Shown: positions 1 to 64,000 of the stretch, one piece after another
Layout of the letters: the number at the start of each line of letters is the position of its first letter
Position numbering within the stretch: position 1 is the first letter of the stretch
Assembly: GCA_050084985.1 (NCBI GenBank)
Contig: JBITNC010000002.1
Location: 23,560,001 to 23,624,000 of the forward strand
From: Nageia nagi
Taxonomy: Eukaryota; Plantae; Pinophyta
Direction of reading: 5' to 3'
Length of the DNA stretch: 64,000 nucleotides
Made by a program: the position numbers and the translations under genes
The notes under the pieces: generated by a model
What the model was told of the DNA's origin: nothing
Databases searched by the model: none
The model's input: only the letters and a program-made list of their open reading frames with translations

Positions 1-3000
1 TTTGGCCTTGTTGGTCACTTCCTTATAGGTAAATGGCACCCATGTGACTGGTCCCTTGTACATCCATCCTCCCTTTAGGGACTTCATGGTTGAGTCTAGG
101 TCATATATAACATAGATGGCATCATAAAGGCTCCTAAGTGATGATACCTTGACCATACCCTGTAATGTCTCCATCAAACCCTTAATGAAGAGGAATGTTA
201 GTTGCTCCTATGGAATATGGTGGATCATAATTATGATCTTCTAAAACTCTGACATATTTTTATCCACTACTTATTTCCTCAATGATGTTAGATCCCAAAA
301 GTGGTCATTCTCCCTCTTTAGGTCAAACCTTTTAACAATCTATTTGGCAAACTCATCAAAGGAGGTGATGAGTGAGTAATCCTGCATGATGTAAAGATGT
401 AATGTAAATCACATCCTCCTCCACCATGTTTGGGCTTAAGGTGAAGTCTATAGCTAGTGCAATCATGCCCTATAAGTCATCCACTTTCCATCATACATAT
501 GTACCTGCAACTTATTTATTTTATGTTGTGGGTATCTCTTATCTCCCCATGAGATGGTACAAGTGTGTGGATGATGGGAATTACTCCCTTTCAAACATAG
601 TATTTTTGGTAGTCATTGAAGTTGACATATCTCTTCAATCCTAGATCTAACACGGAATACTCTTTGAAAATATGATTCAAATCTAATGGACCAAGAACCC
701 TATTCTACATTTCCTCCCTAAATTTCTTTATGAACATGATCTTGGATGTCTTATGGATGATGGGTTGTTCCCCCATCCTACCATCCTCCTCCTCTAGGTA
801 CATCCCTAGAATAGGGTTAGTATTGTGTGGTGCTTGATGTGAATGGGATCTCAAGAATGTGGGTTCTATACACTACATAGATCCATAGTGTGTAGACTCC
901 TGATCTCTCAAACTATGACTTGCATCCCAATCTACCCTATCTTCATCATGCGATACCTCTCTTTCACTTGATATATGATGTGGGGGGATGACTTGCCTCT
1001 TTTACTTCTCATGAACTCCCACATACCTATTAGCTTCCATTTCATGGTGGTGATGGCTCTTATCATGTTATGGATGGTCAAGATGAGCTCATTAAACTTT
1101 GATTCAAGTGTAGACTCCTAAACCAGAGTAGAGCCTTTTCTATTGGATGATGTAGAACTTCTTCTTGGCATATCAATCTACTCTTTATATGCACCCTCAT
1201 TTGGTACCTTATTTATCCATGATTGATGATCCTCTTCATGGATGATCCTAGAAGGTGTTTCTTTGGTATGTGACTTTCTACTCTTTCTTCCAAATGTCGT
1301 CTCTCTTTGAATGTTGGATATGGTATAATAGCAATGTACTGTAGGTCTCATATAAAGGTTGACCAAATCTAGGCTTGAATACCAATATAAAGATTTAAAC
1401 ACAAACTGAAGTACAAATCATCAAATTCATTTACAAAAACCCTAACGTCTAACCTAAGGCATCGATGAAGTTTTGGGATGCTCCTAGATCAGTTAAGACC
1501 ATCACATCCTTTCCACTTGCTTTCTCCATAATCTTCAGTGCTAGGTACTTATTCACCCCATGTAGTAAAGCAATTATGCTCGTTAATGTATCATGTTCCC
1601 TCAGTGCCTCTTGATCTATGATTTCCATGCCAAGATCTAAATCTAAATCATCTGACCCATTCTCAAAAAATACATCTATGTAATGCACCTATCCCTTGCC
1701 TTGGCAATGGTTCCCTATCTCCCAAGTCTTATTGCAGTAGATACACTTGCGTTCCTACCTAAATTTCCTTTATGTGGCTTTGTCCAATTGGTTAATTCAA
1801 GGTAGGGCTAAGGGTTTGGCCTTGTTAGTCCCTTCCTTGTAGGTAAATGGCTTCCATGTGATTGGTCCCTTATACATCTATCCTTCCTTTAGGGACTTTA
1901 CGATTGATTTTAGGTCATATATAGATCAGATGGCATCACAAAGGCTCCTAGTTGAGGATACCTTGACCATGCCCTGTAACATCTCCATCAAACCCTTAAT
2001 GAAGAGGAATGTTAGTCACTCTTATGGAATATGGTGGATAATAACTATGATTTTCTAGAACTCTAACATATTTTTACCCACTACTCCTTATTGCCTCAAT
2101 GTGTTAGATCCCAAAAGTAGTCATTCTCCCTCTTCGGGTTAAACCTTTTAACATTCTACCTGGCAAACTCATCAAAGGAGGAGATGATTGAGTAATCCTG
2201 CATGATCATCCCATGCTACCAATAGGATAAGGAATCATCCTCAAAATGTAAATATGTAACATAAATCTCATCATCCTCCACCATGTTTGGGCTTAAGGTG
2301 AAGTAAGTCTATAGCTAGTGCAACCATTCCCTAGAAGTTATCCACTTTCCATCATACCTATTTACTTGTAACTTATTTATTTTATGTTGTGGGTATCTCT
2401 TATCTCCCAATGAGATTCTAGAAGTGTGTGAACAATGGGAATTACTCCCTTTGAACCCTAGGATTTCCAAGTAGCTATTGAAGTTGACATGTCTCTTCAA
2501 TTCTAGATCTAACATGGAATACTCCTTAAAAATATGATTCAACTCCAATGGATCAAGAACCCTATTCTTCATTTCCTCCCTGAACTTCTTTGGAAACATG
2601 GGCTTAGATGGATTGGGGATGATGGGTTGTTTCCCCATCCTACCAATGTCCTCCTCTAAGTACCTCTCTAGGAGAGGGTTAGTACCCTATAGTGCTGAAT
2701 GTGAATGGGATATCAATAATGTGGGTTCTAGATGTCCAATAGATCCATGATGAGTAGACTCTAGATCTCTTAAACTATGGGATATCCTCATGCTTGGCTT
2801 TGGATCTTCCCTATCCTCCTCATGTGGCTACTCTCTTTCACCTGAAATAGGATGTGGGGGATTGATTTTTCTCTTTAGCTCCTTATGAACTCCCACATGC
2901 CTATTCAATTGTAATTGCATAGTAGTGATGGCTCCTTTCATTTTATTGATGATTGAGATGAGCTTATCGAATTTTTGTTCATATGTGAAATCCCAAACTA

Positions 3001-4394
3001 GAGTAGAGCCTCTTCTCCTAATCAATATATACCTTCCTCTTGGCATATCATCCTCCTCTCTAGATGCACCCTCATTTGGTACTTCATTCATCCATGGTCG
3101 GTGATTTGCTTCATGGATGATCCTAGAAGTTGTTTCTTTAGGATGTGACTTTTCTCTCTTTCTTGCATATGCCATCTCTCTTTGAGTGTTGGATCTAGTG
3201 TAATAGTAATGTATTATAGGTTTCATAAGTGAGCTGGCTAGATCCAAGCTCGAATACCACTCTAAGTATCCAAACATAAAATCAAGTGCAAATCATCAAA
3301 TTTAATTACAAAAACCCTAATGTTTAGCCTAGGGCATCTAAATCAACCCCAATAATGCAAATATACTAAAGTTTGGCTACAACTAGAAGACATCAATCAA
3401 CACAATCCCATGATGCCAATGTATAGCTCATTCAAACATGTTACATGCCAAAGTAATCAAATGATGCTAATAGAGAAGTATATACACAACACACAATTGA
3501 TATCCAAGTGCAAAACTACTATATAGAAGATATGAATATCACAATAATATAATACAGATTGCCCAAAGCTGGATGTTGGCCTCTAAGGAGCCAACTAGGG
3601 AAATTTGTGTATCCTCAATGTTGTATGGATAAGTAGAATCATAGGATAGCCTTGCTACCTTAGAACTTGAATCCTCTCCATCAAAGGAGCCCTCCTTTAA
3701 TCCTAGATACCAACTAAATGGTAGATGCTCAACCTCTAAATATCATCAAATGGGAAAAGGTGCTACATCAATACCATAGATAATCGAGTTCCCTCAACCT
3801 AATAGCCTTCCTAAATGCTACACCTAGGGGATTTCTTAGTGTTGCTAAGATTTGTTTCCATAAGAAGGTATCAAGAGATAATAGTATAATTAGGTATATC
3901 CAACAATGAGGATCCAATATCTCTTTATACAATCAACTCTATCTGGATCTCATCTAGAATCATCACTTGACTTCTTAATCCCAATGTTAGCCTCTTGGGG
4001 GGGAAATATGCCCAACATGGGTACCTAGGGTCTAAGAGTACCACACATACCCAATATGGGCCTAGGAACCTTACAATGTCATAATGGGATAACATGGGAT
4101 TCTAGGAGTCTCACCAAGGCTAATGTATGTACACAAGTACCTATTCATACATCTAAGTATAAAATAGATCTTGGGATTCCCATAATCAATATCAGAATCT
4201 CCAAGTATAATAAAAATCCTATTGCATACTTGGGAGGGAGACCTCCCACTTGGGGCTCATAGTGGGGCCCATAAACCCATTAAGTCTTCTATGGCAAGCT
4301 ACAACTTGAAAGTAGAATGCAATAATAGAATATATTACAAAGGGAATCTATTGGATTCCATAATTAATGATAATAATACAAGGGGGACATCACA
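1..4394 (-). mobile_element. Ty3/gypsy (chromovirus-like) LTR retrotransposon 5' part: LTR, PBS and tandemly duplicated UTR-gag, degenerate; continues off the window start
   Basis: LTR begins TGTGATGTCCCC on - strand at 4394; TGGTATC PBS core at 3706-3712; gag remnants (YDGK..., CxxC-x6-HC knuckle near 1700-1750); protease motif VLTDLGASQNFID (D-S/T-G-A type) at about 1465-1500; 1-1463 repeats about 1815-3338. Confidence 0.85.
3715..4394 (-). repeat. 5' LTR of the gypsy element
   Basis: Outer TG terminus at 4394 followed by GATGTCCCCC; inner end abuts the PBS; inner boundary approximate. Confidence 0.7.
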
Positions 4395-5275
4395 ATAATC
4401 TTATTGTTAGGAATACAAATTTTGAGGTTTCACATTTAAGTGAATAGTAAGCTATTTGGTCATCTAACATCATTACATCATACTTTTGTTGAAATTTTAT
4501 TACTCTCAAGTTTAAAAGTTTTTTACCTATTTCATTGTAAAATATGTTTTGCATACATTAAAATATAAATAATATTTTTAGTATTATTTTTATTATAATT
4601 TTGAAATCTTTTTGATATATATATACATACATACTTCATTTTTTAATTTTCTTGAAATATAAATAAGTTTTTTATTCTAATTTTATTCATACTTTATAAA
4701 TATTTATAATATAATTTATATATATTTTAATGATTGCATTCAATGTAAAACTCTAATGTACAATTATTATTTTCTATGATAAAAACTTTATCTCTTAGTT
4801 AATGATTCAAATTTTATAATATAACATTTTTTCTATAGATAACACTAAAACAACATCTCATTTAAATATAAAATATGCCAAAATATCTCATTTGAACATA
4901 GAACATTGAAATCAAACTATTTATTAAGAATTACACTTATAAAAATAAATTTGACACCAAATGTATTTAAAATATTTAAGCTGATTTTGTGAACTCATAT
5001 AAATTTTATCCTCAAATTTTGATCATACAATTTCCAATTTTATCTTTTTAATGACAAGTATCATAAGACATAAGGTTAAATAAATCATAAACTCATGGCC
5101 CAATTTAATTTCTAATGATGTATGACGTTTGATTGCCTCTTCAAAAATAAATGAACATATAAATCATAAATCCCATCCTTAATAGTGTATTAAACTCACT
5201 TTTTTATAATTCAAATTATCATATATTATAACAATAATACACTTAATATACTCATCATAAAGTAATTTCCATACA

Positions 5276-7725
5276 TTTTTTTTATAATATTATAGGTGAT
5301 TTTTGAACGAAACCAATAAGATAATACAATTCTAGAATGATACAAAAACTTCTTAGTAACATATACAATGCATACTATGCCTATTGGCAACCTACCTACA
5401 AAAGGCCTTCCAAAGGTGTACACTATCCAATGCCCTTACAGGCCAAAAAAAAACATCAAAAACATAGGCATCACTTAAACATCTAACTCATTACATGCAA
5501 ATTGCTGAAGCTTTTCTACCTATGCAATGATACTATTTAGGCCTACCAGCAAAGCTCCACATAGCACTTCAATATCCTTTTGCAGGACACCCCTTCTCAC
5601 ATGAACCTTCTTCAGAGAACTTTGGATAGTAATCGAGGATGCCAGGGGAGTGGATTCTTTAAAGTACTCCAACTGCTCTTTCATCATGACTTTGGCTTTA
5701 TGCAACGAGTTGCATCTCCCTCCATCAGCCTCCTTCATCACCTTACGCTTATGATTTCCACTTGGTGTTCCAAAATTGACTCCCCTCCTCTCCTCCTTCT
5801 TCAGAGTTAGCCTAAAATTGTCTAAGTTCCCTATCCACCCTTGCTTCTTATCCATATGTTTGGCTACAACTAAGAAAAGTCCTTAGTGCAATACAAACTT
5901 GGTCCTACCTTTCTAGAAGTCTTTTGAAGCTTTTTCAATTCCTTAAATAGGAAATGTGGAACATTGACCCTCTTCTTCCACTACATATGATTCAAAATTA
6001 TGAGATGATCCCCTCTTACCCATGACATTTGGGTATCAAGTGTTATGTAATTCATGATGGTGCCTACCACTTTTGGCCATAGCTAAGGCAATCCCTCCCT
6101 TAGGATATACTTTCTATCCCACCCGATCTTCTCGCTTGACATGAAGAAATTCAGCTCAGTCTATAGGTGCTTGTCCTTTTGAATTTCAAACCTTCATCCG
6201 TCATTCTATATATCTCAGCCAGAATCATTGATGAAATTTTAAACATAAAGGAGCCTATAGTCACATAATCCTCCACCCAACTATTCGTTATCTAAAGCTC
6301 TAGTAACCAATATTTCTCAATATTTCTTGAACATCATCACTAACTAGGAGCTTCAACGATTCTAGGCATATGTCTTTGTGCCCCCATGAGAATCTCTTGC
6401 CTTGCCTTCCACCATTACCATCAAAGCCTTTTGCATATACTCTCTAAACCTCACTTCAGCTATTGACGATAACTCATACAACCCCAAAGTTCTTAAAAAC
6501 TGAAATCATGCTCTCCACTCTTCAGACATTCAATCTTTGCATAGGCATTAATCATAAACTGGATTAGCTTCCAACACGTTCCTCTTATTCATGTGAACCA
6601 TCTAAGGATATTATTTTCTAAGTACGCTCAAAACTATAATGTCGATATCGCACATGAAGCAAGATGGCTTGACACCTTCGTTCATGTTCTTCGATCACCT
6701 GCACTGGCATTGCGTCCCTGTAGTGATAAATCTCATTCACCGCCGATTGATTTTCAACACATTTCAACACCATTGTCTAAGGTCCGAGACACAAAAAAGT
6801 AGAAACTTCCAGAACTTAGCCATTGTTCCTTAGGTTTTGAACTTAAAGCAGTAGAGACATTTCCCACACCTGCTCCCATCCGCTAATTGGTTGGCGTCTC
6901 TGTAGATATGAGATATTGAAACAACATTCGTGTCCTTCACAATCCTTGTGATGTCTTCAATAAAAAAATTTAATAGTCTAAGTCAACCTTTGCAATCCAT
7001 TCAATAGCTCATCAATATTTTTAGAGTTCCCTTTAATCATTAAAGGAAAGAGATCCCACTCACAGTCTAGCAAAACACCTTAATGAACTGCCTTATCATG
7101 AGCGAACTGGCATGATTGATGACCAATTACCTCCAAACAAGCTACTAAAACTTCCCCATTGGCACCCCTCACTACTCCTCCAATTCAAGCCCTTCCCTGG
7201 GGATGGCTTTGACCCCCCACTTAGCAAGTATAGACACTTCTTCCGGAGACTCCCAGTCCCCTTTGAAATGGATTGCATTGAAATTAACCACGGATAAACA
7301 TACAATCCTATTCCATACCTCTAAACAAGTCTACTTCTTTTCCTTGAAGTTGGTGTATTTCTTTCGTTCCATAAACCCCAAAACACATGCGGTCTTACTT
7401 TTCAAGGGAGATTCCCATTGTAAGCAGAGATCAGCAATCGTCCTGTGTATAACCCATACACAATGAAAGGATTCAAACAAATTGGTCCATATTTCTTTAG
7501 CAAAAGAACACGCACAAAAAGATGGTTCTCGTCTTCCTCCTCTCTTTCGCATAAAGGGCATCTACTTGGAAAGGCAAAACCTCTTTTTCTCGGATTATTC
7601 TGAGTGAAGATTCTATTGTGCATGACAAGCCAACAAAACATATGGACTTTAGGAATAAGATGTATGATCCATACCTTCTTAGCCCAAACACTTCCCTTTG
7701 GTCAAGAAGATTCATACCCCGATCT
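5276..7725 (-). mobile_element. 5'-truncated L1-clade LINE (LINE-C): zf-RVT, partial RNase H, extra ORF3, 3' UTR, poly(A)
   Basis: zf-RVT FCWLVMHNRI...PSRCPLCEREEEDENHLF (7402-7641); RNase H C-terminal IKGNSKNI...SHIYRDANQLAD (about 6880-7040); poly(T) on + at 5276-5283; 15-bp TSD AGTAATTTCCA(T/C)ACA at 5261-5275 and 7726-7740. Confidence 0.9.
5520..6390 (-). pseudogene. Degenerate extra ORF (ORF3) of LINE-C, unknown function
   Basis: Translation across stops and frameshifts: NSWVEDYVTIG...REGLP*LWPKVVGTIMNYITLD...GDHLIILNH...VNVPHFL...H*GL, collinear with the ORF at 46830-48454. Confidence 0.7.
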
Positions 7726-8168
7726 AGTAATTTCCACACATTACCTTAATAGGTGAGAGTCATAATAAAATTTATATATTTCCATCATTAAAAATTACTA
7801 GTCCAAAATATTTCCTTGTGACTATTATGCTCTTTTATGTGGTTAAATCCGTTCCTCCTTCTCTTGTTGGTGAAAATGAAGTGTTGCTAAACAATTTCCT
7901 GCTTGCCTCTCTCACACAACGAAATGAAGTCTTGTTTCCCTTTTTAATCTTTGGCAGTGACCATGCAATCTTCTCCTGTGGCTAATCTCACAGACACTTC
8001 TTACATGACCCGCAAACATCTGTTCCACGCCTGTATTTCCTCCTAACGCTCCCAAACTGATTGGGTTTTTCCCACTCCACACACGCCTATCTCCCATCTG
8101 AAGAAAAAGATGAAGAAAAAATAGTACTTTGAAGTTGAAAAATTAGATTTAATATTGAAAACGTCAAT

Positions 8169-9398
8169 ATGTCTGATATGAATGGCTATTGGTGTTCCAA
8201 ACCCGTGGATTTATTGATCTAAAGCCAACCAAAACGACGGCTAATACAGTACAAAGTGGTGACGGTGATCTGAAAAGTTTTGCTAGAAGAAAAGAGTAAC
8301 GGAGTTTCTAAACAGATAACGGGAGTTGCTGGAACACCTTCCTAGAATCGAAAGAGACAATGGAAGATCAACAAAAAATAGAATCCCAAGAGGCAACAAG
8401 GCTTTGTACCTTTTTTTGGCGAACATTGATTGGTTTAATTGGTTGTTATTGTAAACTAGGTGTGGCTGCAGATTATACAGGAGTTGCAGGTTATGACACT
8501 ATTTATTAAAAATGTAAAATATGCCATCAACTTGAGGATACACAAAGTATGAAATGCTTTACATATGATGAATCATTCAAATTCGTTGCATGCTATCCTG
8601 AGTATAAACCCCAATAAACAAAAGCTCTAAGTAAGTACTGCTCAAATACTTCAGAGAACCCTGAAAATTTTCAATTTTATTTAATTTTTAACTAGTATCA
8701 GGCCAAGAAAACTGAACATATAGGAGTGATCCCAGAACAAGTTGCAATTCCATATAATTTTAACTGTGTATAATGTTTCGGAGGAGGAGGAATACAGAAT
8801 ATTGTTCGAAATGTGTTTCGATTCGTCTTTCTCATAGGTTTGCCATTATAGGATTGGCTCTAATTGAATTGGGTACCAGGTTTCGAACAATCCGGGGTTA
8901 TTGTATCGTCGGAGGAGAAACTTTGGGAGAAAAATATTTAGAGGAAAAGATGAAAGATGTAAATTTTGATACCATAGAGTTTCATAGATTGATGCCAACA
9001 TTAAAGTGACTTTTGTTATTAAGTTCAGCATTTGAACTATATTAGACAATAGCAATGTGGATTGTAGAATATATTGCAGAAAAACTGGCAACCTGCATTG
9101 TTATGAGGAAACCTGTCTTCAGTGCAAGGCAATGTTGTACAGAAAGGGTGATAAGATCTCAAACGGACGAGTTGCAAGACAAAACATTCATTGTAAAAAA
9201 TGGCGCAGGTAATACTCCCCTAATTTTTTAAGTATATAATTTGTTTGAAACAGGGTGTAAAATTGTAAAATATCAGGTATATTTTGCTACATACATTATG
9301 ACTTGAGTTGACAAAGCATTACTATCAGAGGTTCAAAAAATGGAACTGTTCTTGTGGCGGAGTGTGGGAAGCAAATCGTGCACATTGCTTGGTACAAG
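8169..9398 (+). pseudogene. Pseudogenised paralogue of the PHD/CW zinc-finger gene at 44858
   Basis: MSDMNGYW.., LKSFARRK, CKICHQLEDTQS, CKAMLYRKGD..CKKWR and LSEVQ..CSC..VW match the intact copy; same exon order; multiple stops and frameshifts; exon-4 acceptor CAG changed to CAA; intron homology continues to about 9720. Confidence 0.9.
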
Positions 9399-10249
9399 TG
9401 AGAATAACGTCGATACAATATTTAATTTAATTTTTATTTTAACATTCACAATGTTTGATTGCCATAATAATAATAATAATAGTTTAAGTGGATGATTGTC
9501 TGGCTCTCGAAGATTTACAGTATCAAAACTCATATTATTTGGTTGGTCAATCAATTTCCCAACATTCCTTCTTACGTGGAATTTTATTATTATTATTTAA
9601 TTTACATATCTCAATCTAATCACTATATCACTCATTGCGAAAATTCATTTTAGATAATATTAAAATTCATGTTCATTCCACCATTTTTATGGTTTACAGT
9701 TTTTTTATTTATTAATCTTTTAGCGTCACCTTCTCTAGGAGGAAGACCAACTTTCATTAAATTCGAATTTCTCATTTCTATAAATTTTTTATTTTAAATG
9801 TGTATCTTAAAATATTATATTAAATATATAAATATATTATAGTTATATATAAAATATTAATACATAATTAACATGAATTATAAGAATGAATATTTTTTAA
9901 ATAAATGAATTCTTATTCTATTTATGTTGGATTCTTACGAGATTTATTTATTTTTATTTGGTGTTTATGATATTTTCAAGATTTTATTAAATGTTAGAAT
10001 GAGTGGTTTAGCCCATGGTTTTCTAATATTACATTATGGTTTAGGTTTCTAGGTTTTTCTATATATTCATTATGATGAATCAATTGTAACGTACTATATT
10101 TGAGGAGAAACTTTTGATATACTTTAAATGTAAACCAAGGTAAATCTTATTTATTCTTTGTGTTTGTAAGATTGTTATGATTAATTAGTTTCTGCCTATA
10201 ATTTCTAAATAAATTTAGATTAAACTCTTCAATTTATACCTTAGTTTAC

Positions 10250-10547
10250 CTTCTGCAATGCATGCTTGTCAGTCGAGATAATTTTTTGAGCTCCAAAACA
10301 AATCGAGGTGTCATTCTAGGTCGTGCTTGAGACTCTGGGCATGTGAGATTTCTTTGTATCTAAACAACTGCATAAACTAAACCGACAAAAGTCGGCATGA
10401 AATCTGTGTTATGCGAAGGAGGAAGGAATGTCTTAAAACGGATTTGGTGTTATCTGAAGGAGATAGAAAATGGGAGGTATAGCCAAGAGGATTCATTGTT
10501 GCCTTATCCCCTTGCAATTTGATTTGCCTTTTGAATTTATTTCAGAG
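10250..10547 (+). promoter_or_regulatory. Candidate unmethylated promoter/first-exon region with an inverted pair of DRE/CRT cores
   Basis: Local CpG retention in a CpG-depleted window; ACCGAC-AAAA-GTCGGC at 10381-10396; donor-like AG/GTTAAT at 10548. Confidence 0.3.
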
Positions 10548-11261
10548 GTTAATTTGACATTTAACAATAATACGAAAGCAATGTTAACAGGAAGCTAAGT
10601 GTTATATTTCTTGTGAATATAAATTTCAAATATCATGTTTTATGTTGGATGTTATTTTAAATGTTACATTTATTGTTATTACAAATGATATGTTTAATGT
10701 TATTTAAATATTAATGCAACAATTTATGTTATATTTAATATTAAGTATAACTTTGAATGTAATATGAAATGTGTTTTTTTATGATATTTGATGTTTTTCA
10801 TGATATATGCATATCATTAATTGCATTTTATGATGTGTTTTTCCCATTTTGAAAGGTTAAGAGGTTGGAATTGATGCTTACAAGACTTTGACACTCGAAA
10901 GATTAGAGGATTCATTCAGGTGTGCATTCTTGAAGCTTACAACATATTAATAATTTAATGCTATTTATTTTATTTATTTTTATGTATTTTAAAGATAACG
11001 AATTTTTTTAGTAATAAATTCATGATTCATAATTGCTTAAAATAAAGTTCATAATAATTAATAAGGTTTATCTTTATTACTTATAAATATTAGAATTAAG
11101 GTCACACATACGTAGATTATTTTAGTTGTACATTTTTTCATAGGAAGGTTATTTATTATTTAAGTACATATTAGTTTTGTTATTAATTTATCAATTTTTA
11201 TAACTAAGAAAATATAGAAGAAAGTATGTTCGAACAAAAATAGTATATTACATGACTTCAA

Positions 11262-11699
11262 TGAGAAGTATTCTAATTTCATTAATCTGAAAAATGAAAT
11301 CATTACATATATAGGTTTTGGACAACTCAAGTTGCATAATCACAACTTGTTACAATCCAATGCAAAAGCAAACTAAAACATGTTAAATATATCCTATCAA
11401 ACTAGGAGAAAATAGGGTGAAACATAAGATCAAAATAGTAACAACAATACTAAAAATGAGGACAAAAATGATAGTCTTATACATGCTAATTTTAGCTTAC
11501 CAAGCTTTGTTTATAGATACGGTAAGCCTAGTGCTTAGGAGGCTAGGTATGATACATATAGGGATGGGTGCAATGCACTTAGGGCATAGTGTGCTGGGAG
11601 TAGTGCCCTCGGCCTAAGCGAGGTAAGCTTGAGAACAAAGATCTATAATTCTTATAAAACTCATACTTGGAGCTCGAGTAGTGAGCCAAGTTTCTAACA
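11262..11699 (-). repeat. Copia-1 3' LTR
   Basis: TG...CA; matches 15886-16255; adjacent to the PPT. Confidence 0.88.
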
Positions 11700-14600
11700 T
11701 CCTCCCCCTTGATGTTGATGGAACTTATTGATAGGCTTCTCAGCTTTAGAAATTGAGTTTTAACAACTCCTTTGGTGAACATATCTAGAATATTATCTAG
11801 GGTGTTGCAATATTTTTGTTTGATGATGTCCATCTCCACCATATCCTAGATGAAGTAATACTTCATGTCAAAGTATTTTGATCTTCTATGATGGACTGGA
11901 TTAAGTGCTAATTGGATGGCACTTTGGTTTTCATAAAATAAAATAGTAGAACCAATTTAATTCTCATTAAGTTCCTCTAGAACATTTCATAACCACAATG
12001 CTTGGGCACTAGCACTTATGATTGCAATATACTTCACTTTAGTAGATGGAAGAGCAATAATGATTTTCTTATTTGAACTCCATAAGATGAGTCCAAAACC
12101 AAGGCTAAAATAATGTTCGGATGTGGAATTTCTATAATTCAAGTTACTCCCCCAATTAGAGTTACTATAGCCACAAAGTTTTAGCTCGTCATGCTTGTAG
12201 TAGTGTAGGCAAAAGTCTAATGTGCCTTTGATGTATCCCATAATCCTCTTGCTTGCCTTCATATATTCTTCAGTAGGATCACTCATGTACCTAGACACAA
12301 GTGAAACAACATGAGCAATGTCTAGTCTAGTATTGGTAAGAAACATCAAACTCCCAACTAGCTTATAAACAAGGTTATATCAACCTTGGTTGTTCCATCA
12401 TCTATACATAATAGCTTTCCATGAGCTATTGGAGTGGGAAGCAATTTGCATTCATCCATACCATACTTCTTTCACATGTCATGAGCATATTTTGATTGAA
12501 AAAAAAAAATCTCACATTTTCTTTGAGTTAACTCCATGAGAAGGAAATAGTTCATCGGTACAAGATATTTCATCTTAAAGTATTGTATCATAGAGGCCTT
12601 GGAGTCATCATTCAATTTTTCACAATTTCCTATATAGATTAGATCACCAACATACAAGCACACAAGTAGGATTTTTTATCTTTCTTCATGATGTAGAGAG
12701 TGGCTCACTCTTGCTCATTATGAAACCATATTGATGGAAGTAACCATCAATCCTTGCATACCAAGCTCTTGAAGCTTTCTTGAGGCCATACAAGGCCTTC
12801 TTTAACTTATACATAAGATTTTCACTCCCTTCAACCTCAAATCCTTGAGGTTATTGCACATAGACCTCTTCTTCCAAATAGCCATTAAGGAATTCACTTT
12901 TGACATATATATGATTCACTAGCCAGCCATTGTAGGTAGCCATGGAAAGGACCAATCAGATTGTCTTTTGTCTTTCTATCAAAGAAAATGTTTCTACATA
13001 ATTGATGTCGTAGTGTTGGATAAAGCCATTTGGTACAATCCTTGCTTTGTGTCTCTCAATGCTTCCCTTAATATTGTATTTGATCTTATAGACCAATTTG
13101 TACCCAACATGGTTATTTCCTTTTGAAAGCTCCATAAGTTTCCAAGTATCATTTCTATTGATGGAAGAAATCTCTTTCTCCATAGCCTTCAACCATAAAT
13201 CATTAGTGCAAGCTTGATGATAATTAGATGGTTCAATCATTGTACTAGTTACCAAAGAATAGTTAACTAAATCATCTTTGGGTTCATAATTATCTTCATC
13301 ACCATACACATTTAAATTTTCAATCCTTTTTATAACTTGATCAAGTTCACTTGCTTGGCTCCTTGTCAATGTCCTTGAGAAATTTTGATCTAACATTTGG
13401 TTGGATGGGTGTGCTTGAAGTGTTCTTTTACCTTGATTTGCTTTTTATACCTTGGAAAGTGAAGATTTTTCTTTATTGGTGTGATCCAAAGGTTTCACTT
13501 TAGAGAAGTTATCTTCAATGGATTCATCATCATCAATTAGTTTTTTATGATCACATTCCCCCCTTGATCAAAACTGACATCTCTAAACACAACAAATTTA
13601 TCAATTTTTCGATTATATAATTTATATGACTTGGATTGCTCATAATAACCAATAAAAATACATGCTTGAATCTTAGGATCTAACGTTTTCCTATTTTTAT
13701 CAAAAATATGAGCATAAGCAAGACAACCAAAAAATCTAAATGCTTAGCAATAAATTTTTTCTCATACCATACCTCATAAGGTGTGATGCCATCCAAGTTT
13801 GAAGTTGGACTTCTATTCAATATGTACATGGTTATTCTTGCTGCATCAGCCCAATACATATTGCTTGAATTTTTTCTTTATAACATGCTCCTTTCCATCT
13901 CTACTATGGTTCAATTCTTCCTCTCCATTACACACTTTTATTATGGAGTATAGGAAGTTGTGAGTTGTCTCTTTATTTGATAATCCTTATAAAACTTGAG
14001 GAATTCATTGGAGCAAAATTCTCCTCCTCCATTAGTTCTTAAACACTTCACAATAGATTCAATTTACTTTTCCATATGAGTTTCAAAATTTTAAAATAGT
14101 CAAAGTTTGATCCTTGGAAATTAGAAAATAAATCCAACACATCCTTGTGTAATCATATATGAAAGTAAGAAAGTAGTAGTTCTTACCAATACTTTATGTT
14201 TGCATGGGACCATAAATATTGGAATGCACCAATTTGAGAGGATAGGAAGCTCTCCAAGCTTGGCCTCTTGGAAACTTCATTCATGAGTGCTTTCCTAAAG
14301 CACATCCTTCACACACTATCTTCTCTTCTTGAATATTGGGCAGCCCATGAACCATTTATTGAGATGTCAATAGTTTGAAACTTGGGTGGCTTAAATACTC
14401 ATATATCATATGCCAAAGCCAAATCTTGTTCTCCACAATTACATTTTCTAGTTGGATATAATCTTCTCCAAATTTGAGTGGAAATAATCTATTCTTGATC
14501 ATTAGGACTATAGTGACTAGCCTATGACCATTATTCTTATCATAGATCACATACTTTCCATCTTCAAAAATAAGCTTCTAGTTCTTCATAATTTGTTCCA

Positions 14601-15885
14601 CACTTAGCAAATTGTGTTTGAGATTATGAGTATAGTAGTTGTTATTAACCTTCTTGGTGCCTTCTTTGGTGTTGATCTCCATAGTTCCCAAGCCTTCCAC
14701 AAATAATATATTTTCATATTCAAGCTTTATCTTGGATTTGAAAGAGTAATCCATTGAAGTAAGTAATTCTTCTTTTTTGGTCATGTGATCAAAAGCACCA
14801 GTATTAAGAAATTAAGTTTCATTGAGATTCTAATTTATCTTCCCATAAGAAAAAAATAGATTGGAGGTATCATAATTGGACTCACCCTCTTCTCCATAAT
14901 TAGTCATACTTTCTCCTTATTAGGTGGCCATAGCTCTATACTCCCATTTATAGTACCCAAATTTGTTACAATAGTAATATTATTTGTTTTGCTTGTCTCT
15001 CCCTCCATTCAAACCACCTCTACCTCTTCCATGAGAAGCTCCTCTTCTTACTTTTCCTCTTCTTCTTGAAGATTGGTGCCCTCTCCCTTGTGCATTGGAA
15101 GCTTCAAACTCATCTATTGCAAAAGCCTTCTCATCATTTATTGCAAGCAATGATTGTGTAGATTCCTAGAGCCTATCCTCATGGGACATCAAGGATACAA
15201 TGAGCTAATCATAAGTGAGAGTAGACAATTATTTGTCCTCTTTAATTATGATTGCTACATGGTTTCACTTGGAAATAAGTGTTCTTAACACTTTCTTCAC
15301 TATATCGATATTTAGAACCTCTTCTCCAAATATCTTCATCTTTTCCACGCATGCTTTGACTCTCACACAATAATCTCCCACTATCTTATTGACTTGCATA
15401 TTGATATTTTCAAAATCACTTTTGAGGCTTCCTCACTTGCTTCACTTGGGGGATACCTTGATAGCTCTCTTTGAGTGCTCTCCATGCATCTTGGGATGAA
15501 TTCCATGAGGAAATTCAGGGGAAGATACTCTTATCAAAGGTAGCTTGTAGATGATAGAGTGCCAAAGAGTTATTGTTTTGAACCTCCTTCTTAGCAATTT
15601 TATCATTATCTAGAAGAGTACTTCAATATGTTGAATCATTGTATCCTTCTTCAAATACATTCAATAGCTACTTTGTTATGAGTAATGTCTGCATCTTGAT
15701 AGACCAATACTCATAATCCTCTCCATGGAAGTTTAGAATTGGTAGAGTATTATTATTTGTAGCCATATTGCTCAAACATAGTAAAAAACACTAGATCATA
15801 GTTTATTGAAAGAATAAAATAAATTCTTACAATTGTACCCACTAACTCTAACCCAATACATCTCCCTAAGGCTCTAATACCACAA

Positions 15886-16255
15886 TGAGAAGTATTCTAC
15901 TTTCATCAATCTAAAAAATAAGATCATTACATATATAGGGTTTGGACAAACCTAAAAATGGATATGATTATGCTAAATATAAACTAAATTTGCATGATCA
16001 CAACTTGTTACAATCCAATGCAAAAGCAAACTAAAATATAATAAACCTATCTTGTCATAATAGGAGACAACTAGGCAAAACATCATCCCAAAATAGTAAC
16101 AATAAGGCTGAAAATGAGGATAAAAATGATAGTATTATGCATGTTAATTTTAGCTTTCTAGGATCTATTTATAGGTACGATGCACCTAGTGCTTAGGAGG
16201 CTATGTGCAGTGCACTTAGGGTTGGGTGTGATGCACCTAGGGCATAATGTGCTTC
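15886..16255 (-). repeat. Copia-1 5' LTR (truncated)
   Basis: Direct repeat of 11262-about 11595, next to the PBS. Confidence 0.85.
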
Positions 16256-19200
16256 TCTATACTATATCTCAATCAATGATAGTGCAATATCCTACTACTT
16301 CTTACATGACCAAGCGATGGGAGAAGTACTAAGAGAAAATACATAGCCAAAAGTTGAATGATAATCATCACAAGAACCAACCTAATCAAAATTTGTATAT
16401 CCACTCAACACTAGATCACCTCTCATGTAATACACATCGAAGTGGGTTGTGCCCCTTACATATCAAAGAATCCTCTTGGTTTCCTACCAATGAGACTCAT
16501 GAGGAATCTGTACAAACCAAGAAACAAGCCCAACAATGTAGGAAATATCTGGTCAAGTATGAGTGAGATATAGAAGAATCTCAACTAACTAATGATATGA
16601 AGTAGCATCACATAGTGGTGAAGTACAAGTGGAAGTCAAAGTTACCTCACTCTAAAAAGGTGTTGGATATGCATTGCAATCCACCATCATGAATCACTAA
16701 AGAAGATCCAAGGCATATTTCCATTGAGATATAGAAATCCCTAAATTTGTCTATGTCACCTAAAAACCAAGAAAGTAATGGGCAAGTCCATGGTATTCCA
16801 TCTTAAAAGTCTCAGAGAGATACTATTGAAATTTCTGAATGTAAGAGTGGGAGATGCTCATGAGAAGAAGGCCATTAACATATAACACCAAAATAGTGGT
16901 ATTTGCTCCAAGTCTCTAGATATAGACTATAATATCAGCAGAATAATGTACAAAATCAATGGAGAGGAGAAAATCATTCATATTCTCATTCCATGCTCGA
17001 GGAGCTTGTTTGAGGCCATAGAGAGATTTTTTTAGCCTACAAACAAGTGAAGAATCCTAGATAAAAATGGTGGGTTACTCCATATAGATATCCTCATGCA
17101 AATCACCATGAAAAAAGGCCCTCTTCATATCCATATAAAATACTAACCATCCCTGAGTAGCAGCAAGAGCAAGTATAAGGAAAACTAAAATCCATCTTGG
17201 TCACACAGGAAAAGGTATTAGAGTAGTCAATCCCTTCAACATGTGAGAATCTCTTAGCAATAATAAGAGACTTATAGTTGTCAATAGAACCGTCAACTAT
17301 ATACTTGGTTTGGTACACTGATTTACACCAAACCAAATTCATCCCACAAGGAAGAGAAATAAGTTCCTAAGTATTATTCTTTAGAAAGGAATAATACTCA
17401 ACCTCTATGGCATCATCCCACTCTGGTATACCATGAGCCTCTAAAAAAGTTTGTGGATCACCTAAATGTGCCAGACCAACTAGAATGAAACTGATGGAAT
17501 AGTGGTGGGAAGGAGGGAGATCTTGGATGAAAGGTGTTACATCCTCAAGTGTAGAGCAAGCCCATTTAGGCATGTGATTACTAAAAATTAAAGAAGATGT
17601 AACATCAATAGGAGGAGGAGTAGTAACTGTAGGTGGTGGAGGTGTAGGAGGATCAATAGGTGCTATGGGAGAAACTACTTGAAGAATATCCTCCTCATGA
17701 AATACCTTAAAATATTTATCATATGAGTTAAGTAAGATCAAGGAAGGAGATGAAGGGGGGGATTAGGAAGGCAATCATCAAACTAAACATGAGAGTGGAA
17801 AATGATATCATGGGTATTAGGATCAATTAGTTGATACACCTTCATATCATAACTATAGCCAATACAGATAGAGGCTTGCTCTTCTTATCCAAGGTATTTT
17901 GCTTGATCTTTGGAATGAAATACCAAACATGAATACCAAATACTTTGAAGTGTGACACATATAGCTTATTTCCACTCCAAGCCTCTTTAGGAGTCATATG
18001 ATTAAGTGCCCGATGAGGAGTGCAATTATGGATGTAGTTCGTACAATTGATTTCATAATCCTAGAAAATAAGAGGCAAGTCTCTGGAATGCATCATACAA
18101 CTTGCCATCTCCTTAAGTATTTTCTTATTTCATTCTACAAATCCATTGTGTTATAGAGTGTGAGGGGACTTAATGCTGATGAATTATTCCATGCTTCTCA
18201 AGGGACTCTAAAAACTTTATGCTGAAGTACTCCCACCCATTGTTTGTATGATGGTTCTTGATGCAAATGGAAGATTGATTCTCAACCAAATCTTGGAAGA
18301 ATTTGAGATTAGCAAATACATCACTCTTGTACTTAATAAAATACACCCAAGAACATATTAAGAAATAATCAATAAAATTTAGTGCATACTGAGCTCCTAT
18401 GAAGGATGGGTGCAGAAAGATCATCAAGTTACTATGCATCAAATCTAAAAAAGAAGAGGCATGATGAGCTTTAACTTTGGGAAAAGGGTCTTGATATTGA
18501 TTTCCAAGGGCATAATCAGAGTAAAAACCATCATAACAAGACACCTTAGGCAAGCCAATGACCATATCATGAGAATGCAATTGCTACAAATATCTATAGT
18601 TTAGGTTCCCAAACCTCTCATACCAAAGTCTACTCATAGAATCTGCATGGGAAACCAACCTGGTACCTAAATCAGTATCATCAAAAGACCTCAAAGTGAT
18701 AGAACCTTAGGAATGGTCATCATCACCTCATGCAAGAAGTGACTATGGTTCTATCAAACTACAAATCTTAAAATCATCAAGTGTGAATAAAATAGTCTTG
18801 CCACCACCAATATTACAAATTTGATACATACAAATAAGGTTGGCAAAGAGATCAATAACCAAAAGTACATCAAGGATGCGACCAACTTCAATAGGAATGT
18901 CCCCTTTTCCCTTCACAAAATTATGAGAGAAATCACCAACTTTATTACTAGAAGTAGAAGTAGAACAAAGATATGGAAAAGACTCTTTGGATGGAGTCAT
19001 TTGATGAGAGGCACCTGAATCCATAACCCAACTCTCTAAAACAAAGTTTCCCTTCCCATGAACATTCAAAGCCTTTCTTGATGCATGAGAAGTTTTATAT
19101 TTTTACTTATTTTTGTCATATTTTATCTTTTTGTAACATTTTTCAATGACATGACCAAGCTTCCCACAATAAGAACAAGTAGGCTTCTCTTTGTTTTGGT

Positions 19201-21141
19201 TAGATTTAAATTCATGTGTTTTTGGAGGTATTTGTGGTGTAGTGGACTTAGCATTAGGTTTGGGATTACCTTTACCTTTAGATGTTGTTAATACCTTAGA
19301 TGAAGCTAAAGATGCCTTAAGAGTTGAAATTTTAGTCTCTTCCTTTGTAATATGTTTACAAACTTCTTCTAACTTAGGTATTGTGAATTTATAAACCATA
19401 GCATCCATTGTAGAGAAGAATGTAGAAGAAAATATATGGAATGTGCCTTTCAATTTTGAAAACATTAGATAAATGCATTCTTCCTCTTTCTTCTTTTTAC
19501 CACTACCAATAGTTATGTGTACAATTATTTAAATTTAGTGAGATAATCAATCATGTTGGGATGGTCATCAAGAGATAAGCAATAAGTTGAGCATCAATTT
19601 GCATGACCCTCTTTGTGTCAACTTTACTAAACAAAGATTCTAATTTATCCCATGCTTCATGTGGTGTGGTTATACTATCAAGATGAAATCAAAAGCTCTC
19701 ACTAACATTTCATTTTATTAGCCCAAATGCCTCACCAGTTACCTTTGTGAATGACCAAGTTTCATATTCTAATTTGAATGTGAATTTTTTTCTCATTTAT
19801 GAGTGTGTTTAGTCCTCTTTATGCTATTATTGTCAACATCTATGGTTTCCAAGTGTGATAATTATAATGTGTGAGAGGTTCAATTTTAAAAGGTGAGTGC
19901 TCCATCTCAAAACACCAAGAAAACCAAGGAACCAACCCAAATTTTATTCACTTTTAAAGGATCCCCTCCAAAAAACAAACTTATTGTCAAGGCTTACAAT
20001 GTAAATGGTTGAAAAGATATAGTCTCCACCTTTCTAGTGAAACAAATAACACTCTAATCCAAGACTATTTGCACAAGTTACATAATTAAAGGTAAAATAA
20101 TATGTTTGGACTCCTATTGGGCACCATCCATTTGGCTCCCTTCAAGCTCTCCATTGGCATAGATCAAAGAAATACCTAGTAGATAGATACATACCATGCA
20201 AAAAATGTAGACCATGAGGTGGAGAGATGTCACAAATGGAGAAAAAAGGTGGTTGCAGAATGGATTGTTACCATAAGAGATGCCACATAGGATGAGTAGT
20301 CCTCAAGAGCATTACGAGAGAGGTGGGAAAACATACCTGATATGTAAAAAATATGGGGATAAAAGCAAGTTGAGGAAAGCATGATGAAGAGGCAAGTGAA
20401 CACCTGTAGATGGCACATGCATAAAAGATAATGCACAAAAATGAAATTATTTATTACATGTAAGGGATGGATGTGTAAGATTGCAGAGATTAGGCATAGT
20501 GAAGAACATAGGTTAGGGACAAGAGGAAACTTGGGAACTCATCTATTTCATCCAATAGAGGGAGGAGTACAAAAATAGGTTCATAAGGCACCCTAGATCC
20601 ATCATGTGTGCTCCAAAAATTCAAAATATTTGATACAAGATAGTAAGGTGACATGCAAATTTATGATAAGTTAGGTGTTGTGCTCAGAGGGTGATTCTCC
20701 TTTATAAATGGAACAAACATGCAAGAAATCCAAACCACAAATGATGCAACTCATTGGAAACACAATCACACAAAGATCATAGAATCTCAACAAGAATCAA
20801 AGAAAGAGCTAAATATTTGAATGCTTGCAAGATATCTGAACAACTCTAAAAGCATGAAATGATTTGCATGGAAAGAAAATCAAGCCCAAGAACATAGAAA
20901 ATGCGTAACACCAAAAATCTAGAAGAATTTCAATAAACACTAATCAATATGAAATGAGAATAGAATGAAAATAAAAAGGGAAAATACAAGCTAGTGTACA
21001 AAAGCATTCCCACCATGCATGAATGGTAAAATCCACAAAATGACAAAGAAGTGGTTATCACCATAAGAAACTAGCTATAAATAATAAGACCTAGGAAATA
21101 AATAAATACTCCTAAGTGAACTTAAAACTCTAATAATAACA
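16256..21141 (-). mobile_element. Ty1/copia element (Copia-2, different family), 3'-truncated within RNase H
   Basis: gag knuckle CSYCGKLGHVIEKC, protease WVMDSGASHQM, integrase (18170-18580), RT remnants (about 16400-17400), long 5' UTR, probable 5' LTR about 20950-21141 ending TAACA. Confidence 0.88.
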
Positions 21142-23014
21142 CTTGTAGATATTTACAAAAAGAATTTGAAGCAAAAATAAGATGATATTTTTCTATTTTG
21201 TATCATTTTAATTAGGTGGGTATTTATTATTTTTTCATTTTGTGCATTCATTCAAGTGTTATTTATGGTTCTCTCAAATTATCATTTTAAATACTTATTT
21301 GCTTATAGAGGATACTAACTTCATTATATATATTTTTTTATATGATTATTTTTGTGTTGGATAGAGTATTTCAATACCTTTCCAACCATATATAACAAGG
21401 CATACTTTATTTTCATATCCTAATCAGAAATCATGATTTTATAAGATGCACTTACATAGTCCTACTCAGTATAACCATATGAAGTGTTTATCTTCTAGCT
21501 CATTTTCTATCCATCTAATCTCTTATATATTCCTGAAAATTGTTACCTTTTAATAATCATTTTAATTTAATTTATAATGGTATATAATAGTACCATACTC
21601 CTAATATATATCAACCAACTTACATCACTTTTTATTATCATATATGACTAGTTTCATCAACTTTTCATGATCCAAATTTTATCCTTTGTGTCTATCATAG
21701 AATCAAATCTTCTATTTTTGATGTTATCATCTAAAAAAAACCTAAGTAATATATACTATTGACCTATATATCCACATAAGACACCTATATATAACCCAAA
21801 AAGCTTTGTATCTACTCCTCTAACTTCAAATTAAGATTTTTAAAGATTTGTAGCTCCATTTGAAATGTATGAGTACGCTTTGGAAAGCTATATTCAAAAT
21901 ATATCCAACTATATATGATAAATCATATTTTATGTTTATTAATCTTGAAGATCATAATAATATTTATAGTACTATATTTTCATGTTGCATAACAAAAGAG
22001 TTTGTCAAAATATAGGAGCTTTAATTTATAATACTATAGTGCATATTCATCAGGCTCTTTATATATTTCAATATTACTTAGCCATTATAATTTATCAATT
22101 ATTTTATATCTTTAAATCCTTCAGTAAAAATATGAAGGTTGATGTCAAGTTCAGCAACTTGTGCCTTTGTTTTCCATGTTTGATGCATGATAACTTCAAA
22201 TTCTCCAATTTGTATTAGAGCCTCTAAAAGTTCTAATGGTTATAGTATTCCAAAATCACTATATAAAGAATGTTATTCTTTATATAAGACTTGGGTACTT
22301 TCTAACATATTAATTTGGTATCAAAGCTAGTTTGATCTAGATGGATTCAAAGATCCTATGTTGGAAACATGGTGACATACAAGAGGAGATCAACATATAA
22401 AATTATCATCATTTATTTGTAGAGTATTAAATATTTTGAATTACAAGTGATAATAAAGGAATGTAATTTCTCTTGGTTAATGGTATAATATTTTATTTAT
22501 TTAGAAGAAAGTAAGGTTGTAGAGTCACCTTACAATTATTATAAAAATGAGGGAAAAAGAAAATCTACATCCCTGTTATTTAAAGTTTAGAATAAATTGG
22601 TGAGGTTATAAAGGCTCTTTGTGCTCCTCTTTTTAACAACATATTCAACAAAAATCTAAATCAAATTTTATTGATGGATTCCTTTACATGGGTGAGCTTG
22701 GTAAATCATCCTTTTGTAGTTATAGTAAAAGAATCCATCTACTCAATATACTTCCTTCTAATAAAGTCCACCACAACACCTTCAATACCACTCCTTAGTA
22801 GATTCCCATTCAATGATTATATAGAATTTTTTAGTCCATATATGTTTATTGTTACCTATAAAATTTTTGTTTCTACATTTTAGTTAATTAATAGCCTTAT
22901 TTCTAGGAGGTTAGATCCTCCTCCACTTATGTTGTTGGGATGAATGAGTTCTTACCCTATATATTTAATTGAGTGACCATGACATAATGAGTTCCCCTTT
23001 GGAGCCATCATTTC

Positions 23015-23231
23015 TGTCAACCATGACTTTCTTTCATATCAATTTCATAAAACTGAGTACAAGATATAGAGATACAAGAAACTATTTTTGGAAGCTATTA
23101 TACATCTGTACAATATTCACGGCTACAATCATGTTTGTCCCTTGAATAAAGGGATTCCTAAATCTAAGATTTCCATAACTGGCTAATTTTGGGACTCACA
23201 CCAACAGCTAATCGTGGGACTCACGCCAACA
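23015..23231 (-). repeat. Copia-3 3' LTR
   Basis: TG...CA, direct repeat of 27684-27900; contains a 25-bp terminal tandem duplication. Confidence 0.95.
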
Positions 23232-26200
23232 CTCCCCCTCAAGTTGGTGTGTAGATATCTCTAACACCTAACTTGTCAAGTGAGTCATTGAATTTTCTGC
23301 TAGAAACTACCTTGGTAAGAATGTTAGCTAACTGATCTTTAGATTTAATAAAAGGGAACTGAATGATCTTCTCTTCTAGGTTCTATTTGATGAAATGTCT
23401 ATCTATCTCCATGTGCTTGGTGCAGTCATGTTGAATTGGGTTGTGAGATATGTTGATGGTAGCTTTATTATCATATAATAAATTCATTATAGAGTTAGGA
23501 GGAAAACTGACCTCTATTAGCAAACCTCTAAGCTAAAAAAGCTCACATAATCCTCTCACCATGCCTTAGAACTCAGCTTCAGCATTGGATAATGCTACCA
23601 CCTTCTACTTTTTACTCCTCCATGTAACTAAGTTTCCTCCCACAAATGTAAAGTGGCCTGAAGTAGACTTTCTATCCAAGATATTCCCATCCTAGTTTGC
23701 ATCCATGTAATTTAGATGAGCATTCTTGGAGAACATTAGTCCTTTTCTTGGTGATGACTTTAGATAGCAGAGAATTCAAATTACGGCACCCATATGGTCT
23801 TCACTCGGATTATGCATAAATTGGCTTACGCACTTATAGTGTAAGCAATGTCTGGATGAGTCTGAGATAAGTAAATGAGCTTCCCCACTAGTCTTTGATA
23901 CCTCACCTTATCGATTGGCACCTAGTCCGAATATTCTCCAAGCCTATGGTTCTACACAATCGATGTATCCACAGGTTTACACTTTAGTAATCCCACTTCT
24001 ATCAATAAGTCTAGTACATATTTTTGTTCAAAGAGGAATATGCCTTTTCTTGACCTCGCCACCTCTATTCCCAAAAAATACTTAAGCCCTCCCAAGTTCT
24101 TCATTTCAAATTCAGTAGACACTTATTCTCGTAGCATCAAGATCTCATCAGCATCATCCCCCGTAATTTTCATATCATCCACATAGACTATTAATGCTGT
24201 CACCTTGCTTTATTAGTGTTTTAGGAAGAGAGTATGGTTATATTTACTTTAGTGATAGCCATACTTCCTCATAGCTGAACTAAGTCGGCCAAACCATGCT
24301 CACGATGACTATTTTAGTCCATACAATGCCCTCTCCAATTTACAAACAATTTTGTTCCCAGCCAATCTTGTATGTCCTGGTGGAATATCCATGTATACCT
24401 CCTCATCAAGGTTACCATGAAGGAAAGCATTCTTCACATTGAGTTGATGTAGTGGCCAATCCAAATTTGCTGCAAGAGATAGTAAGACTCTAACAGTATT
24501 CAGTTTAGGTACTAGTGAGAAGGTTTCTGAGTAGTCTATGCCATACGTTTGGGTAAAACCCTTTACCATGAGTCTCACCTTATATCGATCAATTGATCCA
24601 TGAGCCTTGTATTTTATAGAGAACACCCATTTGCATCCCACTATTTATTTTCCTTTCGATAATGGGACCAACTTCCAGGTATTATTTTTCTTTAAGGCTT
24701 CTAGTTCTTCTTGCATTGCTTGTGCCCACTCTGGATTAGATAATGCCTCTTCAACACTACTGGGAATATGGAAAGAGGATAGTGTTTGAGTGAAAGTCTT
24801 GAATGGCTTGGACAGACCTTGAGTAGATACATAATTGGCAATTGGGTACTTGGACTTCCTTCCTTCTTCATCTAGGCTGTATCTGTTCGGTGGTTTCCCA
24901 CGATTGTGTCTAAAAGGCAACCCATAACTAGTAGGGGAATCCAAAATATTAGCATGTAAAGGAGTACTTACCTTAGGGACATTCTCAGGAGGAGGAGGGT
25001 CTTCAGGTACTAAGGAGTGAGGGAACTGAGGGTACTTTATATTTTCTACTTCTTCATTTTTAGCTTCTTCATTCCTCAAAATGACATCTTCATTTCTAGC
25101 TTCTTTAGCTTCTTCATTCCTCAATTAAACATATTCAATCTTTGGTGGTACCTCATGTGGTTCAACCTCTCTATTTCCTATTCCATGCTCACCCACGGGG
25201 GCCATCAACCAATTCATCTCTTCTACTTGAGTCTCCCCTTGAAGGGAAAAATTGGGTACCGATGAAGGATAGAAATTCTTGGACTCAAGAAATGTAACGT
25301 CCATGGTGATATAATTTCAATTGGTAGTGGGTTCATAGCACTAAAAGCCTTTTTTATGTAAACCATATCCCAAAAATAAGCACTGAATGACACATGGGTC
25401 CATTTTGGTATGCTGATTCTTATGGAGGTGGACAAAAGCAACACACCCAAAAATTCTAGGAGGAAGCATCAATATTGAAGGAAGGGGTATATGAGTAGAG
25501 AGGATTTGTAAGGGGGTTTTAAAGTGTAAAATTTTAGATGGCATATGGTTGATTAAGTACATGGCAGTAGCCATAGCATCCCCCCAATGGCAACTCAGCA
25601 CCATTGCTCCAAGGAGTAGGGCACGGGATGTTTCCAAAATATGCCAATTTTTCCTCTTGATGACACCATTTTGTTGTGGTGTGTGTGAGCATGAGTTCTC
25701 ATGGATGAGGCCATGTTGTTGGAAATAGGCTTGAAATCTTTGGTTGATGAATTCACCACCATTATCGGAATGAATAATTTTTATCTTGGAAGAGAATTGA
25801 GTCTGAACCATGGCATGAAATGCTTGAAATATGGTGAAAACTTCATCTTTGGTTTTTAGCTGATAGAGCCATGTCATTCGAGTACAATCTTTGAAAAAAA
25901 TTATAAACCAATGGTGACCAGAGGAAGTAGGTATTGGGGATGGTCCCCACACATTAGAGTGCATCAATGCAAATGGAGTAGTAGTTTTATTCAAGCTAAC
26001 TGGATAAGAAACTTGTTGGCTTTTAGCCTTGATACATGTATCACATTTAAAGTCCACATTCTACAAATGGAAAAATAAAGATAGGAGTAGATGCTGGAGA
26101 TAGCTAAATGATGGGTTCCCCAAGCACCTATGCCATAGCCAAATCTACCATTCATGGCTACTGGTTTGATGGTGCATGTGATTTGCTTTGCCTAGGTTGA

Positions 26201-27683
26201 AGTCATCAAGGTAGTATAGTCCCTCTCTCTTAGTACCATGCCCAATAATCTCCTTGCTGAGAACATCTTGAAGAAGACAAAAAGTAGAGTATATCAGCAC
26301 AACACAATTAAGCTCTTTAGTAACTTGAATCACATACATCAACTTGTTGGAGAGGGATGGAACAAGAAGTGTGTGAGCTAGAGAGAGAGAAGGAGATAGG
26401 GACACAGTTCTAGCCCCTGTGATTGGGTAAGTGGCCCCATTGGCATTGGCAATGAAATTCATTCATGTTTGAGTTGTGTTGTAGAAGTCATTTGGATCAA
26501 ATGTCATATGATCTATCACTCCAGACTCGATAATCCAAGCATCATTATTCTGAGTAGTAGAGCTGCAAAAAACTTGACCATAATTACCTTGATTTGGGGT
26601 TAAGGTAGAATGTTTAACTACAGGAATAAGAGAGAGTTGAGATCCAACCATGGCTACCACTACTCAACCTGGGACATCTTTAGTTGCAAGAGCATTTTGT
26701 TTCTTTTAGGCTTGTAATTCATGCCACCAGTCTAGGTAGCCATGTAATTTGAAATAGGTTTCCTGAGTGTGTTTTGTACTCCCATAGTGAGTGCATTTAT
26801 TCCCATCAGAATGACCTTTGCAGCATGAGGAGGACCCAAAATTATGTGACTAGCTAGATTTCATGCCTTTGATGGCCATAATAGCACCACTAGCCACTAC
26901 TTCTGCTCCCAATATAATCACATATTGTCAGAGATCTTCCCTTCGAACATGAGCATATGCCTGCTCAATTGAAGGGAAAGGTTTCAGGAAAAGAACATCA
27001 CTCCAAACATGATCCAATTGATCATATAGTCTATTAAAAAAAGTGTATACTCACTCCTGTAAAATGGAGTTGTAGCTTTGTATGTCAATTTCACATTTCA
27101 TTAGATTCAGTCGATAAAAATCGATCTCTCGCCACAATCCCTGTAGATCATTATAGTAATTTTCTATAGATCTTCCTACTTGCTTCATTCGAGATACATG
27201 ACATCTGAGCTCATATACCTGCGAGGTGTTAATTCCATCAAAGTATGTTGTGGTAGCAGAGTCCCATACCTGCTTAGCCATTGGTAGCGAATAAAGTTCA
27301 CGACCAAGGAATGGTCCATGGAGTTGATCAACCAGCCTTTCACCATGGCATTTTCAATGCACCACTTATGAAAGGAGGGGTTGGTTTTTGGTGGTTGGGG
27401 GTAGTCTCCATTGATGTATCCCAGTTTGTCTTTTCCTAAGATGTACATCTCAATAACTTGGGACCATAATCCATAGTTGGAACCATCCAACTTGATGTTG
27501 ATTGGAACCATCGGGGAATCAGTGATGGGAGAGGAAGAGATCTTGACCCTTGACAAAACCTCCATCATTTTTGATGTTAGACTATCAAGGATGTTTTTAG
27601 TGGAGTCAACCATGAAGGTCGAGCAAAATCTTGACCCCTGCCTGATCAAAAAATAGGGAACCCAAGATCATGCCATGATACCA

Positions 27684-27900
27684 TGTCAACTATGACTTTC
27701 TTTCATATCAATTTCATAAAATTGAGTACAAGATATAGAGATACAAGAAACTATTTTTGGAAGCTATTATACGTATGTACAATATTCATGGCTACAATCA
27801 TGTTTGTCCCTTGAATGAAGGGATTCCTAAATCTAAGATTTCCATAACTGGCTAATTGTGGGACTCACACCAACAGCTAATTGTGGGACTCATGCCAATA
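27684..27900 (-). repeat. Copia-3 5' LTR
   Basis: Direct repeat of 23015-23231; terminal CA changed to TA. Confidence 0.95.
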
Positions 27901-30486
27901 ATTTCTTCTACAGGATAAGTCATTTTTTATTTTTTATATTTTTGGCCATTATTTCCATCTAAAAAATGGATCCAAGAGGTACACAATTGAATCATTTTGA
28001 ATCAATAGTAGATAAATTAAGAGATAGTCAAGTAATTATCCATCCTTATATCTTTGTTAAGCATCCTTGAGGATTAACATAAATCTTTGTAATATATTCA
28101 TTCTTGTATTGCATTCATTCTACAATAGCAATATTAGATATATAATTATGTAATTATTTATTATGCCTATGTGGTGTGTTTTCTATTTACTAGATTGTAT
28201 GTATGAGAAACTATTTTCATATACGAGATAAAGTAACAAAAGGTGTGATTTATATAATTAATATCATCTTCACTAGCTAGGTATTTATTATTGTTTCATT
28301 TATGCATTCATTCAAGAGTTATTTATAGTTCTCTCAATCCATCCTTTTATATACAAATTTTCTTATGGAAGCTATAAATTTAATTATAGGCCTCATTTAT
28401 ATTAGATTATTTTTTAGATATCCATTTTTAATACATTTCAAAAAATATATAAGAAATTCCATGGGTTTTTGAACATTTTGTTAGTAGAAAATGAATTTGA
28501 ATATATGAGAAATTTTTAATTGAAATCAATAAAAAAGTATTTTTTATATATAAAGTATCCTTGAGTTTTAGATTCCCTAATATTCGATATATTATTTGGT
28601 CTAAATGATGTGAACACCTTAGTAGCAGAGCTTACATGACTTGAATGCTTTAATTTCTTAAGAGTTTGAAAATAGTTTTCTAAAAAAATATTATCAATAC
28701 TATATTAGTAAAAAATTGTGTATAGATATATCAATTGATATTCATTATTTTGTAAAATAACTAAAAATGATATTGCATGAATAATATAGAAATTTATACA
28801 AGAAGAATGGAATAGACAATGTTCTTAACAATGATTTGATCTTTGATTTATGACATGCTGATTCTGAATTTGTTGCATATAATTTTTGAAATCTAAATCT
28901 TCTTTTGGATCTACTTTTTAGATTTTAATTAATTTTACTTATTTCCCTTGTAGTATTGTTTCCCTTTATGCAAGCCTTGAATAGTGTTGATGCCATTATT
29001 CCTAAGTATTTTAATTCTCTTCTTTCCCTTTTCTAATTTTTCATTTTCCTTTAATATTTTATTTTATACTCTAGCTAAAACTAAAATTGCATCGAGATGA
29101 AACTAAAATTGAACCTACCCCTAACAGAGACTAAATTTTTAAGAACTTGTTTGCTTTTGATTTTCTATTTATTGATTTTTTTAAATATGATATACAACTA
29201 GATATGGATGATAATGCCCCAGCTAGGCATTCAATATATTTTATTAACATGAAATATTTTTAGCCTGATGAGAAAATAAGAGAGATGTAAAGATCAAGAG
29301 ATAATGACTTGACATTTGATAGAAAAGATGAGGATGAGAATATTAAAATTAAAAAATAATGAACCTTATAGAAAATTGATAGAAATGATGAGCATGAGGT
29401 GATGGCAGGTGTGATGCACCCAAATGTGTCCACCCTGCACCCAAGTGGAGGATCAAGGTTGCACTACCAATGCTACCGCTAGAGTTTATCTTATGAGAAA
29501 TGATGGATAGATGCTCTTGATGTCTATACCTGCAAGTAAACAAAGGTTAATGGGACCTCAATACTCTAGTCCCTTAAGAACCTAGAGTGTGATCAAAGAG
29601 AGGTGTTAAACCTTCTTGATAGAATATAAAACCCCTAATCCATAATCAAATGGGAATTCAAAAGCAAGTAAATACCTACAATACAATATGACATGCTCAT
29701 TCTATGCTAAGATAATAATAAAATGATAAACATAATCTAAACTACAATGAATCTAGCCTGCAATAATATTATATGCACAAATAAATACATAAAAATACTA
29801 TACACAAAGTATACAAGTTCTCCAATGCTACAAGATAGCTTCTAATGCTCTTCAATGCTCTCTAACACCTATAAGAAATCTTAAGACATGTTATGGGGTA
29901 TGCTAGAGGTGATTAGGGATTGGGATAGTGCTCAAGGCTTTGACTAGGTGATGGAGGAAGGTTAGTAATGGTAATGAGCAAAAATGATGCAAATGGAAAA
30001 GAGAGGAAAAATAAAATTCAAATTTAACTTATAGATTAGGCATCAAACTAGTAGGATGGTTGACCTAGTCCATTGGTTGATTAGCAAGCTAACCAATCGA
30101 TAGACTAGGGACACCAGTATGTTAGTTCAATGCTTGACACATAGGATCAAAAATAGATATGATGTAATGATTGGATAAAAGCATAAAGATGCAAAATGAT
30201 TAGGAGAAAAATAATGATTTTGAGGTGCTTCTAGATTCCCCCTTTTGAGGTGAGCTTTACAAGATGCAAAAGTCAACTCAAAAGCCAAAGAGAAAATGAT
30301 GATGATCAAATGATAATGGTCAAAGAGATATTGATAATGATTATTATCAATGACTAATAACATTTCATTTACATGAAGGGATGTGGAGGTACATAAACCT
30401 ACCACATGCTAAAGCACAAATGCTAGATGGTCAAGAGTTGAGGTGAGTCAAAACTCTAAGGCATGATCATGATATCAAAAGGAAAC

Positions 30487-30815
30487 TTTACCCCATGATG
30501 AATGGAAAGTAAAGAAAAAAATAATGAAAGCAAAAATCATTTTGCAAGCAAGAAAAGAATAAAGAATGATGGCCTTGTCCTATGCTACATGATGAATGGA
30601 AAGAAAAGGAAAGATAAGTCTTTCCCCATGCTGAATGAAAAGCAAGGAAAATAATGATAAGATCTTGCCCCATACTTGAAATAACAAAGATAAATATTTC
30701 CCCATGCTCAATGGAAAGGAAGAGAAATAAGGGTTGAGGATAACTTTATCCCATGTTGAATAGAAATCAAAGGAGATATCCCCAAAAATATATCTTTTTC
30801 CCATGTTGAATATAA
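30487..30815. repeat. Degenerate tandem repeat (about 7 units of roughly 30-50 bp starting CCCCATG...GAA)
   Basis: CCCATG/CCTATG-led units near 30491, 30578, 30624, 30668, 30700, 30750 and 30800. Confidence 0.7.
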
Positions 30816-32059
30816 AGAAAAGATATTGAAAATGATCAAAGTGATATTATGTGCAATGTGATGCAAAGTCAACATAGTCATGTGAAGGGTATATATGGCT
30901 ATAACACCTCTTGGTAGCAACATTTTCGTATTGTAACCAATTTTCATTATACCAACATCTTGTTGATGCTCATGTATTTTCTTTGATTGGGCTTAATATC
31001 AAAATATTTGCTTGTAATTACTTTGGTAGGATATCTAATAATGACTCCTCCAAAGTAGTGAAGTTTCTAATTTACCTTAGATTGTGGGGTTGTTCTTGCT
31101 CATGCATGATTATTTGTTGATTATTTTCTTAGTTAAATTGATGGTTTGTTTTGATATACTTAATAGTTTTTATTACACTTTTGACTCTGATAATAATTCT
31201 TCTTATGTAATTTGATATCACCTAATTGGATATTGAGTTCCTCAATGAGCTTTCCTTGCAACAAGAAATCCTTGAAAGATTTATGTTGTTGGATTTGCAA
31301 GATATAAGATATTTGCTTGTTACATCTATTACTAAAAATCTTGATAAGTTCATCTTGTGGAAACTTATATGATAAATCTATTACAATCGGTCTCCATCTA
31401 GTCACATAATCATTGATAGACTCATCATAATATTGTCATATTTTTGTTAAGTCCTTTAAATATATTTTTTCCTTATGTTTATGGAAAAATAATCCAAGAA
31501 GAGAATTGGATAGTTACCCAAAATAATATATTCTATGCTAAGGTAATTTATTATACCAATCCAAAGCTTGGCATGCTAAAGTTATTGGAAATATCCTAAG
31601 TATGAGGACATCATCATTTCATATAAGATAGTATGAATACTTGAATTACCTCAATTGCTCCTATGGATATTCTTTCTATTTAAACTTTGCTATTTTAGGA
31701 ACCTCAAAATTGTAGGGAAATGACTTGATTTGATCCAAAGGGTTAATATGTTCATTTATAATCGATTGATAACATAGGTTGCTTTTGCTTTGATTGTTGA
31801 TCCTTGATTCCATATCTTGCAAAATCTTCAAGATATCATCATGAATTATTGGAGGTTGTTGTGTTACCATGCTTTGTACTTGATATGTTGGTTTATAGCC
31901 TTGTAACATGCTTTGTCCCGATGGTTGATTCCATGTCAGATTAGGAACAAATTGACTTTGAGGTACATATGCTTGAGTTTATGGATGAACCAATTAATTA
32001 ATGTATCCTTGAATATTATATGATGGTTGCTTCATAAAAAAAGAGGGGAGAGCACTAAC

Positions 32060-32578
32060 TGAAGGATTTTGACAATTACAGAATATTGGAACATCAAAAA
32101 ATAGATTGCATTACTATGGAGCAAGATTACAATCCTAGAGCTTCAAAAAACATTTCTAGAGCTCGTCAGGAGCTAGTCTGGAGCTCATCTGGAGCTTGTA
32201 TGGAGCTCATCTGGAGTTCATCTGAAGCACGTCTGGAGTTCATCTGGAGCACATCCAGAGTTCATCTGGAGCTCATCTAAAGTCCCTTTCCTAGTGCTCT
32301 ATCTTCCTACTCTACCTAAGTTAGTTTGCTATTAAAGTATTTACAGCTCTCATCCACTACCCCACTGCGGCTGCATGCAAGTGGAACACATACAAACGTT
32401 ACGTTGCAAGTTTGTTCCCAACTACTTCATTAGATTAAATAGTTTTAGCATATTCTTGCTGTAGCCACCAACTACATAGCCTCCAATCATAGTAGCCCGT
32501 TAAACTATGTAACAAGAAAAGAAAATGCCTCAGCCAAGACAAGTGGAGTGAAATGAATTTGAAGCTGAGTTGTCTACA
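32060..32578 (-). repeat. Copia-4 3' LTR (519 bp, 11 units of an 11-bp minisatellite at 32159-32279)
   Basis: TG...CA, direct repeat of 36782-37289. Confidence 0.97.
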
Positions 32579-35500
32579 TTCTCCCCCTTGATGCAAAGAG
32601 GACTCACCATGGAGTCTCTAAGCATCACATACTGAGCTTTGACAACACCTTTTATGAAAATATTAGCCAAGTTGATCTTGGTGTTGCAATAGTGAAGCTC
32701 AATTTGGTCCTTCTCCACCATGTCACGAATGAAGTGGTACTTGAGTTGGAAGTGCTTTGACCTACTGTGGTGGATGGGATTATGTGCCAACTAAATGGCA
32801 CTTTGGTTATCACAGTAAAGAATTGTTGGTCCATGTTATTTCTCACCAATTTCATCAAGTAGTTTCCTTAGCCATAAGGCTTGTGCACTAGCTACGGTGA
32901 GGGCTATATACTCAGCCTCACAATAAGAGAGAGCAACTGTAGATTGCTTCTTAGAACTCCATGTTATCATTCCTGAACCAAGTGAGAAACATTGCCCAGA
33001 AGTGGACTTCCTATCATCCAAATTGCTACCCCAATCACTGTCACTAAAACCAACAAGCTTAAACTTTTCAACATGAGAGTAGTGAAGACCATAACCAATG
33101 GTACCTTTAACATACCTCAAAATGCATTTTACAGCCTTCAAATGCAAAATAGAAGGATCATTCATGTATCTAGATACCAAAGAGATAGCAAATTGTATAT
33201 CAGGCCTAGTGTTGCAAAGGAACATAAGGCTGCCAACTATGCTTCTAAATTTTGTCACACTTGCTTTTGGAGCACCATCATCCTTACAAAGTAACTCACC
33301 ATGAGCTACAGGATTGTGAATAACAGTACAATTCATCATACCATACTTAGAAAGCATGTCCCTTGCATATTTACTTTGACAAACAAAAATCTCTTCTTAA
33401 CATTGGTGGACCTCCATGCCAAGAAAGTACCTCATAAGGCCCAAATCCTTCATTTCAAACTCATTCATCAAATCAGTCTTAAATTTGTTGTTCAAGATGG
33501 GATCACTTCCCATATATATCAAATCATCAACATAAAGAGAAACAAGCAAAGTCTGATTACCTTCTCTCTTGATGTAGAGTGTTGGCTCATTCTTGCTCCT
33601 CATGAGTCCAAAATTCTGAAAGTATCCATCTATGCGAGTGTACCAAGCTCTTGGAGCTTGCTTAAGACCATACAAGGCCTTCTTGAGCTTGTACACATGA
33701 TGTTCTTTTCCTTGCACTTGAAAACTTTGAGGCTGTTGTACAAAAACCTCTTCATCCAAGTAACCATTCAAGAATGCACTCTTCACATCCATGTGGTAAA
33801 CACTCCAATGGTTTTGGGTAGCCATTGAAAGAAGCAACCTTACTGTTTCTTGCCTTGCAACCGGTGCAAAAGTCTCTTCAAATTCTACACCATGTTTTTG
33901 TGTGAAGCCTTTAGCAACCAATCTTGCTTTGTGTCTCTCTATGGTACCATCACTGTTGTACTTGGTCTTGTAGACCCACTTGGAACCCACACACCTCTTT
34001 CCTTTGGGCAACTCACAAAGTTCCCAAGTGTCATTTTTGTTTATGGAGTGAAGCTCCTCTTGCATAGCCTTCACCCACATGTTTTTGGTGCAATCTTCCT
34101 CATAACAAGATGGATCAAAAATAGAAATATTAGTATTTGGGACTGCACACAAAGCATAGTTCACCATCTCACCCTTTGGATCCTCATCAAGTTCCATATT
34201 GCTAAATTGCTTAACAAACTTCTCCATTTCATGAAATTGACTTCTTGTTAATATTTGATGGAAATTTTGATCTAAAACTCGAGAAGGAGGATGGTTTTGA
34301 AAGTGTCTTTTACCTCTCTTGGTCTTCATCACTTCTTGGATCACTTTTGAAGAGCCACCACTTGAAGGTGAGCTTGGAGTGGATTTTGAGCTTTGAGATG
34401 GACTTGATGGAGGACTTGGAGGCACCACTTAGAGGTTTGGAAGAGAATTTGATCTCTTGGGCTGTACATTCTTTGCTTATGAAGTATCTTCATGGCTGGT
34501 CACTCCTCCTCCAATGTCTACAATGCATTTTTGCTGCTGTCCATACACTTTCCCCTCCTCAAAAATGACATCCTGGGAGACAAGTGTTTTCTTGGTTTTG
34601 GGGTTGTAAAGCCTATATGCTTTACTCTCATCACTGTATCCAATGAACACACATGGTTCACTCTTTGCATCCAACTTTTTTCTATGCTCCTTTGGCACAT
34701 GAGCATATGCCAAACACCCAAAAACTCTGAAATGCCGGACAGTAGGCTTCTTATCATACCAAGCCTCATAGGGGGTCTTGCCATCAATGGCACTAGTGGA
34801 ACACCTATTCAAGATGTAGTTTGCTATCTTTACCACTTCAGCCCAATACATGTAATGCAATTTTTTGGATTGCATCAAACATCTTGCCATCTCCATGAGA
34901 GTTCTATTCTTCCTCTCTGCCACACCATTTTGTTGAGGAGTATAGGCTGTAGTAAACTGTCTTTTGATGCCATTTTGCTTGAAAAACTTAGAAAAATCAG
35001 TAGAAGAATACTCTCCTCCTCTATCACTCCTCACACATTTAATCTTATGTTCACATTCATTCTCAACCATCTCTTTGAATTCTTTAAAAAACTCAAATGC
35101 TTCATCTTTATGCTTCAAAAAATAGACCCAACTCATTCTACTAAAATCATCAATGAAGGTGAGAAAATAAGAACTCATACCAAGACTTTTGTTTTGCATT
35201 GGTCCACATAAATCAGTATGAACCAACTATAGTGGGAATGAGGCCCTCCATGCTTTCCCATGATCAAATTTCTGCCTTGTTTGCTTGCCCAACACACAAC
35301 CTTCACAAACTGATTTTGGATTTTCAACAAGAGGTAAACCATGAACTAGCTCATGAGATAGTTTCAAACTACTGAAATTTACATGTCCAAATCTAAGATG
35401 CCATAACCAGGACTCATCTTTAACAGCCACATTTGCAAGAATATTATCCCCCTTTTCTCCAAGTTTCAATGGGAATAAACAATTTGGAGACATCTTAACA

Positions 35501-36689
35501 GTAGAAACTAACTTATGCCCATGGTTCTTATCAAAAATTTTACACTTACCCTCATCAAATACTAGCTTGTAGTTATTTTCCAACATCTACCCAATACTCA
35601 ACAAACTATGAGCCATATCCGGAGTGTGATACACATTGTGCATCTTCTTCATCCCATGCTTGGTAGGCACCTCAAGCATGCCTTTGCCAGCCACCTCAAT
35701 TGCAGAATTATTGCCAAGTTTGATACTTGACTTGTAGGAATGGTCCATGGATGAAAGTAGCTCCCCCTTACCGGTCATATGGTTTGAACATCCAGAGTCC
35801 AACAACCAAGTCTCCTCTTGTTTTGTTTTAGCCATATTGGCTGTCTCCTCCATGGAAAGAAAGAGAGTTTCACCATACTCTTCTTCCTCTCCAAAATTTG
35901 CCACTTTTCCATCACCATTTGCCGCTTGTTTTGCTCTACACTCCCTCTCATAATGCCCATACTTGTTGCAGTAGTAACATTGAGCATTCCTCTTGTCACC
36001 ATTGCTTCTACCTCTTCCTCTTATGCTGGAATAGCCTCCTCTTTACTGGATTGGACTGGTTCATCATCAACCATTTCTTCATGAGACATAAGGCAGCCAA
36101 TGAGAGAATCTATCTCCATTTGAGAGAGGTCTTTTGTCTCCATCAATATCACAGCAATGTGATGCCACTTCTTGGTAAGAGATCTCAGAATTTTTTTTAT
36201 TACAATGGCCTTCTCCAAGGTCTCTCCAAGAGTTAGCATTTTGTTCACAATCTCTTTCACTCTAACACAATAATCTGAAGCTTTTTCACTCTCCTTCATT
36301 TTTAAATTCTCAAATTCTGCCCTTAGAATCTGCAATTTTACCTCCTTCACTTGATCACTCCCTTGGAATCCTACCTTCAACACAGCCCAAGCCTCTTTGG
36401 CTATCTTGCAGCCTGCAATTCTTGGAAAAATGCTCCTATCAAGAGCTACTTGGAGATGAGACAAGGCAAGAGAGTTCTTGCTCCTACATTCCTTCATAGC
36501 TTTCTTATCTTCTACAGAAAGAGAGCTCCAATCTGCTGGCTCTACATAGCCATCATCAATAACATCCCACAAATCTTTGCCAATGAGCAAAGTTTGTATC
36601 TTGATGCTCCAATATCCATAGTCAATGCCATCAAACTCTGGAATGGGAATGGATGAGCTTGTGTTGCTGGCCATTATACCTGCAAACAA
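32530..36689 (-). pseudogene. Copia-4 gag-pol polyprotein (gag, CCHC, protease, GAG-pre-integrase, integrase, RT, RNase H) with several nonsense codons and one frameshift
   Basis: WLLDSGCSNHM; VHTDLCGP...SDRGGEY...QQNGVAERKNR; LYVDDL; FSDSDW...EAEY; collinear ORF fragments, frameshift near 36020. Confidence 0.95.
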
Positions 36690-36781
36690 GAAACCAAAAC
36701 ACTACAAGCAACTTTTGCAATTGCTAGAAGCCACAGGCTTTCTCAAACCCAGCTCAGACCCAACAATGCTCTGATACCAAA

Positions 36782-37289
36782 TGAAGGATTTTGACAATTA
36801 CAGAATATTGGAACATCAAAAAATAGATTGCATTACTATGGAGCAAGATTACAATCCTAGAGCTTCAAAAAACATTTCTAGAGCTCGTCAGGAGCTAGTT
36901 TGGAGCTCGTCTGGAGCTCGTCTGGAGTTCATCTGGAGCACGTCTAGAGTTCATCTGGAGCACATCCAGAGTTCATCTGGAGCTCATTTGAAGTCCCTTT
37001 CCTAGTGCTCTATCTTCCTACTCTGCCTAAGTTAGTTTGCTATTAAAGTATTTACAACTCTCATCCACTACCCCGCTGCGGCTGCATGCAAGTGGAACAC
37101 ATACAAATGTTACATTGCAAGTTTGTTCCCAACTACTTCATTAGATTAAACAATTTTAGCATATTCTTGCTGTAGCCACCAACTGCATAGCCTCCAATCA
37201 TAGTAGCCCATTAAACTGTGTAACAAGAAAAGAAAACGCCTCAGCCAAGACAAGTGGAGTGAAAAGAATTTGAAGCTGAGTTGTCTACA
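36782..37289 (-). repeat. Copia-4 5' LTR (508 bp, 10 units of the 11-bp minisatellite at 36881-36990)
   Basis: TG...CA, next to the PBS. Confidence 0.97.
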
Positions 37290-39056
37290 CTAACATATTG
37301 ATAATATTGGTTAATAATACCTTGAGAACCCATTTATTAAAAATTTCCTTGGATTTGGTTGACTTGCTTGATAGGAAAAATTAATTAATCCAACATTGAC
37401 AAATTGAGATAATTGATTTTGATGTAGATATGGGAATCTAAAGGGAGGGATACCATGATTAATCCCTAATCCATGTGATGTAATCAATGGATTATATGGC
37501 ACAATAAGAGATTTTGGAGGACTAAGAGGCTTATCACCATGATTAAGTTGTGCACTTGATAAAAGAGGGAAAATGCTTGATGGCAAGGATGTGGGTAGGG
37601 CTTCTTGTGATATTGCTTATTGAAAAGGTTGATATGTGATTTAATTTATTGCAATAAGTGGTGAAGAATTGATAAAATAAGATTAGGGATTATGATATGA
37701 AGGATCATAATGATAAGTCACATTGTCAATATGAGAAGATGAGAGCATGCTTTGACTAAGATGATATTGAAGGTGAATTTCTTAAAAAGAGATGCCAAGA
37801 TTTCTTAAACAACAAGATCATCAACAAATTTAGTTTTGATGACTTCAGGAAGATTTTGAAATAAGGTTGTGACTTGATTTCAATGTCCAATTAGGAACCG
37901 AGACACATAGTAGCATGAAGAGAAGAATGATGAGAAGGATGGAAAGAGGGATGAAAATGATGAGAAGGGGTTGAAATATGATATTAAGGGGTGATTGGCT
38001 TAGAATGAAGGAGTTGATATGGTAGCTCTTGATCTTGATCTTGCTCTTGCTCTTGATCTAGTTGATGGGATCTAGGGGTGGCTACCATATTCACATTAGT
38101 ATTGCTATAAAAAAATTTCTAATTTAAATTAACCTTAAAAAGAAAGGAACATATGGAAATAAGAACATTGTTGCTAATCTAAATGTCCCAAAGGTGCTAA
38201 AAAATAATATGAAAATAAAAATCAAGCCTAAATATTTTTTATTTTGATTTGATTTACTTTTTCTTGTAGTGCACGCAAAGCTAATGAACAAATATCCTAT
38301 ATGATAAGATAATAATGTCTACATGATTATGATTTGATGATGATTAATCTAGCAATGGTGATTTATATTTATCTAATTGCTTCTTGTTCAATTTGGCTAT
38401 TAAATTGATTAGTGATGATTAATTTTATGGTAAATTGACCTCTTGATTAGTTTTCCTAAGGATTGATCTAGTCATTTCTTTAAGGGTGGATGCTTGATCT
38501 TAAGGGAAGGGAACATTTAAAGGCTCAACTCAAGTACCCCATCTTGGTAATGACCTCCAAGTGTGAGTGACCTTAGGGTAGTGACTTCATGTGCCTCGCT
38601 CAATCTTAGGCTTATGTCATTAAAAGTACATGATTAATTGACTAATGATATGCAACTAAATGGATGCAAACTACAAATTACACCCTTCACAAGATATGAT
38701 AAGGCATTCCCATCAAAGGATGCAAATTTTACTAATGTAAGAGTGAAAAAAAATAGTCCTAAGATCCAAATAGTAAACAAGAATTGAGATGAAGCATAAC
38801 AAAAGTGGGATATAGGTCTAGGAGGCTCCCACTCTAAGATCCTGACATGTACAATACCTATTTATATGCTTTGATCCTAGCTAGTACATTGCATATTGGT
38901 TAGTAGTACCAATCGATGGACCAATCAACTAGTCCACCTACCAATTACAATGATGCCAAGAGAAATTAAAAAAAAGTAGTATAAAAATGCTAAGAATAAA
39001 ATATATGCATACAATATAGGAGATTAAATGCTAACAATGGACTATTTCCACCTAAT

Positions 39057-42000
39057 TGACAAGTATTCTACTTTCATTTATTTGAAAAATAAAATCATTA
39101 CATATATAGGTTTTGGACAAAACCCAAAAATAAACTATGCTAAAGATAAAATCAAGCTGCATGATCACAAATTGTTACAATCTAATATAAAAAGATAACT
39201 ATATATAATTTTCTAATTATATTCTAACATGCTTAACAATAATTGGGTGAAACTAACACCTAAACCATAAATAACAACATCTAATCTAAACTAGAACACA
39301 AAAAAATGCAATCCCACACATGCTAAAAATAATCTTTTAGGCTCTATTTTTATCACATTCCATTTGGGGTGAGGCATATTGCATCTAGGATGAAGTTTTG
39401 AAGTGGACTATGCCTGGCATAAAGGATTGAGGTGCATTATGCTTGTGTGATGCATAGTAGACTATACATTTTATCATAAAATGCCAAATATGATGGTCAA
39501 ACCTTCAATAAAGGTAGGTATACATATACTCATTGAAAAGGTATCTTCAAGTGATATCAAATACAAAAAGAATCAACTCAATTGGATATTTGTATAAAAT
39601 GTTATGTATTCTCAAATTTGACTAATCTATTTTTGAGAGTCGAGTTGATTTTCAACTATTTTGATCTTCAAATCTAATGGTGTTTGATTGAGCTATAATT
39701 TCAACATTCTACCCCTTTATGCTAAAGGGGCTCTTAAAAAATTCTATTAGCATAAAAAACTTATAATAAACTTAATATTTCTTACTTCCTCTAATATTTC
39801 ATCAAGAGAGCCAAGAACACAAGAAATTCACATTGGCACTCTTTCCACATTTGGTGTGGGATCTCCTCCATCTCTGATGCTCCTCCTTCTTGTAGATAAT
39901 TGAGTGTATCCTTTTGATGAGTTACTCCCCTTCATCAAAAAATTCTTGTATTTGCATTCTAGCAATGCCAATGGTAATGGTTCTCAACAACCATTCTTGA
40001 TCATTGTTTCTCACATTTTTACATCTTTTTTCCCATGATATATTTTCAATAATTAACCATATCATATAAATAATTAAACCATACAACTCTCTCACATATC
40101 TCAACACATTCTTAGTTTTTAGCATTTGAGTCCAAGTGACCCAAGCTCTCATCCATTGTCTTCTCCCAAGGAAGAATCATTATAAATGGTATCTTCATGA
40201 GATAATCTTCAAGTGATACCTTGATAAGACATACACCACCTTCTTCTATTATAGTATCCTTAGATCTAGCCTTCAAACATCTACTCAATAGAAAATCATC
40301 AATATCATTAGTTAATAAATCAAATAAGAATAAATCATCACCTCTAATAATGCTTTGGTGACTAGTATCCCATGTTGCTTTTGAAGCAACCAATTCTTCA
40401 AACATAGTAAGGAACTCCCATGGTTCCTCTTTGTACAATGTTACCTCTTCAATATAACTCTTTGTTTTCACTCCAAGTGAGTGATATCCATACATAATTT
40501 CCTCTTCAAGATAATTCTCAATCTCCTTTTATGATACCTCAATTATACCACAAAGTCTATTAGTGACTATCTTATTATGTTCTACCTTCCCCTTGATATA
40601 GTCTTCCTCATACAAAATAGTCCTTACTCTTGATGAGTGATCTTCTTCTCCAATAATTGATGCCTTCATATTCATGAAAATTTGACATTCACCAACCTCA
40701 ATTATATATTCATTCTCTATCGCATTTGCTATTGTCAATTTCTCCTTCTAAATGAGATAGTGTCGTGCTATTTTCTTCGCACAATACATCCTTCACTCTT
40801 GATGAGTATGCTTCTATGTTGAGTATGAAACTCATAGTCTGCATTTCCTCTTCATCTATGAACTCTTTTGGATCATTATCCTATATTATTTCTCTTAAAA
40901 ATCATCATTCACTCTAGATGAGTGAGTTTTACAATATCAATCCACTCAATGTAAATGGTATTGAAGAAAAAAACACTCCATTATAAGTATTTCTCCTCCT
41001 CTTTCACTTTTCTTCCCCTTTAGAGGAACTCTAACATATGGGTAATCAACTCCCAAAACTTCATCTATTTCCTTTTTAACAAGATAATCTTTCACTCCAA
41101 ATGAGTGAGCTATCAAATGTAGTTTATCACAATATATCACTCCAAATGAATGATCTTCGACTTCATCTAAGTGGGCTACAACAAAAAGGAAACACTACTC
41201 TATGAGAAGTTGTTCTTCCAATTTTGGTGTGGACTTCCCCTCCATGAGACATGATTCATCAACAAAATTATGGTCTTGTCCCTCCTCCATGAGATATTCT
41301 TTAGCCACTTATCTTGGTGGTCTTCAACTTGTGCAAGCCAACATTTTTTTATAAAGCACTCTTCAACAAAGGGCTGAGATGATATCTCCTCCTCTATAAG
41401 CTGAAGGTGCATGTCTCTTAAATAAGACATTCATTCTCCCTATGGTTTGTGTGAATGTATTCAAAATATGTCATTCCCATTAGAGTTCATTCAATACACT
41501 TTTTATTTTCAACATATTCTCCCTCTAAAAGAAAGAATTCATCATCCATGCCTTCAACATAAGACTTACCTCCAAAAATAAGGGTTTCACAACAAGCTTC
41601 ACCTTATCCTCTCTTCTCTACAAGAAGTTCATCCACATGAATTTCATCTATGAGAGTTGCAAAAGGCCTCACACTAGGCTCTTTCACATCCTCCTCTTTA
41701 AGAAAGTATTCTCCATCACCATGCATGGATTCATAAGATATGGTTTCACATGATTCTACATAAGATTCTCCAAAATGGTAATTTGGTTTGAAACAAGGCT
41801 TCTCCTTTCTCAAATAATCTTCATGAGTATCCTCATCATACCCATAAGCATAGTGTACTCTCCTCCATGTAGTTGCAGTTGTTCCACAACTTGGAATAAG
41901 TGGGAAAACACCTTTTTTAATACCTTTTCTTAAATCCATGACAGTATAACAATTTTCATATTTCTCCTCTTTCTTCAACCTCTTCTCTTCTTTTCCATGT

Positions 42001-44228
42001 ATGCTCCATGTGAAGGGTTCTTCATAGTTTCCTTATACAATGCTTCCAAGATATTTGTCCATTAATAAAGTCTTTATTATTATACTCTAATAAGCATAGT
42101 CTTTATAATAAACTTTTTGGACCTATAGGCCCCCAAATATGGTGGCTATCCAATAATCTTCCATTCTGATGGAATCTTAACTAGAAGTAACTCATTCATA
42201 CTTACAAAAGGTTAGGTAGAGTGTTGTTGTTGGAATCCATTACATTCTCAAAAATTAAACAAAACTTTAGGCTCTCTTCATACACTTGCAATAAGTTTTA
42301 TTATTCTTTCAATACTCAAAAGCTTTCCTTTAACCCATTAGATCTCTCAACTAAGATCTTATACTACAATGAGAAGTAGTCTACTTTCATTGATTTGAAA
42401 AATGAAATCATTACATATATAGGTTTTGGAAAAAACCTAGAGCTAGAACATGCTAAATATAAACTCAATTTGTATGATCACAACTCTTTACAATCTAATC
42501 TAAAAGGCTAACTAGATGTTCTAATTATATCATAACATGCTAAACAACAACTAGACAAAACTAACATCTAAAATAGCAACATTTAATCTAAACTAAAGAT
42601 AAAAAAATGTAGTCCCACATATGCTAAAAATAGCCTATCAGGCTCTATTTTTTAGGTGCACTACATATGGGATGAGGTGCACTATATCTAGGATGAAGTT
42701 ATGAGGTGTATTGTACTTGGGGTGAGGCATAGTAGACTGGATAGCTTGTCATAAAACACCCAACATGATGGTCAAACCTTCGACAAAGGTAGGTATGTGT
42801 ATACTTGTTAGAAAGGTATCTTTGATAACTATCCAATTCTAAAAGAATAAACTCAATTTGATGTCTCTATAAAATGTATTTCTTCTCAAATTTTATTGAT
42901 GTATTTTTACAAATCTAGTTGATCTTCAACTTGAATGGTATTCGATTGAGGTCTAATTCGAATATTCTCCCACTAGATGTTGAAGGGACTCCTCTAGAAG
43001 TCTATAAACATCACAAACTTGGAAGAAAGTTAATATAAATAATTTCCTTCAATATTTCAACAAGAAATCAAAGAACATACAAAATTTGCATTAGTTTTCC
43101 TTTCATATTTAGTGTTGGATCTCCATCTCTAATGTTGCTACTTCTTGTAGATCACTAATTACCTCATTTGGATGACTTACTCCCCCTTCATCAAAAACTT
43201 CTTATATTGATATTTCATCAATGCTAATGGTAATGGTTCTCAACAACTATTCTTGCTGATCATTTCTTACATTTGTATACATTTATTCCCAAGTGATGTT
43301 TTTACAATAATTAACCATCTCATATAGATTATTATAGTATACAACACTCTCAGATATCTCAACACATTATTAGTTTTCATCATTTGAGTCTAAATGACCT
43401 AATATCTCCTCCATTGCCTTTTACCAAGGAATAATCTTTAGCAATCTTAGATCTATCATTCAAATATCTACTCAACAAATAATAATCAGTATCATTAGTT
43501 AATAAATCAAAGAATAATAAATCATCACCTCCAATGATGCTTTGTTGAGTAGGATCCCATGTTGCTTTTGAGGCAACCAATTCTTCAATCATAGTAAGGA
43601 AATCCTATGGTTCATCATTGCACAATGTTGCCTCTTCAAGAAAACTATTTGTTATCACTCCAAGTGAGTGATCTCCATCCACAATTGCCTCCTCAAGATA
43701 ATTCTCAATCTCCTTTAATGATGCCTCCATTATACCATGAAGTCCATCAATGACTATCTCACTATATTCTATCTCCCCCTTGAGATATTCTTCCTCATAC
43801 AAAATAGTCTTCACTCTTGATCGGTGATCTTTTTCTCCAATAATCGATTCCTTCATAGTCATGACAACTTGAAGTTCACCAACCTTGTTTATGTCTTCAT
43901 TCTCTATATTATTTGCTATTGCATATTTCTCTTTACAAATGAGATAGTGTCTTGTGCTCTTCTCTTCACACAGTACATACTTCACTCTTGATGAGTGAGC
44001 TTCTCCATTGAGGATGAAACTTATAATCTTTATCTCCTCTTCATCAATGATCTCTCTTGGATCATTATCCCATATTACTTTTCTAAGACAATCATCATTC
44101 ACTCTAGATGAGTGAGTTTTACAATATCCCTTCAACTAATATGAACTATCTTCAAGCAAAAAATACTTCATCATAATGGTTTCTCCTCCTCTTTCACTTT
44201 TCTCCCCTTTTAGAAGAACTCTAACATA
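39057..44228 (-). mobile_element. Tandem non-autonomous copia derivative (LTR-int-LTR-partial int; LARD/TR-GAG-like)
   Basis: LTRs 39057-39706 and 42370-42964 share the Copia-1 LTR terminus; PPT-like tracts at 39707 and 42965; decayed PBS at about 42355-42367; internal 39707-41040 duplicated at 42965-44228; gag N-terminal remnant near 42030-42140; no integrase or intact RT. Confidence 0.8.
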
Positions 44229-44857
44229 CATATGAAAACAATATTTTGACCTGAGAGGTTGGAACTAGTCCCAAAATACTATGTTTATGGTCAAAAACTT
44301 CAAATTAAGATTCTCATCGATCCATAGTCCATTTGAGTTGTGTAAATACTTGTTGGAAATGTATTCTCAAGATCTTTCCAACTATATTGAAAAATTGACA
44401 TTGAAGGTAAATTGTTTTCATTTTACAACCTCTCAAATTCTGAATGTTCATATCTTTCTCGAAACACTATAACAAACCGTGGAAACCTCAAATTCTTCAC
44501 AATCAACATCACTAAAATTAAAATTTTAATGAACTCACTAAGGATTTTATATGATGGCTTCACATAAATATATCATACTTATTAATAATCTTTTATTTTA
44601 CAAATATATTTATTTTCTGAAAGCAAACCTCTAAGAGTTTCATGAGTATTGAAATATTTTCCTTATTTTATTATTTTGATTATGGTAAGTTGGGTTCTTA
44701 TTGTAAAAGTTTACTTTGAACTATTTATTGTTTTATTCTTGAAAATTATTGCTTACCTTTTTCTAAATAACTGTACTACTTAAATTCAGTTTTTCTCTTT
44801 TGCAGTTGCATTTCCAAGTTGAAATTTTAGCTTCCTAAAGCTTTAAAGAAACACAAC

Positions 44858-45429
44858 ATGTCTGAGAGCAGTAGCTATTGGCGTTCTGAGTCCAAACGAT
44901 CTGTTTATCTGAAGTCAAAAAAACCCACTGCTAATAAAATTCAAAGTGTTGATACTGATATCAAAAGTTTTTCTAGAAAAAGAAAGAAACCAAATTCCAA
45001 AAGAACAATCGGAGTTGCACAGACAACCACCTCCAAAAAGATAAAAAATGTTCTACCGGCAATGGAATCGATAGAGGAAACGGAAGAGCAAAAACTATTG
45101 AAATACCAAAACGCCAAAGCAATTTGTATCTCTACATTGAAGGAGTATAATTTAATTGGTTGTCATTCTAAAGGAGGTGCAGCTGCAGATTTTCCAGGGG
45201 TCATATGTGATGGTAGTATTCAGCAAAGATGCAAAGTATGTAATGAACTTGAGGATACACAGTCAGTGATATGTGATAGATGTGATGAAATATTTCATAT
45301 TCGTTGCTTACCATCTAAGTATAAACGCAAGAAAGTAGAAGATGCTGAGGATTTTTACTGTCCACATAACTGCAAGAACCCTGAAAATTTTGTGTTTGTC
45401 GGAACTCATCCTACAGGATATAGTTCAGA
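44858..45429 (+). CDS. PHD/CW gene coding exon 1 (basic NLS-like region + PHD finger)
   Basis: ATG 44858; donor GA/GTAAGT at 45430; upstream acceptor TTTTGCAG ending 44805 implies a 5' UTR intron. Confidence 0.9.
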
Positions 45430-48400
45430 GTAAGTGCAAATTGAACATCACATTAATTGTGTATACTGTTCGGGATAAGGAATAATAAAGAATTTTATTA
45501 GAAAAGTCTTTTTTTTTTTAAATTTTAAGATAGACTCTAACTGAATGTGGAACCAGGTATCAGGGAAGCGAAGGGATTCCTCTATCCTGGGAGGAGAAAC
45601 GTTGGGAGAAATTATCTTTGGAAGAAAACTTAAAAAATGTAAATTAAGATATCACGCAGTTTGGTAGAGGAATATGCACATTTAGTGAGTTTTGATATTA
45701 TGCTTCAATGAGGACTTCAACATGTGAACTATATTGAACAATAACATTGTGGATTGTAGAATATCTGGGATAAAAACTGGAAGCCTGCAACTTCTATAGC
45801 ACATGATGAGGAGGAAAACTGGCTTCGATGCCAGGCAATGCTGTATAAAAAAGGTGATACGCTTCCAGATGGGGAACTTGCAAAAAAAAACGAGCCTTGT
45901 GAAAAATGGCGCAGGTAATTCTGCCCTATTTTTAAAACATAATTGTAAAATTCAGGGTATATTTTGGTAGATACAAGCATTTGAGCTTATACATTAATAC
46001 TTGATTTGACAGAGCACCACTATCAGAAGTTCAAACAACTACATGGGATTGTTCTTGTGCGGTGGTGTGGGATCCACATCATGCAGATTGCTTAGTGCCA
46101 CAGGTAAGAAAAACATGGATATGCTACTTAATTTATTTTGATTTTCATTTAATTACAATTGTAATAAAAATTTAGCTGGATGATTCATGGCTGTGGGAGA
46201 CTAATAATGAGAAATATCATAATTGATACTCTTTGCTAGGCCAATCAATTTTACTTCTGATGTCCGATTTCTTATTATTAGTAGTTATTCTTCATGTATC
46301 AACCTAATCCAATTGATTATTTTTCCCTCTTGATGAAATTTCCAATGGATTATCTTGATTAAAATGAATCTTCATACCATTTTTATTTTGTTCTATTTTT
46401 TCCTTTTTAATTATTTAACCTATCTTTGTAGCAAAGTATATCAACTTCCACATGTGGAGTACTTTGGTCCTATATCTTATTTAATAAGTCAAATACTTCT
46501 TTTAGGCATATAGCTCTAAATGTAATAGTGGATATATGGTCAATGTGGTGATATTTTCCAAAAAAATAAACACAAAAAATATTAATATGCAAAAATAAAA
46601 ATGAAATTATATATACCCTTATATTATCAAAATGCAAGGTTTTAAATCGGATCTCAAAACCAGGTCACAAAATTAGTTTCTATGTATAGAAATCCCTACC
46701 TAGCTATACCTTGTGGTAGCCAAAAAGATACTTAGCTATCTCTGAAATATAACCAAAACTTAGCTAGATTACATACAAAACTAATGTCAAGCTACTAGAG
46801 ACTATAACATTAATACTATTCTATAGGTCTACTTGGCATAGGTCTTCTTAGCTTCTCCCTCACTAAGGCTGCTTTCTTCTACATCTTCTTTTCCTCTACT
46901 CTAGTCTAGACTTTGAACTGAAGAACTATGGAATTTGATTTAGGGACAAGCTGATCTGCTAGAACCCATGCCAGAGGTTTGATACTTAGAGGTTTAACCA
47001 TTTTCTCCTTTTTTGTCATTTTGTGAAAATCCTCTCCTACCCTTTTTTTAGGTAAAACATCCTCATTTTTGGGTAGATTTTCACTTGCACTCTTAGTGAG
47101 TGCAAGTTGAGCCTGAGCCAAGATAGGGGTTTCTTGAGGAGTTTCATCAAGGTGAGGAACTTGAGGCCAAATTATGAGTGGTGAATCATATTCCATATGA
47201 ACCTCTTCTACATCTAGATAACTCTAAGGAAAAGGGCTATCCTTCCCATCATCACCTTCCTCATTCACTTCTCCTTTACTTTTTACATCCTTTGTTTGTC
47301 CATCTAATGCCTCACCTTCCTAAATACCTTCGAGGATCTAGGAAGGGGGTTCCAAGATCTCCTAGGTAGTCTAATTTGATGAAGCTATTGGTCCTTCATA
47401 TGTAATTAAGGATGGGACCAAAATCCCAATCCCTTCTAGATAAGAGGGGGGATGATAATTTTCCTCAGCCTAAATTGATACCAAAGAAGGTACTTTGGGG
47501 GTACCATCATCCTAAATATTCATAATTTTAATCCCTTCATTGTTTACCTTGGCCTTCTTACCCTTGGATTTTTGGGATCAGGTTACCATTCTTCAGCTAC
47601 TCAAAGGGTTTGATGTTGAATTTTTCTTCAAGAGCCCTCCATACTTTTTGGGTGTTTTAGCTTTTTTAGCTCTTTTTCTCTTTTCTTCCCTAGATTCTAA
47701 TGTCATTCCTTCTTGGTTTTTGTTGGACTTGGAGGGTTTAAGATTCCACTCTACTACTCTTCTTCTTTTCCTTATCTAATTTTGTAGGTGAGTTCTTTTT
47801 AGAGGTTTCCTCTTAAATAGTTTGATCGAACTTAATTTTCATACCAAGGGTTTCTATTAATGCTTTTCTATACATAAAGGTAATGAGACCCAGATGTCCC
47901 ATTTGGAATTCCTCTATGTTTCTCACTTGTTGAATTGAGACCTTGATGGAATCCACCAGAAAGAAAGGAAAGCATACTTTGAATGCTTCACCCTTTCTAA
48001 AATGACATAATAAAATAATATTAGGGCCAAAAATAATAATATACCACCCATCCATCATGAAATACTTGGTTAACCACTTCATGAAATAGTTCCATGGTGC
48101 TGGGAGGCTCTCACAATCAATTCATATGCATTTCTTAGTGATGGGTTCCCTAGGAGCTAAGAAGGCTTGAATTTCTATAGGCTTTACTTTGGAATTATGC
48201 TTAAACATCCTACCATCCAATCTTAGAGAATTATCTTTGGCAATGGTACTTAATGTTTAGTTGACCCTCACCATTCCAATTACTACCCATCTATTATCAA
48301 CACTATTAACCACTAAATATTTTAGATCCAGTTCATGGTCCTAATATTTCTTGAGGTATTGTTGCATTCCTCCATTTGTTAATATGTCCCATACCTCCCT

Positions 48401-51400
48401 ATCCCGTTGAACTTCTCTAAAAATTTTGGGTTCAATGATACTACTTTTTCCTATATTTATAGAGAGGAAAATTGCATACAAATGGGTTCATGGAGGACTC
48501 AAAAATAGGAAATGCAATGGGGATGAAATGATTGAGTCATAATGCCATTGTACACCATATTTTAGTAATTTTCCTTGGAGTTTGATTTCACCATAGGTTG
48601 GCACGTGCCAAGTAGTCACATCCACCAGAAAATAAATATCTAAGGGATGATAAGATCGAGATGTGAGTACTCAAAGCTGATGGTCATATCATCTACCCTT
48701 GCTCCAATCTAGATGTTACACATCATCCTTCCATTTAAAGGCTCCCTCTATCATCCACCATGTCATTGAATATGGACTCTAAGAGGAGCTAATATTATAG
48801 TGAGTATGACTCAACATCCCTAGTGGGATCCAACTGTATGTAGTAGTCAATGTTCTTACATAAGAATCTTAAGCAATGCTTCCAAGCCTTGGTAGAGTTT
48901 CTGCTACATCCCTTAAATAATCTATCATTTTGTTTTTTCCAAATCATCCAACAAACATGAGGAGGAATCATTTCCCATATTAGCTAAGGTTTCTTGTTAC
49001 CTTATTCCAATCTCCCTTGTTCTATTGCAACAACTAGAGAATGTGGGATCACCCATTGATCATGAAGACTAGAATTCACAATTCCCCATAGGTCCTTTGC
49101 ATAATCATAGTTAAGGAAGATGTGATCTAAGGTTTCTTCTACTTTTTTACATAGAATACACATACTAGTAAAGGACATACCTTTTTTTTAAACTTTGTTA
49201 GTATGGATTCTTCCTAGATAAGTTACCCAAAGGAAGCTAGCTATTTTGGGGATTAGTCCTTTTATCCAAACACTAGTCCACATTTGTCTTCAAGGATATC
49301 TTCAATTCAAATTTTTTCCTATCTTGATTAAATATTAAATATTTTTTCCTTTTTCATCATTTTATTGTAAATAATCTATTTTTTTAGTGGGGTATAGCGG
49401 AATCTTTCTAATATTTGGAGGAGTTCTTCTCTCTACTTTGTAAATAGGGGATTTTTAGGTTGAGGGATGGACCACCAGACTTCATTATTAAGTTGGGACA
49501 TGTAATTGACCGCTCTAATATTGAATCTAGACTTATTCCATAACATTAGGAGGTTCCATTTTGGTTAATCTTCCAAGAAGGAAGGGCCAATCCATCTATC
49601 ATCTCATAATAATGTTGTTTGACCATTATTAACTTCCTAGATTGCTTTTGTTTCTATGGTGTCCCTTAGCTCAAGCAAAGAATTCTATAAGGAAGAACCT
49701 TTTGAGGGATTCCTTCGGCTAAGAAAGCTATTCCTTCCATGTTATTAAAATTGCATATCTTTATCCACTCTCTATCCTTATTCTAGCATAGTTTTCATGC
49801 TAGTTTCAATTGCATTGCTTGGTTAAGTAATCTGATTTGTCTAATTCCCAAACCCCCTTTAGCTTTCTTTCTACAAACTCTATCCCAAGCTACCAAGGAC
49901 ATTATTTTCTTATCCTTAGTACCATTCAAAATAAATATTCTACATATTTGATGAATCTTCTCTGCCACTAGAGTAAGAATCTTAAATATGCTTCCCATAT
50001 AGATGAGAATACTTTGGAGAGAATCTTTGACATATTGAATTTTACCAAATAGAATTAGTAAAACAGCTTTCCAACCAACTATTTTATTATTTAGTTTGTT
50101 AAGAGCCTTATTCCAAAAATCCCTTTGAACTCAACCTTCAAATAGTGGCATTCCAATATAAGTGGTTGGGAGATAACCTGTTTGGCATTGGAAAATCTAA
50201 GATATTTCTCCACTTATCCAAACAGGAGTATTGAATAAATATATATTGGTTTTTTTATAATTAATTTTTTAATCAGAAGCCTACTCATATTTTTCTAAGA
50301 TGAAATTCATGGTTTGGTCCTCTCCAATGCTTGCTTTCCGAACCAGTATGGTATCATTAATAAATTGATGATGTGTAATGGGGTAGTAGTTGTGTGTATG
50401 TTTGATCACTCTAATAATTCCAAATTGATTATCTCATTTTAAGGATCTTTCTAGTACCTCAACCATTGTAATGATTAGATATTATGACATATAGTCCTCT
50501 TGTCATATTCCTTTGGATGAATTAAAAAGCCTACATCTTCATCATTAACTAACACTTAGAAGATAGCTCTTTATGTGTATTTACTAACCCATGTTCTCCA
50601 TTGATTCTAGAAACTAAATTATTCATGAACTTGATTTAGTAATTTCCAAGAGATTCAACTATAGGCCTTTTGCATATCAAGCTTAATGATCATAACCTCT
50701 TCCTTAGAGGCTTTGATAAAATGAAAAGTTTCATGCATCAGAATAAACCCATAGGAGATCTATCTATCTCTCACAAAATCATCCTATTCAACTAAAATGA
50801 TTTTAGGAAATACCTAAACCATTTTATTTGCAAGCAATTTTATGATAATCTTACAGATTGTGTAACATAAACCTATAGGTCTAAAATTCTGCAAATTATT
50901 CATTTTGTGAAATTTTGGAATGAGGGTAAAAAATATTATGTTCCAAAATTTCAAGAGAGTGTTGTGTCTTTGGAATTCTTGGATGGCCTTAATAACATCA
51001 TCTCCAACAATAATATAAAATTTATGAAAGAAGCATGCCGAGAATCCATTTGGTTTTGAAGATTTATTTGTTTCCATCATAAGTATTATGGAGGTAATTT
51101 CATCTTCAAATAAGGAAGCTAACAGCTTGATATTATCCTCAATAATAATTAGTGGAAGGATATTTTCAAGGATTTCTTTGGTTACATTTTGATCTTCTTC
51201 AATTGACTTTGTAAGGAGATTCTTGTAGAAAGAAAGTAACATATCTTTAATCTCATATTCATCTTAAATTAGGATTTTATCCTCTCTTTCTAATGTTCAA
51301 ATTTTATTAAAGACACTTATTCTTTGTGTTGATAGTTTAAAAAATTTTGTATTATGGTATCCTTCTTTTATTCATGAAATTTTAGATTTCTGCTTCAAGA

Positions 51401-54400
51401 AGATTTCTTCTCTTTTGAGGATAAGTTTGTATTGATTCTTAAAGGAGTTTTCTTTTACAACAATTTCTTAAGATCTTCCCTCTCTTTGGATAATAGCTTC
51501 AATCAAATCAAGTTCTCCTCTTATCTTTATTTTCTCCTTCTTAATATGCTTGAAATTATTTTAGCTCTAAACTTTCAAATTTGCTTTCAGAATATCAAGT
51601 TTCTTCTAAAGTTGGAATATTTTTATCCCCTTTACTTATGTGTTATACCATTATTCTACCTTTTCTTTCAATTATGGATGGATGAGCTAAATGGTTTCAA
51701 ATATAAAAGGGGCTCTCTTTTTTTATATATGGGAATGCTTATAACAAAATGGGGATATGATTTGAATCAATTTTAAATTGAGTTAATAAGGCATAGTCAA
51801 GAAATTTATCAAACAAAGAAAAAGAAAAAAACTACACTATCCATCTTAGTTTAAATGAGATCTTCCTCAACTCACATATTATTCCATGTAAACTCTACCC
51901 TTATTAGATCCAATTATATTAGATTACTAATATACAAAAAACTATTTAGGTCATCCATATCATTATCTTTCTATCTCCCCCCTCTAAAATTTTTACAAGG
52001 GTGTAGGATTGTGTTAAAGTCACCCATGATGATCCATGGCATATCAGGGAATTGCAATTTATCTTCAATTAAGAGATAAAAAAAAATTTAACTCCCATAG
52101 AGTCATCAACCCACCAAAGGCTCCATCTAATTCTTGCCTTCATAATTTTAACTCCTTACACATCCTTATTTTTATATCAATTATGATGTCATCTTTTATT
52201 TTTTATTCTTGAATTAGTACCATGTGTGGTTTTTTATCATACCAAATATCCATAAAGGATATTTTTCTTCCAAGGGCATTTTAGCCCCTATTATTCCAAG
52301 ATAGGATCTTCATTGAGGACCTACCAAGACCCCTTGGCCTCCACTCTACTCTAGAGTGAATTTTTCAATTAGCAATATCCTATTTTGTGAGCCTATTCCT
52401 AATTTCTCCTGAAGAAGGTCTTCCTGGATGGGCTTGCCCAACATTTGGTGGTTTTCAAGTATTCATAATATTTCAGGATAGGATATCCAATCCTATGTTT
52501 TATTATTATGTGACCATAGTTTTAGCTTGATTTTCTACATTTTTGATATTTTTAATGATCTTCATAATTTATTCATCTCCATCTTCACCCTTAACAATTC
52601 CAACAACTTCCATATTTGTGGCTTCATTTTCAAAAAAATCAAATGGTATTCTAGATTTTCCCTATCATTTCCTTAAATCTATTTTTAGGTAAATCTATTT
52701 TTGGGTTTGTAAATATTTTATGTTTAATTAATGAAAGTAAAATTTTACTTCTCTTTATGGTATTACAGAAATATTGTAAGTTTTAGTGAGTTAGAGAAGA
52801 GTGTATGGGTATTTGCAATAATTTAGAGATATTATGTAAAGTTTGAATGACACCTCAATTTTTTTGTTGTGTTGAGCGTTGTGTAATGGTTGCAAACAAC
52901 AACACTCTACCTATCCTAAAGTTCCATGAAGAAGATTATGAGTATTGATCTATCAAAATGAATATGCTACTCATACACAATAGGTTATGGGATATTGTTG
53001 AGGAAGGATATAGTGATCCAACAAATTGGAACACTCTCTATCCTAATGATAAGACTGCAAAGAAGGAGGCTCAAAGAAGAACTCCTTTATATTCTATCAT
53101 TTCTTTGGAGATGAGTATCTTTCTTATGATTACTTCATGCACTTCAGCTTTGGATGCATGGAAAGAACTCAAATATGGTTATCAAGGTAGAAACCAAGTA
53201 AAGAAATTGAGGTTTCATGACCTAAAGAGATATTTTGAGAATCTCAAGATGCAAGGTGATGAGATTTTGGAAGATTAATGTGTGAGAGTAAAAGCATGTA
53301 TGGATAAGATGAATGCCCTTAGAGAGGAGATTAGGAATAAAATTATAGTGAAGAAAGTGTTGAGAAACATTCTTCCCAAGTGGAACCATGTGGAAATAAT
53401 AATAGAAAAGTCAAAATATCTTTCAACTCTTACTTATGATCTACTTATAGGATCCTTGATGTCTCGTGAAGAGAGATGCAAAGATTCCACACCATCACAT
53501 GTAGGAATTAATTAAGGAAATAATTTTGTAACAAATGAGTTTGAAGCTACCAATGCACAAAAAAGAGACTAAGTGAGAGGCTAGACATGTCTTCAAGTGG
53601 AAGAAGAAGAGGAAGGATAGGATCTTATGAGGAAGAGGAAGAGGTAGAGGTGGTTCAAATGGAAAGGGGAAAAGAAAAGAAATAATGTTACTATTATAAC
53701 AAAATTAGGCACTATAAGAGGGAGTGTAAAACAAAGACTAACCAATAAGGTGGAAGTGTAGTCCATTATGGAGAGGATGATGGATCCTCCAATTTTTTTT
53801 CCTCTTATAAGAAGACTAATCAAAATCTTAATGAAACTTGGATTCTACATAATGGTAAAGGAGAGTTGTTTTCCATAATGGATAATAGTTTTAAGTCCAA
53901 GATAAAACTTAAAAATGATAATTCATTAATTGTTAAAGGAATCATAGCCATGTAGATTAGAACCAAAGAGGGTACCAAGAAGGTAAATAACAACTACTAT
54001 ACTCCTAATCTTAAACATAATTTGCTAAGTGTGGGATAAATAATTGAAAGAAACTATAAACTTATATTTGAATATGGAAAATGTGTAATCTATGATAAGA
54101 GTAATTGATTATAGTATATGAGATATGAGCATTTAAGCTACCAAAGTTTGAGATTATTGACATTTGAAAAATAGCCAATGGATTGTCCAATATTAAAGAA
54201 GATAAGACTATGTGTGAAGGATGTACTTTGGGAAAGCACTGATGAATAGCATTTCCAAGAGGATAAGCTTCTAGGAATTTATACATTTTTTAGTTGGTGC
54301 ACTCTGACATTTGTGAACCTATGCAAACATAGAGCTTGGGTATGAAATTATACTTTCACACTTTCATAGATGATTACATAAGGATATGTTAGATTTATTT

Positions 54401-57400
54401 GCTAACATCCAAAGATGAGGCTTTCACATATCTTAAAGAGTTCAAGGCTCATGTGGGAAAAAATGTGAATGTGTTGTTAAATGCTAAGGGAATGATATAG
54501 GAGGAGATAATTGCTCTAATTAATTCCTCTAATATTGTAAAGATTATGGAATAAAAAGACAACTCATAACTACATATATTCTATAACAAAATGGTATGTT
54601 GAAGAGGAAAAAATGCACCATAATGGAGATGGAAATTAACATGCTACAATGAAAATAGTTAACTCCTATGTACTAGATTGATGTAGTGAGTAAAATAGTC
54701 TACATCTAGAATAGAAGTGAGTATAAATTCAAGCTGGGAAGGCATCATATCTTATGATACATGGTATGATAAAAAGCCTAATGTAAATCATTTTAGAGTT
54801 TTTTGTTTATCTTGATTATGCTCATATTATTTATGAAAAAAGGAGAAAATTAGATCTTAATATTCAAACATGTATGTTTTATGCTATTTTGAGAAAACCG
54901 GGTCATATAGATTATATAATCTAAAAATACATAAGGTTGTATTGTGTAGAGATGTAAGTTTTGATGAAGAGGGGGCTTGGGATCATCAAAAGTTCTATAT
55001 TAATGATGGATCTAATGGAAATAAGTCCTCTAAAGTGTATCCTACTAATCATATCAACAAATAAAGTTATACCACTCCAAGTCCTTCATTCACTCCCAAT
55101 GGAAGAATATACTTCAAGTGTGCCAAATAAAGGTAAATGAACTCTTCAAGCCCATCCATCCAATCAAATGTTGGATCAAAATTTATCAAGGAGATTCATA
55201 AATAACTAATCAATTGAACTTAATAAAGTTACAAAAAGGTTTAAAAATTTAACAATTTATGCTAATGAGGATGATCATGAGCCCAAAGGTGACGTAGTCA
55301 ACTATGCATTAATAACAAGTGTAGAAATTGAACTAGATAACTATGATGAAGCTTACAATAATGATTTATGGTTAAAGATAATGGAAACATAAATTTTCCA
55401 TCAAAAAAAATGATACTTGGGAGCTAATGGAGCTTTCCAAAGGAAAACAATATGTTGGATACAAATGGGTATATGAGACCAAATACAATGTTGATGGCAT
55501 CATTGAAATACACAATGTAAGGCTTGTGTTCAAGGGCTTCACCCAATGCTATGGTAAAGACTATGAAAAACCATTTGACCCCAAAGAAAGGTAAAGATAA
55601 TTAGATTGTTCCTTTACATGGTTTCACATAAAGTTTGGAAAGTGAATAATATGGATGTTAAAATTGCATTTCTCAATGGTTATTTTGATGAAGATGTCTA
55701 TGTTGAAAAATGCTAAGGATTTGAGATAAAAAGATAAGAATATTATTGAGTATATGATTTAAAGAAGGGTCTGCATGGTCTCAAGTAAGCTCCAAGTGCT
55801 TGGTATACAAGGATTGATGGGTATTTCAATTTATATGGTTTCACAAGAAGTAAGAATGATCCCACTATATAAATCATAAAGAAAGGTCAAGATTTCTTAC
55901 TTATGTGTTTGTATGTGGATGCTTTAATATATATGGGTATTTGTATACAAATAGATGATGATTTTAAAACATCTATGAACCAAGAATTTAAAATGAAGGA
56001 TCTAGAAATGATGCACTACTTTCCTAGCATGGAAGTGTCTCAAGGAAATGATGACATGTTCATTTGTGAATCCAAATATGCACATAAAATAATTAAAAAT
56101 TTTGATATGGATGAATTGAAACTAGTACTAACTCCTATATATCATGGAAAACTATTATGTAAATATTATGGAACAAAAAAATTGAAGTAAACATATATAG
56201 AAGCTTAGTTAGGAGCTTGATGTTTCTCAAAAATACTAGGCTTGATATTGCCCATGATGTCTCACTTGTGTCAAGGTACATGAGTGATCATACTAAAGAA
56301 CAATGACAGAAACCAAGAGGATTATTAGGTATGTCAAAGGAACATATTTTGGCATACACTACTACAAGAATGATAGGATAAAACTTTATGGATATAGTGA
56401 CTTTGATTTGGGAAGTAACTTTCATGATAGAAAATCCACATCTAGACAATGTTTTAGCCTTGGTTTAGGACTCATTTCATGGATTTCAAAGAAATAAAAT
56501 ACTATTGCACTTTCATATATAGAGGTAGAGTATATTGCAATCACAAGTGCAAGTATTCAAGCATTGTGGTAGAGTGCCATTTGATTGGCACATAATCCAA
56601 TCCACCACATTGGATCCAAGAATTTTGACATGAAGTATCACTTCATCCAGGATATTATGGAGAAGGAAATAATCAAACTAAGGCATTAAAAAACCCTAAA
56701 TAATATTGCAAATATATTCACTAAAGGATTTGCTAAACCTTAGTTTCTTAATCTAAGGAGTTTATAAGTGAGTCCCCTAGAGTGGGATAATGTTAGAAAC
56801 TCTGTATTTTAAAATAGAGCCTACATGTCTAGATTTAGAATGTTTACTTTTTCTATTTTGAGTATTAGATTATCCTTTTTGAGTCTTTGAGTTTCATGTA
56901 TGATGTCATCTATATTAGGATAGTTTTCTTTAGGATCCAAACTTCTATTCTAGTTAGCTTTTTGGATTACATTGTAACAAGTTATGATTATCCAACTAGA
57001 GTCTATTTTTAGGTGAGTCTATTTTTGGGTGTGTCTAAAACCTATATATGTATGTAAAGATTTGAATTTTAAATAATGAAAGCAATATTCTACTTCTCAA
57101 TTATTCAATATTCTATATTATTTATATTGAGTATAATGTTATGTTAATCTTCTATTTGTCCATGTGTAAGTTGGTCCTTTGAGGTTAACATCCATTAGAT
57201 TGTATCAAAAGAAATAAACCATAGAGATATATCATAATATCACTATAAATTACATTCCTAATTATATTTTTTTTATTATTTATAAGAATATAAAAGATTG
57301 TTTTTTAATTATTATGTTATCCTTATTAAATGATTTATATGTATTCCAAAATTCTGAAGATCCTTTCTCCTTTTTGGATTATTTGGAACACACACATTTG

Positions 57401-60400
57401 TTATGTATAATTCAAAATTATGATAGAAAAAATTAATAATAGCTTGTTTTGATAATTTACATAGTAGTTTTCCTTATAATTTATCATTTTACTAAGGTCT
57501 AATGTTTCCTTCTAAAAATAGTTATGCTTCCATTTTAATCCCTTCATAGTATGTTTTTATTTTTTATATTATTTTATTAGCTTACTTTGGTTTCATGTAA
57601 AATTATTATGTTTAAATTTTTATTCTAAATGAAATACTTTAATAATCTTCTCTTGATAGTAGTATTCAATTTCCTTGTATTCAATAATTTGACCTTCATT
57701 CCTACCTCTCCCAAGTGGATTTATCAATTATGGTTTATTTTCAATATGATTCCTTTTATTTGTATGTATCCTTATTGGTATTTACATAAAAATACTACAT
57801 ATCATTTTGAAACCATTGGTTATATATATAATCCTCTTATGATTTGTTTTTTTTATTTAGTGTAAAATATGTTCTTCATGCTTTCTTCATTTCATTATAG
57901 TTTCATGTAACTAAATCTAATATTAGTACATCCTCTTCTTCTTCCTCCTCCTCTTCCATGTTCTTTTTATTTATGGTTTTCAAAAATTACATATATGTTA
58001 ACACTTCTTCCTATCTTCTTCAAGGGGATCCTTAATGGTGTATCTCCTTATATTAGTACTTACATATTTTGGTATTATATCTCTAAGGATCTTGTTTAGA
58101 ATCAAATCTTTTGTCTATAATATATATTCTATAGATATTTTATCATACTTCATTTTTGGGTATCTCCAGTATTATCGCCCTTCCCTTATTTTATAATGAA
58201 GCTATCACAACTTTTTTAACATGATTTCTTTATGGTTGTTCCTATTGTATTAGAACCCCTTTGATAGTTTTGATATTTACTTTAAATAGAACCATGTACT
58301 AAGTATGATCTATTCATTTTAAGAGAATTATATCTTAATACCTTTACATGGGTTACAAAGTTACATGAGTTTTCTAAGTATCCTATCTCTTAGTATAACT
58401 TACAAGGAAAGGGAATCTTTTCATAATTTATTCTTTGAAGGAAGTTATTGAATTTTTAGGATAGACTAGTAATCTTTAGCAAAGGCCTCAATAAGTATAG
58501 TTTAATACATAATCTTATAGTAGTTACATGCATGTTACTTAAGAATTGAGATTCCATTAATAAAAATAACCATAAAGTATTTCTAATATTTTCCATTACT
58601 CTCATATTCCAACTTTATAAAGATAATTTGTATAACTTGACCATAATTATTACATTACCTATAACTTTCCTATTTAAATAGAATACTAGAGACCATTTTC
58701 TTATAAATATATCAACATTTTTAATGAACCATATTCCTTTTCTATTAACAAATATTAAAAAAAAACCATACAAAATAAAAAGGCATGGACACATCACACC
58801 CACATGTCACATATCAACAACAAATATTAATGAGAAACCATTAAAAATAAATTACCCAAACATTTTATGGGAGGAAAAACACTAAAAAAGAATTAACTAA
58901 AAAATCATAAAGAGTAATAAATGCTTCTTGGTTTTGGAGGAGTGATAGCATGAGGGACAATGGAGTCCTCATCAAGAGTTTTAAGCTTGTCATGATCATT
59001 GTTGGAATGATCAATCCTTTCCTAAGTACTAGTGGTATAAGGGGCCACCACATGATCATTATACTACCAAAAAGTTGATGGGATGCATGAATGGTGAGTC
59101 TTATTAAGCATATCATAAAATTAATTCCAATTTGGTCCCCCTTTAAAAGGCACAAAAACCTAAGAGGTTACCTTTTGGGAGTGTATTCAAACCACCAACC
59201 CCTACATTAATCATTTGCATGGGTTTATTTCATCCACTACCACTACCCTATTAAGTGCTACCATATCCATCAACTTGATACTCCCAACCATCATGAGTAT
59301 CCCAACCATCATAATGAGAGGAGCTTAAGAAATCTCCCCATCCCGAGGGTGGGAAAGGATAAGTCAGAAGAGCATCTTAGGGAAGTGCATATTGTAATGG
59401 AGAGGGATAAGGAATTGATGCATTATATGAGTGATGCTAGAAAGGTAGAGTTAAGATGTAGTCCCACTCCTTATTGGGAGGATGATGGTGAGATCAAGAG
59501 AATGAGAACTTTTCTCATAGAATAAATAACATTTCCTCATTTAGTGATAAACTACATCAGATGATTTACCTCCAAAACCATTTTATCCACCTGATCTTTA
59601 ATTTAGAACCAAATATCATGAAAACTAAGGAATTTGTAAGCTAAAAGGAAATCAATAGATGAAAGCTTAGCTACAAATAAAATTGCATTCCTTTATTTCT
59701 ATAAATGGAATATAATTCTAATTTGGAACATATTTCAACATTCAATCAAGTACTTAGAAAAATCTAGAGGATTTCCCAAGAGATTATGGTGCCAAGCTAA
59801 AGGTTTATTGTAAAAATGGCTGAAAGAAGGATACCATTTAATACTAAGCTTTGTCAATTTTTTCACAAAATTATAATAATTGCATAATAGACTTGTGTGC
59901 ACTATAAAATGGGCAAGAGAGGTTCTCCATCATGATAAAAGTGATTCTATTACCAACATGAAGACCATAGAAAATTAAACTCCAAGAAAAATATGTTATT
60001 TTGGGTTCAATGTAAGTGGTCTAAAATATATTAAATCTTGATTGCCAAATTTTATTGGATGAGAAAATCTCCCAACACTCATTTAACTTAGGAACCATAG
60101 GCAAGTTGGGTGAAAGCTAATGGTATCCATGCTTAGCTTTGTAGCTAAATAAAGAAATGTCCCTAAACCACTTACATTTTGTATACAAAAGGTGCTAAGC
60201 TAATTAATCACAATATTAAATGTACCTTTATCTTCATGGATAAGACCATGGATGATACTAAACTCTTCCCAATTGAACCAAGCTTTGGAAGAATAATTGT
60301 AAAAATTGGCTATATAACTAAGGCCTTTTAAAAAAAAAATTCCTAGACCCACTATGTATGAGTTAGCCATGAACCTCGATGTGTGATCACAAGATACCAC

Positions 60401-63400
60401 CATACATTTAGAAAGTATAGAGAAACATATTTGTATTACCCACCGTTTTTCTATCAAACTAAAGGTTTGGCAGCTTGCCAAGATTTTGCAAATAAAAGAG
60501 CTAATAATTTTAATTAGAACAAGGGCTAAAATAATACAATGAAAATTAATCCCCTTCCAACCTATTTTACCAAAAGGATAACCTTTCGATATATAGTATG
60601 TGATAAGTACTTGACAATATTGTAATCCTTTCAAAGCTCTAATGATCCACTTTGTGCTGAGCATGAAACCTTTATGTTAATACAAAAATACTCTTTCCTA
60701 CTTAACTTTTGAGTACACAACAAAAATCTCTTGCTACATGATGAAAATATTTTTTAATTTTGAGTTAGCTTAAAGAAATTCCTTAAGGAACTTTCCAAGC
60801 TTCTTGTATAAGCTTGAGAGGGTACCCAACTTAAAGGATCATAAACATTTATAGAAGGCAAAACTTTTGAACAAATTGAGAAGTTTTTGGCTAGAGAAAG
60901 CTTCTTAGTGATTCTATTAGAAAGTGTTTTTTTTCAACTCTTTATAAAATGAAATTCCTAAGTTGGGTTAGGGTACTTTTAAAGGAAGAGGGGATGCTAG
61001 TTTATTTCAATATATTCCTTGGAACAATCCAATTCCATTAAAAAGAAGTGAGTCATGCAGGGGAATCAAAGATAGCCTACATATAACAAGAAGTCTTCTT
61101 CCATTTAATGGAGGAGCCTAAGGCAGTGTAGAAAAGATCAATACCATTAAATTCCTAATCCATAGAAGCCTGATCTTGTTTTAAATTAATAAATGAATAA
61201 TCCATAAAGTATCCATTGATAAGCTACCCCTGATTGCCTACAAGCTTAATGCCATGACCAAGGCCTTGAGAGGCTTTAGTTTCTAGCAAGTAGCTAAGGC
61301 TTCCATTACTAACACATAAAGAGAATGGGCTAATGGGAAACCATATATAATTGATCTAAAAACCATGACTTCTTCAATTTGATGGCCATATAATGTTAAC
61401 ATTATTAATACATGGATAAAAAGCATTTACATTGAGGCTATAAACATAAGATCAAAACCTAAAGCTTGAAGCATGGCTAGAGTAAAGTTCCACTAAATTT
61501 TATCATAGGAATTTTAAAATAAATCTTAATGAAGAGGGTGTCTAGTTCAAATATATGAGGCCACTCCATCCCTTTACAAATAGATATAATATTGTCAATA
61601 ATATACTAACATTTAATGAATCTCATTTCTTAGGATGAAGAATTTTGGGGAAGAATTAGCCAAATTTTAAGAGCTAACACTTTGGAAATGATCTTTTAGC
61701 TAACATTGAGAAAAGTAATAGGCCACCAACAAGTGGTAAGATTCGATTCCTTTGTCTTAGGTATGAATTTCATATTTTTTTTGTAAATGAGTATCCCTAA
61801 GGATCCTTTAGATACAGCTTCATGATAGACACAAAGAAGATTGAGTTCTACAACATCCTAAATTGATTTATAAAATTTGTAAGGAAATTCATAAAAATTA
61901 GAAGATTTTTCAATTTCCATGTACATAAGAGCATAGTCTATATATGATAGAGAGAGGAAAGTATCACACTTCAACATTGAGAGGGGAAGAGTTTAGTTAG
62001 AACCATACTACATCATTCAAAAAGTTCCTATTACCTATCTCTGGTGAGCACTTGAAAGGTAAAACTTCTTGATAATAATTAACAAATACTTGAGCAATAC
62101 ATATGTATTAATGACTCTAATAAGCCCATCATTGATGGATTTGAATTAAATAAAAGACCTTACAGGAAAAGGTCTCTAAAAACATTCTTTGGTGATCTTG
62201 TCGCTAATTTTGATCTAGTGTAGACAAGCATATATTTTGGTCCATTTAGCCTCATAAACTTTAAATTTATGAATTTCATACCTAATAATGATATCATGTT
62301 ATTGAAGGGGACACTTAAAGGATTGGTTTCTAGATAAACCAATGACATAGGAAATTCATCACAAAGAGAATGGTTGGCATGTTTGCAAAATTAAGAAAGC
62401 TTGATACCAAGAACTCAAAGAATTAAATTAGTGTAACATAAGACATCATTCCACCATTATATTCAATTTTGTATTTCAAAAGGGCTAGGAGCAAGGTTCT
62501 AAACCTAGTAGATATGCACCATAATGGTTAGATATTGTTAGAAAAAAAATATTAAACAAAAAAAAAGAATAAAATATTTTGAGGCATTAACAACTCTACT
62601 AAATATAAAAAATAATAGGCATGTGTTTGGAAAAGTTTTTTTAGGAATGACAACAATAGGAGGAGTTGAGCTAGTAACTTTATAAAAAATGATTTGGGGT
62701 TTCTCTAAAAGCATAGCATAATCCAACTAGTTAAGGACTATGTCCTCTCCTACCTTAAAGTTACACCAAGTATGCCAAATAAAATTGGTAAAGTCATTGG
62801 TAGTATGACATGAAATAAAGCTACCTACCACCATAAAGAGGTTCTATCAAGGCCATGACTAGAAGCATAAATATTAGGGATTCCAAATGGTTTCCTATCA
62901 ATATCAAAAAGGGTCCACACCACTTGATTTGAGGGATCCACTCCCTTGGAAATTAACATCATTTTCCAATTAGATGACACAATAGTGAATGCACCACCTC
63001 TACCATGGTAATGATTGGTAGCATACAATGAGGTAACCTAACATAGAAAAGAGCATACACATTCTAAATTAAATCAAAGATCTTAAGTTCTTGGAGACAC
63101 AAGTCATCGAATGTTTTGTACTGAGAAGAATTTTTTTTAATTTAATGTGAATTAAATATTTATGAATTAGATTTTTAAGTCCTATTACATTGCAATACAT
63201 AATAATCATTGAGTATCATCGAGGTGTATATCACCATTAAACTCATCTAGGTCAGCATTTTCCATTACAAGATCCTTAGTATCACCTAACTCTCCCAAAG
63301 AGAAGTAGGGATTCACAAGGAAGTTGACAGGGTTGAAACCAACAAACATATTGAATGAGCATTTTTCATGACATCCATTTTATATTTTTTATAACAACAT

Positions 63401-63990
63401 AACCTTTCATATATATCTTCTTTTCTTCATTCATGTGTACTCTTATTTTACTTTTCATTCCAATCAATGGATTTTCTCCTTTGCCAATCTATAAACCATA
63501 TTGAAATTAAGTAACTTTTATTCATCATGCAACGATCCTTTCCCTACTCCCATCCATTTTCTTATTTCTCTATACTTTTATTTTATATACTATATAAAAT
63601 TTTCAACTAAGTTTATTTGATGTTCCTTGGATTTGTAAGCAAAATATCTCTTTTAAAACTTAAATCTTCATTTTTCAATTTCAAATACTTTATTGTTAGT
63701 ATCCATGTCATAAAAAAAATATTATATTTATTATATTGTTATTTCTTATGATGTATTTAGTGTTATTATGTGCTTTTGTATTTCAGGTAATATCCACACT
63801 CTCATAATATTCCATGTATTTATGATATTTAGCATAGGAAACATATCACTTAGAAGAATTAAAATATTGATTGATATAGTATTTTAAGATAACCATTAAC
63901 TTTATTTTGATTATTTACCATAATCTGATTTTATGCTTGTAGGAACTCACAAATGCAGAGATTACTATGCGTAGGAATAAAAGGTGTTAA
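44858..63990 (+). CDS. PHD-finger + CW-type zinc-finger chromatin protein (resembles the Arabidopsis At2g19260-type PHD/ELM2 family), about 315 aa, join(44858..45429,45557..45638,45760..45914,46013..46103,63943..63990)
   Basis: PHD C4HC3 (CKVC..CDRC..HIRC..CPHNC); CW-like NWLRC...CEKWRRAPLSEVQTTTWDCSCAVVWDPHHADCLVPQE; all four introns GT-AG with consistent phases 2,0,2,0 and no internal stop. Confidence 0.85.
45557..45638 (+). CDS. PHD/CW gene coding exon 2
   Basis: CAG/ ... /GTAAAT, 82 nt restores frame (EYQGSEGIPLSWEEKRW...); same boundaries in the paralogue at about 8880-8959. Confidence 0.7.
45760..45914 (+). CDS. PHD/CW gene coding exon 3 (CW finger N-half)
   Basis: TTGTAG/ NIWDKNW...NWLRC...CEKWR /GTAATT. 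Confidence 0.88.
46013..46103 (+). CDS. PHD/CW gene coding exon 4 (CW finger C-half)
   Basis: GACAG/ APLSEVQTTTWDCSCAVVWDPHHADCLVPQ /GTAAGA. Confidence 0.9.
46619..52670 (-). mobile_element. L1-clade LINE (LINE-A): ORF1 end, ORF2 (EN-RT-zf-RVT), extra ORF3, 3' hairpin; degenerate, intronic
   Basis: ORF2 starts MKILSWNNRG at 52313 (ATGA overlap with ORF1 stop); FRPIGLC..KLLAN; IKLDMQKAY; HHQFINDT (FADD-like); zf-RVT about 49100-49280; GGTTTT-N12-AAAACC hairpin at 46638-46661 next to an A-rich end. Confidence 0.88.
46830..48454 (-). pseudogene. Degenerate extra ORF (ORF3) of LINE-A, unknown function; low-complexity charged C-terminus
   Basis: One frame 48454-47813 with few stops: (M)GKSSIIEP..VWDILTNGG..ESLPAPWNYF..KYFMMDG..IILLCHFR..VCFPFFL..HLGLI. 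Confidence 0.75.
52676..57099 (+). mobile_element. Ty1/copia element (Copia-5, same family as Copia-1, opposite orientation), heavily decayed
   Basis: Truncated 5' LTR about 52676-52755; PBS-like TGGTATTA at 52758; gag, IN, RT (LYVDALI) and RNase H remnants; PPT about 56779-56790; 3' LTR 56791-57099. Confidence 0.9.
57100..58920 (-). mobile_element. AT-decayed LINE ORF1 remnant (DUF4283 + zinc knuckle), probably the 5' part of LINE-A
   Basis: GFF..GIWF..IRKWS..MVKLYKLSL..RLCIKL..QRINYEKIPFPCKL..GYL...C matches the plant L1 ORF1 pattern. Confidence 0.6.
58925..63360 (-). mobile_element. Second intronic L1-clade LINE (LINE-B), 5'-truncated in ORF1, degenerate
   Basis: ORF2 start MIIMYCNVIGL at 63209 (ATGA overlap); EN IPNIYAS; WPITFLNVS*KIISKVLA; RT and zf-RVT remnants; boundaries approximate, no TSD found. 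Confidence 0.78.
63943..63990 (+). CDS. PHD/CW gene terminal coding exon (ELTNAEITMRRNKRC*)
   Basis: T-rich tract plus TTGTAG acceptor; phase 0 completes the conserved VPQ-EL junction. Confidence 0.75.
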   Translation, partial: ELTNAEITMRRNKRC

Positions 63991-64000
63991 AGGCCTAAGA

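Follow-up and report, generated by a model that had tools for sequence, protein, structure and literature searches.

Remnants of a conserved protein family behind ORF2 of two L1-type LINEs in a Nageia nagi genomic window

Can the RNA of an L1-type LINE carry a third gene behind ORF2, and if so, does that gene belong to the element or is it a passenger? The question is raised by a decayed minus-strand element of Nageia nagi (LINE 1, 5276-7725) that lies within a 64-kb stretch of genomic DNA, here called the window, and that shows a separate ORF remnant (ORF3) between the end of ORF2 and the A-tail (Table 1). Plant L1 elements have been described with ORF1 and ORF2 only, and a sense ORF3 goes unmentioned (PMC5203782). 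Likewise, our search of the literature found no published sense ORF3 in plant LINEs. To our knowledge, descriptions of LINEs give them two genes, and extra ORFs are a recognised theme of LTR retrotransposons and certain DNA transposons alone.

Table 1. Features of the two LINEs and of the ORFs behind them (window coordinates).
Feature	Position	Strand	Basis or remark
Target-site duplication, 5' copy tgtgtggaaattact	7726..7740	-	14/15 match to 5261-5275
zf-RVT, C-terminal part of L1-type ORF2 (LINE 1)	7405..7701	-	Pfam PF13966, E 1.7e-16, 61 bits (cutoff 27.5)
Decayed RNase H remnant (RVT_3-type), several frames (LINE 1)	6833..7330	-	weak RVT_3 match on one piece
Spacer ORF2-ORF3 (LINE 1)	about 6870/6832 to 6444 (~427-430 nt)	-	no Pfam or family match
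ORF3 remnant, ~300 codons, ~920 nt (LINE 1)	5520..6443	-	HMMs from outside proteins and tblastn
3' untranslated region (LINE 1)	5284..5519	-	between ORF3 stop and A-run
A8 tail (LINE 1)	5276..5283	-	sole A-run of at least 6 in the whole element
Target-site duplication, 3' copy tgtatggaaattact	5261..5275	-	pairs with 7726-7740
LINE 2, decayed L1-type ORF2, endonuclease to zf-RVT	48798..52462	-	Pfam and RT motifs read by eye
ORF3b, same family, different deep subfamily	46909..48487	-	core HMM, N-half HMM, tblastn

LINE 1 is bounded by direct repeats that are identical at 14 of 15 positions when 7740-7726 and 5275-5261 are read on the minus strand. Within the window, 15-mers agreeing at 14 or more positions occur at a background rate of 4.5e-6 per pair (offsets of 1.5-4 kb); with each end allowed to slide by 30 nt, about 0.016 chance pairs are expected for these repeats. 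The 8-mer TCACCTAT is common to both repeat flanks, immediately outside (7756-7749 and 5299-5292), so the duplication is possibly longer than 15 nt; it may reach about 31 nt, with a middle rich in indels, and ORF3 lies inside it under both readings. The A8 run borders directly on the 3' repeat, the spacer contains no A-run longer than four, and no LTR, integrase, gag, inner duplication or inner tail was found inside the duplication-bounded unit. Both a target-site duplication and a 3' A-tail, the hallmarks of target-primed reverse transcription, are present. Hence, 7725-5276 on the minus strand is a single insertion, an old, dead and 5'-truncated retrocopy of an L1-clade LINE. Since there is one duplication-bounded insertion with a single terminal A-run, ORF3 and the 3' end of ORF2 stood on one RNA, from which the whole unit was copied by target-primed reverse transcription. 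In these respects the first-pass annotation is borne out: it had proposed one insertion between target-site duplications and, with it, retrotransposition of the extra ORF as part of the LINE RNA, and it had given the order zf-RVT, RNase H, a spacer of about 450 bp, ORF, 3' UTR and poly(A), which we recover with a weak RNase H remnant, a spacer of about 427 nt and a tail of eight A residues.

The coding remnants upstream of ORF3 identify the carrier. The zf-RVT of LINE 1 is similar in tblastx to that of LINE 2, the only other LINE ORF2 remnant in the window (n=2). The LINE 1 copy lacks the endonuclease and RT core, since its start at 7725 falls within ORF2. Its RNase H is detectable over the C-terminal 30 residues alone, where a piece at 6833-6982(-) matches RVT_3 positions 88-117 of 123 (E 0.0028, 18 bits, under the 21.6-bit cutoff); motifs upstream of this piece were recognised by eye only, and the remaining RNase H pieces gave no Pfam match. 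With a zf-RVT ahead of a putative RNase H of RVT_3 type, a short A-tail, a duplication and 5' truncation, LINE 1 resembles the plant L1s with an RNase H, a subgroup whose ORF2p combines RVT_1 and RVT_3 according to Smyshlyaev et al. 2013 as relayed in PMC5203782. It differs from described plant L1s in that an ORF, of ~300-500 codons here, lies between ORF2 and the tail. LINE 2 retains a weak endonuclease match (Exo_endo_phos at 51974-52087, E 0.0017) and two zf-RVT pieces (49191-49289, E 8e-4; 49005-49187, E 4e-6), and its RT motifs were recognised by visual inspection only. No target-site duplication or tail of LINE 2 was recognisable; a 16/20 match between 46109 and 52952 was considered as its duplication and rejected, the flanks having no wider similarity in blastn or tblastx. 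A copia element directly adjoins LINE 2.

ORF3 of LINE 1 has suffered at least three frame changes and contains several stops, and it ends in an open 120-codon tail (5882-5523) that is closed by a stop at 5522-5520. A core HMM that was built solely from proteins outside the window, with no window sequence included, matches it in two collinear pieces in the same frame (6082-5984, E 4e-7; 5980-5873, E 0.004). An N-half HMM matches at 6291-6154 (E 0.016), and Taxus and Ginkgo proteins match 6291-5891 in tblastn (E ~1e-11, ~40% identity), placing the N-domain of the family at ~6443-5873. In the core alignment, where the single in-frame stop was written as X and neither frame repair nor a consensus was used, LINE 1 retains the family's conserved positions W, KY.TL, H..LL.H and VN.P.FL. 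Pfam recognised no family in any stop-free piece of ORF3 or of its counterpart behind LINE 2 (ORF3b), a profile of the Taxus C-terminal helix matched neither LINE, and the 120-codon tail found no relatives by homologous-protein search or profiles. Given the profile and tblastn matches to outside proteins, the extra ORF is, as judged from its sequence, a true gene remnant of a conserved protein family and not a chance ORF. The degenerate ORF of the first-pass annotation thus stands as a separate, broken but real gene remnant, although its length is ~920 nt and not the ~870 bp originally assigned.

The same family recurs behind LINE 2. The core HMM matches ORF3b at 48121-47816 (E 2e-33), the N-half HMM at 48487-48344 (E 7e-5), and Taxus proteins match the region 48541-47708 in tblastn (E ~1e-22); a phmmer search for ORF3b against 1.84 billion representatives returned 19 matches. 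These profile and tblastn matches agree with the earlier suggestion of a homologue at the same position in a second LINE. Thus, 340-430 nt downstream of both LINE ORF2 remnants in the window (2/2) lies a same-strand member of the family. The link between LINE 2 and ORF3b is one of adjacency alone. As in LINE 1, the reading frame of ORF3b is disrupted by frameshifts and stops, so that both ORF3 copies are broken and the number of copies in the window with ORF2 and ORF3 both open is zero. A third site, 58682-58882(+), reached E 0.05 with the core HMM and was dropped for want of tblastn support.

The two LINE-borne copies are very different from each other. Direct blastn and tblastx comparison of the two LINE tails gave nothing significant, core identity is 23%, and the homology is visible only through the profile or third-party proteins. 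In bootstrap trees from the short alignment the two copies never group together: LINE 1 ORF3 is nearest to the Taxus/Ginkgo type, with 37-39% core identity, and LINE 2 ORF3 falls in another subfamily. At the level of sequence, the low identity and the separate tree positions would be as compatible with independent captures as with ancient divergence.

Outside the window, the family comprises 31 protein clusters, nearly all of them intact ORFs of 340-510 residues from Taxus chinensis, where it is multi-copy; it is also present in Ginkgo. None of the 39 members screened is covered by a Pfam model, and no Taxus or Ginkgo gene model of the family carries an RT domain. Intact Taxus members consist of an N-domain of ~180 residues with the motif SLPxPW..KYxTLEGxY..H..LL.H...VN.PFFL..SL, a disordered linker that is Ser/Arg-rich and acidic, and a C-terminal helical bundle. 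Their start codon is conserved, with an own Met start (MGGQLKR), and the N-domain is 84% identical between Taxus paralogues, versus 63% for the linker. A homologous-protein search with a non-Taxus alignment returned the query members alone, and a search of viral contigs for the family returned nothing. One member, on metagenome contig L002, follows a Ty3/gypsy integrase (Integrase_H2C2, E 3e-6) at a distance of 1.3 kb on the same strand, no LINE signature being found between integrase and ORF; it matches the family as well as LINE 1 ORF3 does. Placement as the 3' ORF of an LTR element would fit this relative, with its integrase upstream, and not the window copy.

The fold of the N-domain offers a further hint. 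In the ESM Atlas it obtained a feature score of 0.90, with TM values of 0.70-0.79 against PF20167, PF03078 and PF10536 clusters; one of these, with the plant mobile domain (PMD) in some of its members, gave a TM of 0.71. This suggests, at the level of predicted structure, that the N-domain may share the fold of the Transposase_32/Athila-ORF1/PMD group. Pfam models for PMD, Transposase_32 and ATHILA gave no match up to E = 10 in the 39 members and the window pieces, and the assignment therefore comes from one tool. The 102-residue LINE 2 piece found no usable match in the ESM Atlas. The AlphaFold model of a family protein is of low confidence (mean pLDDT 53.5), and with it Foldseek returned nothing from the PDB; a sequence profile search against the PDB was equally empty, and VIA-align matched the C-terminal helical hairpin only, which is uninformative. 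The relatives suggested by this remote structural similarity, namely Transposase_32, Athila ORF1 and PMD, are proteins of LTR retrotransposons or MULEs.

How, then, did ORF3 come to lie behind ORF2? The reading that best accounts for LINE 1, and that we hold to be probable, is that ORF3 is a family-typical ORF of the LINE. The most sceptical view, that there is no gene and that a long LINE 3' UTR happens to contain an open stretch, could point to the many stops and frameshifts, to the 120-codon tail without relatives and to the missing Pfam match. However, it is contradicted by the profile and tblastn matches in Taxus, Ginkgo and other assemblies and by conserved residues that stay in register, and we consider it extremely improbable. 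A more serious contender is a one-off passenger, acquired either by read-through (3' transduction) into an ORF3-bearing gene or LTR-element extra ORF downstream of the source LINE, or by a template switch to LINE RNA during reverse transcription of a polyadenylated ORF3 transcript, with a single chimeric retrocopy as the product. Mammalian L1 3' transductions and chimeric retrocopies indeed show non-LINE sequence between the LINE body and poly(A) within one duplication. The existence of the family outside LINEs, behind the gypsy integrase of L002 and in RT-less Taxus gene models, would suit such an origin, as would the closeness of LINE 1 ORF3 to the Taxus/Ginkgo type with LINE 2 ORF3 in another subfamily. 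In contrast to an L1 3' transduction, LINE 1 has no internal A-tract, nor the second duplication expected if the transduced source had itself been retrotransposed, and the cargo family recurs behind a second, diverged LINE. Because the only other LINE of the window has a homologue in the same position and orientation, with comparable spacing, a one-off 3' transduction is unlikely, and we regard a passenger origin as a whole in the same way.

Slightly less likely still, in our estimation, is that ORF3 primarily belongs to another element, be it an LTR retrotransposon with a 3' extra ORF or a non-autonomous retroposon, and that the LINE-ORF3 units are recombinants or nested insertions with decayed inner borders. 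The same-strand integrase of L002, with no LINE signature intervening, speaks for it, as do the nearest annotated structural relatives, which are Athila and gypsy proteins (ESM Atlas; PMC11728184), and the copia element beside LINE 2. However, neither an LTR or integrase nor an inner duplication or tail occurs within the LINE 1 unit, both LINEs show an identical order with similar spacing, and the integrase and ORF of L002 possibly belong to separate elements. What this alternative does bring out is that the family is not confined to LINEs. The gypsy-associated member, the LTR- and MULE-type relatives and the ungrouped LINE copies together lead us to describe ORF3 best as an accessory module common to retroelement classes and not as a LINE-only gene. 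The first-pass annotation had seen it as stable cargo of the LINE; recurrence behind LINE 2 speaks for this part, and the L002 member takes away its LINE specificity. A majority of homologues within LTR elements or DNA transposons had been named as evidence against that view, a condition that one member behind a Ty3/gypsy integrase touches in part.

Returning to the family-typical ORF, we envisage that the genomic RNA of an L1-clade LINE carried a separate third ORF after ORF2 (with its zf-RVT and RNase H) and a spacer of ~430 nt, and that ORF3 would be present as a rule in these LINE lineages and not as a chance traveller. Heavy 5' truncation of such elements might then generate many stand-alone ORF3 copies that are annotated as Taxus genes, and the module may have been exchanged between LINEs and Ty3/gypsy elements. 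Conceivably, ORF3 is translated independently from a polycistronic or subgenomic RNA. Its role is the weakest step and a guess: it could be an accessory factor that acts on the ribonucleoprotein of the element or on chromatin, in targeting or anti-silencing. The full proposal, in which these L1 lineages are tricistronic, a stable PMD/Transposase_32-like ORF3 aids the element (e.g., by chromatin targeting or escape from silencing), LINEs and Ty3/gypsy elements have passed the module between them, and the hypothetical proteins of Taxus and Ginkgo are 5'-truncated LINE tails, is offered tentatively, as having not quite an even chance of being correct.

Known systems provide partial precedents. 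Among the additional ORFs of plant Ty3/gypsy elements, the 3' aORF of Athila carries a Transposase_32 (PF20167) domain (PMC11728184; PMC7264820). ORF3 resembles it as an accessory ORF of uncharacterised function downstream of the polymerase gene, with an N-domain near the PF20167 and PF03078 clusters in the ESM Atlas, but its carrier in the window is a non-LTR element and Pfam finds no match to these families. The PMD (PF10536) is borne by gypsy and MULE elements and by the host proteins MAIN and MAIL1 (PMC5418596, PMC7156037), and the reported transposon carriers are of these two types, with no LINE among them (PMC5418596). Like this domain, which is common to transposon classes and host genes, the N-half of the ORF3 family has a 'GLP..GE' style pattern by eye; the family shows no sequence-level match to it, and a silencing role is speculative here. 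In bdelloid rotifers, ORF3 modules are common to LTR, non-LTR and Penelope-like elements (PMC5408684), reminiscent of the single accessory ORF type that we find on retroelements of different classes and of modular exchange. The rotifer modules are of animal origin and encode a GDSL esterase or DEDDy exonuclease, whereas ours is from a plant and its domain looks non-enzymatic.

If the proposal holds, LINE biology would gain a new accessory function in the form of a third gene conserved in plant L1 lineages, the more so if ORF3 derives from the PMD fold group, and there would be a plant case of module sharing across retroelement classes. Such a gene would also account for the unannotated 'genes' that gymnosperm annotations list in many copies and supply a concrete candidate for how LINEs handle silencing in very large genomes. 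The LINE 1 locus itself is a fossil, and its value is that of one of two linked examples that define family and position.

A run search found no RNA sequencing run holding parts of the window. The only sequencing run with such parts, small ones, is an air metagenome, whose short contigs include near-identical fragments as well as diverged ORF3-core copies and span no junctions; the diverged contigs cover the ORF3 core more heavily than ORF2.

In LINE 1, the decayed L1-clade copy, the 3' end of ORF2, the spacer, the extra third ORF (ORF3) and the tail were copied from one RNA. The first-pass annotation had this copy bounded by 15-bp duplications and poly(A), and both boundaries hold. The terminal repeats are identical at 14 of 15 positions, and the adjoining A8 is the sole A-run of at least 6 in the whole 2,450-nt element. 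Against the AT-rich composition of the window (33% G+C), 15-mers with at least 14 identical positions occur at 4.5e-6 per pair (window, offsets of 1.5-4 kb), and about 0.016 chance repeat pairs are expected for LINE 1 with a 30-nt slide permitted at each end. Immediately beyond each repeat stands the same 8-mer, TCACCTAT (minus strand; 7749-7756 and 5292-5299). With an indel-rich middle, the duplicated target may have measured as much as about 31 nt; alternatively, the shared 8-mer may reflect microhomology between the LINE 3' end and the target. A longer duplication leaves the content enclosed by the repeats unchanged.

Features of the two LINEs, of the gypsy-linked metagenome contig L002 and of the rest of the window
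Feature	Position	Strand	Details
LINE 1, 5' direct repeat	7740-7726	-	tgtgtggaaattact
LINE 1, zf-RVT domain	7405-7701	-	PF13966, E 1.7e-16
LINE 1, RNase H C-terminal piece	6833-6982	-	RVT_3, E 0.0028, below gathering score
LINE 1, spacer ORF2-ORF3	6870-6444	-	427 nt
LINE 1, ORF3	about 6443 to stop 5522-5520	-	degenerate counterpart of Taxus MGGQLKR readable at start
LINE 1, A8 run	5283-5276	-	abuts 3' repeat
LINE 1, 3' direct repeat	5275-5261	-	tgtatggaaattact
LINE 2, ORF2	about 52462-48798	-	weak endonuclease E 0.0017; zf-RVT halves E 8e-4, E 4e-6
Ty3/gypsy-type integrase region	L002:146-1869	+	Integrase_H2C2 E 3e-6, above gathering score
ORF3-like region	L002:3186-3893	+	core HMM built without it, E 2.6e-7
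Ty1/copia element, fairly well preserved	32836-36689	-	Retrotran_gag_2 E 1e-29; rve + SH3_retrovirus E 5e-34; RVT_2 E 5e-74
Copia remnants, more decayed	11987-13396, 24309-27649, 52958-56497
191-codon ORF, PHD finger	44858-45430	+	PF00628, E 2e-6
Collinear direct repeats	39057-41038 and 42370-44228		spacing 3.19-3.31 kb, 73-87% identity

LINE 1 begins inside ORF2, with the endonuclease and RT core absent, and is therefore 5'-truncated. Of the proposed order of zf-RVT followed by RNase H, the former is clear, and the Pfam match to the latter is confined to a C-terminal piece; its upstream motifs were seen by eye in shifted frames, in a region where the domain search gave no match. The spacer, put at about 450 bp in the annotation, is close to that length and holds no A-run longer than 4.

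On sequence evidence, the degenerate extra ORF of LINE 1 is a true gene remnant, as had been claimed. At least three frame changes and several stops disrupt it, Pfam matches none of the stop-free pieces, and a homologous-protein search found no relatives of its open 120-codon tail. A core HMM of the ORF3 family, built without any window sequence, nevertheless matches 6082-5984 at E 4e-7 and 5980-5873 at E 0.004, two pieces that share one frame, are separated by a single stop and are collinear in the HMM. The HMM of the N-terminal half matches 6291-6154 (E 0.016), and tblastn with Taxus proteins covers 6291-5891 (E about 1e-11, ~40% identity). The family-conserved W, KY.TL, H..LL.H and VN.P.FL are retained in the aligned core.

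The family was entered by phmmer with a 102-residue LINE 2 piece (47816-48121, minus strand) against 1.84 billion representative proteins. This gave 19 matches, the named ones from Ginkgo biloba and Taxus chinensis, and a profile from these led to 31 protein clusters. All lack Pfam domains, and nearly all are T. chinensis "hypothetical proteins" 340-510 residues long. Intact Taxus members have a conserved MGGQLKR start and an N-domain of ~180 residues, which a disordered linker (Ser/Arg-rich and acidic) joins to a C-terminal helical region of ~70 residues. Across 16 Taxus paralogues the N-domain has the highest mean pairwise identity (84%), followed by the C-terminal helices (71%) and the linker (63%), an uneven pattern that would be expected under protein-level constraint, as read from gene models pre-selected for open frames rather than from dN/dS. 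All intact Taxus members (P0020-P0031, family alignment A3) carry Gly at position 2, and by analogy the start could be of the N-myristoylation type, like that of retroviral Gag. Upstream of this Met, longer Taxus gene models share a conserved leader in the same frame; part of the leader also aligns to 48541-48455, ahead of ORF3b, the family member behind LINE 2. The Ginkgo protein Gb_10421 (P0004, 593 aa) contains two tandem N-domains (residues ~16-165 and ~284-471) and may represent two neighbouring element tails merged by gene prediction.

The AlphaFold model is poor overall, with a mean pLDDT of 53.5 (core, 70-85), and PDB searches matched the helical tail alone. In the ESM Atlas, residues 1-200 of the Taxus protein adjoin a PF20167 Transposase_32 cluster (feature score 0.90, TM 0.70), a PF03078 Athila ORF1 cluster (TM 0.79) and a cluster with PF10536 PMD in some members (TM 0.71). 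Kinship of the N-domain with these folds, a single line of evidence, is no more than a lead, since the family members give no sequence match to any Pfam model.

In tblastx against the window, the LINE 2 ORF2 matches only one other LINE remnant, LINE 1. ORF3b starts ~340 nt downstream of this ORF2 on the same strand and is recognized by the N-half HMM (48487-48344, E 7e-5), by the core HMM (48121-47816, E 2e-33) and by tblastn (48541-47708, E about 1e-22). Thus, across 64 kb, a member of one rare family stands behind each of the two LINE ORF2 3' ends, with the orientation shared and the spacing similar. The claimed homologue at the same position in a second LINE was confirmed through the family HMM and tblastn; direct comparison of the two LINE tails gave no match, and core identity between ORF3 and ORF3b is 23%. 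A search recognized no target-site duplication or tail for LINE 2, which a copia element adjoins, and the case for LINE 2 and ORF3b as one unit rests on position. After the LINE 2 zf-RVT, 48720-48790 (minus strand) reads WWMIEGAFKWKDD, which resembles the beginning of an RNase H of plant L1 type (W..P..G..K.N.DG). About 340 nt are left between this region and ORF3b, and most of the LINE 2 RNase H may have been lost by deletion.

The annotation had regarded ORF3 as stable cargo rather than a one-off transduction. Because a family member also follows the second LINE, no internal A-tract is present and the family is multi-copy, we infer that these L1 lineages regularly include ORF3. On the refuting condition that most homologues lie within LTR elements or DNA transposons, the picture is mixed: the LINE 1 and LINE 2 members follow ORF2, and the family member P0018 follows a gypsy-type integrase. 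P0018 occurs on two metagenome contigs (L001 and L002, 99.9% identical), and its core-HMM score on L002 equals that of LINE 1. The integrase, with further matches to rve (E 0.02) and SH3_Tf2-1 (E 0.23) and, by eye, a GPY/F-like "WLGPYEI" motif, lies on the same strand ~1.3 kb upstream, with no LINE signature in between. If the integrase and the ORF on this 6-kb contig are parts of one element, the arrangement would resemble an LTR retrotransposon with a 3' additional ORF, similar to sunflower Athila, where the 3' aORF bears Transposase_32 (PMC11728184). On the opposite strand, L002:5698-5973 was read by eye as the chromodomain-like tail of an integrase from another element. A maximum-likelihood tree built from about 100 core columns, with long branches, pairs the LINE 2 copy with the family protein P0001 (support 97/92) and then with P0018 (91/72), and places the LINE 1 copy within a Taxus and Ginkgo group (84/83); no bootstrap tree unites the two LINE copies.

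If ORF3 is a LINE component, 5' truncation of an ORF3-bearing LINE would yield an ORF3-only insertion, and the same truncation would account for the RT-less Taxus gene models. Air metagenome contigs contain near-identical LINE 1 fragments and several 80-90% copies of the ORF3 core, with fewer ORF2 copies, an excess that is suggestive only. Two such contigs, of 163 and 170 nt, have one mismatch each to window 6001-6163 and 6974-7143; in this sample, DNA from this species or a very close one is airborne, probably as pollen. No RNA sequencing runs holding the LINE 1 stretch were found.

Plant L1 reviews describe ORF1 (DUF4283, zf-CCHC or RRM) and ORF2 (RVT_1 with or without RVT_3) (PMC5203782), in agreement with the two-ORF canon stated in the annotation; a sense ORF3 is unmentioned there, and our literature search found no report of ORF3 in plant LINEs. 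Extra ORFs are established in plant LTR retrotransposons (PMC7264820, PMC11728184), PMD occurs in gypsy and MULE elements and host genes (PMC5418596), and ORF3 modules are common to several retroelement classes in rotifers (PMC5408684). With extra ORFs, PMD and module sharing already known, a LINE with ORF3 is not a new category.

Elsewhere in the window, the collinear repeat pair at 39-44 kb is a tandem duplication or an LTR pair. The PHD-finger ORF, located between this pair and LINE 2, may represent an exon of a host gene or a domain carried by a transposon.

Follow-up and report, generated by a model that had tools for sequence, protein, structure and literature searches.

A decayed third open reading frame behind ORF2 of an L1-clade LINE in Nageia nagi and its gymnosperm protein family

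Two LINEs with a reading frame behind ORF2

The window, that is, the whole stretch of 64,000 nucleotides of Nageia nagi DNA that was analysed, contains two LINEs on the minus strand with an additional reading frame, ORF3, downstream of ORF2. LINE-A is an old, decayed L1-clade element that runs from about 52.9 to 46.4-46.6 kb (46380-52880), its approximate outer limits being set from translations and from the unrelated repeats on either side (45522-46309 and 52886-53497). Translation of the minus strand gives the order endonuclease, reverse transcriptase (RT), zf-RVT, spacer and decayed ORF3. ORF2 starts with 'MKILSWNNRG' near 52310, and the endonuclease remnant (51950-52310) includes a weak Exo_endo_phos (EEP) match at 52087-51974 that is below the cutoff (E 0.0017). 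The RT region (49798-51263) is fragmented and gave no Pfam match; its identity comes from L1-type motifs only, namely 'FRPIGLCYTICKIIIKLLANKM', 'AKGGLGIRQIRLLNQA' and 'FRPIGL...KLLANKM', the last at 51263-50817. The zinc-binding region at the ORF2 C-terminus, zf-RVT (49005-49289), matches PF13966 at 49187-49005 with 27.8 bits (cutoff 27.5), and the ORF2 tail extends to 48798.

Between this tail and ORF3 there is a spacer of ~350 bp (48452-48797), a gap of only ~115 codons, which has neither RNase H nor an A-tract and in which 'TCTATAAATA' adjoins the former ORF3 start codon; Pfam found no RNase H in any LINE-A fragment. The ORF3 of LINE-A (48451 to 46830, minus strand) consists of an N-terminal domain (47858-48451), whose start codon has decayed to ATA and which is broken by three in-frame stops, and of a charged low-complexity linker and tail (46830-47857) with more stops and frameshifts. 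It is dead. With stops read as X, the translation 'IGKSSIIEP' from the ATA at 48451 aligns with the start of intact relatives, 'MGGDPVTTEP', and the phmmer matches of the N-domain include P0002 (5e-27) and P0001 (1e-17). The end of the 3' UTR (46380-46829) is uncertain and lies either at ~46620, as given in the preliminary description of this locus, or at an A-rich tract (46412-46378). No target-site duplication (TSD) was recovered for LINE-A when its flanks were searched; two candidates, a 12-mer at 46247/52741 and a 10-mer at 46625/52951, fall inside the flanking repeats at chance level and were rejected.

LINE-C (5277-7725, minus strand) is a 5'-truncated L1 insertion, cut within ORF2, that comprises zf-RVT (7701-7405, 61.1 bits), RNase H, spacer, ORF3, 3' UTR and an A7-8 tail. 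The RNase H is a C-terminal motif of the RVT_3 type at 6982-6833 and is below the cutoff (E 0.0028). The 3' copy of its TSD (5261-5276, AGTAATTTCCATACAT) is followed by a plus-strand T-run corresponding to the A-tail, and the 5' copy (7726-7741, AGTAATTTCCACACAT) is identical to it at 15/16 positions. The N-domain of the LINE-C ORF3 (5841-6383, minus strand) is frameshifted, with profile matches to a core and to weak flanks; its collinear pieces occupy three frames (6383-6273, 6291-6148, 6154-5912 and 5939-5841), and the flanking pieces, weak as they are, keep the order of the profile. Since a single 16-bp TSD with one mismatch encloses, together with the A-tail, the zf-RVT and RNase H of the ORF2 end, the spacer and ORF3, ORF3 moved together with the LINE, and was retrotransposed with ORF2 as one RNA.

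The shared layout of ORF2, spacer, ORF3 and 3' end that the preliminary description had reported is borne out by translations and domain matches in both elements, as is its statement that RNase H is present in LINE-C, if below cutoff, with none clear in LINE-A. These are the only two verified copies with both ORF2 and ORF3, and both are dead. The EEP, RT and zf-RVT of the L1 clade were found, and LINE-C bears the TPRT signature of A-tail, TSD and 5' truncation. The two elements thus resemble plant L1-clade LINEs in EEP, RT, zf-RVT, poly(A) and TSD, with RNase H in one and absent in the other, but differ from them in the extra, separately initiated ORF behind ORF2, of which full-text literature searches returned no description in that group. 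In textbooks, LINEs have one or two genes.

Homology, distribution and selection of the ORF3 family

At the nucleotide level, blastn detected no similarity between LINE-A and LINE-C, and a tblastn search of the window with pieces of the LINE-A ORF3 did not detect LINE-C, because stops and frameshifts break the match there; a profile search succeeded. The direct alignment of the two ORF3 proteins is weak when taken alone, with two collinear blocks and a raw score of 50 against 34.6 +/- 4.0 in shuffles, 0 of 300 of which reached 50. Profile alignment had been fixed beforehand as the test of the preliminary claim that the two proteins are homologous despite little DNA similarity, and the result was highly significant: the external-only profile, made from family homologues outside the window and without the window sequences, matched LINE-A at 48436-47858 with 134.5 bits and LINE-C at 6154-5909 with 59.6 bits. 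With the full-length profile, the match in LINE-A extended over 48451-47648 (134 bits, profile positions 19-272) and the LINE-C core reached 65.5 bits, and the profile search found no third ORF3 copy in the window. Both LINEs matched, in the external-only profile, the N-domain motif of the family, SLPxPW...KY(L/F)TLEG(K/R)(F/Y)...H...LL.H...VN.P.FL..S...HQGL. Two divergent L1 lineages, of which one has RNase H and the other lacks it, carry a member of the family behind ORF2, which agrees with the earlier proposal that ORF3 spans distinct L1 subfamilies.

Homologues are numerous in other gymnosperms: Ginkgo has at least 30 models (Gb_*) and Taxus chinensis at least 29 (KI387_*), none of which carries a Pfam domain. 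The reference members are of the Ginkgo Gb_10421 and Taxus KI387_008716 type, and the homologues are annotated as hypothetical proteins. No Pfam domain reached threshold in the ORF3 pieces or in 20 long homologues, and a protein atlas search with a 102-aa piece of LINE-A returned no usable match. ORF3 is a conserved gymnosperm protein family unnamed by any Pfam model. Intact relatives have ~400 aa. In their predicted structure the N-domain of ~200 aa is folded with confidence, the linker behind it, often with an RKRK motif, is acidic/basic and disordered, and the C-terminus forms a helical hairpin (EELRCHLKVLNGLGG...NLLTLEITNYLKEV). The hairpin was undetectable with the full-length profile in the decayed tails of LINE-A and LINE-C, and the C-terminal part varies across the family, the C-termini of the Taxus members being different too. 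Many copies carry stops. With pN at 0.18-0.36 and pS saturated at 0.75-0.9, the pN/pS ratio of about 0.25 indicates, from sequence comparison, that the family evolves under purifying selection.

ORF3-only retroposons in related contigs

Related loci, which were searched with an alignment of 10 close rows, contain ORF3 in a different setting, as poly(A) retroposons of 1.6-1.75 kb that carry ORF3 only, have their own TSDs and terminate in a conserved 3' end followed by A9-11. The TSDs measure 15 bp at L007, 10-14 bp at L002/L001 and about 10-15 bp at L004/L003, and the retrocopies have a common 5' end with a leader of 250-350 bp. This end lies some 10-15 bp ahead of 'GGAAAT...', at roughly 330 bp from the ATG on its upstream side. 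In all Ginkgo-type loci fetched, ORF3 occurs without ORF2: tblastn with the ORF2 pieces of the window found none within 3-10 kb upstream, and the parent full-length LINE was not seen there. A likeness by eye between the 3' ends of Ginkgo-type units and the window was dropped, as nhmmer, run with a profile built on the 3' UTR of Ginkgo-type copies, had no significant match in the window, and a hairpin predicted at the 3' end of the ORF3-only units showed no covariation.

The existence of such units raises the question of whether the LINE-A ORF3 is itself an ORF3-only retroposon that landed by chance, in the same orientation, behind a LINE. The leader length of the ORF3-only units is close to that of the LINE-A spacer, no outer TSD attests LINE-A as a single insertion, and the Ginkgo-type loci show that ORF3 can stand without ORF2. 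In LINE-C, however, the ORF2 end and ORF3 lie inside one TSD, neither LINE has an A-tract between ORF2 and ORF3, and order, orientation and spacing are alike in two unrelated LINEs. Nor was an inner TSD found in either LINE, the longest common word, of 9 bases, being equal to the shuffle median; and the possibility raised in the preliminary description, that 46620-48500 is a separate insertion, found no duplication, termini or A-tract to mark it. We consider a chance insertion quite improbable, and ORF3 is treated below as part of the LINE.

It could also be argued that the family consists of host genes and that the LINE copies are passive 3' transductions or processed pseudogenes, given that the Ginkgo and Taxus homologues are annotated as if they were ordinary proteins and that PMD-type host genes such as MAIN are known (PMC13547354). 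Against this, each genome has dozens of paralogues, the copies share a 3' motif with poly(A) and TSDs, many of them are interrupted by stops, and ORF3 occupies one and the same position in two divergent LINEs, where it has a start codon of its own. We give this explanation very little credence as an account of the present family, and prefer ORF3 as a LINE gene; a host gene captured long ago may have been its origin.

In mammals, HAL1 ('half-L1') elements, which have ORF1 only, propagate with their coding sequence under purifying selection. The ORF3-only units are similar in being poly(A) retroposons with TSDs and a single LINE-type ORF under selection, and like HAL1 they depend on RT and endonuclease supplied in trans, but they keep the 3' accessory ORF and not ORF1. 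Such coding but non-autonomous derivatives of LINEs are of a new kind and hint that ORF3 has an mRNA of its own. Translation of a third cistron from a full-length mRNA is poor in eukaryotes, and so ORF3 would probably be expressed from a shorter one, subgenomic or spliced, of which the ORF3-only retrocopies with their common 5' end may be the retroposed copies.

Fold and putative role of the ORF3 protein

The only whole-domain fold match of the ORF3 N-domain is VANC21, on whose crystallised, DNA-bound part (PDB 9lnj/9lnk) it superposes over ~190 residues, with a match of middling strength and an identity of about 10%. There is no link to VANC21 at the sequence level, as the family profile found nothing among PDB sequences, VANC21 included. 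VANC is a sequence-specific, anti-silencing DNA binder of VANDAL transposons that carries the Pfam domains DUF1985 and DUF287 (PMC5735166), neither of which had a match in the window pieces or in 42 family members, even at E <= 10. VANC is encoded by Mutator-like DNA transposons (VANDAL) in Arabidopsis and has been described as dicot-specific, whereas ORF3 belongs to a non-LTR retrotransposon in a gymnosperm. VANC is reported to have structural homology with MAIN, a PMD protein (PMC13547354), so that by analogy the ORF3 fold probably falls in the PMD/MAIN structural class. The PMD (PF10536; MAIN/MAIL1, ORFs of Ty3/gypsy elements and MULEs) is a domain found only in plants, where it passes back and forth between transposons and host genes, but PF10536 had no match in the ORF3 family at any threshold tried.

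The preliminary description had also likened ORF3 to accessory proteins of plant transposable elements, and this held in part: PMD, Transposase_32, DUF1985 and DUF287 all remained below threshold in the window pieces and the 42 family members, as did every other Pfam family, but two weak leads point to Transposase_32 (PF20167, 'putative plant transposon protein'). The first is the match of one member of the 42, P0041, whose residues 5-173 align with profile positions 13-172 (160/177 positions) at 14.6 bits (cutoff 45) and E 0.031, a value that is the chance expectation for 42 scans. The second, to be taken as a lead only, is that the nearest named language-model neighbour cluster of ORF3 carries PF20167 (score 0.90). 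The two families are similar in length and in predicted pattern, and PF20167 is not known from LINEs.

Given that the N-domain superposes on a DNA-bound protein, the ORF3 protein (ORF3p) may serve the LINE as an accessory protein that binds DNA or chromatin in the nucleus. Its most likely role, by analogy with VANC, would be to bind the DNA or chromatin of its own element and to blunt methylation-based silencing, and an anti-silencing role of this kind is plausible. An RNA-binding ORF3p, which would form ribonucleoprotein like a second ORF1p and aid the reverse transcription of its own RNA instead of acting on DNA or silencing, would explain both the retroposition of ORF3-only RNA and the maintenance of its ORF under selection. 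Such a function is suggested by the propagation of the ORF3-only units under purifying selection on their coding sequence, as in HAL1, by the C-terminal helical hairpin, which recalls the ORF1p coiled coil, and by the middling strength of the VANC21 match; yet that sole whole-domain match is to a DNA-bound protein, Pfam found no RRM, zinc knuckle or other ORF1-type domain, and the RKRK motif of the linker suggests nuclear import. We regard the RNA-binding alternative as unlikely. Our preferred reading, which we hold with good though not full confidence, is that the stretch at 48451-46830 is the dead ORF3 of an old L1-clade LINE, from a family encoding a putative nuclear DNA- or chromatin-binding accessory protein that would most likely blunt silencing.

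A wider proposal can be put forward more speculatively, and we would not expect all of it to hold: that the third gene of gymnosperm L1 LINEs codes for a sequence-specific anti-silencing factor of the VANC type, whose shorter mRNA retroposes and gives rise to the ORF3-only elements. If true, this would be the first anti-silencing system in a non-LTR retrotransposon, DNA transposons, LTR elements and LINEs would each have taken up the PMD/VANC fold on their own, and the persistence of LINEs in the huge, heavily methylated genomes of gymnosperms could in part be explained. The counter-defence of retrotransposons against host silencing is largely unknown, and in plants almost the sole case worked out is VANC, from a DNA transposon. 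A conserved third gene of L1 lineages, under selection and with a VANC21-like predicted fold, is a concrete candidate for counter-silencing in non-LTR elements. The ORF3 family also gives a name to dozens of Ginkgo and Taxus proteins that are annotated as 'hypothetical'.

Organization of LINE-A and LINE-C

Three-frame translation of positions 52600 to 46400 of the window identified LINE-A as a decayed L1-type LINE on the minus strand, in which ORF2 begins near 52310 ('MKILSWNNRG') and is followed through an endonuclease fragment (52087-51974, Exo_endo_phos E 0.0017), the RT motifs 'FRPIGLCYTICKIIIKLLANKM' (51263-49798) and a zf-RVT match (49187-49005, 27.8 bits vs a cutoff of 27.5) to the end of its tail at 48798. 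After a spacer of ~350 bp comes ORF3, the third open reading frame, with three in-frame stops between 48451 and ~47650 and a charged, frameshifted tail from ~47650 to ~46830. Its first codons, ATA GGA AAA ('IGKSSIIEP'), align with the 'MGGDPVTTEP' amino terminus of intact relatives, so that the ATA, standing opposite their initial methionine, is a decayed ATG. A perfect TATA-like 'TCTATAAATA' adjoins this codon (48455-48465, minus strand); it is not the promoter of the LINE-A ORF3, the distance being too short, and may be a chance product of AT-rich DNA.

The second, divergent element, LINE-C (5277-7725), lies on the same strand and shows, in order, a zf-RVT (7701-7405, 61 bits), the C-terminal motif of an RNase H (6982-6833, RVT_3 E 0.0028, below cutoff), a spacer of ~450 bp and the ORF3 homologue. 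As the preliminary description had it, LINE-A is without a clear RNase H while LINE-C carries one: none of the fragments between the LINE-A zf-RVT and ORF3 gave an RNase H match.

In regards to the possibility that ORF3 is a neighbouring, separate insertion, LINE-C has both its ORF2 end and its ORF3 inside one outer target-site duplication (AGTAATTTCCATACAT at 5261-5276 and AGTAATTTCCACACAT at 7726-7741, read on the plus strand), the first copy of which adjoins a T7-8 run corresponding to the A-tail of the minus-strand element. The ORF2 end, RNase H, spacer, ORF3, 3′ UTR and tail thus derive from a single retrotransposition event. The ORF2-ORF3 interval contains no A-tract in either LINE, and in the search for an inner duplication the longest word common to spacer and 3′ flank was 9 bases, equal to the shuffle median. 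An outer duplication was not recovered for LINE-A. The LINE-A candidates were rejected because their positions fall within flanking repeats; these flanks are diverged repeats of 68-73% identity (45522-46309 vs 8845-9621, and 52886-53497 vs 15766-15151), and the matching repeats also sit near LINE-C.

Homology, range and selection of the ORF3 family

The two ORF3s had been proposed as homologous despite little DNA similarity, and blastn indeed finds none between the two LINEs. Their direct protein alignment, with stops as X, scored 50, whereas shuffled sequences gave 34.6 +/- 4.0 and none of 300 reached that score; taken alone, this is only suggestive of homology. A phmmer search with the 102-aa open piece of the LINE-A ORF3 against 1.84 billion representatives returned 19 proteins, among them Gb_10421 of Ginkgo and two hypothetical proteins of Taxus chinensis. 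A profile built exclusively from external proteins then matched the six-frame translated 64-kb window at 48436-47858 (LINE-A, 134.5 bits) and 6154-5909 (LINE-C, 59.6 bits), with no third match, and this confirms the homology at profile level. With a full-length profile of 30 sequences, LINE-A (48451-47648) scored 134 bits and the LINE-C core 65.5 bits, and weak LINE-C pieces in two other frames (6383-6273, 6291-6148 and 5939-5841) kept the profile order.

The family members recovered by the searches include about 30 gene models from Ginkgo (330-600 aa) and at least 29 from Taxus chinensis (280-510 aa), none of which contains a domain in a Pfam scan. Relatives are encoded on 13 metagenome contigs, and four contigs from another source (QQTW01066349, QQTW01043846, QQTW01084819 and QQTW01084405) score up to 144 bits with ~30% identity to the Ginkgo type; judging from these sequences, the family may extend taxonomically beyond Ginkgo and Taxus. 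Of six copies, two are intact and each of the others has 1-9 stops. Copy-to-copy pN is 0.18-0.36 against a saturated pS of 0.75-0.9, which shows that purifying selection acted on the protein during lineage divergence. ORF3 is thus a conserved, selected, LINE-borne gene family common to L1 lineages that carry RNase H and others that lack it; both copies in the window are dead. Searches of full-text literature, largely from outside subscription journals, turned up no account of a LINE bearing a third ORF of this kind.

Two Ginkgo models, P0040 (Gb_32267, 849 aa, weak DUF659 match) and P0053 (Gb_27439, 954 aa, precomputed PF28397), join the family to other parts, which may reflect either chimeric annotation or domestication.

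ORF3-only retroposons

In the Ginkgo-type contigs no LINE ORF2 was found within 3-10 kb upstream of ORF3. The gene instead forms units of 1.6-1.75 kb (for example L007:2735-4344, and L002:1034 to L001:1458, among contigs L001-L009), in which the ORF follows a leader of 250-350 bp and precedes a 3′ UTR of ~230 bp that ends in a conserved TGTAAAAGGTTTGGGGACCTTTCAACACCCCTTCTACCTTAAT and A9-11. For this 3′ end a 7-bp hairpin is predicted, without covariation. Target-site duplications surround three units (L007, 15 bp exact; L002/L001, 10-14 bp; L004/L003, ~10-15 bp with transitions). Homology of the L002, L004 and L005 units begins just upstream of a common 'GGAAAT' motif, and L002 and L004, whose duplications are mapped, start within ~10 bp of one common position. 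ORF3 would probably be expressed from a shorter mRNA, of which the ORF3-only units would be retroposed copies.

Beside one unit lie an EEP-endonuclease-like ORF ('VILLGDFNARTG', L001:1418-2164, plus strand), without a Pfam match, and, on the opposite strand, an RT fragment (L002:660-1106, RVT_1 36 bits, 'FVDFRKAFDSV'); their motifs suggest a LINE that does not belong to the L1 clade.

Predicted structure and possible role

The AlphaFold2 model of the intact protein P0021, from a 30-row alignment, shows a mixed alpha/beta domain at residues 10-205 (pLDDT above 90), a disordered linker (206-330) and a helical hairpin (338-390). Most Ginkgo-type members have an RKRK(P) motif in the linker; the pI of the N-domain, 7.7-9.2, is mildly basic. 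In VANDAL transposons, silencing is lifted by VANC proteins, which contain DUF1985 and DUF287 and bind short motifs within the element's own non-coding DNA (PMC5735166); VANC reportedly shares structural homology with the PMD protein MAIN and has a coiled coil predicted to dimerise (PMC13547354). The top Foldseek match of the P0021 model in the PDB was 9lnj_A, a complex of VANC21 and its target DNA (E 0.021, probability 0.98, 217 columns), the others being noise (probability 0.04 or less); at the sequence level no link to VANC21 was found. The Transposase_32-like resemblance suggested earlier persists as two weak, mutually independent leads to PF20167, a language-model neighbour cluster (0.90) and one hmmscan match over 160 of 177 profile positions, but across 42 scanned proteins an E-value such as that of the latter (0.031) is expected by chance.

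By this fold match, the ORF3 protein would be an accessory factor that acts in the nucleus and binds DNA or chromatin, and VANC-like counter-silencing would be the leading guess as to its action, albeit a tentative one that may well prove wrong. The main competing proposal for its function is a role in a ribonucleoprotein, as for ORF1.

The short motifs that VANC targets stand in tandem within non-coding DNA; in this respect a 16-bp unit, TAAATCTATTTTTAGG, present 2.1 times in tandem upstream of the LINE-A ORF2 (52674-52706), may be of interest.

Elsewhere in the window, a PHD finger (PF00628, 28 bits) is encoded by an intact ORF of 191 aa (44858-45433, plus strand) ~1 kb past the LINE-A 3′ flank; this ORF may represent either a gene or part of a transposon. 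Several ORFs for Ty1/copia-type polyproteins (integrase, RT, gag) occur on the minus strand at 11987-13396, 24309-27649 and 32836-36689; the frames at 32.8-36.7 kb are long and open, and the element there looks young.
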